In this document: positions 1-45,390 of the stretch, one piece after another | How positions within the stretch are numbered: the stretch's first letter is position 1 | Layout of the letters: the number at the start of each line of letters is the position of its first letter | Assembly (NCBI GenBank): GCA_963619935.1 | Contig: CAVEYA010000064.1 | Location: forward strand, 1 to 45,390 | Direction: 5' to 3' | DNA length: 45,390 bases | Source: a bacterium | GTDB lineage: Bacteria; Bacillota_I; Bacilli_A; RFN20; CAG-826 | Position numbers and translations under genes: made by a program | Notes under the pieces: generated by a model | Told to the model about the DNA's origin: nothing | The model's input: the letters and a program-made list of their open reading frames with translations, nothing else | Databases searched by the model: none

Positions 1-59
1 CATAATAAGGGAAGTTATATCATTTAGTCGGTAAAAAAATACCGAAAGAAAAAAGGAAT

Positions 60-692
60 ATGAAATCAATCTCCAAAAATCAATTAGAAAGATACCCACT
101 TTACCTCAAATACTTAATCTCTTTGCAAGATGAAGGTGAAGAATATATTACCTCTGGTAATATAGCTAATAAATTTAATTTAAATGAAGAATTAGTTAAA
201 AAGGATTTACAATGTGTCTCTACCTCATCAGGGATTCCTAAAAAAGGGAGAGAAATTTCTGCATTAATTAAAGATTTAAGTAATTTTTTAGGTTATCACA
301 ATGTGACAGACGCGATTTTAATCGGCGTTGGTAATTTAGGCAAAGCTTTTTTAAACTATGATGGATTTAATTCTTTTGGTTTAAATATTTTGGCGGGCTT
401 TGATATTAATCCGGATGTGGTAGGTACAACCATTAATGGTAAACCTGTTTTCCCTATGGAAAAATTAGAAAATTTAATTCAAAGAATGAAAATCAAGATT
501 GCCATTATTACTGTTCCAGCTGATTTTGCAAATGAAATTGGAGAAAGGCTTGTGAAAGCTGGTATAGAAGCAATTTGGAATTTTGCTCCAATACATATTG
601 ACGCTGCTAATGAGATAGTCGTGGAAAACGTTAACTTAGCATCCTCGTTAGCTAAGCTATCGCATAAATTAAAGACAAAAATAGAAAAATAA
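60..692 (+). CDS. rex: Redox-sensing transcriptional repressor Rex
   Basis: 210-aa ORF with an N-terminal winged-helix-like region (YPLYLKYL...) and the Rossmann GVGNLG NAD(H) motif typical of Rex. A purine-rich AAAGGA lies just before the ATG. Confidence 0.9.
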   Translation: MKSISKNQLERYPLYLKYLISLQDEGEEYITSGNIANKFNLNEELVKKDLQCVSTSSGIPKKGREISALIKDLSNFLGYHNVTDAILIGVGNLGKAFLNYDGFNSFGLNILAGFDINPDVVGTTINGKPVFPMEKLENLIQRMKIKIAIITVPADFANEIGERLVKAGIEAIWNFAPIHIDAANEIVVENVNLASSLAKLSHKLKTKIEK

Positions 693-724
693 ATATTTAT
701 AAAAGAAAAGGAGAACGAATATTT

Positions 725-3343
725 ATGGAAGAAAAAAAGGTAAACATCCAAGCTCAAGAAGAAGTGGATGAATTAGTCAAAAAAGGACTTGTTGCACTCG
801 ATGAATTCTTACTATTGAACCAAGAACAAATCGATTACATTGTCGCAAAATGTTGTGTAGCCGGTCTAGATCATCATGGCACACTCGCTAAAATAGCAGT
901 GGAAGAAACTAAACGTGGAGTCTTTGAAGATAAGGCCACTAAAAATTTATTTGCATGTGAATATGTGCAAAATAATATGCGTCATTTAAAGACTGTTGGT
1001 GTGATTAGTGAAGACCCAATTACTGGTATTACGCAAATTGCTGATCCTATTGGTGTATTAGCAGGTATTACCCCAGTTACTAATCCTACCTCTACAGTAA
1101 TTTTTAAATCTTTAATTTCATTAAAAACAAGAAACCCAATCATTTTTGCTTTCCATCCAAGCGCTCAAGAAAGCTCTAAAGCAGCAGCCATTGTGATGAG
1201 AGATGCTGCTGTTGCAGCAGGTGCACCAAAAGATTGTATTCAATGGATTGAACATCCAAGTATGGATGCAACTACTGCTTTAATGAACCATCCAGGTGTT
1301 GCTTCTATTTTAGCTACCGGCGGTAACGCGATGGTGAGAGCAGCCTATAGTTGTGGTAAACCAGCAATGGGTGTTGGTGCAGGTAACGTTCCTGCTTATA
1401 TGAATAAGTCTTGCAATGTAGAACAAGCTGTTAATGATATTGTTTTATCTAAATCATTTGACCATGGTATGATCTGTGCTTCTGAACAAGCAGTAATCAT
1501 TGATAAAGATATTTATGATGAATCCCTTAAATTATTTAAGAGATTTAAAGCTTATGTCGTCAATAAAGAAGAAAAAGTTAAACTTTCTCGTTATATGTTT
1601 GGCTTCGCTGCTGGTGATGAAGGCGTAGAAAATGGCAAGCTTAACCCAGCGATTGTTGGTCAAAGTGCCCATTGGATTGCTAAACAAGCTGGATTTGAAA
1701 TTCCAGAAGATACTTCTATTATCTTAGTAGAATGTAAAGAAGTTGGTTCAAAAGAACCAATTAGTAGAGAAAAACTTTCTCCAGTCTTAGCTGTCTTTAA
1801 AGTTAAAGATGATGTTGAAGGCTTTAAGAGAGCAGAAGAAATGGTTTGCTTCAATGGCTTAGGCCACTCCGCAGCAATTCATTGTAAAGAACAAGCAATG
1901 GCGGATGCCTATGGTGAAAATTGTAAAGCAATGAGAATTATTTGGAATTCACCATCTACCTTCGGTGGTATTGGTAATGTTTATAACTCATTCTTACCAT
2001 CTTTAACCTTAGGTTGTGGTAGTTATGGTCATAACTCCATTGGTGATAACGTCAGCGCAATTAACTTATTAAATATTAAAAAAGTCGGTAAAAGGAGAAA
2101 TACTGTGCAGTGGTTTAAGGTACCTTCCAAAATTTATTTTGAAAGAAATTCAATTCAATATTTAAAATCTTGTAAAAATCTATCAAGAGTCTTCATCGTA
2201 ACCGATGGTTCCATGGTGGAATTTGGCTTCTTAGATAAGATTACTTCTCAATTAAATGAAAGAAGAAATAAAGTGACAATTCAATTATTCTGTGATGTTG
2301 AACCTGATCCAGATATTGAAACAGTGAAGAAGGGTACCCGTTTAATGGAAGTCTTCAAACCTGACACAATTATTGCTTTAGGTGGTGGTTCCGTCATGGA
2401 CGCTGCTAAGGGTATGTGGTTATTCTATGAACACCCAGAAGTGAACTTCGATGATTTAAAACAAAAGTTCATGGATATCCGTAAGAGAGCGTTTAAATAT
2501 CCAGAATTAGGTAAGAAATCACACTTAATTTGTATTCCTACTACTTCTGGTACAGGTAGTGAAGTTACTCCTTTCGCAGTTATTTCTGATAAGAAAAATA
2601 ATAAGAAATATCCATTAACAGACTATTCTTTAACACCAACAATTGCGATTGTTGATCCAGAATTTACTACTAACTTACCTCCAAGAAGTACAGCCATGAC
2701 TGGTATGGATGTTTTAACTCATGCGATTGAAGCTTATGTTAGTGTGATGGCAAGTGACTACACAGATGGTTTAGCTTTAAAAGCGATTCAATTAGTCTTT
2801 GAATACTTACCACGTTGTGTGAAAAACGGTGCAAATGACTTGGAAGCAAGAGAAAAAGTGCATAACGCCGCTACTATTGCGGGTATGGCATTTGCTAATG
2901 CTTTCTTAGGTATGACACACTCTATGGCCCACAAAGTAGGAGCAGAATTCCATACAGTTCATGGATTAGCATGTTCCATTTTATTACCGTATGTAATAAA
3001 ATATAACGGCGAGGTCCCAACTAAGTTATCAGTGTGGCCAAAATATAATCATTACTGCGCTGATAAAAAGTATCAAGACATCGCAAAGTTATTAGGGCTT
3101 GAACATGATACCCCAGAACACGCTGTTGCGGCATTAGCAAAAGCAGTTACTGATTTAGCTAAAGAAATTAACTTACCAACTGCCTTCAAAGATGCAGGTA
3201 TTGATGAAGAAAATTTCTTCAAACACTTAGATCGTGTGGCATATTTGGCTTATGAAGATCAATGTTCCCCATGTAACCCAAGAGTACCAATGGTGGAAGA
3301 TATGAAAGATATCCTCACCCGTGCGTACTACGGAAAGGAATAA
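725..3343 (+). CDS. adhE: Bifunctional acetaldehyde-CoA / alcohol dehydrogenase AdhE
   Basis: 872 aa. N-terminal acylating aldehyde dehydrogenase (catalytic Cys in HGMICASEQ) fused to an iron-type alcohol dehydrogenase (GGGSVMDAAK, HSMAHKVG). AAGGAG SD upstream. Confidence 0.95.
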   Translation: MEEKKVNIQAQEEVDELVKKGLVALDEFLLLNQEQIDYIVAKCCVAGLDHHGTLAKIAVEETKRGVFEDKATKNLFACEYVQNNMRHLKTVGVISEDPITGITQIADPIGVLAGITPVTNPTSTVIFKSLISLKTRNPIIFAFHPSAQESSKAAAIVMRDAAVAAGAPKDCIQWIEHPSMDATTALMNHPGVASILATGGNAMVRAAYSCGKPAMGVGAGNVPAYMNKSCNVEQAVNDIVLSKSFDHGMICASEQAVIIDKDIYDESLKLFKRFKAYVVNKEEKVKLSRYMFGFAAGDEGVENGKLNPAIVGQSAHWIAKQAGFEIPEDTSIILVECKEVGSKEPISREKLSPVLAVFKVKDDVEGFKRAEEMVCFNGLGHSAAIHCKEQAMADAYGENCKAMRIIWNSPSTFGGIGNVYNSFLPSLTLGCGSYGHNSIGDNVSAINLLNIKKVGKRRNTVQWFKVPSKIYFERNSIQYLKSCKNLSRVFIVTDGSMVEFGFLDKITSQLNERRNKVTIQLFCDVEPDPDIETVKKGTRLMEVFKPDTIIALGGGSVMDAAKGMWLFYEHPEVNFDDLKQKFMDIRKRAFKYPELGKKSHLICIPTTSGTGSEVTPFAVISDKKNNKKYPLTDYSLTPTIAIVDPEFTTNLPPRSTAMTGMDVLTHAIEAYVSVMASDYTDGLALKAIQLVFEYLPRCVKNGANDLEAREKVHNAATIAGMAFANAFLGMTHSMAHKVGAEFHTVHGLACSILLPYVIKYNGEVPTKLSVWPKYNHYCADKKYQDIAKLLGLEHDTPEHAVAALAKAVTDLAKEINLPTAFKDAGIDEENFFKHLDRVAYLAYEDQCSPCNPRVPMVEDMKDILTRAYYGKE

Positions 3344-3344
3344 T

Positions 3345-3587
3345 ATGGAAATATTAATTTGTGTCGGTAGTTCATGCCATTTGAAAGATAGTTACGATAT
3401 CATCAATCTATTTAAAGAAGCTGTTAAAGCTCATAATTTAGAAAATGAAGTAAACCTAAGAGGCACTTTCTGTTTAGGAAAGTGCGCCTCTTCTGGGGTT
3501 ACTATCAAAGTTGATGATGAAATCATAACAGGAACAACAAAAGATAACTTTGAAGAAGTATTTAACAAATACGTACTTAAAAAATAG
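3345..3587 (+). CDS. Small thioredoxin-like [2Fe-2S] ferredoxin (HfsA-like)
   Basis: 80 aa from ATG 3345 (the ORF-track GTG at 3321 lies inside adhE). Four Cys arranged CVGSSC...CLGKC (C-x4-C ... C-x3-C). GGAAAGGAA SD. Starts 1 nt after the adhE stop. Confidence 0.7.
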   Translation: MEILICVGSSCHLKDSYDIINLFKEAVKAHNLENEVNLRGTFCLGKCASSGVTIKVDDEIITGTTKDNFEEVFNKYVLKK

Positions 3588-3595
3588 GGAATAAT

Positions 3596-5269
3596 ATGGA
3601 ATATTGTTTAATTTCAAAGACAATCAATTGTAAAAACTGCTACAAATGTATTAGACATTGCCCAATTAAGGCAATCTCATTTAAAGATAATAAAGCAGAA
3701 ATCATTCAAGAAGAATGCATTTTATGTGGCAAATGTCATTTAGTGTGCCCACAAAATTTAAAAATTGTCCGTGATGACACAAAGATTGTCGAAGAATTAA
3801 TCAAGAAGCATGAAGTTATTGTCTCTATTGCTCCTTCCTTTGTTTCTTATTACCACACCGGAATTAGTAACGTTAAAGAAGCTTTATTAAAGCTTGGTTT
3901 TAAGGATGTAGAAGAAACTGCAGTTGGGGCGACAATTGTAAAAAAACAATATGAAAAAATCTTAGATGAAGGAAAACAAGATATCTTAATTTCATCTTGC
4001 TGTCATTCTGTTAATCTATTAATTCAAAAGCATTATAAAGGCGCTTTAAAATACCTCGCTAATGTTTATTCCCCAATGGTGGCCCATGGTAAAGATATTA
4101 AAGAGAGAAATAAAGACGCGAAAGTTGTCTTTATTGGACCATGTATCGCCAAGAAAAATGAAGGCGATAGACATCAAGAATATATTGATGCCGTCTTAAC
4201 TTTTGAGGAATTGGATAATTTATTAAAAGAAAATGATATTGAGATTAATCAAGACCATGTTATTAAAAACGAAATTGAAGAATCTAAAGCTAGATTATTC
4301 CCAACTACAGGCGGTATTTTAAAAACTTTAAGTAAAAGAAATGACAATTACACTTATTTAGCCATTGATGGCGTAGAAGAATGTGAAGCTGTCTTACAAG
4401 ATATTCTTGATGGTAAGATTCATCACTGTTTTATTGAAATGAGCGCATGTCACGGCAGTTGTGTAAATGGGCCAATCATGAAACATGATGATTCTATTAT
4501 TACTCGTGATATTGAAATTAATCATTACGCTGGTAAGAAAGACTTTGTTGTTAAAGACACAAATATTAATTATGACTACCAACCAATTTATCACACTAAT
4601 TACGCCACTCCTTCGGAAAAAGACATTCAAGAAATTTTAAATAGTATTGGTAAAACCGATAAAGAACATGAACTTAATTGTGGTTCATGTGGATATGAAA
4701 CATGCCGTAAAAAGGCTGTCGCAGTTCTTCTTAAAAGAGCAACCAGGGAAATGTGCTTACCATATTTAATGGAAAAAGCTCAATCATTCTCTAATAACAT
4801 TGTGAATAATTCTAATGTTGGTTACATCGTTTTAGATGAAAACTTAAATATTCAATTAGTAAATCATAGATTATGTACAATTATTGGTATTAATAATCAA
4901 CAAGATGTGATTAAAAGACCAGTATCCACAATTTTTGATCCAACAGATTTTGCTCGCGCTTTAGCGGGTGACGCCTTACCTTTATACCAAAAAGAATATC
5001 TTTCTAGCTATGATAAATATGTTGAAAAATCGATTCATTATGATGAAAAGTATCATATTTTAATTGCTTCTATTAAAGATATTACTAGTGAAGAAATTGC
5101 TAAACAAAAGCGACAAGAAAGTGTACAAAAGACACTTAAAATTGCCGATGAATTAATTGAAAAACATATGCGCGCAGTGCAAGAAATTGCCTCTTTATTG
5201 GGTGAATCTGCCGCAGAAACTAAGGTTGCCTTACTTTCTTTAAAAGAGACTCTTGACCATGATAAATAA
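3596..5269 (+). CDS. hydS: Sensory-type [FeFe]-hydrogenase with PAS domain (HydS / HfsB-like)
   Basis: 557 aa. Two CxxCxxCxxxCP motifs, H-cluster motifs SSCCH / GPCIAKKNE / EMSACHGSCVNGP, an extra C-x2-C-x4-C-x16-C motif, a PAS-like segment and a coiled-coil tail. Confidence 0.8.
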   Translation: MEYCLISKTINCKNCYKCIRHCPIKAISFKDNKAEIIQEECILCGKCHLVCPQNLKIVRDDTKIVEELIKKHEVIVSIAPSFVSYYHTGISNVKEALLKLGFKDVEETAVGATIVKKQYEKILDEGKQDILISSCCHSVNLLIQKHYKGALKYLANVYSPMVAHGKDIKERNKDAKVVFIGPCIAKKNEGDRHQEYIDAVLTFEELDNLLKENDIEINQDHVIKNEIEESKARLFPTTGGILKTLSKRNDNYTYLAIDGVEECEAVLQDILDGKIHHCFIEMSACHGSCVNGPIMKHDDSIITRDIEINHYAGKKDFVVKDTNINYDYQPIYHTNYATPSEKDIQEILNSIGKTDKEHELNCGSCGYETCRKKAVAVLLKRATREMCLPYLMEKAQSFSNNIVNNSNVGYIVLDENLNIQLVNHRLCTIIGINNQQDVIKRPVSTIFDPTDFARALAGDALPLYQKEYLSSYDKYVEKSIHYDEKYHILIASIKDITSEEIAKQKRQESVQKTLKIADELIEKHMRAVQEIASLLGESAAETKVALLSLKETLDHDK

Positions 5270-6434
5270 TTTAATTACGGAGATTGCTTATTCTTCCGTT
5301 AACCATGTCGGTGAAGAACTCTGTGGCGATAATGTACAAATTATTGAAACAAAAGACGGTAAGGTAATTGTTTTATCTGACGGTTTGGGAAGTGGTGTTA
5401 AAGCTAATATTTTATCCACTTTAACTAGTAAGATGTTATCTACCATGATTGCTAACAATATTTCCATTAAAGAATGTGTAGAAGCGGTCATTGAGACATT
5501 ACCAATTTGTAAAGAAAGACATATTGCGTATTCCACTTTCTCAATTATTAAAATCTCTAATTCTAGAGATGTTGAGATTTATAATTACGATAATCCTTTA
5601 CCATTTTGTATAAACCGTGATGGATTAGTAAAAATTAAATACGAAGAAGAAGTTATTTCAAATAAAAAAATTTACCATGGAGTAGGTAAATTAAATGTTG
5701 ATGATGTCATCTTTTTAATGAGTGATGGAATTATCCATGCTGGTATTGGAGCATCTTTAAACTTTGGCTGGACAATTGATGAAGTAGAAAAATATGTTTC
5801 TAGTTTATATAACGCTGATAATTACTCTGCAAAAACATTAACCACAATCTTGCTTGATCAAGTTAATCGATTATATAACTTTAAGCCAGGAGATGACGCG
5901 ACTGTCGCTGCAATTAAAATTCGTAAAAGAGCAATGTCTAATATCTTTGTTGGGCCACCGACAGATCATAAAGATGATGCGAAGATGGTAAACCTGTTTA
6001 TGGCAAAAGCTGGCAAACATATTGTTTGTGGCGGAACAACAAGCAAAATATTTGCCAAATGTTTAAATCGCGAAATCATCTTTGATGGAGAATATGTTGA
6101 TAAAGAAATTCCTCCAACAAGTAAAATTGAAGGTTTAGATGTCGTTAGTGAAGGAATTATTACTTTAAAGAAAGTTCTCTACTACGCAAATAATTTATTA
6201 GATGAGAATAACACTGAGTACTTCAATTGGTGCTATAAACTTGATGGAGCAAGCCAAATTGCCCGTATTCTATTTGAAGAATCAACGGATGTTAATATCT
6301 TTGTTGGATGTGCGAGTAATGTTGCTCATCAAGATAGTGGAGAAATTGATATTAATAGCAAGCTAACAATGCTTGATCAGTTAAAAAAAGATTTAGAAAA
6401 GATGTCCAAAAAAGTGACAATTACTTATTTTTAG
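5259..6434 (+). CDS. SpoIIE/PP2C-family protein phosphatase with an uncharacterised C-terminal domain (HfsC-like)
   Basis: Motifs CGDN, LSDGLGSGVKA, MSDGIIHAG, GDDATVAAIKI. ATG 5259 overlaps the hydS 3' end by 11 nt; the ORF-track TTG at 5253 is an alternative start. Confidence 0.75.
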   Translation: MINNLITEIAYSSVNHVGEELCGDNVQIIETKDGKVIVLSDGLGSGVKANILSTLTSKMLSTMIANNISIKECVEAVIETLPICKERHIAYSTFSIIKISNSRDVEIYNYDNPLPFCINRDGLVKIKYEEEVISNKKIYHGVGKLNVDDVIFLMSDGIIHAGIGASLNFGWTIDEVEKYVSSLYNADNYSAKTLTTILLDQVNRLYNFKPGDDATVAAIKIRKRAMSNIFVGPPTDHKDDAKMVNLFMAKAGKHIVCGGTTSKIFAKCLNREIIFDGEYVDKEIPPTSKIEGLDVVSEGIITLKKVLYYANNLLDENNTEYFNWCYKLDGASQIARILFEESTDVNIFVGCASNVAHQDSGEIDINSKLTMLDQLKKDLEKMSKKVTITYF

Positions 6435-6444
6435 GAGAGAAGTT

Positions 6445-7884
6445 ATGCAAAAGTTTGATACAAATGTCCAAGAATTAAAATTTAAAGTCTTAAAGCGTGT
6501 CGCCAAAAGCGCGATTGATGGTAATTTATTAGAAGATTATAACGAAATCGCTAAAGAAGTGGTACCTGGTCCAAAACCATCTATGCGTTGCTGTATCTAT
6601 AAAGAAAGAGCAATTGTTTTAGAAAGAATTAAATTAGCGTTGGGTGGCGATAAGAATAATCCAAATATCGTAGAAGTTTTACCAATTGCTTGTGATGAAT
6701 GCCCAACTGGTGGTTATCAAGTGACAAATCGTTGCCGTGGGTGCATTGCTCACCGCTGCGAAAAAGCTTGTTTCCGTCATGCTATTAAATTTGATCCTAA
6801 TACTCGTTCTGCTTATATTGATAAATCGTTATGTGTGAACTGTGGAATGTGTGCTAAGGCTTGTCAATATGAAGCAATTGTCAATATTCAACGTCCATGT
6901 GAACAATCTTGTAAGGTGAAAGCTATCTCTATGAATGAAGATTTCTCTGCGAAGATTGATAATGAAAAGTGTATTCAATGTGGTAACTGTGTTTACCAAT
7001 GTCCATTTGGTGCAATTATGGATAAATCTATGATTGTGGATGTGATTAATGAAATTAAAAATAGTGAACAATCTAAGAAGTACCCAGTTTACGCAGTGAT
7101 TGCTCCTTCTATTTCAACACAATTCAAGACTGCAACGATTGGACAAATTATTACTGCCATTAAAAAATGTGGATTTAAATCTGTTGTAGAAGCCGCTTTA
7201 GGAGCTGATATGGTAGCTTATAACGAGGCTAAAGAATTAGCTAAAGAAGGAAAGATGACTTCTAGTTGCTGTCCAACTTTTGTCACTTTAATTAATAAAT
7301 ACTTCCCTGAATTAAAGGGCTATATTTCTACTTCTTTATCTCCAATGGCAGTGATTTCTCGTTATATTAAAACAGACCATCCAAACGCAAAGATTGTTTT
7401 TGTTGGTCCATGTATCTCGAAAAAGATGGAAATTCGTCGTGAGGATGTTAAACCTTATGTTGATTATGTTTTAACATTTGAAGAAATGAATGCTTTAATC
7501 GCTGCATATGATATTGATATTCCTTCATTAGAAGAAGGTGTCTTAGATAATGCTTCTTACTTTGGCCGTTGCTTTGCCCGTTGTGGTGGGGTTTCTGACG
7601 CAGTAAAAGAATCACTTAAAGAACAAAATATTGATTTTGATTTACACGTTTGCCAAGCTGATGGTGTCACTAACTGTATGGCGGCCTTAAGCAAATTAAA
7701 AAATAACACGGCTGACTTTAATTTCCTAGAAGGCATGGGCTGTGTAAATGGTTGCATCGGTGGCCCAGGATGTGTCACTCATGAAATTAGAGATAAAATG
7801 GATGTTGATAAATATGGTAAATTAGCAAAAGAAAAGACCATTATTGATTCCGTTTCCGTCTTCGGCATTGATAAAGAAAAATAG
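6445..7884 (+). CDS. hydA: [FeFe]-hydrogenase, catalytic type (group B-like monomeric form, HfsD-like)
   Basis: 479 aa. Cys-rich N-terminus, two 4Fe-4S ferredoxin motifs (CVNCGMCAKAC, CIQCGNCVYQCP), H-cluster motifs TSSCCP, GPCISKKME, EGMGCVNGCIGGPGC. GGAGAG SD. Confidence 0.8.
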   Translation: MQKFDTNVQELKFKVLKRVAKSAIDGNLLEDYNEIAKEVVPGPKPSMRCCIYKERAIVLERIKLALGGDKNNPNIVEVLPIACDECPTGGYQVTNRCRGCIAHRCEKACFRHAIKFDPNTRSAYIDKSLCVNCGMCAKACQYEAIVNIQRPCEQSCKVKAISMNEDFSAKIDNEKCIQCGNCVYQCPFGAIMDKSMIVDVINEIKNSEQSKKYPVYAVIAPSISTQFKTATIGQIITAIKKCGFKSVVEAALGADMVAYNEAKELAKEGKMTSSCCPTFVTLINKYFPELKGYISTSLSPMAVISRYIKTDHPNAKIVFVGPCISKKMEIRREDVKPYVDYVLTFEEMNALIAAYDIDIPSLEEGVLDNASYFGRCFARCGGVSDAVKESLKEQNIDFDLHVCQADGVTNCMAALSKLKNNTADFNFLEGMGCVNGCIGGPGCVTHEIRDKMDVDKYGKLAKEKTIIDSVSVFGIDKEK

Positions 7885-7903
7885 AATTTAACTAATTTTA
7901 CTT

Positions 7904-7936
7904 AACCGAATTCTTAATGAGTTCGGTTTTTATTTA
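7904..7936 (+). terminator. Intrinsic terminator ending the rex-to-hydA operon
   Basis: AACCGAATTC / GAGTTCGGTT stem (10 bp with one G-U pair), 5-nt loop, then TTTTTATTT. Confidence 0.7.
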
Positions 7937-7981
7937 TAAACTTTTACTTTCTTGATACATAGGGGGCTGATATTCCTATGC

Positions 7982-8010
7982 TTGACACAATCTTATATAT
8001 CAAGTAAAAT
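7982..8010 (+). promoter_or_regulatory. Sigma-A type promoter for asp23-fakA
   Basis: TTGACA (7982-7987), 17-nt spacer, TAAAAT (8005-8010). Confidence 0.6.
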
Positions 8011-8034
8011 GTGAGCACTCCTATAAGGAGTATT

Positions 8035-8382
8035 ATGAAAGAGACAAATAAAACCACAATAAATATTAAAGAATTAATTAACCTTATTCGTGAAACCGCG
8101 ATTAAGTGTTATGGTGTGGTTTCAATTGCCAGTAAAGAAAACGTCTTTGACGACGTATTAACTCAACTTACCAAGAAAGGAAAAATGGAGGAAGGTATCT
8201 TCGTGAAAAGAAAATCCGACGGTACTTTTGCTGTTAACATTTACTTAGTATTGGCGAACGGAATTAAAATTACTGAAGCTCTTAGAGAATGTCAAAAAAG
8301 TATTGAACATACTTTAAAGAAAACTTATCCAAATTCAATTCGTCAGGTAAATGTATTTGCGGAACATATCTCCATTAACTAA
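8035..8382 (+). CDS. Asp23/Gls24-family envelope stress protein
   Basis: 115 aa from ATG 8035, with AAGGAG SD at 8025-8030 (ORF-track GTG 8011 rejected). Family-typical sequence and position just upstream of fakA. Confidence 0.85.
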   Translation: MKETNKTTINIKELINLIRETAIKCYGVVSIASKENVFDDVLTQLTKKGKMEEGIFVKRKSDGTFAVNIYLVLANGIKITEALRECQKSIEHTLKKTYPNSIRQVNVFAEHISIN

Positions 8383-8387
8383 GAACA

Positions 8388-10049
8388 ATGAAATCTGTTA
8401 ACGGACAATCCCTTAAGCAAATGCTTATATCAGGATCAAATAATTTATATAATCACTATCCAGAAGTGGATGCTTTAAATGTTTTCCCAGTGCCTGATGG
8501 CGATACTGGTATGAACATGAATTTAACCATGACAAGTGGTTCAAAAGAAATTCAAAATCGTAGTGACTTAGATATCCATGAAATTGCGAAAGTATTCTCT
8601 CGTGGCTTATTAATGGGGGCAAGAGGAAACTCTGGTGTTATCACCAGTCAAATCTTCCGTGGCTTCGCTCAAGGCTTAGAAGGCAAAGAAGAAGTTAACG
8701 CAATTGAATTTGCGGATGCCTGGCAAAAAGGTGTTGAAGTCGCCTATAAAGCGGTTGTTAGACCTGTAGAAGGCACAATCTTAACAGTGATTAGAGAATC
8801 TAGCCAATATTTACATGATCATGTCAAAGAAAATATGACCATTGATAAAGCAATGGATTTATTAATTGAAGAAGCTAAAGCTTCTTTAAAGAGAACTCCT
8901 GAATTATTACCAATCTTAAAAGAAGTTGGTGTAGTTGATTCTGGCGGTCAAGGTTTAGTGAAAATCTTTGAAGGTATGCGTTTAGCAATTGCGGGTAACT
9001 TTGTGGAACGTAATCAAGCTACCGCGACCGATAAAGAAAATCCTCTTGTTGCCGCGGGAGCATCAATGGAAGATGAAGAATTTGGTTATTGTACTGAATT
9101 TATCATGTCTTTAGGACCTGATAGTGTGAAGAAAGTCTTTAATGAAAAAAGATTTACTAATATCTTAGCAAGCCATGGTAACTCCTTAGTCGTCGTGCGC
9201 GATGAAGATATTGTTAAGGTTCACGTGCACACAATGACTCCTGGTGTGGTCTTAAACTACGCTCAACAATTCGGTGAATTCTTAAAATTAAAAATTGAAA
9301 ATATGACCGAACAACATCACGCTTTAGAAACCGGCGCAACCGTAGAAGCTCATGTTGATTTAGTGGAAGAAAATAAACCAAAAGAGAAATACGCTATGAT
9401 CGCAGTTTCTTCTGGTGACGGATTAGATGAATTCTTCCGTGAAATTGGTATTACCGGTATTGTAAAAGGTGGTCAAACTATGAATCCATCTAGTGAAGAC
9501 TTCCTCTCTGCTATTAAGAAAGTGAATGCGGAAAATATTTATATTTTCCCAAATAACTCCAATATCGTGATGGCTGCTTCCCAAGCTTGTGAAATGGTAG
9601 AAGATAAAGATGTTCGTGTCTTTGTCATTCCAAGTAAAACAATTCCACAAGGCATTACAAGCGCAATTATGTTTAATCCAGAAGTTTCCCCTGAAGATAA
9701 CTTCAATGAAATGAAATCTGCTTTAAAGAATGTTAAGTCTGGCGAAATTACCTTTGCGATTAGAGACAGCGAAATTAATGGTGTTCAAGTACATAAAGAT
9801 GACTTCATTGGCATCATGGAAAAAGAAATTGTTGTCGATACAAAAAATAAAGAAGATGCTTTGTTTACATTATTAGATAAAATGATTGATGAAGATTCTT
9901 CCTTAATCACCTTAATCGTTGGTGCAGACATATCTGAAGAAGATGCAAACGCCTTAAGAGATAAAGTTAGCGAAAAATACAGCGACCTCGATATCGATGT
10001 GCATATGGGTCAACAACCAGTTTATTCATTCTTAGTAGGTGTTGAATAA
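8388..10049 (+). CDS. fakA: Fatty acid kinase ATP-binding subunit (DAK2-domain protein, YloV/FakA)
   Basis: 553 aa. Dak2 motif PDGDTGMNM. Sits in the conserved asp23 - fakA - recG position known from staphylococci and bacilli. Confidence 0.8.
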   Translation: MKSVNGQSLKQMLISGSNNLYNHYPEVDALNVFPVPDGDTGMNMNLTMTSGSKEIQNRSDLDIHEIAKVFSRGLLMGARGNSGVITSQIFRGFAQGLEGKEEVNAIEFADAWQKGVEVAYKAVVRPVEGTILTVIRESSQYLHDHVKENMTIDKAMDLLIEEAKASLKRTPELLPILKEVGVVDSGGQGLVKIFEGMRLAIAGNFVERNQATATDKENPLVAAGASMEDEEFGYCTEFIMSLGPDSVKKVFNEKRFTNILASHGNSLVVVRDEDIVKVHVHTMTPGVVLNYAQQFGEFLKLKIENMTEQHHALETGATVEAHVDLVEENKPKEKYAMIAVSSGDGLDEFFREIGITGIVKGGQTMNPSSEDFLSAIKKVNAENIYIFPNNSNIVMAASQACEMVEDKDVRVFVIPSKTIPQGITSAIMFNPEVSPEDNFNEMKSALKNVKSGEITFAIRDSEINGVQVHKDDFIGIMEKEIVVDTKNKEDALFTLLDKMIDEDSSLITLIVGADISEEDANALRDKVSEKYSDLDIDVHMGQQPVYSFLVGVE

Positions 10050-10071
10050 AGATTAATATAGTGAGAAAATG

Positions 10072-10099
10072 GCAAATCATTGATTTGCTATTTTTCTTT
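10072..10099 (+). terminator. Intrinsic terminator after fakA
   Basis: GCAAAT / ATTTGC stem within the palindrome GCAAATCATTGATTTGC, followed by TATTTTTCTTT. Confidence 0.55.
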
Positions 10100-10119
10100 A
10101 TAACTTGAATAATAAATAT

Positions 10120-12120
10120 ATGGATAAGTTAACTAAATCCCCACGTTTAAATAAATTACTTTACCAAATGGGTATTTTTAATAATTATCAAGTAATTGAA
10201 CATTTACCCAAAAGGTACGATAACCTTTCCTACACAGGTGAAAGAAATTTAAATGACAAACAAAGAGTAGTGTTATTAGGTAAAGTTATTTCATTACCAA
10301 AAGTAGTACAAGCAAAAAAGCTCACTGTAGTCACTTTTGATTTTATGACGGTCAATAAGTCATATTTCCGTATTGTGGCCTTCAATCGGCCTTATTTAGG
10401 CAAATCTATTGATTTAGTGAACGATTACACCCTTGTTGGAACCTATAATTTAAAAAGAAATGAAATTGATTTAGTGAATATTTATAAAGGGGAGATTCCT
10501 TTAGAAGAGAGAATTAAACCGATTTATAATTTACCTTCTGATTATCCAAATCATCTATTTTCTCATTTAGTAAAAAAGTCATTAACTGAATTAGAAGGTA
10601 AAATTTTTACCTCTATTCCTTATGTCTATTTAAATAAATATCGTTTAGTGAAAAAAGAAGTCGCGATGAATTGGGCTCATTTTCCCACAAACTTTGAACA
10701 AGTCAGACAAGCATTAAGACATTTAAAATATGAAGAAGCATTATTATTCTCTTTAAAGAATCAAATTATTCGCGAAGAAAATAAATCTTTAGCGAAGATT
10801 AAAAAAGAACCGATTGATTTATCTATCTGTAAACCATTTTTAGATAATTTGCCTTATTCTTTGACTGATGATCAAAAAGTGGCTTGTGATGAAATTATTA
10901 ATGATATGAATCAATCTTCTTTAATGTATCGTTTATTACAAGGGGATGTAGGAACTGGTAAGACACTTGTGTCTTTCATTTGCTTATATGCAAATTATAT
11001 TCGCGGAGACCAAGGAGCTTTAATGGCGCCTACTGACGCTTTAGCAAGACAACATTATCAAAACGCTTTAGAAATGTTTAATGACACTAAAATTAGGATT
11101 GCTTTATTACTTGGCTCAACTCCGAACAGTGAGAAAAAACAAATTTATCAAGATTTAGAAGATGGCACGATTGATATTGTGATAGGGACTCACGCTTTAT
11201 TTTCTAAATCTGTTAACTATTCTTCTTTAGGTCTAGCAATTATTGATGAGCAACATCGTTTTGGTGTAAACCAAAGAGTAATGCTAGCAAATAAGGGTGA
11301 ACACGCAGATTTATTAATGATGTCCGCAACTCCTATTCCAAGAAGCTTAGCGTTAACTTTATATGGTGATTTAGATATTTCTACATTAACTAGTTTTCCT
11401 GGTAAGAAAAGATTAGTGACCACTGAGATAGTAGAATCAAACGATCAAAAAATATATGACACGATTGATGAATCCTTAAAAGAAAATAGACAAGTTTATA
11501 TTGTTGCACCTTTAATTGATTATCACGAAGATGAACGATATTCTGTGGAACAATTATTTGCGAGATTTGCTCTTAAATATAAAGGTAAAGTAGGTTTATT
11601 ACATGGTAGAATGAAAGTTGAAGAAAAAGAAAACGCTTTAGCTAAATTCTATAGTGGAGAACTACCTATTTTAGTCTCCACACCAGTTATTGAAGTTGGG
11701 ATTGATGTAAAAAAGGCAAACACGATGGTTATCTATGATGCTTCTAGTTTTGGCCTAGCCTCACTTCACCAATTACGAGGACGTATTGGTAGAGATGGTA
11801 GCAAAGCCCATTGTTTATTAACAATGGATGAAGATTGTGACGAAGCTAAAGAGCGTTTAAATATTTTAGTAAATAGTGAAGATGGCTTTAAAATTGCGGA
11901 AGAAGATATGAAATTACGTGGGCCAGGTGAATTAACAGGAGTAAAACAGTCTGGTTTACCAAATTTCTCATTCTTAAATATTATTAATGACTATAAAGTT
12001 TTTGTTGTTGCCAGAGACGACGCAAAAGAGATTTTGAAGGATAAAAATAATAAATATTATTCTTGGATTATTAATAAAGCTAAATTAGATATTACAAATA
12101 GTCCTTCTATTAAGGGATAA
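10120..12120 (+). CDS. recG: ATP-dependent DNA helicase RecG
   Basis: About 666 aa from ATG 10120 (ORF-track TTG 10105 possible). Walker A GDVGTGKT, DEQH box, C-terminal helicase motifs. Confidence 0.9.
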   Translation: MDKLTKSPRLNKLLYQMGIFNNYQVIEHLPKRYDNLSYTGERNLNDKQRVVLLGKVISLPKVVQAKKLTVVTFDFMTVNKSYFRIVAFNRPYLGKSIDLVNDYTLVGTYNLKRNEIDLVNIYKGEIPLEERIKPIYNLPSDYPNHLFSHLVKKSLTELEGKIFTSIPYVYLNKYRLVKKEVAMNWAHFPTNFEQVRQALRHLKYEEALLFSLKNQIIREENKSLAKIKKEPIDLSICKPFLDNLPYSLTDDQKVACDEIINDMNQSSLMYRLLQGDVGTGKTLVSFICLYANYIRGDQGALMAPTDALARQHYQNALEMFNDTKIRIALLLGSTPNSEKKQIYQDLEDGTIDIVIGTHALFSKSVNYSSLGLAIIDEQHRFGVNQRVMLANKGEHADLLMMSATPIPRSLALTLYGDLDISTLTSFPGKKRLVTTEIVESNDQKIYDTIDESLKENRQVYIVAPLIDYHEDERYSVEQLFARFALKYKGKVGLLHGRMKVEEKENALAKFYSGELPILVSTPVIEVGIDVKKANTMVIYDASSFGLASLHQLRGRIGRDGSKAHCLLTMDEDCDEAKERLNILVNSEDGFKIAEEDMKLRGPGELTGVKQSGLPNFSFLNIINDYKVFVVARDDAKEILKDKNNKYYSWIINKAKLDITNSPSIKG

Positions 12121-12141
12121 TACATTTTACAAAACAATAAA

Positions 12142-12171
12142 TTGTTTTAGATAGCGTATCAATGATACAAT
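12142..12171 (+). promoter_or_regulatory. Candidate promoter for plsX-rnc-ftsY
   Basis: TTGTTT, 18-nt spacer, TGaTACAAT extended -10 (TACAAT at 12166-12171). Confidence 0.4.
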
Positions 12172-12190
12172 ACTTAGCGAGGTATTTACT

Positions 12191-13171
12191 ATGTTAAAAA
12201 TTGTTGTTGATGCGATGGGTGGAGATTTAGGCTCCAGCGCAGTCGTTGATGGTGTATTAGCCTTTTTAAAAGAAAATCATGATGTGGAAATTACCGCAGT
12301 TGGTAAAAAAGAAGAATTAACTGCATTAGAAAATAAATGCCGTATTATTGACGCTCCTGATATTGTTCCTATGGAAGCAGGAGCTTTAGAAGTTATGAGA
12401 ATGAAAAATTCTTCTATGATGGTGGCTATTAAAACAATGAAAGAAGAAGGACTAGACGCTGTTGTTTCTTGTGGCTCCACTGGTGGATTTTTAAGTGCTT
12501 CAACAATTAATTTAAAAATGATTCCTGGCGTGAAAAGAGCAGCTTTAGTTGCTCCTTTCCCAACCCAAATTAAAGGCAAGAAAGTTGTTATTCTTGATAT
12601 TGGAGCAAATAACGAAAACTCACCTGAAGAATTAGTACAATTTGCCTTAATGGGTAAGCTATATAGCGAAAGCGTTTATGGCGTTAAAGAACCAAAGGTT
12701 TATTTATTAAGCAATGGGGCAGAAGAAGGTAAAGGCGCTCCAGAAGTTAAAGAAGCTTATAAGCTATTAAAAGAAAATAATTTCCCTGGATTTATGGGAA
12801 ACATTGAAGCACGTTATGCCTTAAATGGTGAAGCGGATGTCGTTGTAGCGGATGGCTTTACAGGCAATGTGTTTTTAAAATCTTCCGAAGGAATTGCTAA
12901 AATTATGTCTTCTATGATGAAGAAAGCTTTTAAGCAAAATCTATGGACTAAGTTAGGCTATCTCCATGTTAAAAAAGGTATCAAAGAAATGAGCGACACA
13001 ATGGATTATAAACACACTGGTGGGGCAATGCTCCTTGGTGTGAATGGTGTGGTTGTTAAAGCTCATGGCAGTTCCAATGGCCAAGCCTTTAAATGCGCCT
13101 TAGATGTTGCAAAAAAATTAGCAATTAATGATGTTGCTAATAAGATAAAGAAGGGCCTCGCAAATGAGTAA
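12191..13171 (+). CDS. plsX: Phosphate acyltransferase PlsX
   Basis: 326 aa. Typical PlsX sequence (VDAMGGD, CGSTGG, HGSS). Confidence 0.95.
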   Translation: MLKIVVDAMGGDLGSSAVVDGVLAFLKENHDVEITAVGKKEELTALENKCRIIDAPDIVPMEAGALEVMRMKNSSMMVAIKTMKEEGLDAVVSCGSTGGFLSASTINLKMIPGVKRAALVAPFPTQIKGKKVVILDIGANNENSPEELVQFALMGKLYSESVYGVKEPKVYLLSNGAEEGKGAPEVKEAYKLLKENNFPGFMGNIEARYALNGEADVVVADGFTGNVFLKSSEGIAKIMSSMMKKAFKQNLWTKLGYLHVKKGIKEMSDTMDYKHTGGAMLLGVNGVVVKAHGSSNGQAFKCALDVAKKLAINDVANKIKKGLANE

Positions 13172-13847
13172 TTTAGCGGAATTAGAAAAAGTATTAGGAA
13201 TTAAAATCCATAATGAAGTTCTTTATGAACTTGCTTTAACTCATCCTTCAAATAACGCAGATGCTAATACGAAACACCGTGATTATGAAAGATTAGAATT
13301 CATGGGCGATGCAGTCCTTGGATATGTTTCGGCAGATTTGATTTTTAAATCTCGACCAGAGATGGATCAAGGTTTAATGAGTAAATTAAGAAGTTATTTA
13401 GTTAAATCTCATTCTTTAGCGGAATACGCTAGACAAATAGATCTAGCCCGTTTTATTAAAACGGGACATTCATTGAACACTGCTAATATTTTTGCGAGTG
13501 ATAAAATCTTAGAAGATGTTTTTGAAGCTTTAATAGGTGCTATTTATTTAGATTTAGGTATTGAAGTTGCTTATAAATATATTGAGCGTTTTTTAAAGGA
13601 TGATGTTAAAAATACAAAAGTGGAAGATTTAACGGATTGTAAATCTCGTTTACAAGAAGAAATGCAATCTGAATATCGTGATAGTGTGCATTATGTTTTA
13701 ATTGGTCAATCAGGCCCTGCTCATGATCGCACTTTTGAAGTTAATGTAATGTTTAATGATATTGTTTTAGCTTCAGGCAAAGGCAAAAGCAAAAAAGCTG
13801 CAGAAGAAGAAGCGGCAAGAAATGCTTTAGCGAAAAGGAGCGTGTAA
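13164..13847 (+). CDS. rnc: Ribonuclease III
   Basis: 227 aa. RNase III signature ERLEFMGDAVL and a C-terminal dsRBD. Overlaps plsX by 8 nt. Confidence 0.95.
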   Translation: MSNLAELEKVLGIKIHNEVLYELALTHPSNNADANTKHRDYERLEFMGDAVLGYVSADLIFKSRPEMDQGLMSKLRSYLVKSHSLAEYARQIDLARFIKTGHSLNTANIFASDKILEDVFEALIGAIYLDLGIEVAYKYIERFLKDDVKNTKVEDLTDCKSRLQEEMQSEYRDSVHYVLIGQSGPAHDRTFEVNVMFNDIVLASGKGKSKKAAEEEAARNALAKRSV

Positions 13848-14818
13848 TGGGTTTAATATCATTTTTAAAAAGCAAATTTGCGAAAAAAGATACTGAGACT
13901 GCAAAATATTCTAACGGGATGGAAAAATCACGGAAGAATTTTTCTAGTAAATTAAAAAATCTTTCTAGTCGTTATAAAACGGTTAACCAAGAATATTTTG
14001 ATGAGTTAGAACAAATCTTAATTGAATCTGACGCTGGTATAAATTTTACTTTGAATATCATTGAAGAAGTTTTAGAAAGAAGTAAAAAAGAACATATTAC
14101 CGATCCTAAAACTATTAATGAAATTTTGGTCGATAGAATGTTTATTGGCTATGCCGAAAAGGGTGATATTCAAAATGAAATTTCTTTCAAAGAAGGAACA
14201 CCTACAGTTTTACTGGTTGTTGGCGTTAATGGGGTTGGTAAAACTACCACGATAGCAAAATTAGCTAAAAGGTATTTAGACCAGCATAAAAAAGTAATGC
14301 TTGTTGCTGCCGATACATTTAGAGCGGGAGCAGTTGAACAATTAACTGTTTGGGCAAATCGATTAAAGATTGATATTGTATCAGGGGCTAATGAAGCTGA
14401 TCCAGCTAGTGTTGCTTTTGATGGAGTAAAAAGAGCTAAACAAGAAAATTGTGATTTAGTGATTATTGACACTGCTGGTAGACTCCAAACTAAAGCTAAC
14501 TTAATGGCAGAATTGGCCAAAATTAAAAGAGTTATCTCTAAAGAGATAGAAGGTGCCCCACAAGAAACTTTCTTAATTATTGATGCAACGACTGGTCAAA
14601 ATGGTGTTTTACAAGCAAAAGCCTTTGCGGAAGTTACTGACTTAACCGGTGTTGTGATTACTAAAATGGATGGCACTAGTAAAGGCGGTATTATTCTTGC
14701 AATCCGTGATGAACTAGGAGTGCCGGTGCGTTTTATTGGCTTAGGCGAAAAAATGGATGATTTAACTGAATTTGATTTGGATAAATATCTCTATGGACTA
14801 TGTGTGGAGGATGAATAA
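13847..14818 (+). CDS. ftsY: Signal recognition particle receptor FtsY
   Basis: 323 aa. SRP GTPase motifs GVNGVGKTTT, DTAGR, TKMD. 1-nt overlap with the rnc stop. Confidence 0.95.
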   Translation: MGLISFLKSKFAKKDTETAKYSNGMEKSRKNFSSKLKNLSSRYKTVNQEYFDELEQILIESDAGINFTLNIIEEVLERSKKEHITDPKTINEILVDRMFIGYAEKGDIQNEISFKEGTPTVLLVVGVNGVGKTTTIAKLAKRYLDQHKKVMLVAADTFRAGAVEQLTVWANRLKIDIVSGANEADPASVAFDGVKRAKQENCDLVIIDTAGRLQTKANLMAELAKIKRVISKEIEGAPQETFLIIDATTGQNGVLQAKAFAEVTDLTGVVITKMDGTSKGGIILAIRDELGVPVRFIGLGEKMDDLTEFDLDKYLYGLCVEDE

Positions 14819-15144
14819 TGGCAAACTCATTAGAAACCACTCTCAAATATTCTGATTTATTGCTTCTTTATCAAAATCTCTTATCGGATACCCAAAAAGA
14901 AATATTGGATGATTATTTCTCATATAATCTTTCCATCAGTGAAATTGCCGAAAATCGTGAAATTTCTCGTTCTGCAGTTGAAGACGCAATTAAGAAAGGC
15001 AAAAAGAAACTTGATCAAATTGAAAAAGAAATTGGCAATTTACAAGTTTTAAATATTATTTATCAAATGAAAAGTGATGCTACTGATGAAAAAGTCATTG
15101 CATCCTTAGAAGAAATAGAAAGGATTATGAAACATGGCATTTGA
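14818..15144 (+). CDS. ylxM: YlxM/UPF0122 putative helix-turn-helix protein of the SRP operon
   Basis: 108 aa. Sigma-70 region-4-like HTH (LSISEIAENREISRSAV). Conserved position immediately before ffh. Confidence 0.8.
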   Translation: MANSLETTLKYSDLLLLYQNLLSDTQKEILDDYFSYNLSISEIAENREISRSAVEDAIKKGKKKLDQIEKEIGNLQVLNIIYQMKSDATDEKVIASLEEIERIMKHGI

Positions 15145-16498
15145 ATCCTTAAGTGATAAATTATCACTCATATTTAAAAAAATCCGTGGTCAGGCTCGTT
15201 TAACTGAGAGCAACATGGAAGACATGCTTAAAGAAATTCGTGTTGCTTTATTAGAGGCTGATGTTAACTACAAAGTAGTTAAAGAATTCACAAATAATGT
15301 GCGCGAAAAAGCATTAGGACAGGATGTTTTAGGCAAATTAAACCCTTCCCAAATGTTAGTGGGAATCGTACATGATGAATTAGTAGATTTATTAGGTAGC
15401 ACTGATAGTGAAATTCATTATCAAAACAACCGCCCAACAGTCATTATGATGGTAGGTTTACAAGGTTCTGGTAAAACCACCAGTACTGGTAAACTTGCCT
15501 ATTTAATGAAAAATAAATTACATAAGAAAGTACTTTTAGCTGCTGGTGACATTTATCGTCCAGCCGCTATTGAGCAATTAGATCAAATTGCGAAAAGTGT
15601 CGGAGTTGATTTAGTTAATTTAGGTACTAAAATATCTCCTGTAGAAATTGCAAAAAAAGCAAAAGAAAAAGCATTTAATGAACATTATGACGTTTTAATT
15701 ATTGATACTGCAGGTCGTTTACAAATTGATGAGCAGTTAATGCAAGAACTAAATGATATTAAAGATGCTGTAAGTCCTGATGAAATTTTACTTTTAATCG
15801 ATGCTATGGCAGGTCAAGACGCTGTTAATGTAGCAAATACATTTAATGAAAAATTGGCTTTAACTGGTGCAATTATGTCTAAGTTAGATGGTGACGCACG
15901 TGGTGGTGCAGCTTTATCTATTAGACATATGACTGGTGTCCCTATTAAATTCTCTGGTTTAGGTGAAAAAGTATCTGATTTAGATGTTTTCCATCCTGAT
16001 AGAATGGCAGACCGTATTCTTGGTATGGGTGATGTCGTTACATTAGTGGAAAAAGTCAAAGAAGAAATCGATGAAAAAGAAGCACGTAAAGCCGCCAGCA
16101 AGATGATGTCTGGTAAATTCGACTTAGACGATATGCTTAGTAATATGCGCAAAGTACAAAAAATGGGTTCTTTAGGTGGCTTGCTTAAACTTATTCCAGG
16201 TATGCCAAAAGTATCCCCTGAACAACAAGCTGCAGCAGAAAAACAAATGAAAGATTTTGAAACTATCATTAATTCTATGACAAAACAAGAAAAGGCCAAT
16301 CCGGAAATACTAAAATATTCCCGTAAGCAAAGAATTGCTAATGGTAGTGGTAAAACGGTGGCAGATGTTAATAAAGTTTTAAAGAAATTTGAACAAATGC
16401 AACAAATGATGAAACAAATGGAAGCCTATAAGAAAAGCGGACGTGTTCCTCCAGGAGGTCTCGGCGGTATGGGAGGAATGGGCGGATTCCCAATGTAA
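15134..16498 (+). CDS. ffh: Signal recognition particle protein Ffh
   Basis: 454 aa. GLQGSGKTT, DTAGR, SKLD motifs. Met-rich M domain and a Gly/Met tail. Confidence 0.95.
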   Translation: MAFESLSDKLSLIFKKIRGQARLTESNMEDMLKEIRVALLEADVNYKVVKEFTNNVREKALGQDVLGKLNPSQMLVGIVHDELVDLLGSTDSEIHYQNNRPTVIMMVGLQGSGKTTSTGKLAYLMKNKLHKKVLLAAGDIYRPAAIEQLDQIAKSVGVDLVNLGTKISPVEIAKKAKEKAFNEHYDVLIIDTAGRLQIDEQLMQELNDIKDAVSPDEILLLIDAMAGQDAVNVANTFNEKLALTGAIMSKLDGDARGGAALSIRHMTGVPIKFSGLGEKVSDLDVFHPDRMADRILGMGDVVTLVEKVKEEIDEKEARKAASKMMSGKFDLDDMLSNMRKVQKMGSLGGLLKLIPGMPKVSPEQQAAAEKQMKDFETIINSMTKQEKANPEILKYSRKQRIANGSGKTVADVNKVLKKFEQMQQMMKQMEAYKKSGRVPPGGLGGMGGMGGFPM

Positions 16499-16504
16499 AA
16501 AAAT

Positions 16505-16525
16505 AGAGAGGAATTTAACCTCTCT
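16505..16525. terminator. Bidirectional intrinsic terminator shared by convergent ffh and trmD
   Basis: AGAGAGG / CCTCTCT stem with a 7-nt loop. An A-run precedes it and a T-run follows it, so a U-tract exists on both strands. It fills the whole 28-bp gap. Confidence 0.75.
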
Positions 16526-16526
16526 T

Positions 16527-17300
16527 TTATTTTATGAACTTATGACCTTTTTCAATTGCTTTCTTTTCCCAATCAGGAGACTCATCATTTCCTAATTCTT
16601 TTAATAATTTTTGATCTTCTTTGGTAAGTTTATATTTTTCAAATAAGTCAGGCCGATTTTCTTTTGTTAATTTTAAGGACTGTTTTTGTCTCCATTTATT
16701 AATCGCTGTGTGATTTCCTGAATAAAGAATATCTGGTATCTTATCGCCATTAAAATCAAATGGTTCTGTATATTGAGGATATTCTAATAATCCATTTTCA
16801 AATGATTCTTCTTTTGTGGATTCGTTAGAAATCGCTCCATCAATTAAGCGGATGATGGAATCAGATATTGCCATTGCTCCTATTTCTCCACCAGTAAGTA
16901 TGTAGTCCCCAATAGAAACTTGTTCATCAACATATTTATTGACTCTTTCGTCAATTCCTTCATAATGGCCACATAAAATAATTAAATCTTGCACATTTTC
17001 TTTGTAAAAGTGTGCTTTTTCTTGGCTATAAGTCTTGCCTCGTGGGGATAAAAGAATAGTGTGAGACTCTGGAGTTTTGACAGCATTTAAGCAATCAATG
17101 ATTGGTTGGCATTTCATAATTAAGCCAGCTCCTCCACCCACTGGAGGATTATCAACACGACCGTATTTATCCTTTGTGTAATCACGGATATTAATGATTT
17201 TAATTTCAACAACATTTTTACTCACTGCTCTTTTAATTATTGAGTTAGTGAGAAAACCATCAAACATTTCAGGGAATAAAGTTAGAATAGTTATTTTCAT
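16527..17300 (-). CDS. trmD: tRNA (guanine37-N1)-methyltransferase TrmD
   Basis: 257 aa. Typical TrmD sequence (ITLFPEMF, GGGAGLIMK, CGHYEGIDERV). Confidence 0.95.
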   Translation of the reverse strand: MKITILTLFPEMFDGFLTNSIIKRAVSKNVVEIKIINIRDYTKDKYGRVDNPPVGGGAGLIMKCQPIIDCLNAVKTPESHTILLSPRGKTYSQEKAHFYKENVQDLIILCGHYEGIDERVNKYVDEQVSIGDYILTGGEIGAMAISDSIIRLIDGAISNESTKEESFENGLLEYPQYTEPFDFNGDKIPDILYSGNHTAINKWRQKQSLKLTKENRPDLFEKYKLTKEDQKLLKELGNDESPDWEKKAIEKGHKFIK

Positions 17301-17806
17301 AGCATACCCTCCACAATATTGACGGTGATTTGCTTATTTTTGATATCTACTTTAATAATAAATTCTTTAATAAAAGGAACAAAGAAATCTTTATTATTAT
17401 CTCTTTTAATTCGCAAAGTGATTTGTGCTGGGAATTCTTCAACTTCCTTAACTACACCATAGGATTTGCCATCCTTATCAATAATTGTGCATCCTCTTAA
17501 ATCAGAATAGAAATAATAACCTTCTTTTAAATCTTTTTCATCTTTAACAATTTGTATTTCAAAACCTTTTAAAGATAATGCCTCTTCCTCATTTTGAATT
17601 TCATTAAATTGAACAATATCAAATTTACCACTAGAGTGATATGAAAAAACTGTTACTTCTTTTCTTTCCTTGCTTGTTGGATTAAAAAGTAACACTTTGT
17701 TTCCCTTTTTGTATCTTTCCTTTGCTTTATCAGTGGTTGATATAACTCTAACTGCACCTTTAAAGGAAAAAACATCTATAATTGTCCCTAATGATAAGTA
17801 TTCCAT
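17297..17806 (-). CDS. rimM: 16S rRNA processing protein RimM
   Basis: 169 aa. RimM-like N-terminal beta-barrel and PRC domain. ATGA overlap with trmD. Confidence 0.9.
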   Translation of the reverse strand: MEYLSLGTIIDVFSFKGAVRVISTTDKAKERYKKGNKVLLFNPTSKERKEVTVFSYHSSGKFDIVQFNEIQNEEEALSLKGFEIQIVKDEKDLKEGYYFYSDLRGCTIIDKDGKSYGVVKEVEEFPAQITLRIKRDNNKDFFVPFIKEFIIKVDIKNKQITVNIVEGML

Positions 17807-17815
17807 ATAAATTTA

Positions 17816-17842
17816 CCAAAAAAGAGGATTAATCCTCTTTTT
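17816..17842 (-). terminator. Intra-operon hairpin/attenuator between the KH-protein gene and rimM
   Basis: Minus strand reads AAAAGAGGA-TTAA-TCCTCTTTT followed by TTGG. The KH-gene stop codon TAA lies in the loop. Confidence 0.5.
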
Positions 17843-18095
17843 CTTCTTCTTCAAATGATTCAAACTTCAGGTGAATGTGACGATTTTCACTTTTGCCTGC
17901 GACTGAAACCACTTCTCTTAAAGCGTTTGCGATAATGCCATGACGTCCAATAAGACGGGCGGTGTCATTTTTTTCTGCAGCAATAAGGATAGTCACATCC
18001 TTTCCGCTTTCTTCTTCGTTAACACGGATTAAAACGGAATCAGGTTCTTCAACAATTGGATCAATGAGAGCGTGAATAATTTTCTCGTAATCCAT
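17829..18095 (-). CDS. KH-domain RNA-binding protein (YlqC/UPF0109)
   Basis: 88 aa. GxxG-type KH motif (IGRHGIIANALR). Conserved position after rpsP. Confidence 0.85.
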   Translation of the reverse strand: MDYEKIIHALIDPIVEEPDSVLIRVNEEESGKDVTILIAAEKNDTARLIGRHGIIANALREVVSVAGKSENRHIHLKFESFEEEEKED

Positions 18096-18097
18096 TG

Positions 18098-18367
18098 TTA
18101 TTTAGCTTTCTTATCAGCTGCTTTAGCGTTTAAGCCTTTGCGGTTGAACATAGCTTTAACTGTTTCTGAAGGTGTTGCACCTAAACTTAACCATTTGAGA
18201 GCTAATTCTTCATCGATAACTGCGTTTTCGACGCCTTTTGCTGGGTCAAAGTAACCAATTTGTTCGATGTAGCGGCCATCACGTGCGAAACGTGAATCAG
18301 CGGCAACGATACGATAAAATGGATCCTTATGACGACCAATTCTTGTTAATCTAATTTTAACTGCCAT
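18098..18367 (-). CDS. rpsP: 30S ribosomal protein S16
   Basis: 89 aa starting [11 protein letters not shown], with AAGGAGG SD 8 nt upstream. The ORF-track start at 18424 adds 19 non-conserved residues and overlaps the promoter. Confidence 0.95.
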
Positions 18368-18395
18368 ACATAAATCCTCCTTTATGTTCGGATTA

Positions 18396-18424
18396 ATCAT
18401 AATGATTATTAAATATGGTGTCAA
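18396..18424 (-). promoter_or_regulatory. Near-consensus sigma-A promoter for rpsP-KH-rimM-trmD
   Basis: On the minus strand: TTGACA (18424-18419), 17-nt spacer, TATGAT (18401-18396). Confidence 0.65.
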
Positions 18425-18473
18425 GCATTTTTGCTTTACACATTATAAATCTTACTTATTATAAATAAAGTGG

Positions 18474-18502
18474 TTGAAATGAAAATAATTGGTTGTTATT
18501 AT
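18474..18502 (+). promoter_or_regulatory. Promoter for rplS
   Basis: TTGAAA (18474-18479), 17-nt spacer, TATTAT (18497-18502). Confidence 0.6.
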
Positions 18503-18596
18503 ATTTGAGCATGTTTGAAGACATGATACGGGTGCTCCGCTGTCAAAATTGAGAATGAACACCAAGAGACAATATATCTAAGGAGGCGTTTAAATT
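18503..18596 (+). promoter_or_regulatory. rplS 5' leader, candidate L19 autoregulatory leader RNA
   Basis: About 94-nt untranslated leader between the promoter and the AAGGAGG SD, containing GC-richer segments (GGGTGCTCCGCTG). L19 leaders are known in Bacillota. Structure not verified. Confidence 0.4.
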
Positions 18597-18944
18597 ATGA
18601 ATAATAATTTAGTCAAAGAAATCGCAGCCACACAAATTCGCAAGGATATTCCAAACTTCCGTTCTGGCGATGAAATTAAAGTTTCAGTTAGAATCGTTGA
18701 AGGTGCAAAGTCACGTATCCAAGTATTCCAAGGCGTTGTAATTTGCCGTCGTGGTGGTGGCGTCAGCGAAACATTTACCGTCCGTAAGATGTCAAGTGGC
18801 ATCGGTGTTGAAAGAACTTTCCCAGTCAACTCTCCTTCCATTGCAGGAATTGAAGTTGTTCGTCATGGTAAAGTTAGAAGAAACAAAATCACTTACATTC
18901 GTAAACTTTCTGGTAAATCTGCTCGTATTAAAGAAATTCTCTAA
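18597..18944 (+). CDS. rplS: 50S ribosomal protein L19
   Basis: 115 aa. Highly typical L19 sequence (PNFRSGD, VFQGVVI, RRGKVRRAK-like). Confidence 0.95.
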
Positions 18945-18964
18945 TTTCCTGAAAAACGAAACTA

Positions 18965-18989
18965 AAGGACTCTGTTTGAGTCCTTTTTT
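18965..18989 (+). terminator. Intrinsic terminator after rplS
   Basis: AAGGACTC / GAGTCCTT stem, 5-nt loop, TTTT. Confidence 0.75.
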
Positions 18990-19030
18990 AGTGCGCTTGC
19001 GTATTGAAACTAAACCTAATAACTCATATA

Positions 19031-19852
19031 ATGAGTACTATGAATAATGAAACAAAAACTAAAAGTAAAGTTCGTCTAATTATCTGGGCTGTAATTTATT
19101 TTTTATTAATCATCAGCGTATGTGTAAGCTTTATTATGGTCTTTCACTCATACTATTATCGTTCTATCTTTGTCTCTGGTTCATCAATGGAACCAACATT
19201 AAATGGCAATGTCAGTGATCGTGTTGATTACGGTGTGATAGATGATCATGAATATGCTTTAAAAAGTTTAAAGAGATTTCAAATTGTTACTACTTACTAT
19301 CCTTTTAAAGATTCTCACGATTATAAATCACAGTTTGTGAAAGGTGGAAACAATGAATTAAATCCGAGCGAAGCTTCTTATAAGATTAAAAGATTATATG
19401 CCTTACCTGGTGAAACTTTTAAATTCTATTTAGATGATGAAATGGTTGAGAAAGCTCTTCTCACTCAAGGAACTTCTGCTGGTTATAGTGAAGAATCTCA
19501 ATATTATGCTAGAAAAGCGATTAAGTTTGCTATTTTAAATGAAAAAACAGGCGAATTTGTTGAACAAAAAATTAAATTTAAACGCAAAATCAATATTCAA
19601 AAATTTAGTGAATATGATAATTTTACTTATACATTAGGTGAAGAAGAATACTGGGTGATGGGTGATAACTATTCCGCTAGTTCAGACTGTTTTTCTAAAA
19701 AAGCCCCTGTTTATTATGAAAACTTTGTGGGTGTTTTAATCGCGATTGAAGGAACTTGTAAAATTCAAGGCAACATAATTGAAGGTGAAGATGGTACAAA
19801 AACATCTTATAAATGTGTAAATCGTAAGCGTCATTTACCAACTTACTATTAA
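19031..19852 (+). CDS. lepB: Signal peptidase I
   Basis: TM helix, then SGSSMEPTL (Ser box), KRLYALPGE (Lys box), GDNYSASSD. Start is uncertain (TTG 19004, ATG 19031 or ATG 19040; no clear SD). Confidence 0.8.
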   Translation: MSTMNNETKTKSKVRLIIWAVIYFLLIISVCVSFIMVFHSYYYRSIFVSGSSMEPTLNGNVSDRVDYGVIDDHEYALKSLKRFQIVTTYYPFKDSHDYKSQFVKGGNNELNPSEASYKIKRLYALPGETFKFYLDDEMVEKALLTQGTSAGYSEESQYYARKAIKFAILNEKTGEFVEQKIKFKRKINIQKFSEYDNFTYTLGEEEYWVMGDNYSASSDCFSKKAPVYYENFVGVLIAIEGTCKIQGNIIEGEDGTKTSYKCVNRKRHLPTYY

Positions 19853-19857
19853 GGTTA

Positions 19858-20706
19858 ATGATTATGGCACAGATACATTGGTTTCCAGGACATATGAAAA
19901 AAGCTCTTAATGAGCTATGTGAAAGTATTAAAATTGTCGATGTCGTCATCGAACTTTTAGATGCACGTGCGCCTCTATCAAGTGTGAATGAACAACTTAA
20001 TGAACCGACTAAAAATAAAAAGAAACTAATCGTTATTTCTAAACCTGATTTAGCGGATCAAATTCAAACTGATAGATGGAAAGAATATTTTATTAAGCAA
20101 AATAATACAGTTTTAGTATTAGATTTAACTAAACAAAATGCTTCAAATATTATTGCTAACAATGTGATTAAGTTAGGACAAGAAAAATGGGAAAAGCAGA
20201 AGGCTAAAGGAATGAAACCTCAACCTATAAGAGCGATGATTATTGGTGTGCCTAATGTTGGCAAATCCTCTTTAATTAATCGCTTAGCAAAAAGAAAGGC
20301 CGCCGGGGTGCAAAATAAGCCAGGCTATACTCGCGGTGAACAATGGATTAAAGTTAACAAAGATTTTCTTCTTTTAGACACTCCTGGTATTTTACCTATG
20401 AACTACGATAATCCTAAAAAAGCTTGCAATTTAGCCCTTATTGGTTCGGTTAGAGAAGAAATTCTACCTAACACTGATTTAGTTAATTATTTATTAAAGA
20501 ACCTTAAAGAACATTATCCAAATGCTTTATTGGAACGCTTTAATGTTGATGATTTAAATGACTCCAAAGAAGTTTGCTTAAAGATTGCTAACAAGCGTGG
20601 TTTATTAACATATAATGGTGAGCCAAGCATTGAAAAAGCAGAGCAACTTTTGTTAAAAGAATTTAAAGATGGTTTACTAGGAAGAATAACTTTAGAATGG
20701 CGTTAG
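19858..20706 (+). CDS. rbgA: Ribosome biogenesis GTPase A (YlqF/RbgA)
   Basis: 282 aa. WFPGHM motif and a circularly permuted GTPase (ISKPDL ... GVPNVGKSSLINRL). ATG 19864 is an alternative start. Confidence 0.9.
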   Translation: MIMAQIHWFPGHMKKALNELCESIKIVDVVIELLDARAPLSSVNEQLNEPTKNKKKLIVISKPDLADQIQTDRWKEYFIKQNNTVLVLDLTKQNASNIIANNVIKLGQEKWEKQKAKGMKPQPIRAMIIGVPNVGKSSLINRLAKRKAAGVQNKPGYTRGEQWIKVNKDFLLLDTPGILPMNYDNPKKACNLALIGSVREEILPNTDLVNYLLKNLKEHYPNALLERFNVDDLNDSKEVCLKIANKRGLLTYNGEPSIEKAEQLLLKEFKDGLLGRITLEWR

Positions 20707-21320
20707 ATTACGAGCAACAATATTATTCTGATGAAATTAAATTGATCGTTGGTTGCGATGAAGCTGGTAGAGGATGTCTGCTTGGTGATGTTTTTGCAGG
20801 TGCAGTTATCTTACCTCGGGATTTTAAATGTGATTACATTAACGATAGTAAAAAGCTAACCGCAAAACAAAGAGATGAAGCTTATGACATTATTATCAAA
20901 AACGCGATTGCTTTTGGTGTTGGTAGATGCACTGCCGAAGAAATAGATGAAATGAATATATTAAATGCTTCTCGTGTAGCGATGGAAAGAGCGATTGAAA
21001 ATATGAATCATTCTTTTGATATGATCATTACTGACGCAGTGAAGATGAATAAATTTCATTGTCCAAAAGAAGCTTTGATACATGGCGATGCTTTAGCGGA
21101 ATGCGTTGCTGCTGCATCAATTATCGCAAAAGTATCGAGGGATCGTTATTGTGAAGAGCTAGATAAGAAATATCCAGAATATCAAATCGCTAAACATAAA
21201 GGATATGGAACAAAAGTGCACCTAGAAGCATTAAAAAAGTATGGGCCTATCGAACATCTTCACCGGTTTAGTTACGCTCCTGTGAGGGCTTGTTTTATTG
21301 AAAAAGTAAAATTATTCTAA
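20697..21320 (+). CDS. rnhB: Ribonuclease HII
   Basis: 207 aa. GCDEAGRG motif, DSKKL, HRFSY. Confidence 0.95.
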   Translation: MALDYEQQYYSDEIKLIVGCDEAGRGCLLGDVFAGAVILPRDFKCDYINDSKKLTAKQRDEAYDIIIKNAIAFGVGRCTAEEIDEMNILNASRVAMERAIENMNHSFDMIITDAVKMNKFHCPKEALIHGDALAECVAAASIIAKVSRDRYCEELDKKYPEYQIAKHKGYGTKVHLEALKKYGPIEHLHRFSYAPVRACFIEKVKLF

Positions 21321-21332
21321 AAAATTGTCATT

Positions 21333-21364
21333 GGCCTCCTAGTTACTAATATGGAGGTCTTTTT
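21333..21364 (+). terminator. Hairpin plus T-run after rnhB that contains the dprA Shine-Dalgarno
   Basis: GGCCTCC (21333-21339) pairs with GGAGGTC (21353-21359; one G-U pair), 13-nt loop, then TTTTT and the dprA ATG at 21365. Confidence 0.5.
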
Positions 21365-22132
21365 ATGGCAACAGCAAGACAAGTTTTAATTTATCTCTCA
21401 TTAAAACATCAAGGAGAGTGGGAGAAAATCTATGAGGATATTGTACAAAAGGTTGTGTATCCTTCAGAAGATATTGAAAAGGCAACTAGTGATTTAAAGA
21501 TAAATACAGTCACAATTCTCGATAAAGAATACCCTGAATCCTTAAAACAAATTAACAAACCACCTTTTGTGCTTTTCTACTATGGTGATTTTTCCTTACT
21601 TTCTGACTATCAAAATTGCTTAGCGGTAGTAGGTTCAAGAAACTATACTGAATACGGCAAAACCGCTACTACTAATATAATTAAGGATTTAAAAGGGAAA
21701 TTTACAATTGTTTCAGGATTGGCGTTAGGCATTGATTCTATCGCTCATAAAGCAGCTTTAGATTCCAACGCTAAAACGGTGGCAATTTTAGGTAGTGGAA
21801 TAGATTATTGTTATCCAAAAAGTAATGAAGAAATTTATCAAAAAATTAAACAAAATCATTTAATTATTAGTGAATACCCAGGAAGCGTGGAACCTAAACC
21901 TGAGCATTTTCCGATTCGTAATCGTTTGATTGCTGCCTTAGCAAAAAGTGTATTAGTCACAGAAGCAAAGAAAAAATCTGGTACTTTAATTACTGTTTCA
22001 TTAGCAGCATCTATTGGCCGCAACATTATGTGTGTCCCTTATCCAATTAATCAAGATTCTGAGTGTAACCAACTAATTAAGGATGGTGCATATCTTGTTG
22101 AAAATGGCCAAGATGTGATTGAGTACATGTAA
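21365..22132 (+). CDS. dprA: DNA processing protein DprA (short form)
   Basis: 255 aa. Rossmann-like DprA core (VVGSRNYTEYG, GLALGIDSIAHKAAL). Confidence 0.85.
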   Translation: MATARQVLIYLSLKHQGEWEKIYEDIVQKVVYPSEDIEKATSDLKINTVTILDKEYPESLKQINKPPFVLFYYGDFSLLSDYQNCLAVVGSRNYTEYGKTATTNIIKDLKGKFTIVSGLALGIDSIAHKAALDSNAKTVAILGSGIDYCYPKSNEEIYQKIKQNHLIISEYPGSVEPKPEHFPIRNRLIAALAKSVLVTEAKKKSGTLITVSLAASIGRNIMCVPYPINQDSECNQLIKDGAYLVENGQDVIEYM

Positions 22133-22202
22133 GTAAAAAAGTGAAAAAATTCTTAAATAAATCTTATTTTTATTTAATAGGAATAAATGCTAATTAGTAG
22201 TG

Positions 22203-22231
22203 TTGACAATGTGTTTTAATAAGTAAATAAT
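22203..22231 (+). promoter_or_regulatory. Promoter for topA
   Basis: TTGACA (22203-22208), 17-nt spacer, AATAAT (22226-22231). Confidence 0.55.
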
Positions 22232-22252
22232 CATTAACCGAAAAGAGATTAC

Positions 22253-24376
22253 ATGAAGTTAGTTATTGTCGAATCCCCTGCAAAATGTACAACAATTAAA
22301 AGGTACTTAGGTGACCAATATAATGTACTCGCATCATACGGGCATGTGCGTGATTTAGCTACTCGTGGTAAAGGCGGTTTAGGCGTTGATGTAGAGAACA
22401 ATTTTGCTCCTACTTATTTAGTAACTGCGAATAAACAAAAAGTAGTTAACGAACTAATCGCTGCTTCTAAAAAATGTGATGAAGTCATATTAGCAACCGA
22501 CCCTGACCGTGAAGGTGAAGCTATTGCTTGGCACTTAGCAAATGTTTTAAATTTGGATATTGCTAAAACAAAACGTTTAGAATTTCATGAAATTACACGC
22601 GAATCTATTAAACAAGCAATGTCTAACCCTCGCACAATCGACACAAAGACTGTTGCGTCGCAAGAGACACGTCGTATTTTAGATCGTATTATTGGATTTA
22701 AATTATCGACTTTATTAAATAAGAAGATTAGATCTAAATCTGCCGGTAGAGTGCAATCTGCCACATTAAAATTAATTAATGATCATGATTTGGAAATAGA
22801 AAAATTTGTCCCACAAGAATATTGGAATATTCTTTCTAGCATTGACATTAATGGTAATTCTTTTGCTTTAACATTTGTTGGTGAAAACGGAAAAACTATT
22901 GAAATTAAAAATAAAGAAGAAGCAAATCGCATCTTAGATAAAATTACAGAAGAAGTAAAAGTCATTTCAGTAAATAAATCTTTTAGATTTAAAGAAAGCA
23001 AAGAGCCATTTACTACTTCAACGATGCAACAAGAAGCTTTCGCTCGTTTACACTTTAAAACAAAAAAGACTCAAAGCCTTGCTCAACAATTGTATGAAGG
23101 CATTGAAGTTAATGGTGAACATGTTGGTTTAATTACTTATATGCGTACAGATAGCACGAGATTATCTGAATCATTTATTGCTCGTGCAAAGAAATATATT
23201 ACGGAAAAATTTGGCCCAGAATATGTAGGAAAAGCAAAACAAAAAGTAGTGAATTCGGAAAACACCCAAGATGGTCACGAGGCTATTCGTCCTACTAGCA
23301 ATCATCGCACACCAGAATCTTTATTAAATATTGATTTATTTGTTAAAAATAAAGATTTATATAAATTATATAAATTAATTTATAACAGGGCAGTTGCCTC
23401 TTTAATGAAAGCTAAAAAAGAAGAAGTTCTAACAATTATTTTAGGCTCTAATGATTTAACCTTTAAAATTGAATTAGCACATACCGTATTCCCAGGTTAC
23501 GAAGCTCTTTTAGCAGACACTGAAGAAGAAAAAGAATTTAAGGGCAAATTCCCTGAAATTAATGTTGGTGATTCTTTTAAAGTAATTAAAAAAGAAGGCG
23601 AACAAAAATTTACCCAAGCACCAAGCCATTATTCTGAAGCTAAATTAGTAAAATTGATGGAAGAAGTTGGTATTGGTCGTCCATCCACTTATGTTTCAAC
23701 ATTAGATACTTTAAAGAAACGCAAATACGTTGAAGATAAAGCCGGCATTATTACTGTCACTGAACAAGGCCGTAAAACTGTTGATTATTTAGAAGATAAT
23801 TTTAGTGATATTGTTAATACTCAATATACTGCTGATATGGAAGAAAAACTTGATAAAATTCAAGAAGGGCAAACAAAAAGCTTGGATATTTTAACTAATT
23901 TCTATGGACCTTTCATGGAAGAAGTTAAAAGAGCAGGGGAACTTGAAACTCAAAAACCGAAAGAAGAAATTCTCGATGAATTATGCCCAAAGTGTGGTTC
24001 TCATTTAAAAGTTATTCATGGTCGAAATGGCACATTTATCGGTTGCTCTAATTATCCAAAATGTAAATATGTTAAAAAGGAAGAAAAGATTGTTGTTAAG
24101 GTTGGTAGAACCTGTCCAAAATGTGGTGGCCAACTTGTAGAAAGAGAAAAGAAAGGCAGCAAGTTTATCGGTTGCTCTAATTATCCAAAATGTAAATATA
24201 CTGAAAATAAACGCACACAAGATGTGACTTCCGAAGCCCCAGCAGTAGTGAAGAAATGTCCAAAATGTGGTGGTGACATGGTTAAGAAAAAAGGCAAATA
24301 TGGTTATTTACTTGGATGTACAAATTATCCTGAGTGTAAATATTGGGAAACAATCTATAAAAGAAAGCGGAAATAG
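22253..24376 (+). CDS. topA: DNA topoisomerase I
   Basis: 707 aa. Toprim VIVESPAK / DPDREGE, catalytic region, and three C-terminal CxxC...C-x5-C zinc-ribbon modules. Confidence 0.95.
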   Translation: MKLVIVESPAKCTTIKRYLGDQYNVLASYGHVRDLATRGKGGLGVDVENNFAPTYLVTANKQKVVNELIAASKKCDEVILATDPDREGEAIAWHLANVLNLDIAKTKRLEFHEITRESIKQAMSNPRTIDTKTVASQETRRILDRIIGFKLSTLLNKKIRSKSAGRVQSATLKLINDHDLEIEKFVPQEYWNILSSIDINGNSFALTFVGENGKTIEIKNKEEANRILDKITEEVKVISVNKSFRFKESKEPFTTSTMQQEAFARLHFKTKKTQSLAQQLYEGIEVNGEHVGLITYMRTDSTRLSESFIARAKKYITEKFGPEYVGKAKQKVVNSENTQDGHEAIRPTSNHRTPESLLNIDLFVKNKDLYKLYKLIYNRAVASLMKAKKEEVLTIILGSNDLTFKIELAHTVFPGYEALLADTEEEKEFKGKFPEINVGDSFKVIKKEGEQKFTQAPSHYSEAKLVKLMEEVGIGRPSTYVSTLDTLKKRKYVEDKAGIITVTEQGRKTVDYLEDNFSDIVNTQYTADMEEKLDKIQEGQTKSLDILTNFYGPFMEEVKRAGELETQKPKEEILDELCPKCGSHLKVIHGRNGTFIGCSNYPKCKYVKKEEKIVVKVGRTCPKCGGQLVEREKKGSKFIGCSNYPKCKYTENKRTQDVTSEAPAVVKKCPKCGGDMVKKKGKYGYLLGCTNYPECKYWETIYKRKRK
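24035..24199 (+). repeat. Perfect 36-bp direct repeat inside the topA zinc-ribbon modules
   Basis: TTTATCGGTTGCTCTAATTATCCAAAATGTAAATAT occurs at 24035-24070 and again at 24164-24199, 129 bp (43 codons) apart. Confidence 0.9.
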
Positions 24377-24392
24377 TTTCCGTTTTTCTTTT
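24365..24392 (+). terminator. Intrinsic terminator overlapping the topA stop codon
   Basis: AAGCGGAAA - TAG - TTTCCGTTT hairpin with the stop codon TAG as its loop, followed by a T-rich tract. Confidence 0.65.
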
Positions 24393-24413
24393 GGATAAAT
24401 TAAAATAATTTAG

Positions 24414-25349
24414 ATGAAAAAAACAAGGAAACAAATCTATACAAATAAACCAATTAAAGATTTTCTTGATCATTTAAAGCTTGATAAAGGCTACACTGAT
24501 GACACAATCTATGATTATAACTATGATCTGAAAAAGTTCTTCGAGTTTTTGCGTGATGAAGGCATTTTGATGGATGAAGTGGATAACATTATTATCCGTA
24601 ATTTTTTAACTAAAGAATTGTCTTCTGGAATTTCAAAAAGATCTTGTAAAAGAAGAATCTCGACCCTTAAACAGTTCTATGCATATATGTACAAAACGGG
24701 CGTTGTGAAAGACAATCCTTTCCTTTTTGTGCAAACGATTAAGACAGAGAAAAAGTATCCTCATGCGTTATATCGTGAGCAAATTGCGGAGATTTTTGCG
24801 AAAAATGACGCTAGAACCGATGAATTAGCGATTCGTGATCAAGCCATTATGTACATGCTTTATTATTGTGGGGTGCGTGCTAGTGAGTTAGTGAATTTAA
24901 GAGTCCAAGATGTAAACCTTAAATCAAGAACCGCTCGTATATTTGGTAAAGGGCAAAAAGAACGCCTAGTGCCTTTTACTAAGGAAACGCAAAAGAAATT
25001 AGAAGAATATCTAGAAAAATTAAGACCTAATCTTTTAATGAAAACAATCGATCCTCAATCAAATTTATTTTTAAATTCTCGTGGTGAACCATTAACCACT
25101 AGAGGGCTAGAATACATTCTTGATCAAATTGAAGAAAAGACTGGTTCATTTGTTGGTTTGCACCCACACTTATTAAGACATAGCTTTGCTACTCATCTTT
25201 TAGAGAATGGTGCAGATTTAAGAGTAATACAAGAATTATTAGGCCATGAAAGTATTAACGCTACCCAGGTTTACACACATGTTTCTACGGAAGCAATGAA
25301 GCAAGAATACATTGGTCATCACCCTCGTAGTCAGAAAAAAGATAAATAA
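24414..25349 (+). CDS. xerC: Tyrosine recombinase XerC (CodV position)
   Basis: 311 aa. Catalytic residues R...K...HxxRH...H...Y (LRHSFATHLL, GHESINATQVYTHV). Conserved location after topA. Confidence 0.8.
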   Translation: MKKTRKQIYTNKPIKDFLDHLKLDKGYTDDTIYDYNYDLKKFFEFLRDEGILMDEVDNIIIRNFLTKELSSGISKRSCKRRISTLKQFYAYMYKTGVVKDNPFLFVQTIKTEKKYPHALYREQIAEIFAKNDARTDELAIRDQAIMYMLYYCGVRASELVNLRVQDVNLKSRTARIFGKGQKERLVPFTKETQKKLEEYLEKLRPNLLMKTIDPQSNLFLNSRGEPLTTRGLEYILDQIEEKTGSFVGLHPHLLRHSFATHLLENGADLRVIQELLGHESINATQVYTHVSTEAMKQEYIGHHPRSQKKDK

Positions 25350-25361
25350 GTATTTTAATAC

Positions 25362-25390
25362 TTGTTATATATCTGTCGTTTTGATAGAAT
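25362..25390 (+). promoter_or_regulatory. Promoter for rpsB-tsf
   Basis: TTGTTA (25362-25367), 17-nt spacer, TAGAAT (25385-25390). Confidence 0.6.
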
Positions 25391-25512
25391 AGTTCACGCT
25401 GTGGAGACACAGACTACACACGCTGCGGATTAAACTCCCATTGTGCCTCATGGAAAAAGAGGTGGTTGAGTTTTTAGAAACAGCGGAGGAAAAACATAAG
25501 GAGGCTCGAAAC
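25391..25512 (+). promoter_or_regulatory. Structured rpsB 5' leader (candidate S2 autoregulatory element)
   Basis: About 120-nt leader with local hairpin CTGTG-GAGA-CACAG, a repeated ACGCTG, and possible long-range CGCTG/CAGCG pairing. Ends at the AAGGAGG SD. Confidence 0.35.
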
Positions 25513-26559
25513 ATGAGCGAAGAAAAAGAAATCGTTGCGGAAGTTGTTGCAGAAGAAACAATGGAAGCAGTCATGCATGATCCTGATGCACCAGTTATTA
25601 CAATGAAGAAATTGTTAGAAGCTGGTTCCCATTTTGGTCATCAAACACGTCGTTGGAATCCAAAGATGAAGAAATACATCTGGGGTGCACGTAATGGCGT
25701 TTACATCATCGACTTAGCCAAAACAGTGGATTTAGTCGCTGAAGCCTATAAGGCATTAAAAGAAATCGTTGACAACAATGGTAAAGTCTTATTTGTTGGT
25801 ACAAAAAGACAATGCCAAGAAGCAGTCAAAGCTGAAGCAGAACGTTCTGGTTCCTTCTACATTACCAATCGTTGGTTAGGTGGTACCTTAACAAACTTCA
25901 GAACAATTCAAGGTCGTATTAGATACTTAAAAGAATTAGAAAGAAGAGAAGCTGAAGGTGAATTAGATTTATTACCAAAACAAGAAGCTGCTCAATTAAG
26001 AAAAGAATTAGCTAAATTATCCAAGAACTTAGAAGGCATCAAAGAAATGCGCAAAGTTCCTAACGCTGTCTTTGTTGTTGACCCACACGTCGAACACAAC
26101 GCAGTTGCTGAAGCTCATAAATTAGGAATTCCAGTGTTTGCTATTGTTGATACAAATAGTGACCCAGATGTCGTTGATCACGTTATTCCAGCTAATGACG
26201 ACGCAGTTCGTTCAGTCTCTTTAATCTTAGCAGTTATGGCTGATGCTATCGTTGAATCTAAGGGTGGTTTACCAGTCGTTGCTTATATTAAAGAAGAAAC
26301 TAAAGACATCACAATGGATGATGTTATTCACCAAACAGATAAAGAAGCAAAAGAAAGAATTGAAAAGATTCGTGCTGAAAGAGCTGCTCGTGAAGCTGCT
26401 TATAGAAAAGAACAAGCAGAACGTGAAGCTGCTAGAGCTGCCGCTAATGGTGAAGAAGTAAAAAGACCAGCTAGAAAGCCAGCCAATCGTAAAAAACCAG
26501 AACCAAAAGTTGAAGAAGCAAAAGCTGAACAACCAAAAGTTGAAGGAGAAAATAAATAA
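25513..26559 (+). CDS. rpsB: 30S ribosomal protein S2 with acidic N-terminal and K/E/A-rich C-terminal extensions
   Basis: Core [28 protein letters not shown] 7 nt before ATG 25513; the ORF-track TTG 25441 lies in the leader. Confidence 0.9.
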
Positions 26560-27434
26560 TGGCAGAAAACAACTTAATTGAATTAATTAAAGTTTTACGT
26601 GAAAGAACCGGTGCAGGTTTAATGGACTGCAAAGGTGCCTTATTAGCCAATGATTGTGATATTGAAAAAGCCACAGACTGGTTACGTGAAAAAGGTTTAG
26701 CAAAAGCTGCTAAAAAAGCTAATCGTATTGCAGCTGAAGGTTTAGCTATTACTAGATCTTGTGATAAATGTGGTAGAACCGTTATCGTCGAAGTGAACTG
26801 CGAAACAGACTTCGTCGCTAAGGGTGATGCATTCCGTGAATTAGTGGATGAAGTTGCTCATATTATTATGAAAAACGAACCAGCCACTATTGAAGAAGCT
26901 AGAGAATTAACTAAAGACCTCTTTACTGATGCAACTGTAAAGATGGGTGAAAAGTTTGAATTAAGAAGATTTGTCGTTCTTCATAAAGAAGATGGCTGTG
27001 TTGCTTCTTATATCCATATGGGTGGCAAAATTGCTGTTATTGTCAAACTTGATAAAGTTGATGAAGAATTAGGTAAAGGCTTAGCAATGCACATTGCAGC
27101 TAATAACCCACAATATTTATCATTAAATGATATTTCTGCTGAAGATTTAAAGCACGAAAAAGATGTGCAATTAGAAGCTGCTAAGAATGATCCAAAATTA
27201 GCTAGCAAGCCAGCTGAAATGTTAGCAAAGATTATTGACGCTAAGGTTACCAAATACTATTCCGAAATGGTTCTCGGTAGTCAAGCTTATTTACTTGATG
27301 ACACTAAGACAGTTGCTCAAGTATTAAAGGAAAAAGGCGTGAACGTTTTAAAATTTGTCCGTTACCAAGTTGGTGAAGGTATTGAAAAACGTAAAGATGA
27401 CTTCGCAAGCGAAGTAATGAGCCAAGTTAAATAA
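26559..27434 (+). CDS. tsf: Elongation factor Ts
   Basis: 291 aa. UBA-like N-terminus (LRERTGAGLMDCKGAL). ATG overlaps the rpsB stop by 1 nt. Confidence 0.95.
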   Translation: MAENNLIELIKVLRERTGAGLMDCKGALLANDCDIEKATDWLREKGLAKAAKKANRIAAEGLAITRSCDKCGRTVIVEVNCETDFVAKGDAFRELVDEVAHIIMKNEPATIEEARELTKDLFTDATVKMGEKFELRRFVVLHKEDGCVASYIHMGGKIAVIVKLDKVDEELGKGLAMHIAANNPQYLSLNDISAEDLKHEKDVQLEAAKNDPKLASKPAEMLAKIIDAKVTKYYSEMVLGSQAYLLDDTKTVAQVLKEKGVNVLKFVRYQVGEGIEKRKDDFASEVMSQVK

Positions 27435-27441
27435 TTATTAA

Positions 27442-27468
27442 AGGAACACCTTTGGTGTTTCTTTTTTT
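27442..27468 (+). terminator. Intrinsic terminator/attenuator after tsf
   Basis: AGGAACACC / GGTGTTTCT stem (9 bp with one G-U pair), TTT loop, then a T7 run. Confidence 0.7.
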
Positions 27469-27488
27469 ACAAATAGGAGGAAGATAAG

Positions 27489-28202
27489 ATGTACAAAAGA
27501 GTTTTACTAAAACTAAGTGGTGAAGCTTTAAAAGATAGCCAAGCAATGCAAATCTTAAATGTTGATTGTGTAAAGAAAATGGCTTTAATGATGAAAAAAC
27601 TTCATGAACAAGGTGTTCAACTCGCAGTGGTGATTGGCGCTGGTAATATTTGGCGTGGTAAACTCGCGGAAGATATTGGTATTGAACGTGCTCCTGCAGA
27701 CTATATGGGTATGCTTGGAACCATCATTAATGCTGCAGCTGTGAGCAGCGCTTTAAAAAATATTGGTGTTGATTCTACTGTGTTTTCTGCTCTTCCTGAA
27801 ATTGATCCAATTAGTGTAACCTACACTCCAAAGGCTGCAATTAAAGCTATGGAAGAAGGTAAAATTGTCTTTTTAGCAGGTGGAACCGGTAAACCTTTCT
27901 TTACTACTGATACTGCTGCTACAATGCGCGCAATTGAAACTAATTGTGAAGCTATTTTTATGGGTAAAAACGGTGTTGAAGGCGTTTTTGATAAAGACCC
28001 AACTAAGTATTCTGATGCAAAACTATTTAAAAAGATTTCTTATAAAGAAATCCTAGATAAAGGTCTTCAAATTATGGACCTTAGTGCAGTAGAATTAATA
28101 AAAGATAAAGACATTGTGTTAAGAGTATTTTCAATGTCTGATTCTGAAAATTTTATTAAAGTTGCCTTAGGTGATGACCTTGGCACTATTTGTCAAAAAT
28201 AA
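27489..28202 (+). CDS. pyrH: UMP kinase
   Basis: 237 aa. KLSGEAL N-terminus and amino-acid-kinase fold motifs. AGGAGG SD. Confidence 0.95.
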   Translation: MYKRVLLKLSGEALKDSQAMQILNVDCVKKMALMMKKLHEQGVQLAVVIGAGNIWRGKLAEDIGIERAPADYMGMLGTIINAAAVSSALKNIGVDSTVFSALPEIDPISVTYTPKAAIKAMEEGKIVFLAGGTGKPFFTTDTAATMRAIETNCEAIFMGKNGVEGVFDKDPTKYSDAKLFKKISYKEILDKGLQIMDLSAVELIKDKDIVLRVFSMSDSENFIKVALGDDLGTICQK

Positions 28203-28212
28203 GGAGATTAAC

Positions 28213-28758
28213 ATGAACGAAATCGCATTAGATGCTCAACAAAGAATGAATAAATCAATTGATTCTTTAAAAATTACTCTTTCCTCATTACGCACAGGAC
28301 GTGCCTCTCCCGCAATGTTATCAAATTTAGAAATTGATTATTATGGTTCTCCAACTCCAGTTAATCAAATTTCTTCTATTTCTGTTCCAGAACCAAGGCA
28401 ATTACTAATTAAGCCATATGATAAGAATGACGTTAAAGCTATCGTGGCAGCAATCAACGCTTCTGACTTAGGCTTAAATCCTATTAACGAAGGAACAGTA
28501 GTGAGATTAATTATTCCAGCCTTAACGGAAGAAAGACGTCGTGAAATTTCTAAACAAGCGAAAAAGCATGGCGAAGAAGCTAAAGTTTCTATTCGTAATA
28601 TTCGTCGTGAATATATGGACTTAATTAAAGACGATGATTCTTTCACTGAGGATATGCAAAAAAAGATTAGTGAAGAAATTCAAAAAGTCACCGATGATGC
28701 TGTAAAAAATATAGACACTGTCGTGGCGGAAAAAGAAAAAGAATTAATGTCCATCTAA
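28213..28758 (+). CDS. frr: Ribosome recycling factor
   Basis: 181 aa from ATG 28213, with AAGGAG SD at 28201-28206. The ORF-track upstream start overlaps pyrH. Confidence 0.95.
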   Translation: MNEIALDAQQRMNKSIDSLKITLSSLRTGRASPAMLSNLEIDYYGSPTPVNQISSISVPEPRQLLIKPYDKNDVKAIVAAINASDLGLNPINEGTVVRLIIPALTEERRREISKQAKKHGEEAKVSIRNIRREYMDLIKDDDSFTEDMQKKISEEIQKVTDDAVKNIDTVVAEKEKELMSI

Positions 28759-28770
28759 TTAAGATGATTA

Positions 28771-28794
28771 AGAAGGCTAATGCCTTCTTTTTTT
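28771..28794 (+). terminator. Intrinsic terminator after frr
   Basis: AGAAGGC - TAAT - GCCTTCT followed by TTTTTTT. Confidence 0.8.
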
Positions 28795-28857
28795 ATGTCT
28801 TATATTTTAGTGTGCTAACATTCTTATTTTCTTGTATAATAAAATAAGTTATTAAAT

Positions 28858-29577
28858 ATGGAAAAAGAAAACAAATTACTTCATATCGCCTTCATTATGG
28901 ATGGCAATGGTCGTTGGGCTAAAGCAAGACATTTACCTCGCCATTTAGGTCATAAAGCTGGTTGTGAAAGAGTAATTGATATATATGAAGAATGCTACGA
29001 AACTGGTGTTAAAGTAATGTCTTTGTATGCTTTTTCTACTGAAAACTGGAATAGACCGAAGGATGAAATTAAGCATCTATTCCAATATTTAGAAATATTC
29101 TTTAAAAAAGAAATCAAGCGCATGTTAAAAGATGGGTGTCGTATTGTAGCATCAGGCGATTTATCACGCTTACCTTTAAAAACACAAAAGGTTGTCAACG
29201 ACGCTATTGAACAAACTAAAGATGGTAAGAACTTTACTTTTAATATTTGCCTTAATTATGGTGGCAAAGATGAAATTGTGAGAGCTACAAAGAAATTTGC
29301 TCAAGATGTATTAGATGGTAAAAAAACCATCGATGATTTAAATGAAACAACATTTGAAGATTATTTATATACTAAGGGATTACCACCTGTGGATTTATTA
29401 GTTAGAACTAGTGGTGAAATGCGAACCAGTAATTATTTACCATGGCAACTTGCTTATGCAGAATTTATTTTTCCAAAAGTAGCATGGCCAGATTTTAGCA
29501 AAGATGAATTAAGAAAATGTATTGCGGAATATAATAATCGAAATCGCCGTTTTGGAGGCATCAAAGATGAAAAATAA
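28858..29577 (+). CDS. uppS: Undecaprenyl diphosphate synthase
   Basis: 239 aa. HIAFIMDGNGRWA motif and a RTSGEMRTSN-like region. Confidence 0.95.
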   Translation: MEKENKLLHIAFIMDGNGRWAKARHLPRHLGHKAGCERVIDIYEECYETGVKVMSLYAFSTENWNRPKDEIKHLFQYLEIFFKKEIKRMLKDGCRIVASGDLSRLPLKTQKVVNDAIEQTKDGKNFTFNICLNYGGKDEIVRATKKFAQDVLDGKKTIDDLNETTFEDYLYTKGLPPVDLLVRTSGEMRTSNYLPWQLAYAEFIFPKVAWPDFSKDELRKCIAEYNNRNRRFGGIKDEK

Positions 29578-30586
29578 TAATAATGTTATTCAACCAAATG
29601 AGATATCGAAAAGCACAAAAGTGTCTATGAGAACCAGAATTATCACTGCCGTATGTGGAATTGTTATTGCTTTACCACTTATCTTATTAGGCGATTATTT
29701 TACCGCTGTATTAGTGGCGTTTGTATTAGTGGTAGGTACTTGGGAAATAGTGCATTGTGCTAAGAAAAAATATAATCCAGCTTTATTTATTGTGACTTTA
29801 TTTTTGGCAGGAATTATGACTTACTGGCCAATTATTAAAGAATCACCTAGTTTAATCGAAAACGGTTTTGCGGATTTCCGTGTTTATAAATATTTCGATA
29901 ATGTCCATGTTTCTGTGCCGGTTTTTGTCCTTGGTGTATTTGGCGTTTTCTTTATGACCATTATTGATAAAGGATTTACTGTTCGCGACGCTTGTTTTAT
30001 TTTCACTATGACATTACTTTTATCTCTTGGCTTACAATCTGCTTTATTTATTCGTTATAACCCTTCGCTAGTGTATGCTAAAACTTTTAATAATAACCCT
30101 TCGTATTTTAATCTATATGATAATTTACAATCTGCATTATTAATTATTTATGTCATTATTGGCACATTTATGACTGATACCGGTGCTTATTTTATTGGTG
30201 TATTCTTTGGCAAAAATAAGATGAATCCACGTATCTCTCCAAAGAAAACTTGGGAAGGGTTCTTTGGTGGCATTTTCTTTTCCTTAATCTCTTCTTTTGG
30301 CTTTGCCTCTATCTTTATTTTTAATAAAATGCCTTTGATTGAAGGTGTATTAGACGCTAACCATTGGTATCATATTTTATTTATTTCATTATTAATTCCA
30401 TTTGTGTCCACTTTAGGAGACTTTGTCTTCTCTAGCGTGAAGAGATATTACGAAATTAAGGATTTTGGCAATATCTTACCTGGACACGGTGGTGTTTTAG
30501 ATAGAATTGATTCTTTAATCTTTTCTTTCTTAACAAGTGCAGTATTTATCAACTTATTTGTTTATTGGAGTCAATATGCCAAATAA
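29567..30586 (+). CDS. cdsA: Phosphatidate cytidylyltransferase
   Basis: 339 aa from ATG 29567 (GGAGG SD at 29554-58). Signature SSVKRYYEIKDFGNILPGHGGVLDRIDS. Multiple TM segments. Confidence 0.9.
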   Translation: MKNNNNVIQPNEISKSTKVSMRTRIITAVCGIVIALPLILLGDYFTAVLVAFVLVVGTWEIVHCAKKKYNPALFIVTLFLAGIMTYWPIIKESPSLIENGFADFRVYKYFDNVHVSVPVFVLGVFGVFFMTIIDKGFTVRDACFIFTMTLLLSLGLQSALFIRYNPSLVYAKTFNNNPSYFNLYDNLQSALLIIYVIIGTFMTDTGAYFIGVFFGKNKMNPRISPKKTWEGFFGGIFFSLISSFGFASIFIFNKMPLIEGVLDANHWYHILFISLLIPFVSTLGDFVFSSVKRYYEIKDFGNILPGHGGVLDRIDSLIFSFLTSAVFINLFVYWSQYAK

Positions 30587-31730
30587 AATTTGTTTATTAG
30601 GTGCTTCTGGTTCCATTGGTAAACAAACTTTGGATGTAATGAATAAGAATCCTAATGATTTTACATTAGTGGGTTTTTCTGTTGGCCATCAAACTCGTAA
30701 AATTAGCCCAATCATCAAGAAATACCCTAATGTCAAAGGAATATACCTAATCGATAGCAAAATCGCTAGAAAGTATCAAAAAAGATATAAAGATATTATT
30801 TTCTTTTCAGGAAATGATGGATTAACTCAATTAATTGATTATGTTAAGCCAAATATGGTTGTTAATGCGTTAGTTGGTTTTGTTGGATTAAAGCCAACAT
30901 TATATGCTTTGCAAAATAATTTAATCGTTTGTTTAGCGAATAAGGAAGCTTTAGTTGTGGGTGGCGAATTAGTCAACCATGAACTATCTCTTGGGCATGG
31001 CAAAATCTATCCAATTGATAGCGAACACGCCGCAATTAGAAAATGTTTATCAGTTGATGATCAAAATGTAAAAAGAATTGTGTTAACGGCGAGTGGTGGT
31101 GCATTCCGTAAATTATCTCGTGAAGATTTAAAAAACGTAACTCCTGAAGACGCCTTAAAACACCCAACTTGGAAGATGGGACATAAAATCACGATTGATT
31201 GTGCAACAATGATTAACAAAGCCTTCGAAGTGATTGAAGCGCATTATTTGTTTAATTATCCTTATGACCAAATTGGCATTATTCTTCATGACGAATCAAT
31301 GATTCATTCCTATATTGAATATAATGACGGTACACTCCGTTTAGATATTGGTAAACCGGATATGCGTGTTCCAATTAAATATGCTTTATATCAAGGATTA
31401 ACTGATTTTAAAACAGTCGTGTCACCATCGTTAGATAAATTCTACCAATATCATTTTCATCAATTTGATATCAATCGTTATCCGATTGTAAAATGGGCAA
31501 AAGTGGTTATAGAAGAAAAAGGTACATATGGATGCGTTTTTAACGCCGCTAACGAGGTAGCGGTTTATGCCTTCTTGAATCACCAAATTCCTTTTTTAGC
31601 GATTGAAGAAATTGTGAATAAATTAATGAATGAGCATAAAAATAAAAAGCATCCAAGTTATGAAGACATTGAAGTTTTAGATCAAAATATTAGGCAAAAA
31701 GCCTCTCAAATTATAGAAAGTTGGAAATAG
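30576..31730 (+). CDS. dxr: 1-deoxy-D-xylulose 5-phosphate reductoisomerase
   Basis: 384 aa from ATG 30576 (GGAG SD). LLGASGSIGKQTLDV NADPH motif. Overlaps the cdsA end. Confidence 0.95.
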   Translation: MPNKICLLGASGSIGKQTLDVMNKNPNDFTLVGFSVGHQTRKISPIIKKYPNVKGIYLIDSKIARKYQKRYKDIIFFSGNDGLTQLIDYVKPNMVVNALVGFVGLKPTLYALQNNLIVCLANKEALVVGGELVNHELSLGHGKIYPIDSEHAAIRKCLSVDDQNVKRIVLTASGGAFRKLSREDLKNVTPEDALKHPTWKMGHKITIDCATMINKAFEVIEAHYLFNYPYDQIGIILHDESMIHSYIEYNDGTLRLDIGKPDMRVPIKYALYQGLTDFKTVVSPSLDKFYQYHFHQFDINRYPIVKWAKVVIEEKGTYGCVFNAANEVAVYAFLNHQIPFLAIEEIVNKLMNEHKNKKHPSYEDIEVLDQNIRQKASQIIESWK

Positions 31731-31734
31731 TCAT

Positions 31735-33000
31735 ATGGTTGTTGTGTATATTATTTTATTTATTGTATTTCTTTCCTTACTCATTATGATTCATGAGTTG
31801 GGGCATTTTACAGCAGCGAAAGTTTTTAAAGTTTACTGTTTAGAATTTTCAATTGGATTTGGCCCAAAGCTCTTCCGCCACAAAAGAAAAAATGGTGAAA
31901 CCTATTTCTCACTTAGAGCAATTCCTTTTGGTGGCTATGTCTCAATGTATGGAGAAGGTGTAGAGTTACCTGATGGTCAACAAATAGAGGAAAGTAGAAG
32001 CTTAGAAGGTGTAGCAAAATGGAAAAGAGCAATTATCCTTTTTGCTGGTGTTTTTAATAACGCAATTTTAGCGTTAATCCTATTCTTTGTCTCTTCCTTT
32101 ATTCCTAGTAAGATGTGTTACTACGGAAACATGTCGATTGCTGAAGGAAGCAAAGCGGCAGATGCAGGTTTAGTGACTGGTGAAATTATTGCCTTAGATG
32201 GCGATTTAGCAGTTAGTGAAGATAACTACGTTGACAACTACCATCTAATTGATTTTAATTCTATCGTTAACTATAGCGATACTTCTTCAAAGATGGTGTG
32301 CACTTACTTTAATCTTGATGGTTTAAAAGATTATAAGAACTTAGATATTTCTGATTATATGGAAATGTTTGAACAAAAAACCAACGAAAATGGAGAAAAA
32401 GTCGTGAATTGGACCGCACCTATTAAGATTGATGAAAAATTTGTCTCTTTATCACTTAATATTAGAACAGTTCATTATTTAGACGAAAATTATACTGAAT
32501 ACGAATTGATTGATCATAACATCGTTATTAATAAAGACGTTGACGGAGCCTCTTTAGAAAGTTTTGGTTATTCTTTCTATTTAGCTACGATACAAGCAAA
32601 GAACTTTGGAGCAGCAATTAAAGAAACTTTTACCTCTTTTGGTGAGTCATCTACACTCATTGTTAAGACATTAGGCTCTTTATTTACCTCTTCTAGCACA
32701 TGGAAAAACATGGGTGGAATTGTTGCGATTGGTTTTGAATCTACAAGTGTTTTGCAAAACTTTGGCTGGGGCAAATTCTTATATTTATGGGGCGCTTTAT
32801 CAGTTAATTTAGCAATTGTTAATTTATTACCATTTCCAGGATTAGATGGTTGGCAATTATTAGTCTTAGCGGTAGAAGCTATCTTCCGTAAGAAAATACC
32901 AAATAAAGTTAAATCAATAATTTCCTTTATTGGTATTGGAATTTTATTTGCCCTTATGGCTATAATATTGGTTAAGGATATATTTATATATATATTTTAG
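31735..33000 (+). CDS. rseP: RIP zinc metalloprotease RseP/RasP
   Basis: 421 aa. HELGH zinc motif in TM1, a PDZ-like middle region, and LLPFPGLDG in the C-terminal region. Confidence 0.9.
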   Translation: MVVVYIILFIVFLSLLIMIHELGHFTAAKVFKVYCLEFSIGFGPKLFRHKRKNGETYFSLRAIPFGGYVSMYGEGVELPDGQQIEESRSLEGVAKWKRAIILFAGVFNNAILALILFFVSSFIPSKMCYYGNMSIAEGSKAADAGLVTGEIIALDGDLAVSEDNYVDNYHLIDFNSIVNYSDTSSKMVCTYFNLDGLKDYKNLDISDYMEMFEQKTNENGEKVVNWTAPIKIDEKFVSLSLNIRTVHYLDENYTEYELIDHNIVINKDVDGASLESFGYSFYLATIQAKNFGAAIKETFTSFGESSTLIVKTLGSLFTSSSTWKNMGGIVAIGFESTSVLQNFGWGKFLYLWGALSVNLAIVNLLPFPGLDGWQLLVLAVEAIFRKKIPNKVKSIISFIGIGILFALMAIILVKDIFIYIF

Positions 33001-33003
33001 AAT

Positions 33004-36000
33004 ATGCTCGAAGATAAGATGATTCGTTTCTTAAAATCAATTCACATCGAAAATCTCGATGATTTTGATGATTTATCTTTTGAAATGGCGTCTTATGACC
33101 GATTTAATAGAAAACAATTTAACATGGTGATTTTGAAGAAAGCACCTTGGAAATATCATTTGCTTAGAGAACTACAAGATGGTTTAAACTATATTACTTA
33201 TCCTTATACTTTAAGATTTTCATACCTTGTAAGACCTAAGTATCAAGATGTTCTTGCCTTATTTGAAGAGTGGTATCAAACCTTATATCATATTCCACAT
33301 AATTTAATTATTACTGGGGATGAAAATGACCATATCTATATTAAATATGCAAATAATGCAGAAAAAGAACAATATGCTTTAGCGATTAACGATTTTCGCG
33401 ATTTTTTAAATTTCTTATCTTATGAATTTACGATTACCGAGTCTGTCGCTGACAACGCTTCTACAATTGCTAAGAGAGAAGAAAAAACTATAGCGGAACC
33501 AAAAATAAACAACACTGAAGAAGTTATTAACACTGAAGAAGTTAATTCTAATGATCATTTTGTGGTTGAACATGATGAATTAATGAATGAGTCTATTTTA
33601 GAAGATAATGAAGCACGTGCTGATGAAGAAAATAGTGACGCTAATCAAGAAGCTGCAAAGCCTTCAAATGATATTTTAGATGAAGCTAGCAACGCTTTAA
33701 TGAAAGTATTAGAAAAGAACGCTCAAGATATGATGGCGGAACGCCGTAGAGCGAGACTTAATAAACGCGGTAATTATCACCACGTGGAAAAATTAGACGA
33801 TTTAACTAATACATCTGGTAATGTTGATGTTGATGGAATTGTTTTCTCCATTGAATCAAAAGAATATGGTGGTGCTGCAAGAGGAAAAATTGGCCTTTCT
33901 GATGATTTTGAAGGTGCTATATATATTAACTTTAGAGCAAATCCTGGTAGTGCTTTATTAGACACACTTAAGAAAATCAGTAAAGACATGCATATTCGTG
34001 TGAGGGGCGTAGCCTATACTGATGATTTCACTCATCAATTAGCTATTCGTGCACATTTTATTGATTTATTACCTGATGCAGTAATTGAAAAAGAAAAAGC
34101 AGAAGAGCCACGTGTTGAACTTCATTTGCATAGTAAGATGTCTGCCATGGATGGCGTCTCTACAATGAATGAATATTGTAAGTACGCAGCTGCGCTTGGT
34201 CATAAAGCAATCGCAATTACTGACCATGCTGTTGTGCAAGCCTTTCCTGAAGCTCAAAAAGCCGCTGAGAAAAATAAACTTAAAATGATTTATGGGTGTG
34301 AATTTTATATGGTTGATGAAAAACTCAATTATATTAAAAACCCAGTTAAAACCCCTTTAAATTCCGCTAAATATGTCGTTCTCGACTTAGAAACCACAGG
34401 TTTAAGCGCACGCTATGATAGGATGATTGAATTTGGTGCAGTGAAAGTGGAAAACGGCATGGAAATAGACCGTTTAGATATTTTAGTTAATCCTGGAGTT
34501 AAAATTCCAAAAAAGATTATTGCTTTAACTGGCATCAAACCAGAAATGCTAAAAGATAAACCAAACACTAAGGAAGCTTTAGACAAGATTATTCCTTGGA
34601 TTGGAGATGCTATATTAGTTACTCATAACGCTGAATTCGACTTTTCTTTCTTACAAGAAGAACTTCGTCGACATGACATGCCATTATTAACTAATCCTCT
34701 TATTGATACTTTATCTTTATCACGTTATTTATTCCCTGACCAAAAGCATCACGCGTTAGGTAATTTATGCCGTCGTTTTGAAGTTGCTTATTCCAAAGAT
34801 GACGCCCATAGAGCAGATTACGATGCCTCTGTTTTAAATGAAGCTTGGCAAGCAATGATTGTTCTTTTAGATAAAGAACATAAAGGAATTACTCATGAAG
34901 ATTTAGGCAATCTAGAATCTTCTAAAGAACTTTTAAAGCACATTCGCCCTTACCATGTTGTAGCATTAGCGAAAAATATGGACGGTATTATTGCTTTAAA
35001 TAAATTAGTTTCCTTATCTCATATCGATTATTTAGCGGATGTTCCAAAGGTTCCGAGAAAAGAATTAGAAAAATTCCGTGATAATTTAATTATTGGTTCT
35101 GCCTGTTTTAATGGTGAAGTGTTTAGAACTGCTGAATATTACAATAAAGAAACATTGCTTAAAGTAATGAAATTCTACGATTATATCGAAATTCAACCGA
35201 TGGAAAATTATTCTTTCTTATGGAATATGGATGATATATCCAAACCAGAAGTTGAACAATATGTTCATGACATTATTGAATGTGCAGATGAATTAGGCAA
35301 AATGGTAGTGGCCACAAGTGACGCTCATTATGCCCAAAAGAAAGATAAAAAATTCCGTGATGTTTATATTTTTGCGAAAGGATTAGGGAATATTAATCAC
35401 CCATTAAATCCTTATTCACGTGCTGATTTGCCTTTATTTGAAAATCCAAACCAGCATTATCGCTCAACTGATGAAATGCTTGATGAAATGTCCTTCTTAG
35501 GCAAGGAAAAAGCTTATGAAATAGTGGTTACAAATACAAACAAGATTGCTGATTCAATCGAATCCCTTGTACCACTTCCAAATAATAAATTGTTCCCTCC
35601 TCATATTGAAAATTGTGAAGAAAATTTAAAAAAGATGGTTTTTGACCACGCCAAAGAATTATATGGTGATCCATTGCCAAAACTAGTACAAGATCGTTTG
35701 GATACTGAACTTAACGGTATTATCAATAATGGATTCTCAGTTATTTATATGATTGCCCACTTATTGATTAAAAAGGCAAATGAAGATGGGCATATGGTTG
35801 GAAGCCGTGGCTCTGTTGGTTCTTCTTTAGTAGCGACAATGGCGAATATTACCGAAGTTAATCCACTTCCTCCACATTATCGTTGCCCTAAATGTAAACA
35901 CCTAGAGTGGGTTAATGAAGTTGATCCAGATGTTAAATCTGGTTTTGACTTACCAGAAAAGAATTGCCCAGAATGTGGCACAGCGATGAAACATGATGGA

Positions 36001-37503
36001 CAAAACATTCCTTTCCAAACTTTCTTAGGATTTAACGCGGATAAGACTCCTGATATTGATTTAAACTTTCCGCCAGATTATCAAGCAATCGCTCACGCTT
36101 ATACTAAAGTTCTTTTAGGAGCTAAGAATGTTTTTAGAGCAGGCACAATTGGCACAGTTGCCGACAAAACTGCTTATGGTCATGTGCGAAATTATTTAGA
36201 AAAAATAGGTATTAACCCTGATGAATATAGTAGTGCTAAAACCTGGCGTTTAGCCGCAGGCTGTACAGATGTTAAACGTACAACTGGCCAACACCCTGGT
36301 GGTATTGTTGTTATTCCAGACGACCATGAAGTTTATGAATTTACCGCTGTACAATACCCAGCTGATGATAAAGAAGCTGAGTGGAAAACAACACATATTG
36401 ATTATCACTCAATTGATAATACTGTTTTAAAGCTTGATATGTTAGGCCATGTTGACCCACAAGCTTTAAAAATGATGGAAGATTTAACGAAGGTTAAAAT
36501 TGAAGACATTCCAATGAATGACCCAAAAGTTTTGTCTTTATTCTCTAAGTCAACAGCGTTAGGCATTAAAAATGATTATTTACAAAATAAAACTGGTGCT
36601 TTAGCAATTCCGGAATTTGGTACAGAAATAACTAGAAAAGTATTAGAAAAGACATTACCAGTTAAATTCTCCGATTTAGTGATTATTTCCGGATTGTCCC
36701 ATGGAACAGGCGTGTGGGCTGGTAACGCAGAAAAATTAATTGATGACGGTGTTGCTACACTTAGCGAAGTCATTGGATGTCGTGATGATATTATGACTTA
36801 TTTAATTGCGAAGGGATTGCCACATAATATTTCCTTTAAAATCATGGAAGATGTTCGTAAAGGTAGAGGCTTAAAACCTGAATATATTGAATTAATGTTG
36901 GCGAATAACGTTCCACAATACTACATTGATTCATGTAAATTAATTCAATACATGTTCCCAAAAGGACACGCTGTTGCGTATGTCACTCAAGCTGTTCGTG
37001 TGGGTTATTATAAAATCTATTATCCATTAGAATTTTATGCAACATTCTTCTCTGTTCGTACTGATCAATATGATATTAGAGCAATGATTAAAGGCGAACA
37101 TGCTTTAATTAATAAATTAGAAGAACTTAGAGCAAAAGAAAAAGATAGAACCATTAAGATGACAGCTAAAGATAAAGAATTAATTGTTTGTTTATCTGTG
37201 GCTATTGAAATGGTGGAACGTGGCTATCGCTTTGAAAATATTGATTTATATCGTAGTGATGCGACTCGTTTTGTGATTGATAAAGAAAATAACGCTTTGA
37301 TTCCTCCATTTATTACTTTAGAAGGCTTAGGTGAAAACAACGCTGTAACAGTTATTGAAGCTCGTAAAGAAAAGGAATTTACTTCAAAAGAGGATTTATT
37401 AAGACGTACAAAATTAACTAGCACAAATGTAGAAGCTTTAAGTGAAATGGGAGTGCTGGATAATTTAGACGAAACTGACCAGTTATCCTTATTTGATTTT
37501 TAA
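33004..37503 (+). CDS. polC: DNA polymerase III alpha subunit, PolC type
   Basis: 1499 aa. PHP domain, inserted DEDD exonuclease (VVLDLETTGL, HNAEFD, HRADYDA), zinc finger CPKC...CPEC, polymerase core. Confidence 0.97.
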   Translation: MLEDKMIRFLKSIHIENLDDFDDLSFEMASYDRFNRKQFNMVILKKAPWKYHLLRELQDGLNYITYPYTLRFSYLVRPKYQDVLALFEEWYQTLYHIPHNLIITGDENDHIYIKYANNAEKEQYALAINDFRDFLNFLSYEFTITESVADNASTIAKREEKTIAEPKINNTEEVINTEEVNSNDHFVVEHDELMNESILEDNEARADEENSDANQEAAKPSNDILDEASNALMKVLEKNAQDMMAERRRARLNKRGNYHHVEKLDDLTNTSGNVDVDGIVFSIESKEYGGAARGKIGLSDDFEGAIYINFRANPGSALLDTLKKISKDMHIRVRGVAYTDDFTHQLAIRAHFIDLLPDAVIEKEKAEEPRVELHLHSKMSAMDGVSTMNEYCKYAAALGHKAIAITDHAVVQAFPEAQKAAEKNKLKMIYGCEFYMVDEKLNYIKNPVKTPLNSAKYVVLDLETTGLSARYDRMIEFGAVKVENGMEIDRLDILVNPGVKIPKKIIALTGIKPEMLKDKPNTKEALDKIIPWIGDAILVTHNAEFDFSFLQEELRRHDMPLLTNPLIDTLSLSRYLFPDQKHHALGNLCRRFEVAYSKDDAHRADYDASVLNEAWQAMIVLLDKEHKGITHEDLGNLESSKELLKHIRPYHVVALAKNMDGIIALNKLVSLSHIDYLADVPKVPRKELEKFRDNLIIGSACFNGEVFRTAEYYNKETLLKVMKFYDYIEIQPMENYSFLWNMDDISKPEVEQYVHDIIECADELGKMVVATSDAHYAQKKDKKFRDVYIFAKGLGNINHPLNPYSRADLPLFENPNQHYRSTDEMLDEMSFLGKEKAYEIVVTNTNKIADSIESLVPLPNNKLFPPHIENCEENLKKMVFDHAKELYGDPLPKLVQDRLDTELNGIINNGFSVIYMIAHLLIKKANEDGHMVGSRGSVGSSLVATMANITEVNPLPPHYRCPKCKHLEWVNEVDPDVKSGFDLPEKNCPECGTAMKHDGQNIPFQTFLGFNADKTPDIDLNFPPDYQAIAHAYTKVLLGAKNVFRAGTIGTVADKTAYGHVRNYLEKIGINPDEYSSAKTWRLAAGCTDVKRTTGQHPGGIVVIPDDHEVYEFTAVQYPADDKEAEWKTTHIDYHSIDNTVLKLDMLGHVDPQALKMMEDLTKVKIEDIPMNDPKVLSLFSKSTALGIKNDYLQNKTGALAIPEFGTEITRKVLEKTLPVKFSDLVIISGLSHGTGVWAGNAEKLIDDGVATLSEVIGCRDDIMTYLIAKGLPHNISFKIMEDVRKGRGLKPEYIELMLANNVPQYYIDSCKLIQYMFPKGHAVAYVTQAVRVGYYKIYYPLEFYATFFSVRTDQYDIRAMIKGEHALINKLEELRAKEKDRTIKMTAKDKELIVCLSVAIEMVERGYRFENIDLYRSDATRFVIDKENNALIPPFITLEGLGENNAVTVIEARKEKEFTSKEDLLRRTKLTSTNVEALSEMGVLDNLDETDQLSLFDF

Positions 37504-37506
37504 TTT

Positions 37507-37583
37507 CGGGAAGTAGCGCAGTTTGGTAGCGCGCTTGCTTCGGGAGCAAGATGTCGTGGGTTCAAATCCCATCTTTCCGACCA
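37507..37583 (+). tRNA. tRNA-Pro (anticodon CGG)
   Basis: 77 nt, folded by hand. Acceptor CGGGAAG/CTTTCCG, D arm GCGC/GCGC, anticodon stem CTTGC/GCAAG with loop TTCGGGA (U33, CGG, G37), T arm GTGGG-TTCAAAT-CCCAT, encoded CCA. Starts 3 nt after the polC stop. Confidence 0.9.
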
Positions 37584-37595
37584 TTTAAACTATAT

Positions 37596-37624
37596 AGGTT
37601 CGAACTAATCGAACCTTTATTTTT
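37596..37624 (+). terminator. Intrinsic terminator after tRNA-Pro
   Basis: AGGTTCGA - ACTAA - TCGAACCT followed by TTATTTTT. Confidence 0.8.
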
Positions 37625-37906
37625 GATAAATTTAAACAAAATTAAGTAAATTGTAATCTCGGCATAATGAATTAAGAAATTTATTCTTAATATCCCATTG
37701 AGACCCCAGCACGATTTAAATTAAGATGCTAAAAAAATTAACAGTATTTAAGGCAAATGTCCTAAATATAACAACAATTGGAAAAATAGAATTGTTAAAT
37801 TAAAAAAATATTAAAGGGAAAAATAAATCAATTTGTATTATTAATAATGCAAAGAAGTTATGGTTTTCGCAGAAACTTTTTGGAAGTCTCTTCAGTAGTC
37901 TTTTTT

Positions 37907-38737
37907 CTATCTAACGAGGCTTAATAGTTTTTCTTTGCTTTTCTTCAAGAGGACATAAAAATCCATACTTGCGTCTTCATCAAGTATAGGAATTGCCTTT
38001 CTATTTTCGATAATATGATGGTCTTTTGTGATTGAAGAAACAAAGGATGGAATGCTTGAATATTCAGCTAATTCTTTAAGATCGTCTTGGGAAGAGAGAC
38101 GGACGAATCTTGAATTCTTTAGCTGGAGTTTCAATATTTCATCCCAGACTCCGACATAATTAAATAAAAGGAAGGTTTGTTTATCAATGTCTTTCCAATA
38201 GACCCCATCGTTTTTCTCATATAAGAAATGAGTGTCAGGAACATAGACATATAGTCTTTCATTCATGACTTTTTTACAAATAAATTTCTCATCATTATAC
38301 GGATGATTAATAAAGATAATGTCGTAAGCGTTATTGTTTAATCCTTTTATGAGATTTTCTTCGTTATCCAGTTTAGAGATGATTCTAGAAACGTTTTTAG
38401 ATGGAGCGAATAATGATTGAAAACGATACAAAGGCCCAGGCGCGGTATAACCAATAGAAATAGTATTTTCTTTGTCTTTTAACTCTTTTGCCTTTTGATA
38501 TAGCCTCTCATCCATTTCTTTGATGTCCTTCATATATGGTAGAAGTTCCTTCCCTATTTCATTGAGAGTAATCTTGTTTGCTTTCCTTTCAAAAAGATGT
38601 ACATTTAACTCATTTTCTAGTTTTTGCATTGCTTTAGACAAAGATGGTTGAGAAATATGTAATTTTTCTGATGCCTTCAAAAGGGAACCTTCCTCGTAAT
38701 ATACTAGCAAATATTCCAATAAATTATTGTCTAACAT
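37907..38737 (-). CDS. LysR-family transcriptional regulator
   Basis: 276 aa from ATG 38737 (GGAG SD). HTH SLLKASEKLHISQPSLSKAMQKLE. The ORF-track start at 38749 would overlap the operator dyad. Confidence 0.9.
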   Translation of the reverse strand: MLDNNLLEYLLVYYEEGSLLKASEKLHISQPSLSKAMQKLENELNVHLFERKANKITLNEIGKELLPYMKDIKEMDERLYQKAKELKDKENTISIGYTAPGPLYRFQSLFAPSKNVSRIISKLDNEENLIKGLNNNAYDIIFINHPYNDEKFICKKVMNERLYVYVPDTHFLYEKNDGVYWKDIDKQTFLLFNYVGVWDEILKLQLKNSRFVRLSSQDDLKELAEYSSIPSFVSSITKDHHIIENRKAIPILDEDASMDFYVLLKKSKEKLLSLVR

Positions 38738-38745
38738 AATTATCT

Positions 38746-38770
38746 CCACTATTCGATTTTATTATAGTGG
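38746..38770. promoter_or_regulatory. LysR-type T-N11-A dyad operator in the divergent intergenic region
   Basis: CCACTAT (38746-38752), exactly 11 nt, ATAGTGG (38764-38770), i.e. a perfect 7-bp inverted repeat containing T-N11-A. Confidence 0.55.
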
Positions 38771-38834
38771 ATTTCGATATTGATATAAACATTTTCCATC
38801 TAGAAAATCTAAAATATATTCAGGAGGAAGAAAA

Positions 38835-39302
38835 ATGAAAAATTTACTTGTATACTTCAGTTGGTCAGGAAACACTAAGAAATTAATTGAAGCGATTTCT
38901 AAAAATATCTCTTTTGACATTGCTAGGATCGAAAGAGAAACACCTTATTCCTTAGACTACAACGAATGTGCCTATCACGAGGCAAAGGAAGAAATTGACA
39001 CTAAGGTCCACCCAAGCATCAAACCGCTTAACATCAACATTAATGACTATGCGGAAATCTATATCTTTTTCCCTATTTGGTGGTATACCTTCCCAATGCC
39101 TATTGCAACATTTATAGATTCTTTGAAAGAATATAAAGGAAAGGTCATTCTTTTTGCTAATTCCTATACAAACGATTCAATGTATATGGAAAACGCTCTA
39201 AGAGATTTTCAAGGGATTGCTCCAGGAGTAAAAGTTGAAAAAGGATTATTCAACAAATCATGCGAAGAACATATCAATTTCTTTAAAAGGGAGACAAAAT
39301 AA
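38835..39302 (+). CDS. Cytoplasmic flavodoxin-like protein
   Basis: 155 aa. N-terminal LLVYFSWSGNTKK flavodoxin phosphate-binding-like loop. AGGAGG SD. Confidence 0.8.
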   Translation: MKNLLVYFSWSGNTKKLIEAISKNISFDIARIERETPYSLDYNECAYHEAKEEIDTKVHPSIKPLNININDYAEIYIFFPIWWYTFPMPIATFIDSLKEYKGKVILFANSYTNDSMYMENALRDFQGIAPGVKVEKGLFNKSCEEHINFFKRETK

Positions 39303-39303
39303 C

Positions 39304-40164
39304 ATGAAAGAAATAAAACTATATAACAATATTAGAATGCCTATTACTGGTTTTGGTGTTTATCAAGTATCCAAAGAGGATTGCAAAGCATCGGTTTTAT
39401 CTGCATTAAAAGCTGGGTATCGTCATATTGATACAGCTCAAGCCTATTTCAACGAAGAACAAGTTGGAGAAGCTCTTAAAGAATGCGGGATTCCAAGAAA
39501 CGAAATCTTTTTGACAACAAAGGTCTGGATTGATAACTATGGTGAAGGAAAAACATATCGTTCAGTCATCGAATCAATGAGAAAATTACGAGTTGACTAC
39601 CTCGATTTGATTCTCCTTCATCAGCCAATCGGTGACTATTATGCTGCATATAGAGATTTAGAGAAACTTTATGAAGAAGGAAAGGTCAAAGCAATTGGTG
39701 TTTCTAATTTCTATCCAGATAGGCTTGTTGATCTTTGCCTCTTTTCAAAGGTAAAACCGATGGTCAACCAAATTGAAGTCAATGTTTTTAACCAAAGAAT
39801 TATCGATAAGGAGTGGGCTGATAAATATGGAATAGTTCTTACAGCTTGGGCTCCATTTGCCGAAGGAAGAAACAACATGTTCCAAAACGAAACATTGCTT
39901 GTAATTGCTAAGAAGCATAATCGTTCCGTTGCCCAAGTAATACTTAGATGGCTTTATCAAAGAGGTATTATCTCTCTTGCTAAATCAATTCATGAAAATA
40001 GGATAAAAGAGAACTTTGATATTGAATCTTTTGTTCTTGATGAAGACGACATGAATCTTATCTTGACCTTAGACAAAAAGACATCATCATTCTTTGACCA
40101 TCGTGATCCAGCAATGATTGAATGGTTTGGGCAGATGATTATCAAAAGAAGAGAAATGAAATAA
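39304..40164 (+). CDS. Aldo/keto reductase
   Basis: 286 aa from ATG 39304 (GGGAG SD). AKR tetrad context HIDTAQAY, TTKVW, LLHQP. The ORF-track TTG 39235 overlaps the flavodoxin gene. Confidence 0.9.
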   Translation: MKEIKLYNNIRMPITGFGVYQVSKEDCKASVLSALKAGYRHIDTAQAYFNEEQVGEALKECGIPRNEIFLTTKVWIDNYGEGKTYRSVIESMRKLRVDYLDLILLHQPIGDYYAAYRDLEKLYEEGKVKAIGVSNFYPDRLVDLCLFSKVKPMVNQIEVNVFNQRIIDKEWADKYGIVLTAWAPFAEGRNNMFQNETLLVIAKKHNRSVAQVILRWLYQRGIISLAKSIHENRIKENFDIESFVLDEDDMNLILTLDKKTSSFFDHRDPAMIEWFGQMIIKRREMK

Positions 40165-40177
40165 AGGAGAAAAAAAT

Positions 40178-40768
40178 ATGAAGCTAAAACATTTAATTTT
40201 TTGTTTAGCAAGCGTTCTTTTGCTTGTTTCTTGCAAAAACCCGTTAGAAAGTTCATCAAACAATTCATCCAATAACTCTCAAACTTCAACTAACATTTTA
40301 GTTGTATATTTTTCTGCAACAAACCACACAGAGAGTGTTGCTAAGTATATCGCAAATCATTTAGGAGTTTCTACCTTTGAACTCGAACCGGTTAATCCTT
40401 ATACTTCAGATGATCTTAATTATAGTAATTCAAATAGCCGTGTTTCGCTTGAACACAACGATCCAAATCGTAATATAGAGTTAAAATCAGTAACAGTTAA
40501 TGGCTTTTCAGAAGCAACCTATATCTTCCTTGGAGCGCCTGTATGGTGGGGAGAATTGAGCTGGGTTATCAATAATTTCGTTTCTCAAAATAATTTTGAA
40601 GGAAAAACAATCATTCCTTTTGGAACCTCTGCTTCATCTTCTTTCATAACGGATAACTTAGAAAAGCTTGCAAGCAATGCGACCTGGTTAGCAGGACAAC
40701 GTTTTTCCTCAAGTGTATCAGAATCAACTGTTACAACTTGGGTAGATTCGCTAAATCTCTCATTATAG
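40178..40768 (+). CDS. Lipoprotein with a flavodoxin-like domain (predicted extracytoplasmic)
   Basis: 196 aa. Signal peptide with lipobox LLVSC, Ser/Asn-rich tether, then a flavodoxin-like domain (ILVVYFSATNHTESVAKYI, PVWWGE). Confidence 0.75.
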   Translation: MKLKHLIFCLASVLLLVSCKNPLESSSNNSSNNSQTSTNILVVYFSATNHTESVAKYIANHLGVSTFELEPVNPYTSDDLNYSNSNSRVSLEHNDPNRNIELKSVTVNGFSEATYIFLGAPVWWGELSWVINNFVSQNNFEGKTIIPFGTSASSSFITDNLEKLASNATWLAGQRFSSSVSESTVTTWVDSLNLSL

Positions 40769-40945
40769 GAAAAACAATAATATTCACCTCAACCTAATTT
40801 ATTGAGTTTTTAGTTTATAGAATTTTTATATTTAAGCTGAAATTAGCGATTTTGCACTAGCCTTGTCTTTTATAACTTATACGATTAGATCTAGTGTGCT
40901 TAAATTGTATGATGTTTTTAAGCCTTAGATATTTTCGTGATAATG

Positions 40946-40972
40946 CCTTGATCTTTTGAATCAAGGTTTTTT
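40946..40972 (+). terminator. Orphan intrinsic terminator in a 292-bp non-coding gap
   Basis: CCTTGAT - CTTTTGA - ATCAAGG followed by TTTTTT. It lies 178 bp past the nearest upstream stop codon. Confidence 0.55.
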
Positions 40973-41021
40973 ATTTACAAAAAAAGAAGAATTTTTATGA
41001 TAAATATCCACATTTCGACTA

Positions 41022-41040
41022 ATGATACTTTAAGTATCAT
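41022..41040. promoter_or_regulatory. Palindromic operator-like site upstream of the DUF1016 gene
   Basis: ATGATACTT T AAGTATCAT (9-bp arms, 1-nt centre), 21 bp upstream of ATG 41061. Confidence 0.4.
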
Positions 41041-41060
41041 GATTAATAGAGGTCTTAATT

Positions 41061-42056
41061 ATGAAAATGGAAAATCAAGATTATTCAAAACTGGTTACTT
41101 TAATAGAAATGCATAAACAAAATGCTTATCGAAAAATAAATGAAGAATTAGTCTTATTGTATTATGAAATAGGCAAATTTCTATATGACAAAGTTAATAA
41201 TAAAGTATGGGGTTCTAAAACAATTGATAATTTGGCTAAATACATTTCAACACTTTATCCAAATTTAAGAGGTTTTAATAAAAGAGGTCTTTACAGAATG
41301 ATTCAATTTTATGAAACATATAAAGATCATCAAATTGTGTCACCACTGGTGTCACAAATAAGTTGGTCTAATAATTTGGTGATATTTTCACACGAATCTT
41401 CAATTGAAGAAAAAGAATTTTATTTACGACTTTGCATTAAAAATAATTATTCAAAAAGAGAACTAGAAAGACAAATTGAAAGTCATTATTACGAAAGATA
41501 TATGTTATCTAGCAAAAATGCAAAGGAAAGTTTTTTACCTGTAATGGGAGAAGATGATTATCCAAATACAAGAATTCTAGATCAATATTCTTTGGAATTT
41601 TTAGATTTGCCCAATAACTATACCGAAAAAGATTTACAGTCTGCCATTGTTGATAATCTAAAAGATTTTATCTTAGAAATTGGTAAAGATTTTTCCTTTA
41701 TTGGGAAAGAATATAGAATTTCTATTGGTGATTCTGATTATTATATCGATTTGTTATTTTATAACAGGACTCATTCCTGTTTAGTTGCTTTTGAACTTAA
41801 AATAGGAAAATTTAGACCTGAATATATTTCAAAAATGGATTTATATCTTGAAGTGTTAGATAGATTTAACAAAAAAGATAATGAAAATCCGAGTGTGGGA
41901 ATTATTTTGTGTACTTCTAAAAATGAAACTGAAGTAGAATTTGCCATGTCTAGAACAACGTCTCCAACGCTTGTTTCAACATACAAAACTAAATTAATTG
42001 ATAAAGAAGCATTAGCAAAGAAACTAGTAGAATTTAGAAAAATAATTGATAAATAA
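41061..42056 (+). CDS. DUF1016/YhcG-family PD-(D/E)xK nuclease-like protein
   Basis: 331 aa. Family-typical N-terminal helical region and C-terminal core DLLFYNRTHSCLVAFELKIGKF (D ... E-x-K). Confidence 0.8.
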   Translation: MKMENQDYSKLVTLIEMHKQNAYRKINEELVLLYYEIGKFLYDKVNNKVWGSKTIDNLAKYISTLYPNLRGFNKRGLYRMIQFYETYKDHQIVSPLVSQISWSNNLVIFSHESSIEEKEFYLRLCIKNNYSKRELERQIESHYYERYMLSSKNAKESFLPVMGEDDYPNTRILDQYSLEFLDLPNNYTEKDLQSAIVDNLKDFILEIGKDFSFIGKEYRISIGDSDYYIDLLFYNRTHSCLVAFELKIGKFRPEYISKMDLYLEVLDRFNKKDNENPSVGIILCTSKNETEVEFAMSRTTSPTLVSTYKTKLIDKEALAKKLVEFRKIIDK

Positions 42057-42140
42057 TAAAGCTCATATAATTCCTTTAAACTTTCTTTGCTAAAAAATGA
42101 TTATTTTATTTATATAAAATGCTTTATACTTATTTTAGTT

Positions 42141-42974
42141 ATGAAAGAAGAAATTAAAGCAGATTCTGGTATTCAGAGAAAACCAGACGCATTCTCTAAA
42201 CGTATTCACGAGATAGATTTCCTTCGTGGCGTATTAATGATTTTAGTGTTAATGGATCATTTATTTTGGTGTTTTAAGCATTACAACATGCTTTGGTATG
42301 AGGCCACAAATATTGAATTTTTTAATGTAATTTATAAAATATTTAGATTTTATTGGGGCGAAACAGGATGCCCTGCTAGAGATATTGTTCGTATATTCGC
42401 GATATTTGGTTTCTGCTTTTTATCTGGTATATCATCTGCGTTTAGCAAAAATAACTGGGTAAGAGCGGGTCAAATGCTTGCGGTATATGGCGTTATTGCG
42501 GTGGGTTCAAACTTATTAAGTTCTTGGGGTTTTATAAAACAAGGGTGTCGTATTGATTTTAACGTTATTGGCGTATTAGCATGGTCTACTTTATTTTATT
42601 GTTTTACACAAAATAAGACATGGCGAAGTATTCTTGTTGGTTTATTAATCTCATTTTTATTGTGTTGGTATGTGATTCCTTGGTTACAACAAATTGATAT
42701 TGAAAAAGATTTGCATGCATATGTGCCAGCCCTATGGGAACCAGAAGGACAAAGTGATTGGCTACCTTTATTTCCATATATGACGTTTTTCTTCATGGGC
42801 GCATTAGCGAGTTATTTTATATACGCTCCTTATAAGAAATCCATTATTAAACATAAAGCTGATTGGGAAAGACCATTTTGCTTTATTGGTCGTCATTCCA
42901 TTATTTTCTATTTATCACATCAAATTGTCTTAATCCCTGTATTTGTATTAATAACTGCTTTGATAGGAGCTTAA
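42141..42974 (+). CDS. Polytopic membrane acyltransferase-like protein (DUF1624 / heparan-alpha-glucosaminide N-acetyltransferase-like)
   Basis: 277 aa from ATG 42141 (ORF-track TTG 42087 possible). RIHEIDFLRGVLMILVLMDH motif and multiple hydrophobic helices. Confidence 0.7.
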   Translation: MKEEIKADSGIQRKPDAFSKRIHEIDFLRGVLMILVLMDHLFWCFKHYNMLWYEATNIEFFNVIYKIFRFYWGETGCPARDIVRIFAIFGFCFLSGISSAFSKNNWVRAGQMLAVYGVIAVGSNLLSSWGFIKQGCRIDFNVIGVLAWSTLFYCFTQNKTWRSILVGLLISFLLCWYVIPWLQQIDIEKDLHAYVPALWEPEGQSDWLPLFPYMTFFFMGALASYFIYAPYKKSIIKHKADWERPFCFIGRHSIIFYLSHQIVLIPVFVLITALIGA

Positions 42975-42977
42975 TTT

Positions 42978-44624
42978 ATGATTGAAAATAGCATGTACTT
43001 AAATTTATTGGAAGCTTGTAAAGATTATCCACATGGTTTAGCGATTTATTATCAAGGAACAAAGATTTCTTTTAGGAAACTCAATAAATTAATCGATAGA
43101 ATGTCGGATATTCTCTACAATCGTTTAAATATCCGTAAAGGCGACATTGTTTTGGTGGCACAGCCAAATATTCCTGATGTTTTAATTCTCTTTTATGCTT
43201 TAAATAAAATTGGAGCAGTGACTAATTTTGTTCACCCATACACTCCATTTAATCAAATTCTTTCAATTATCAAAAAGACAAATTCAAAATATGCTTTTCT
43301 TTTTGAACAAAGGGTGGCTAAGGAAGTCGATAAATATCGTGATTTAGCAGATAAAATATATGTCACACGTATTGAAGATTATTTACCATTAGGTAAGAAA
43401 ATTATTTATCACTTCTTGAATAAAAATATTCGTCATAAATTAGGCAAATGGAGAGGTTCATTTGATGGCTTTAATTATCTTTATCAATTAAAACCGACTG
43501 GGCACACTCCTAAGGCAGAAATTGGCAAAGCAAATGAAGTTTCTATTCTTTTACATAGCGGTTCCACAACTGGTGACCCAAAAACTATTTGTTTAAGTGA
43601 TCACAATTTCAATTCGATTGCCAAAAATACTTTTGAGTTCTTAGCGTGTAAACCAGAATTTATTCGTGGTGGTGGAATGCTTAGTGTATTACCTAGCTTC
43701 CATGGTTTTGGTTTATGTATGACCATGCACGCACCTTTAGTGAATCGTTTTGCAACAATACTTGTACCTAAATTTTCGGCAAAAGAAGTAGCAAAAACCA
43801 TGCAAAAGACAAAGGTAAATGCGATTTGTGGTGTTCCAACAATGTTTGAAAAACTTTTACAAGAACCAAGTTTTGTAAATTCCAAAAAGTTAAAAAGATT
43901 ACATGTTGTATTCTGTGGTGGAGATTCTTTACCAAGTAAATTAAAACATGAATTTGACACCACAATGAAAGAACATGGCTCATATTGTCAAATGTTTGAA
44001 GGATATGGTTTAACCGAGGCTATCGCAGTGAATTGCGTTAATACTTATGACCACCATAAAGATGGTTCTATTGGCTATCCAATGACAGGAGCGGAATTCC
44101 GTATTGTGGACGAAAACGGTCAAGAATTACCACGTGGTGAAATTGGCGAAATTACAATTAAATCAGATGCGATTATGAAAGGTTATTTCAACGATGAAAA
44201 AGCCACTCAAGAAACTATTAAAGATGGTTGGCTTTATACTGGTGATTTAGGCTATATGGATAAAGATAATTTTATCTTTTTCAAACAACGTAAAAAAAGA
44301 GTCGTAAAGGTTTCTGGGGTCGGTGTATTCCCGACAGAAGTAGAAAGATTAGTGGAAAATGTTCCAGGTGTATCTGCTTGTTGCGCGATTCAAATTCCTG
44401 ATAGCAAACTGCAACATGCCTTAAAAATTTTTGTTGTTGCCAAGTTTTTTGATGAAGAAGGCATGAGAAACACTATTTTAGAAACTTGTCGTAAATACTT
44501 AATTAGATGGTCAGTGCCAAAAGAAATTGAATTTAGAGATTCTTTACCTACCACTTTATTAGGCAAAATTGATTTTAAGACTTTACAAAAGGAAGAAAAT
44601 GAAAAGCGGGGTATTAAAAATTAA
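42978..44624 (+). CDS. ANL-superfamily adenylate-forming enzyme (acyl-CoA synthetase-like)
   Basis: 548 aa. HSGSTTGDPK, GYGLTE, YTGDLGYMD, KVSGVGVFPTEVE, LLGKID motifs. Starts 3 nt after the preceding stop. Confidence 0.85.
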   Translation: MIENSMYLNLLEACKDYPHGLAIYYQGTKISFRKLNKLIDRMSDILYNRLNIRKGDIVLVAQPNIPDVLILFYALNKIGAVTNFVHPYTPFNQILSIIKKTNSKYAFLFEQRVAKEVDKYRDLADKIYVTRIEDYLPLGKKIIYHFLNKNIRHKLGKWRGSFDGFNYLYQLKPTGHTPKAEIGKANEVSILLHSGSTTGDPKTICLSDHNFNSIAKNTFEFLACKPEFIRGGGMLSVLPSFHGFGLCMTMHAPLVNRFATILVPKFSAKEVAKTMQKTKVNAICGVPTMFEKLLQEPSFVNSKKLKRLHVVFCGGDSLPSKLKHEFDTTMKEHGSYCQMFEGYGLTEAIAVNCVNTYDHHKDGSIGYPMTGAEFRIVDENGQELPRGEIGEITIKSDAIMKGYFNDEKATQETIKDGWLYTGDLGYMDKDNFIFFKQRKKRVVKVSGVGVFPTEVERLVENVPGVSACCAIQIPDSKLQHALKIFVVAKFFDEEGMRNTILETCRKYLIRWSVPKEIEFRDSLPTTLLGKIDFKTLQKEENEKRGIKN

Positions 44625-44647
44625 ATTAATAATATCTTTAGCGAAAT

Positions 44648-44732
44648 GCGGTCATGGCGGAACTGGTAGACGCGCTAGAATCAGAATCTAGTGAATAATA
44701 TCGTGGAGGTTCAAGTCCTCTTGGCCGCACCA
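44648..44732 (+). tRNA. tRNA-Leu (anticodon CAG), class II
   Basis: 85 nt, folded by hand. Acceptor GCGGTCA/TGGCCGC, anticodon stem CTAGA/TCTAG with loop ATCAGAA (U33, CAG, A37), 13-nt variable region, T arm GGAGG-TTCAAGT-CCTCT, encoded CCA. Confidence 0.85.
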
Positions 44733-44734
44733 AT

Positions 44735-44811
44735 GCGCCTGTAGCTCAGCTGAATAGAGCATAACCCCCCGAAGGTTAGGGTCGTGTGTTTGAATCACAT
44801 CAGGCGCTCCA
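44735..44811 (+). tRNA. tRNA-Arg (anticodon CCG), atypical
   Basis: 77 nt, folded by hand. Acceptor GCGCCTG/CAGGCGC, D arm GCTC-AGCTGAATA-GAGC, anticodon stem TAACC/GGTTA with loop CCCCGAA (C33, CCG, A37), T arm GTGTG-TTTGAAT-CACAT, encoded CCA. Confidence 0.75.
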
Positions 44812-44822
44812 AATTGTTAATT

Positions 44823-45390
44823 ATGAATAATTTAGATAATTTATTATACGAAACTAACATACTTGATTATTCTAGTACGAATATTCAAGTTTTAATCAAT
44901 CATCACGGTTGGAAAAAATTAGATGATTTTAACAAAGTTAAACAAATCTATGATTTTGTGAGAAATGAGATTCTTTTTGGCTATAACAAAGATGACAGCT
45001 TAAAGGCTAGTGAAGTACTTAATGATGGCTATGGACAATGTAACACAAAAGGAACGCTTTTAATGGCGCTATTAAGAGCGGTTAATATTCCTTGTCGTGT
45101 CCATGGATTTTATATCACCAAGAAGCTACAAAAAGGAGCAATGACAGGTTTAACTTATTTGTTAGCACCAAAAAAGATATTCCATAGTTATGTAGAAGTC
45201 TTTTTAAATAATTATTGGTACGCTCTAGAAGGATTTATCTTAGATAAAGAATATTTAAAAGGAGTGCAAAATAAATTCTCTGATATTGATGGATATTTTC
45301 TTGGCTATGGAGTTGGCACAACTGATTTTAAAAATCCTCTAATTGAATTTAATAATAACGATACTTTTATTCAAAAAGAAGGAATAGTGG
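44823..45390 (+). CDS. Transglutaminase-like cysteine protease-fold protein (3' end beyond the window)
   Basis: Open frame from ATG 44823 to the window end; it is absent from the ORF track because it has no stop. My translation contains GYGQCNTKGTLLMALLRAVNIPCRVHG and HSYVEVF, the Cys and His of the transglutaminase core. Confidence 0.75.
   Translation, partial: MNNLDNLLYETNILDYSSTNIQVLINHHGWKKLDDFNKVKQIYDFVRNEILFGYNKDDSLKASEVLNDGYGQCNTKGTLLMALLRAVNIPCRVHGFYITKKLQKGAMTGLTYLLAPKKIFHSYVEVFLNNYWYALEGFILDKEYLKGVQNKFSDIDGYFLGYGVGTTDFKNPLIEFNNNDTFIQKEGIV

Follow-up and report, generated by a model that had tools for sequence, protein, structure and literature searches.

An arrangement in which rex and adhE precede a HydS/PP2C module and a further hydrogenase has been reported both from Ruminococcus albus and from Clostridium thermocellum. 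In R. albus 7, the pRUMAL01 cluster RUMAL_RS17350–17385 has the order rex–adhE–phosphotransferase–Fdx–Fdx–HydS–SpoIIE–HydA2, in which adhE is also named aad and both ferredoxins are of the (2Fe-2S) type (Zheng et al., 2014, J Bacteriol 196:3840; Greening et al., 2019, PMC6776011). The eight genes are reported to form a transcription unit. Its expression drops 111-fold in co-culture with an H2 consumer, and co-transcription of HydS with HydA2 and the alcohol dehydrogenase has been described (PMC6776011, PMC10838669). The C. thermocellum cluster Cthe_0422–0431 (Clo1313_1799–1793) encodes a Rex paralogue, AdhE, an aminoglycoside phosphotransferase, a hypothetical protein, an Fe–S/HydS protein, SpoIIE, a NuoE-like protein and an Fe-only hydrogenase, and Cthe_0422–0432 are co-regulated (PMC3848806). 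The canonical Rex of this organism, Rex_2471, binds TTGTTAA-N4-TTAACAA, and Rex_1799 is a second, divergent paralogue, 34–36% identical to characterised Rex proteins (PMC8457756).

In Thermoanaerobacterium saccharolyticum and T. thermosaccharolyticum, hfsABCD encodes a small protein (HfsA, described as aligning poorly with known proteins), the PAS-hydrogenase HfsB, the PP2C HfsC and the ferredoxin-linked hydrogenase HfsD, which is described as similar to R. albus HydA2 (PMC5707799, PMC11837493). Strains lacking hfsA or hfsB express more adhE and give a higher ethanol yield (PMC5707799). HydS of Thermotoga maritima (group C, M2f) and HydS of Thermoanaerobacter mathranii (group D, M2e) are both putative sensory [FeFe]-hydrogenases (PMC10055695, PMC8163306).

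The DNA analysed here (the window) is a 45,390-nucleotide stretch of a bacterial contig (CAVEYA010000064.1). Its first genes form a plus-strand run of six in the ORF listing, encoding Rex, AdhE, a [2Fe-2S] ferredoxin, HydS, a PP2C phosphatase and a second [FeFe]-hydrogenase, with intergenic gaps in that order of 32, 1, 8, −11 and 10 nt; the re-derived ORF coordinates and gaps are those of a preliminary description of this DNA. The run is chromosomal and set among housekeeping genes. The sole convincing plus-strand terminator of the region is intrinsic (7904–7936; 10-bp stem at 7904–7928, then a T-tract; ΔG −12.9 kcal/mol, z −5.1), and the earlier statement that none precedes it is borne out. 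A strong plus-strand promoter-like site at 7982–8010 (TTGACA-17-TAAAAT, 11/12), belonging to the next unit, asp23/fakA/recG, marks the downstream boundary. The six-gene order is conserved in dozens of genomes as well as in close relatives, a conservation that is far beyond chance, and the six appear to be transcribed as a single unit.

Each gene of the run has its homologue in the pRUMAL01 cluster of R. albus 7. Both lie on one strand in the same gene order, the window proteins being 39–59% identical to their counterparts, and both have a Rex of subfamily NF003994, the same HydS architecture, a PP2C with a C-terminal domain, a TIGR04105-type hydrogenase and a related palindrome upstream of rex. 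The R. albus cluster differs in carrying an APH-type kinase and a kinase-proximal ferredoxin, both missing in the window, in its location on a megaplasmid, in having an upstream LysR gene, which the window operon lacks, and in the position of the palindrome, which is at the predicted start site in the window but ~60 nt upstream of the −10 box in R. albus. Compared by description, C. thermocellum likewise has a HydS/PP2C module and a hydrogenase after rex–adhE, and the whole set is co-regulated (PMC3848806), but its partner hydrogenase is multimeric and NuoE/NuoF-linked, and a kinase is present. Thermoanaerobacterium hfsABCD, also compared by description, is a similar four-gene unit of small protein, PAS-hydrogenase, PP2C and hydrogenase, but adhE and rex are unlinked to it. 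The preliminary description had proposed one unit with two sensors (Rex, HydS) and two sinks (AdhE, HydA). This is supported, with HydS/PP2C as the second sensor and a ferredoxin-type hydrogenase as the second sink, and it agrees with the homologous R. albus transcription unit, which is strongly down at low H2 (PMC6776011, PMC10838669). The wiring is not new, since R. albus and C. thermocellum (Cthe_0422–0431; PMC3848806) are already known to have this arrangement; the operon is a trimmed copy of it, ordinary in kind. We favour, with a probability of roughly 0.7, the reading that the six genes are one operon, a compact low-GC Bacilli version of a 'high-H2' fermentation operon, with a predicted start site and putative Rex binding.

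Transcription of this operon would proceed from a sigma-A promoter with its −35 hexamer just before the window and its −10 box at 18–23, ending at 7904–7936. The surplus electrons of a low-GC anaerobe would pass to ethanol or hydrogen gas, AdhE re-oxidising NADH to make ethanol and the TIGR04105-type hydrogenase re-oxidising reduced ferredoxin to make H2. By analogy with R. albus, both sinks would be needed once H2 accumulates and NADH is no longer disposable as H2. The operon's Rex paralogue would sense NADH/NAD+ and most likely binds a palindrome at 28–45, across the start site, autoregulating the operon. HydS (with its H-cluster, extra [4Fe-4S] cluster and PAS domain), the translationally coupled PP2C and the small [2Fe-2S] ferredoxin may, by homology, report H2 or the redox state of ferredoxin.

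The adhE gene (725–3343) encodes an acetaldehyde-CoA/alcohol dehydrogenase that is bifunctional (NF010378 equivalog, 1389 bits versus a cut-off of 951; Pfam Aldedh and Fe-ADH). The next gene (3345–3587; ATG start with RBS) encodes an 80-aa thioredoxin-like [2Fe-2S] ferredoxin (PF01257) with cysteines C6, C11, C43 and C47 (Cx4Cx31Cx3C). This protein is 55% identical to R. albus RUMAL_RS17370 versus 36% to RS17365, and is orthologous to the HydS-proximal one of the two R. albus ferredoxins. A longer ORF with a GTG start at 3321 is also present at this gene. The second hydrogenase (6445–7884) is of the ferredoxin type, belongs to the monomeric [FeFe]-hydrogenases of TIGR04105 ('B1' type; 558 bits versus a cut-off of 450) and carries the H-cluster motifs TSSCCP, GPCISKKME and EGMGCVNGC. 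It is 59% identical to R. albus HydA2, its orthologue, which also matches TIGR04105; the earlier label 'HydA' is refined to this type.

The hydS gene (3596–5269) encodes an [FeFe]-hydrogenase, putatively H2-sensing, whose architecture is that of M2f/group C (Fe_hyd_lg_C, FeS and PAS); it is 49% identical to R. albus HydS. Its two N-terminal [4Fe-4S] motifs, H-domain and C-terminal Cx2Cx4Cx16C cluster motif are common to T. maritima and T. mathranii HydS, and its PAS domain is as in group C. All H-cluster ligands are present. In the second sphere, Gly181 and Ser283 stand at the positions equivalent to Met353 and Met497, as in T. maritima HydS (PMC10055695, PMC8163306), whereas the C299-equivalent, Ala in that protein, is retained as Cys135 and is invariant in 17 homologues; the genomic partners differ too. 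Because this proton-transfer cysteine is kept here and missing in T. maritima HydS (PMC10055695), the window HydS may be a better catalyst than a protein that only senses.

The PP2C gene as a whole (5259–6434) has an ATG start and overlaps hydS by 11 nt. Its SpoIIE/RsbU-type phosphatase domain (5259–5927; PF07228) has invariant metal-binding GD/DG/DG/DD motifs, and the AF2 model of the domain (pLDDT 87) matches 3pu9, 5mqh and 5ucg at E ~1e-12. A 168-aa C-terminal α/β (Rossmann-like) domain (5928–6434; model pLDDT 87) contains an invariant GGTT(S) loop; it has no Pfam hit, and its model no significant PDB match. Representative clusters with the C-terminal domain number 836 and include stand-alone proteins encoded beside the ferredoxin and kinase genes. 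This extra domain was absent from the preliminary description. No kinase gene is present in the window operon, as had been noted before, and none was found at the locus in a neighbourhood survey; this absence is the real peculiarity of the operon. The signalling route, previously left blank, is less so, since canonical clusters contain an APH-type kinase. As neither that kinase nor the kinase-proximal ferredoxin is present here, any phosphorylation would depend on a kinase whose gene lies elsewhere; alternatively, the PP2C protein may signal via its conserved C-terminal domain.

The neighbourhood survey, which had been proposed earlier, covered the best 80 of at least 594 HydS relatives; these loci are not phylogenetically independent, and frequencies and p-values from them are therefore biased upwards. 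Among these relatives, linkage is frequent for adhE (31/46) and rex (25/46), and is found for the kinase in 33/46, in loci with at least 6 kb upstream; hydS is followed by PP2C in 61 of 61 loci and by a hydrogenase in 58 of 61. The kinase-less, one-ferredoxin form occurs, in the same set, only in low-GC Bacilli/Erysipelotrichaceae-like contigs.

The rex gene (60–692) encodes a redox-sensing repressor of the NF003994 subfamily (252 bits versus a cut-off of 130), with wHTH and Rossmann domains and GVGNLG at residue 89. Canonical Rex proteins (B. subtilis, T. maritima, C. acetobutylicum, C. thermocellum Rex_2471) similarly combine a wHTH with an NAD(H) Rossmann fold containing GxGxxG, and have fermentation genes as targets and an 18-bp 7-N4-7 operator, for which the window has a candidate. 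Cluster Rex proteins, however, have a distinct recognition helix and wing, the latter being SSGIPKKGR or SGxGKPK(I/V)GY instead of the canonical FGxxGxxGYGY. Its sequence places the window Rex in a group of divergent paralogues, as is the case for C. thermocellum Rex_1799, and not with the canonical Rex binding TTGTTAA-N4-TTAACAA.

A −35 hexamer is predicted directly upstream of position 1 (TTGACA in the 96%-identical contig L001), and alignment of window 1–75 with L001 and L002 gives a 17-nt spacer at 1–17. The plus-strand −10 box TATCAT (18–23; TATTAT in L001, TAATAT in L002) is predicted from consensus and conservation. The 18-bp palindrome TCGGTAA-AAAA-aTACCGA (28–45), a candidate operator of the operon's Rex paralogue, spans the predicted start site, is kept in L001 and L002, and has related forms in L006–L008. 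It has Rex-box geometry (7-N4-7) but a different half-site, TCGGTAA versus the canonical TTGT(G/T)AA, and a Rex-box scan found no canonical Rex box near it. The preliminary description had seen no Rex-box-like palindrome and had placed the promoter upstream of the window; the −35 hexamer does lie just outside, but the −10 box, the likely start site and the palindrome are inside.

Separate promoters for rex–adhE and for the four hydrogenase-related genes, in place of a single transcription unit, are very unlikely. Promoter-like hexamers do occur within adhE, e.g., at 1695 and 2139 (10/12), adhE or rex is absent from many surveyed HydS loci, and rex–adhE and hfs-type genes are unlinked in some organisms, adhE of T. 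saccharolyticum lying apart from hfs (PMC5707799). Such hexamers are, however, not commoner in the region than in shuffled sequence (32 versus 38 ± 6), only 1 nt separates the adhE stop from the ferredoxin start, with no terminator between, and the same six-gene block is found in close relatives whose flanking genes differ, i.e., it travels as one between genomic contexts; in addition, the homologous clusters of R. albus and C. thermocellum are co-regulated as a whole (PMC6776011, PMC3848806). It is also unlikely, but not to that extreme, that the ferredoxin, HydS, PP2C and second hydrogenase belong, as subunits or partners, to a single catalytic hydrogenase of the Hfs type, HydS being chiefly an enzyme and any regulatory effects indirect. 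The four genes are coupled closely enough to suggest a complex, the window HydS keeps every H-cluster ligand and Cys135, and Thermoanaerobacterium hfsABCD has been identified as the main H2-producing hydrogenase, deletion of the whole operon lowering hydrogenase activity (PMC5707799, PMC11837493). Yet when hfsB alone was deleted, both adhE expression and hydrogenase activity rose, a result taken by the authors as regulation (PMC5707799). PP2C phosphatases are enzymes of signalling, and the Met353-to-Gly and Met497-to-Ser second sphere, the C-terminal Cx2Cx4Cx16C and the PAS domain are of the sensory type (PMC10055695, PMC8163306).

It is possible, though somewhat doubtful, that the palindrome at 28–45 is the site of another regulator or a 5′-UTR RNA hairpin, Rex acting elsewhere. 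Its half-site is unlike every characterised Rex box (PMC8457756), as RNA it could form a 6-bp hairpin (ΔG −6.8, z −3.3), and a LysR-type gene adjoins many Clostridia-type clusters, whose sites, at about −65, are placed as is typical of activators. However, in the surveyed loci (the best 80 of at least 594 HydS relatives) it is cis rex, not LysR, that the palindrome accompanies: with at most one mismatch it is present in 23 of 29 rex-led clusters versus a background of 1.6% per 300 nt, a canonical Rex box occurs instead in 10 of 13 clusters without cis rex, and LysR-carrying loci have the palindrome in 15/16 cases with cis rex versus 1/11 without (p = 0.26 for palindrome versus LysR gene over all loci). 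Moreover, window-type clusters have no orthologous LysR gene nearby, the window's own LysR being alike in the HTH domain only. As for a hairpin, the palindrome overlaps the −35 hexamer in L006–L008 and lies upstream of the promoter in Clostridia, and a role at the DNA level is therefore the common denominator.

These patterns suggest that the palindromes track the cluster-encoded Rex paralogue, not the neighbouring LysR gene, and are a Rex-subfamily operator. No literature description of such an operator was found, and the operon draws attention to what may be an undescribed DNA site of the Rex that it encodes. The Clostridia-type sites are TATCGATA units ~60–80 nt upstream of the −10 box, differing from the window palindrome in both sequence and position; the two are tentatively equated through similarity, the intermediates L006–L008 and a shared place upstream of orthologous rex. 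Of 120 exact matches to the palindrome in an unbiased scan of metagenomes, 36 lay directly upstream of rex, and others preceded nfnAB-like genes (7), ldh (6), Fe-ADH (3) and adhE (2), a downstream gene set that resembles a Rex regulon.

The cluster of six plus-strand genes at window 60-7884 can be assigned gene by gene. The first gene, rex (60-692), matches NF003994 (252 bits; cut-off, 130) as well as PF06971 and PF02629, and is followed by adhE (725-3343), whose product, an acetylating aldehyde dehydrogenase fused to an Fe-alcohol dehydrogenase, matches the equivalog model NF010378 (1388.6 bits; cut-off, 951). A small ferredoxin gene (3345-3587), which has an ATG start with an RBS, encodes a thioredoxin-like [2Fe-2S] protein (PF01257). 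The PAS-hydrogenase gene hydS (3596-5269; Fe_hyd_lg_C, FeS, and PAS domains) overlaps by 11 nt the SpoIIE/PP2C gene (5259-6434; ATG start), and the second hydrogenase gene (6445-7884) matches TIGR04105, 'monomeric [FeFe] hydrogenase', over residues 4-446 (557.8 bits; cut-off, 450). The gaps are 32, 1, 8, -11, and 10 nt; the preliminary description of six plus-strand ORFs with this spacing is thus borne out by the ORF coordinates and by curated profiles for each gene. The remaining window carries Bacillota-typical housekeeping genes (FtsY, Ffh, TrmD, TopA, RpsB, and PolC) at 33% GC. In Bacillus subtilis, smc is located between rnc and ftsY. At window 13164-14818, ftsY comes directly after rnc and no smc gene separates them; polC is the only window ORF of >1000 aa.

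An exact-match look-up of the window Rex protein gave no record, and the DNA upstream of the cluster was reached via the HydS homologue P0001. In the related locus L001 (HydS 96% identical), this DNA contains the terminator of the preceding gene and then TTGACA-17-TATTAT. Alignment with L001 places the plus-strand -35 hexamer immediately 5' of position 1, outside the window, and alignment with L001 and the related locus L002 places the spacer at 1-17 and the -10 box (TATCAT) at 18-23, both on the plus strand. The promoter had been assigned to DNA upstream of the window, which holds for the -35 hexamer but not for the -10 box. Directly 3' of the -10 box is an 18-bp palindrome, TCGGTAA-AAAA-aTACCGA (28-45), which is kept in L001 and L002; its 7-N4-7 geometry is that of a Rex box, but its half-site differs. 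The canonical box, TTGT(G/T)AA-N4-TT(C/A)ACAA, has no match with ≤3 mismatches in 1-59 or 693-724, and in L001 and L002 the best match within the 300 nt 5' of rex still differs at 4 positions; over the whole window, 41 matches (≤3 mismatches) are found against 31 expected, none of them near the promoter. The earlier statement that 1-59 holds no Rex-box palindrome is therefore correct for the canonical box, but overlooks the palindrome with Rex-box geometry at 28-45. Three further loci (L006-L008) have a related palindrome, ATATCAGTAAAAAAATATTGATAT, upstream of rex and overlapping the -35 hexamer. Clostridia, R. albus 7 among them, have ATATCGATA-N6/7-TAYCGATAT 5' of rex, often in tandem at 15-bp spacing, with a TAnAAT -10 box about 45-70 nt further downstream; the R. 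albus 7 site of this type is ATATCGATAAAGATAATATCGATAT.

The window Rex has a winged HTH N-domain and an NAD(H)-binding Rossmann domain (GVGNLG at residue 89), and matches PDB Rex structures at E values of 1e-23 to 1e-35. Cluster-linked Rex proteins form a distinct group, in which the wing reads SGxGKPK(I/V)GY (SSGIPKKGR in the window) versus FGxxGxxGYGY in canonical Rex, and the recognition helix is altered too. C. thermocellum is known to have such a second paralogue, Rex_1799, which is encoded beside adhE and shows 34-36% identity to characterised Rex; a DAP-seq study gives a motif for canonical Rex_2471 only and reports no Rex_1799 site (PMC8457756). In the genome loci, the distribution of the candidate operators follows rex. 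When ≤1 mismatch is allowed for the palindrome and ≤2 for the canonical Rex box (background, 1.6% per 300 nt for each), 23 of 29 rex-led clusters have the palindrome and 5 of 29 the canonical box, whereas adhE-first clusters without a cis-encoded rex have the palindrome in 2 of 13 cases and the canonical box in 10 of 13. The near-canonical clostridial box (e.g., TTGTTAAAATAATAACAA) is located 61-105 nt upstream of adhE in the rex-less clusters L017, L019, L030, L031, L037, L044, L053, L062, L063, and L075. The type of operator seems to change according to whether or not a Rex paralogue is encoded in cis.

The palindrome could instead be bound by another factor, of which the nearest at hand is a LysR-type regulator. 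Many Clostridia-type rex-adhE-hydS clusters, as well as nfnAB-rex units, have an orthologous LysR-type gene just 5' of them and in the same orientation, for example at 1273-2205 of the R. albus 7 locus L085 (RUMAL_RS17345) and at 3695-4618 of L035. It is present in 16 of 26 rex-led genome loci and absent beside window-type clusters; the LysR gene of the window itself (37907-38749, minus strand) has only the HTH domain in common with it. Among loci with the LysR-type gene, the palindrome is found in 15 of 16 that are rex-led and in 1 of 11 without rex; among loci lacking it, the counts are 5 of 9 and 4 of 14, respectively. The rex-palindrome association within LysR-containing loci has a Fisher p of 1.4e-5 and that of palindrome with LysR overall a p of 0.26, both values being inflated because the loci are related. 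This three-way table resolves the matter in favour of rex: the palindrome tracks rex rather than LysR, and the LysR-type regulator is rejected as the better explanation. Alternatively, the palindrome might act as an RNA hairpin. An Rfam scan of the whole window finds two tRNAs only, and no riboswitch or leader. As for transcription, the block might be expressed as separate transcripts. Promoter-like hexamers within it show no enrichment over shuffled sequence, and its sole convincing plus-strand terminator is at 7904-7936 (dG -12.9 kcal/mol; z -5.1); a strong promoter-like site 3' of this terminator (7982-8010) belongs to the next unit, asp23/fakA/recG. Judged by its sequence signals (close gene spacing, a single terminator, and a single promoter), the block is most likely a single sigma-A-driven operon.

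The favoured reading, to which we give a probability of about 0.55-0.6, is that the operon's own Rex autoregulates through the palindrome at 28-45, because of the rex and palindrome counts, the genes that the palindrome accompanies, and the distinctness of this Rex group. When metagenome contigs were scanned without bias for the Clostridia-type pattern, 120 loci were obtained; the gene starting ≤350 nt from the site is rex in 36 of them, NfnAB-like in 7 (rex comes next in 3 of these), Ldh in 6, Fe-ADH in 3, adhE in 2, and the kinase in 1. These are fermentation genes linked to NAD(H), and as a set they resemble Rex targets. The same palindromes are found 5' of Fe-alcohol dehydrogenase-SDR-NfnAB-like operons, nfnAB-rex units, and ldh genes, which suggests a regulon wider than the hydrogenase operon; examples are L054 2853-2890, L050 845-880, and the metagenome loci L110, L163, L180, and L174, among others. 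A broader proposal, for which we see roughly even odds, is that Rex of the NF003994 or Rex_1799 type would constitute a separate subfamily with the operator TCGRTAA-N4/5-TTAYCGA (TATCGATA-type in Clostridia, TCGGTAAAAAAATACCGA in the window), autoregulating and controlling a 'high-H2' regulon (rex-adhE-hydS-hydrogenase, nfnAB-like, ldh, and Fe-adh) in parallel with housekeeping Rex (TTGTTAA-N4-TTAACAA); the kinase-less form would then be a minimal H2/NADH switch, with the C-terminal domain of the PP2C protein as the remaining signalling partner. Full-text literature searches found no paper linking the palindrome to Rex (the motif matches unrelated papers only) and no description of such an operator for this Rex subfamily.

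In the proposed mechanism, upon build-up of H2 and NADH, the operon would supply AdhE, which turns NADH to ethanol, and a ferredoxin-dependent hydrogenase, which releases reduced ferredoxin's electrons as H2. The Rex paralogue would serve as the NADH input at the start-site operator, and HydS, the PP2C protein, and the ferredoxin, judging by homology, as the H2/ferredoxin input; the output step would proceed here without any cis-encoded kinase. Operons of this type govern the route by which fermenting bacteria of the gut and rumen discharge electrons: as ethanol, or as H2, on which methanogens feed. Such operons have also been targeted in engineering for ethanol yield. The window presents the module in low-GC Bacilli/Erysipelotrichaceae-like organisms and in a stripped form, with the kinase and one ferredoxin gone, and provides a concrete candidate for the operator of the second Rex paralogue, which is poorly understood. 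If confirmed, this operator would separate two parallel Rex regulons and would offer a way into the question of how a single promoter brings together H2 sensing through HydS/PP2C and NADH sensing.

The closest described counterpart is on the R. albus 7 megaplasmid pRUMAL01, where eight genes on one strand encode Rex, AdhE, a phosphotransferase, two (2Fe-2S) ferredoxins, a PAS-hydrogenase, a SpoIIE phosphatase, and HydA2. The window has the same order of rex, adhE, ferredoxin, PAS-hydrogenase, PP2C, and monomeric hydrogenase on one strand, with orthologous proteins (identities of 39% for Rex, 45% for AdhE, 55% for the ferredoxin against the HydS-proximal copy, 49% for HydS, 46% for PP2C, and 59% for the hydrogenase against HydA2), and the NCBIfam models matched by its Rex and hydrogenase are also those of Rex and HydA2 from R. 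albus. However, the R. albus-type cluster has an APH-type Ser/Thr kinase between adhE and the ferredoxins, which the window lacks, and two thioredoxin-like [2Fe-2S] ferredoxins, of which the window has one (3345-3587), the orthologue of the HydS-proximal copy. The larger R. albus unit, as reportedly described by Zheng et al. in 2014, also takes in Aad, kinase, phosphatase, and Rex. HydA2 and HydS have been termed a transcriptional unit on pRumal01 (PMC10838669), and the eight-gene cluster is 111-fold down when an H2 consumer holds H2 low (PMC6776011). In C. thermocellum, the co-regulated genes Cthe_0422-0431 include rex, adhE, an aminoglycoside phosphotransferase, a hypothetical gene, an Fe-S protein, SpoIIE, and a hydrogenase (PMC3848806). 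The Thermoanaerobacterium hfsABCD genes have the same four-gene core as the window block, and deletion of hfsA or hfsB increases adhE expression and ethanol yield (PMC5707799, PMC11837493). The redox-module interpretation of the preliminary description is thus supported in part, its architecture being already known from R. albus and C. thermocellum: the window system is a reduced version of a known cluster and introduces no new principle. Judged by sequence comparison, one element may be new, namely the operator and regulon proposed for the Rex paralogue.

A rival to sensing is that HydS and its partners form a catalytic Hfs complex. Window HydS has the H-cluster cysteines (C136, C183, C285, and C289; PF02906), two N-terminal [4Fe-4S] motifs (C12/15/18/22 and C41/44/47/51; Fer4 matches), and a C-terminal Cx2Cx4Cx16C motif (C362, C365, C370, and C387; PF04060 at 33-35 bits), after which comes a PAS domain (PF00989; 23.5-25.3 bits versus a cut-off of 22.6). 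Like T. maritima HydS, it has the sensory-type Gly at M353 and Ser at M497 (Gly181 and Ser283; CpI numbering of the reference positions), but where the T. maritima protein has Ala at the C299 position, it keeps the proton-transfer cysteine, Cys135 (window 3998-4000), which is invariant in 17 HydS homologues; this position has been termed 'not conserved' in sensory enzymes (PMC8163306, PMC10055695). His137, in place of the Pro of TSCCP, is likewise invariant in the 17 homologues. By analogy, HydS is a putative H2 sensor of the group C (M2f) type, a role that is unproven even in the reference sensory enzymes (PMC10055695).

The second hydrogenase has intact H-cluster motifs (TSSCCP, GPCISKKME, and EGMGCVNGC). 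The window protein (6445-7884) and R. albus HydA2 (L085 9847-11283) both belong to NCBIfam TIGR04105 ('B1', monomeric), unlike the placement of HydA2 in group A1 by Greening et al. 2019 (PMC6776011). Both have the Gly reported at M353 in C. pasteurianum CpIII. For neither group C nor TIGR04105-type hydrogenases was a solved structure found for comparison.

The PP2C protein (model pLDDT, 87) consists of two parts. Residues 1-223 match RsbU/SpoIIE-type phosphatases (PF07228; Foldseek 3pu9, 5mqh, and 5ucg at E about 1e-12), and the metal-binding residues D24, D41, D156, D212, and D213 do not vary among 30 homologues. The six proteins contain no STAS antagonist or GHKL anti-sigma kinase domain of an RsbU/RsbV/RsbW-like partner-switching system, and the earlier observation that a kinase or STAS partner is absent extends to the window, which encodes no kinase, STAS, or GHKL protein. 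Residues 224-391 (window 5928-6434) form a separate 168-aa domain with an invariant GGTT(S) loop. Its fold is predicted to be Rossmann-like only: it has no Pfam match, and the best Foldseek match in PDB (E 8e-3; TM 0.41) is not significant. The domain, which has 836 representative clusters, is always present in HydS-linked phosphatases and also has stand-alone homologues of about 162 aa. Stand-alone copies in loci L207 and L211 adjoin a small [2Fe-2S] ferredoxin gene, one of the two together with an APH kinase, and that in L210 directly follows HydS; three other contexts are uninformative, one being a 725-nt contig and two having unrelated neighbours. The domain may be a partner or substrate module of the signalling system.

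A profile of 17 HydS homologues retrieved at least 594 relatives from one-genome-per-species contigs, and the neighbours of the best 80 were mapped by tblastn with the window proteins. In this survey, proposed in the preliminary description, adhE is encoded on the same strand at a distance of ≤5 kb in 31 of the 46 loci with ≥6 kb upstream, rex in 25, both in 20, and an APH-type kinase (Pfam APH) in 33, these loci being the closest relatives (49-58% identity) and mutually non-independent. Downstream of HydS, PP2C is found in 61 of 61 loci and the TIGR04105-type hydrogenase in 58 of 61, again among the best 80 of at least 594. Given these frequencies, linkage of adhE and rex to HydS is far above chance. 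The kinase-less, one-ferredoxin, six-gene form is found, besides the window, only in L001-L004 and L006-L008 among the same best 80 of at least 594; L005 and L080 are kinase-less with one ferredoxin as in the window, yet have no rex match, and L009 and L010 lack adhE too. A tblastn search with the L035 kinase gave no match in the 45-kb window or L001-L010. The GC content of kinase-less loci is mostly 30-35% (L080, 56%). Four of them (L006, L007, L008, and L010), with 30-31% GC and a Bacilli-type cluster, are in MAG bins named Acutalibacteraceae, Gemmiger formicilis, and Slackia isoflavoniconvertens; as low-GC contigs in bins with high-GC names (Gemmiger, Slackia), they are probably mis-binned. 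The flanks of L002 are quite different, so the six-gene block has stayed together, whether by moving or by being retained. In L002, a 72%-identical relative, the block (6100-15000, compared with window 1-8400) is surrounded by unrelated genes, being preceded by a tRNA-like sequence and a PemK toxin gene and followed by another gene set.
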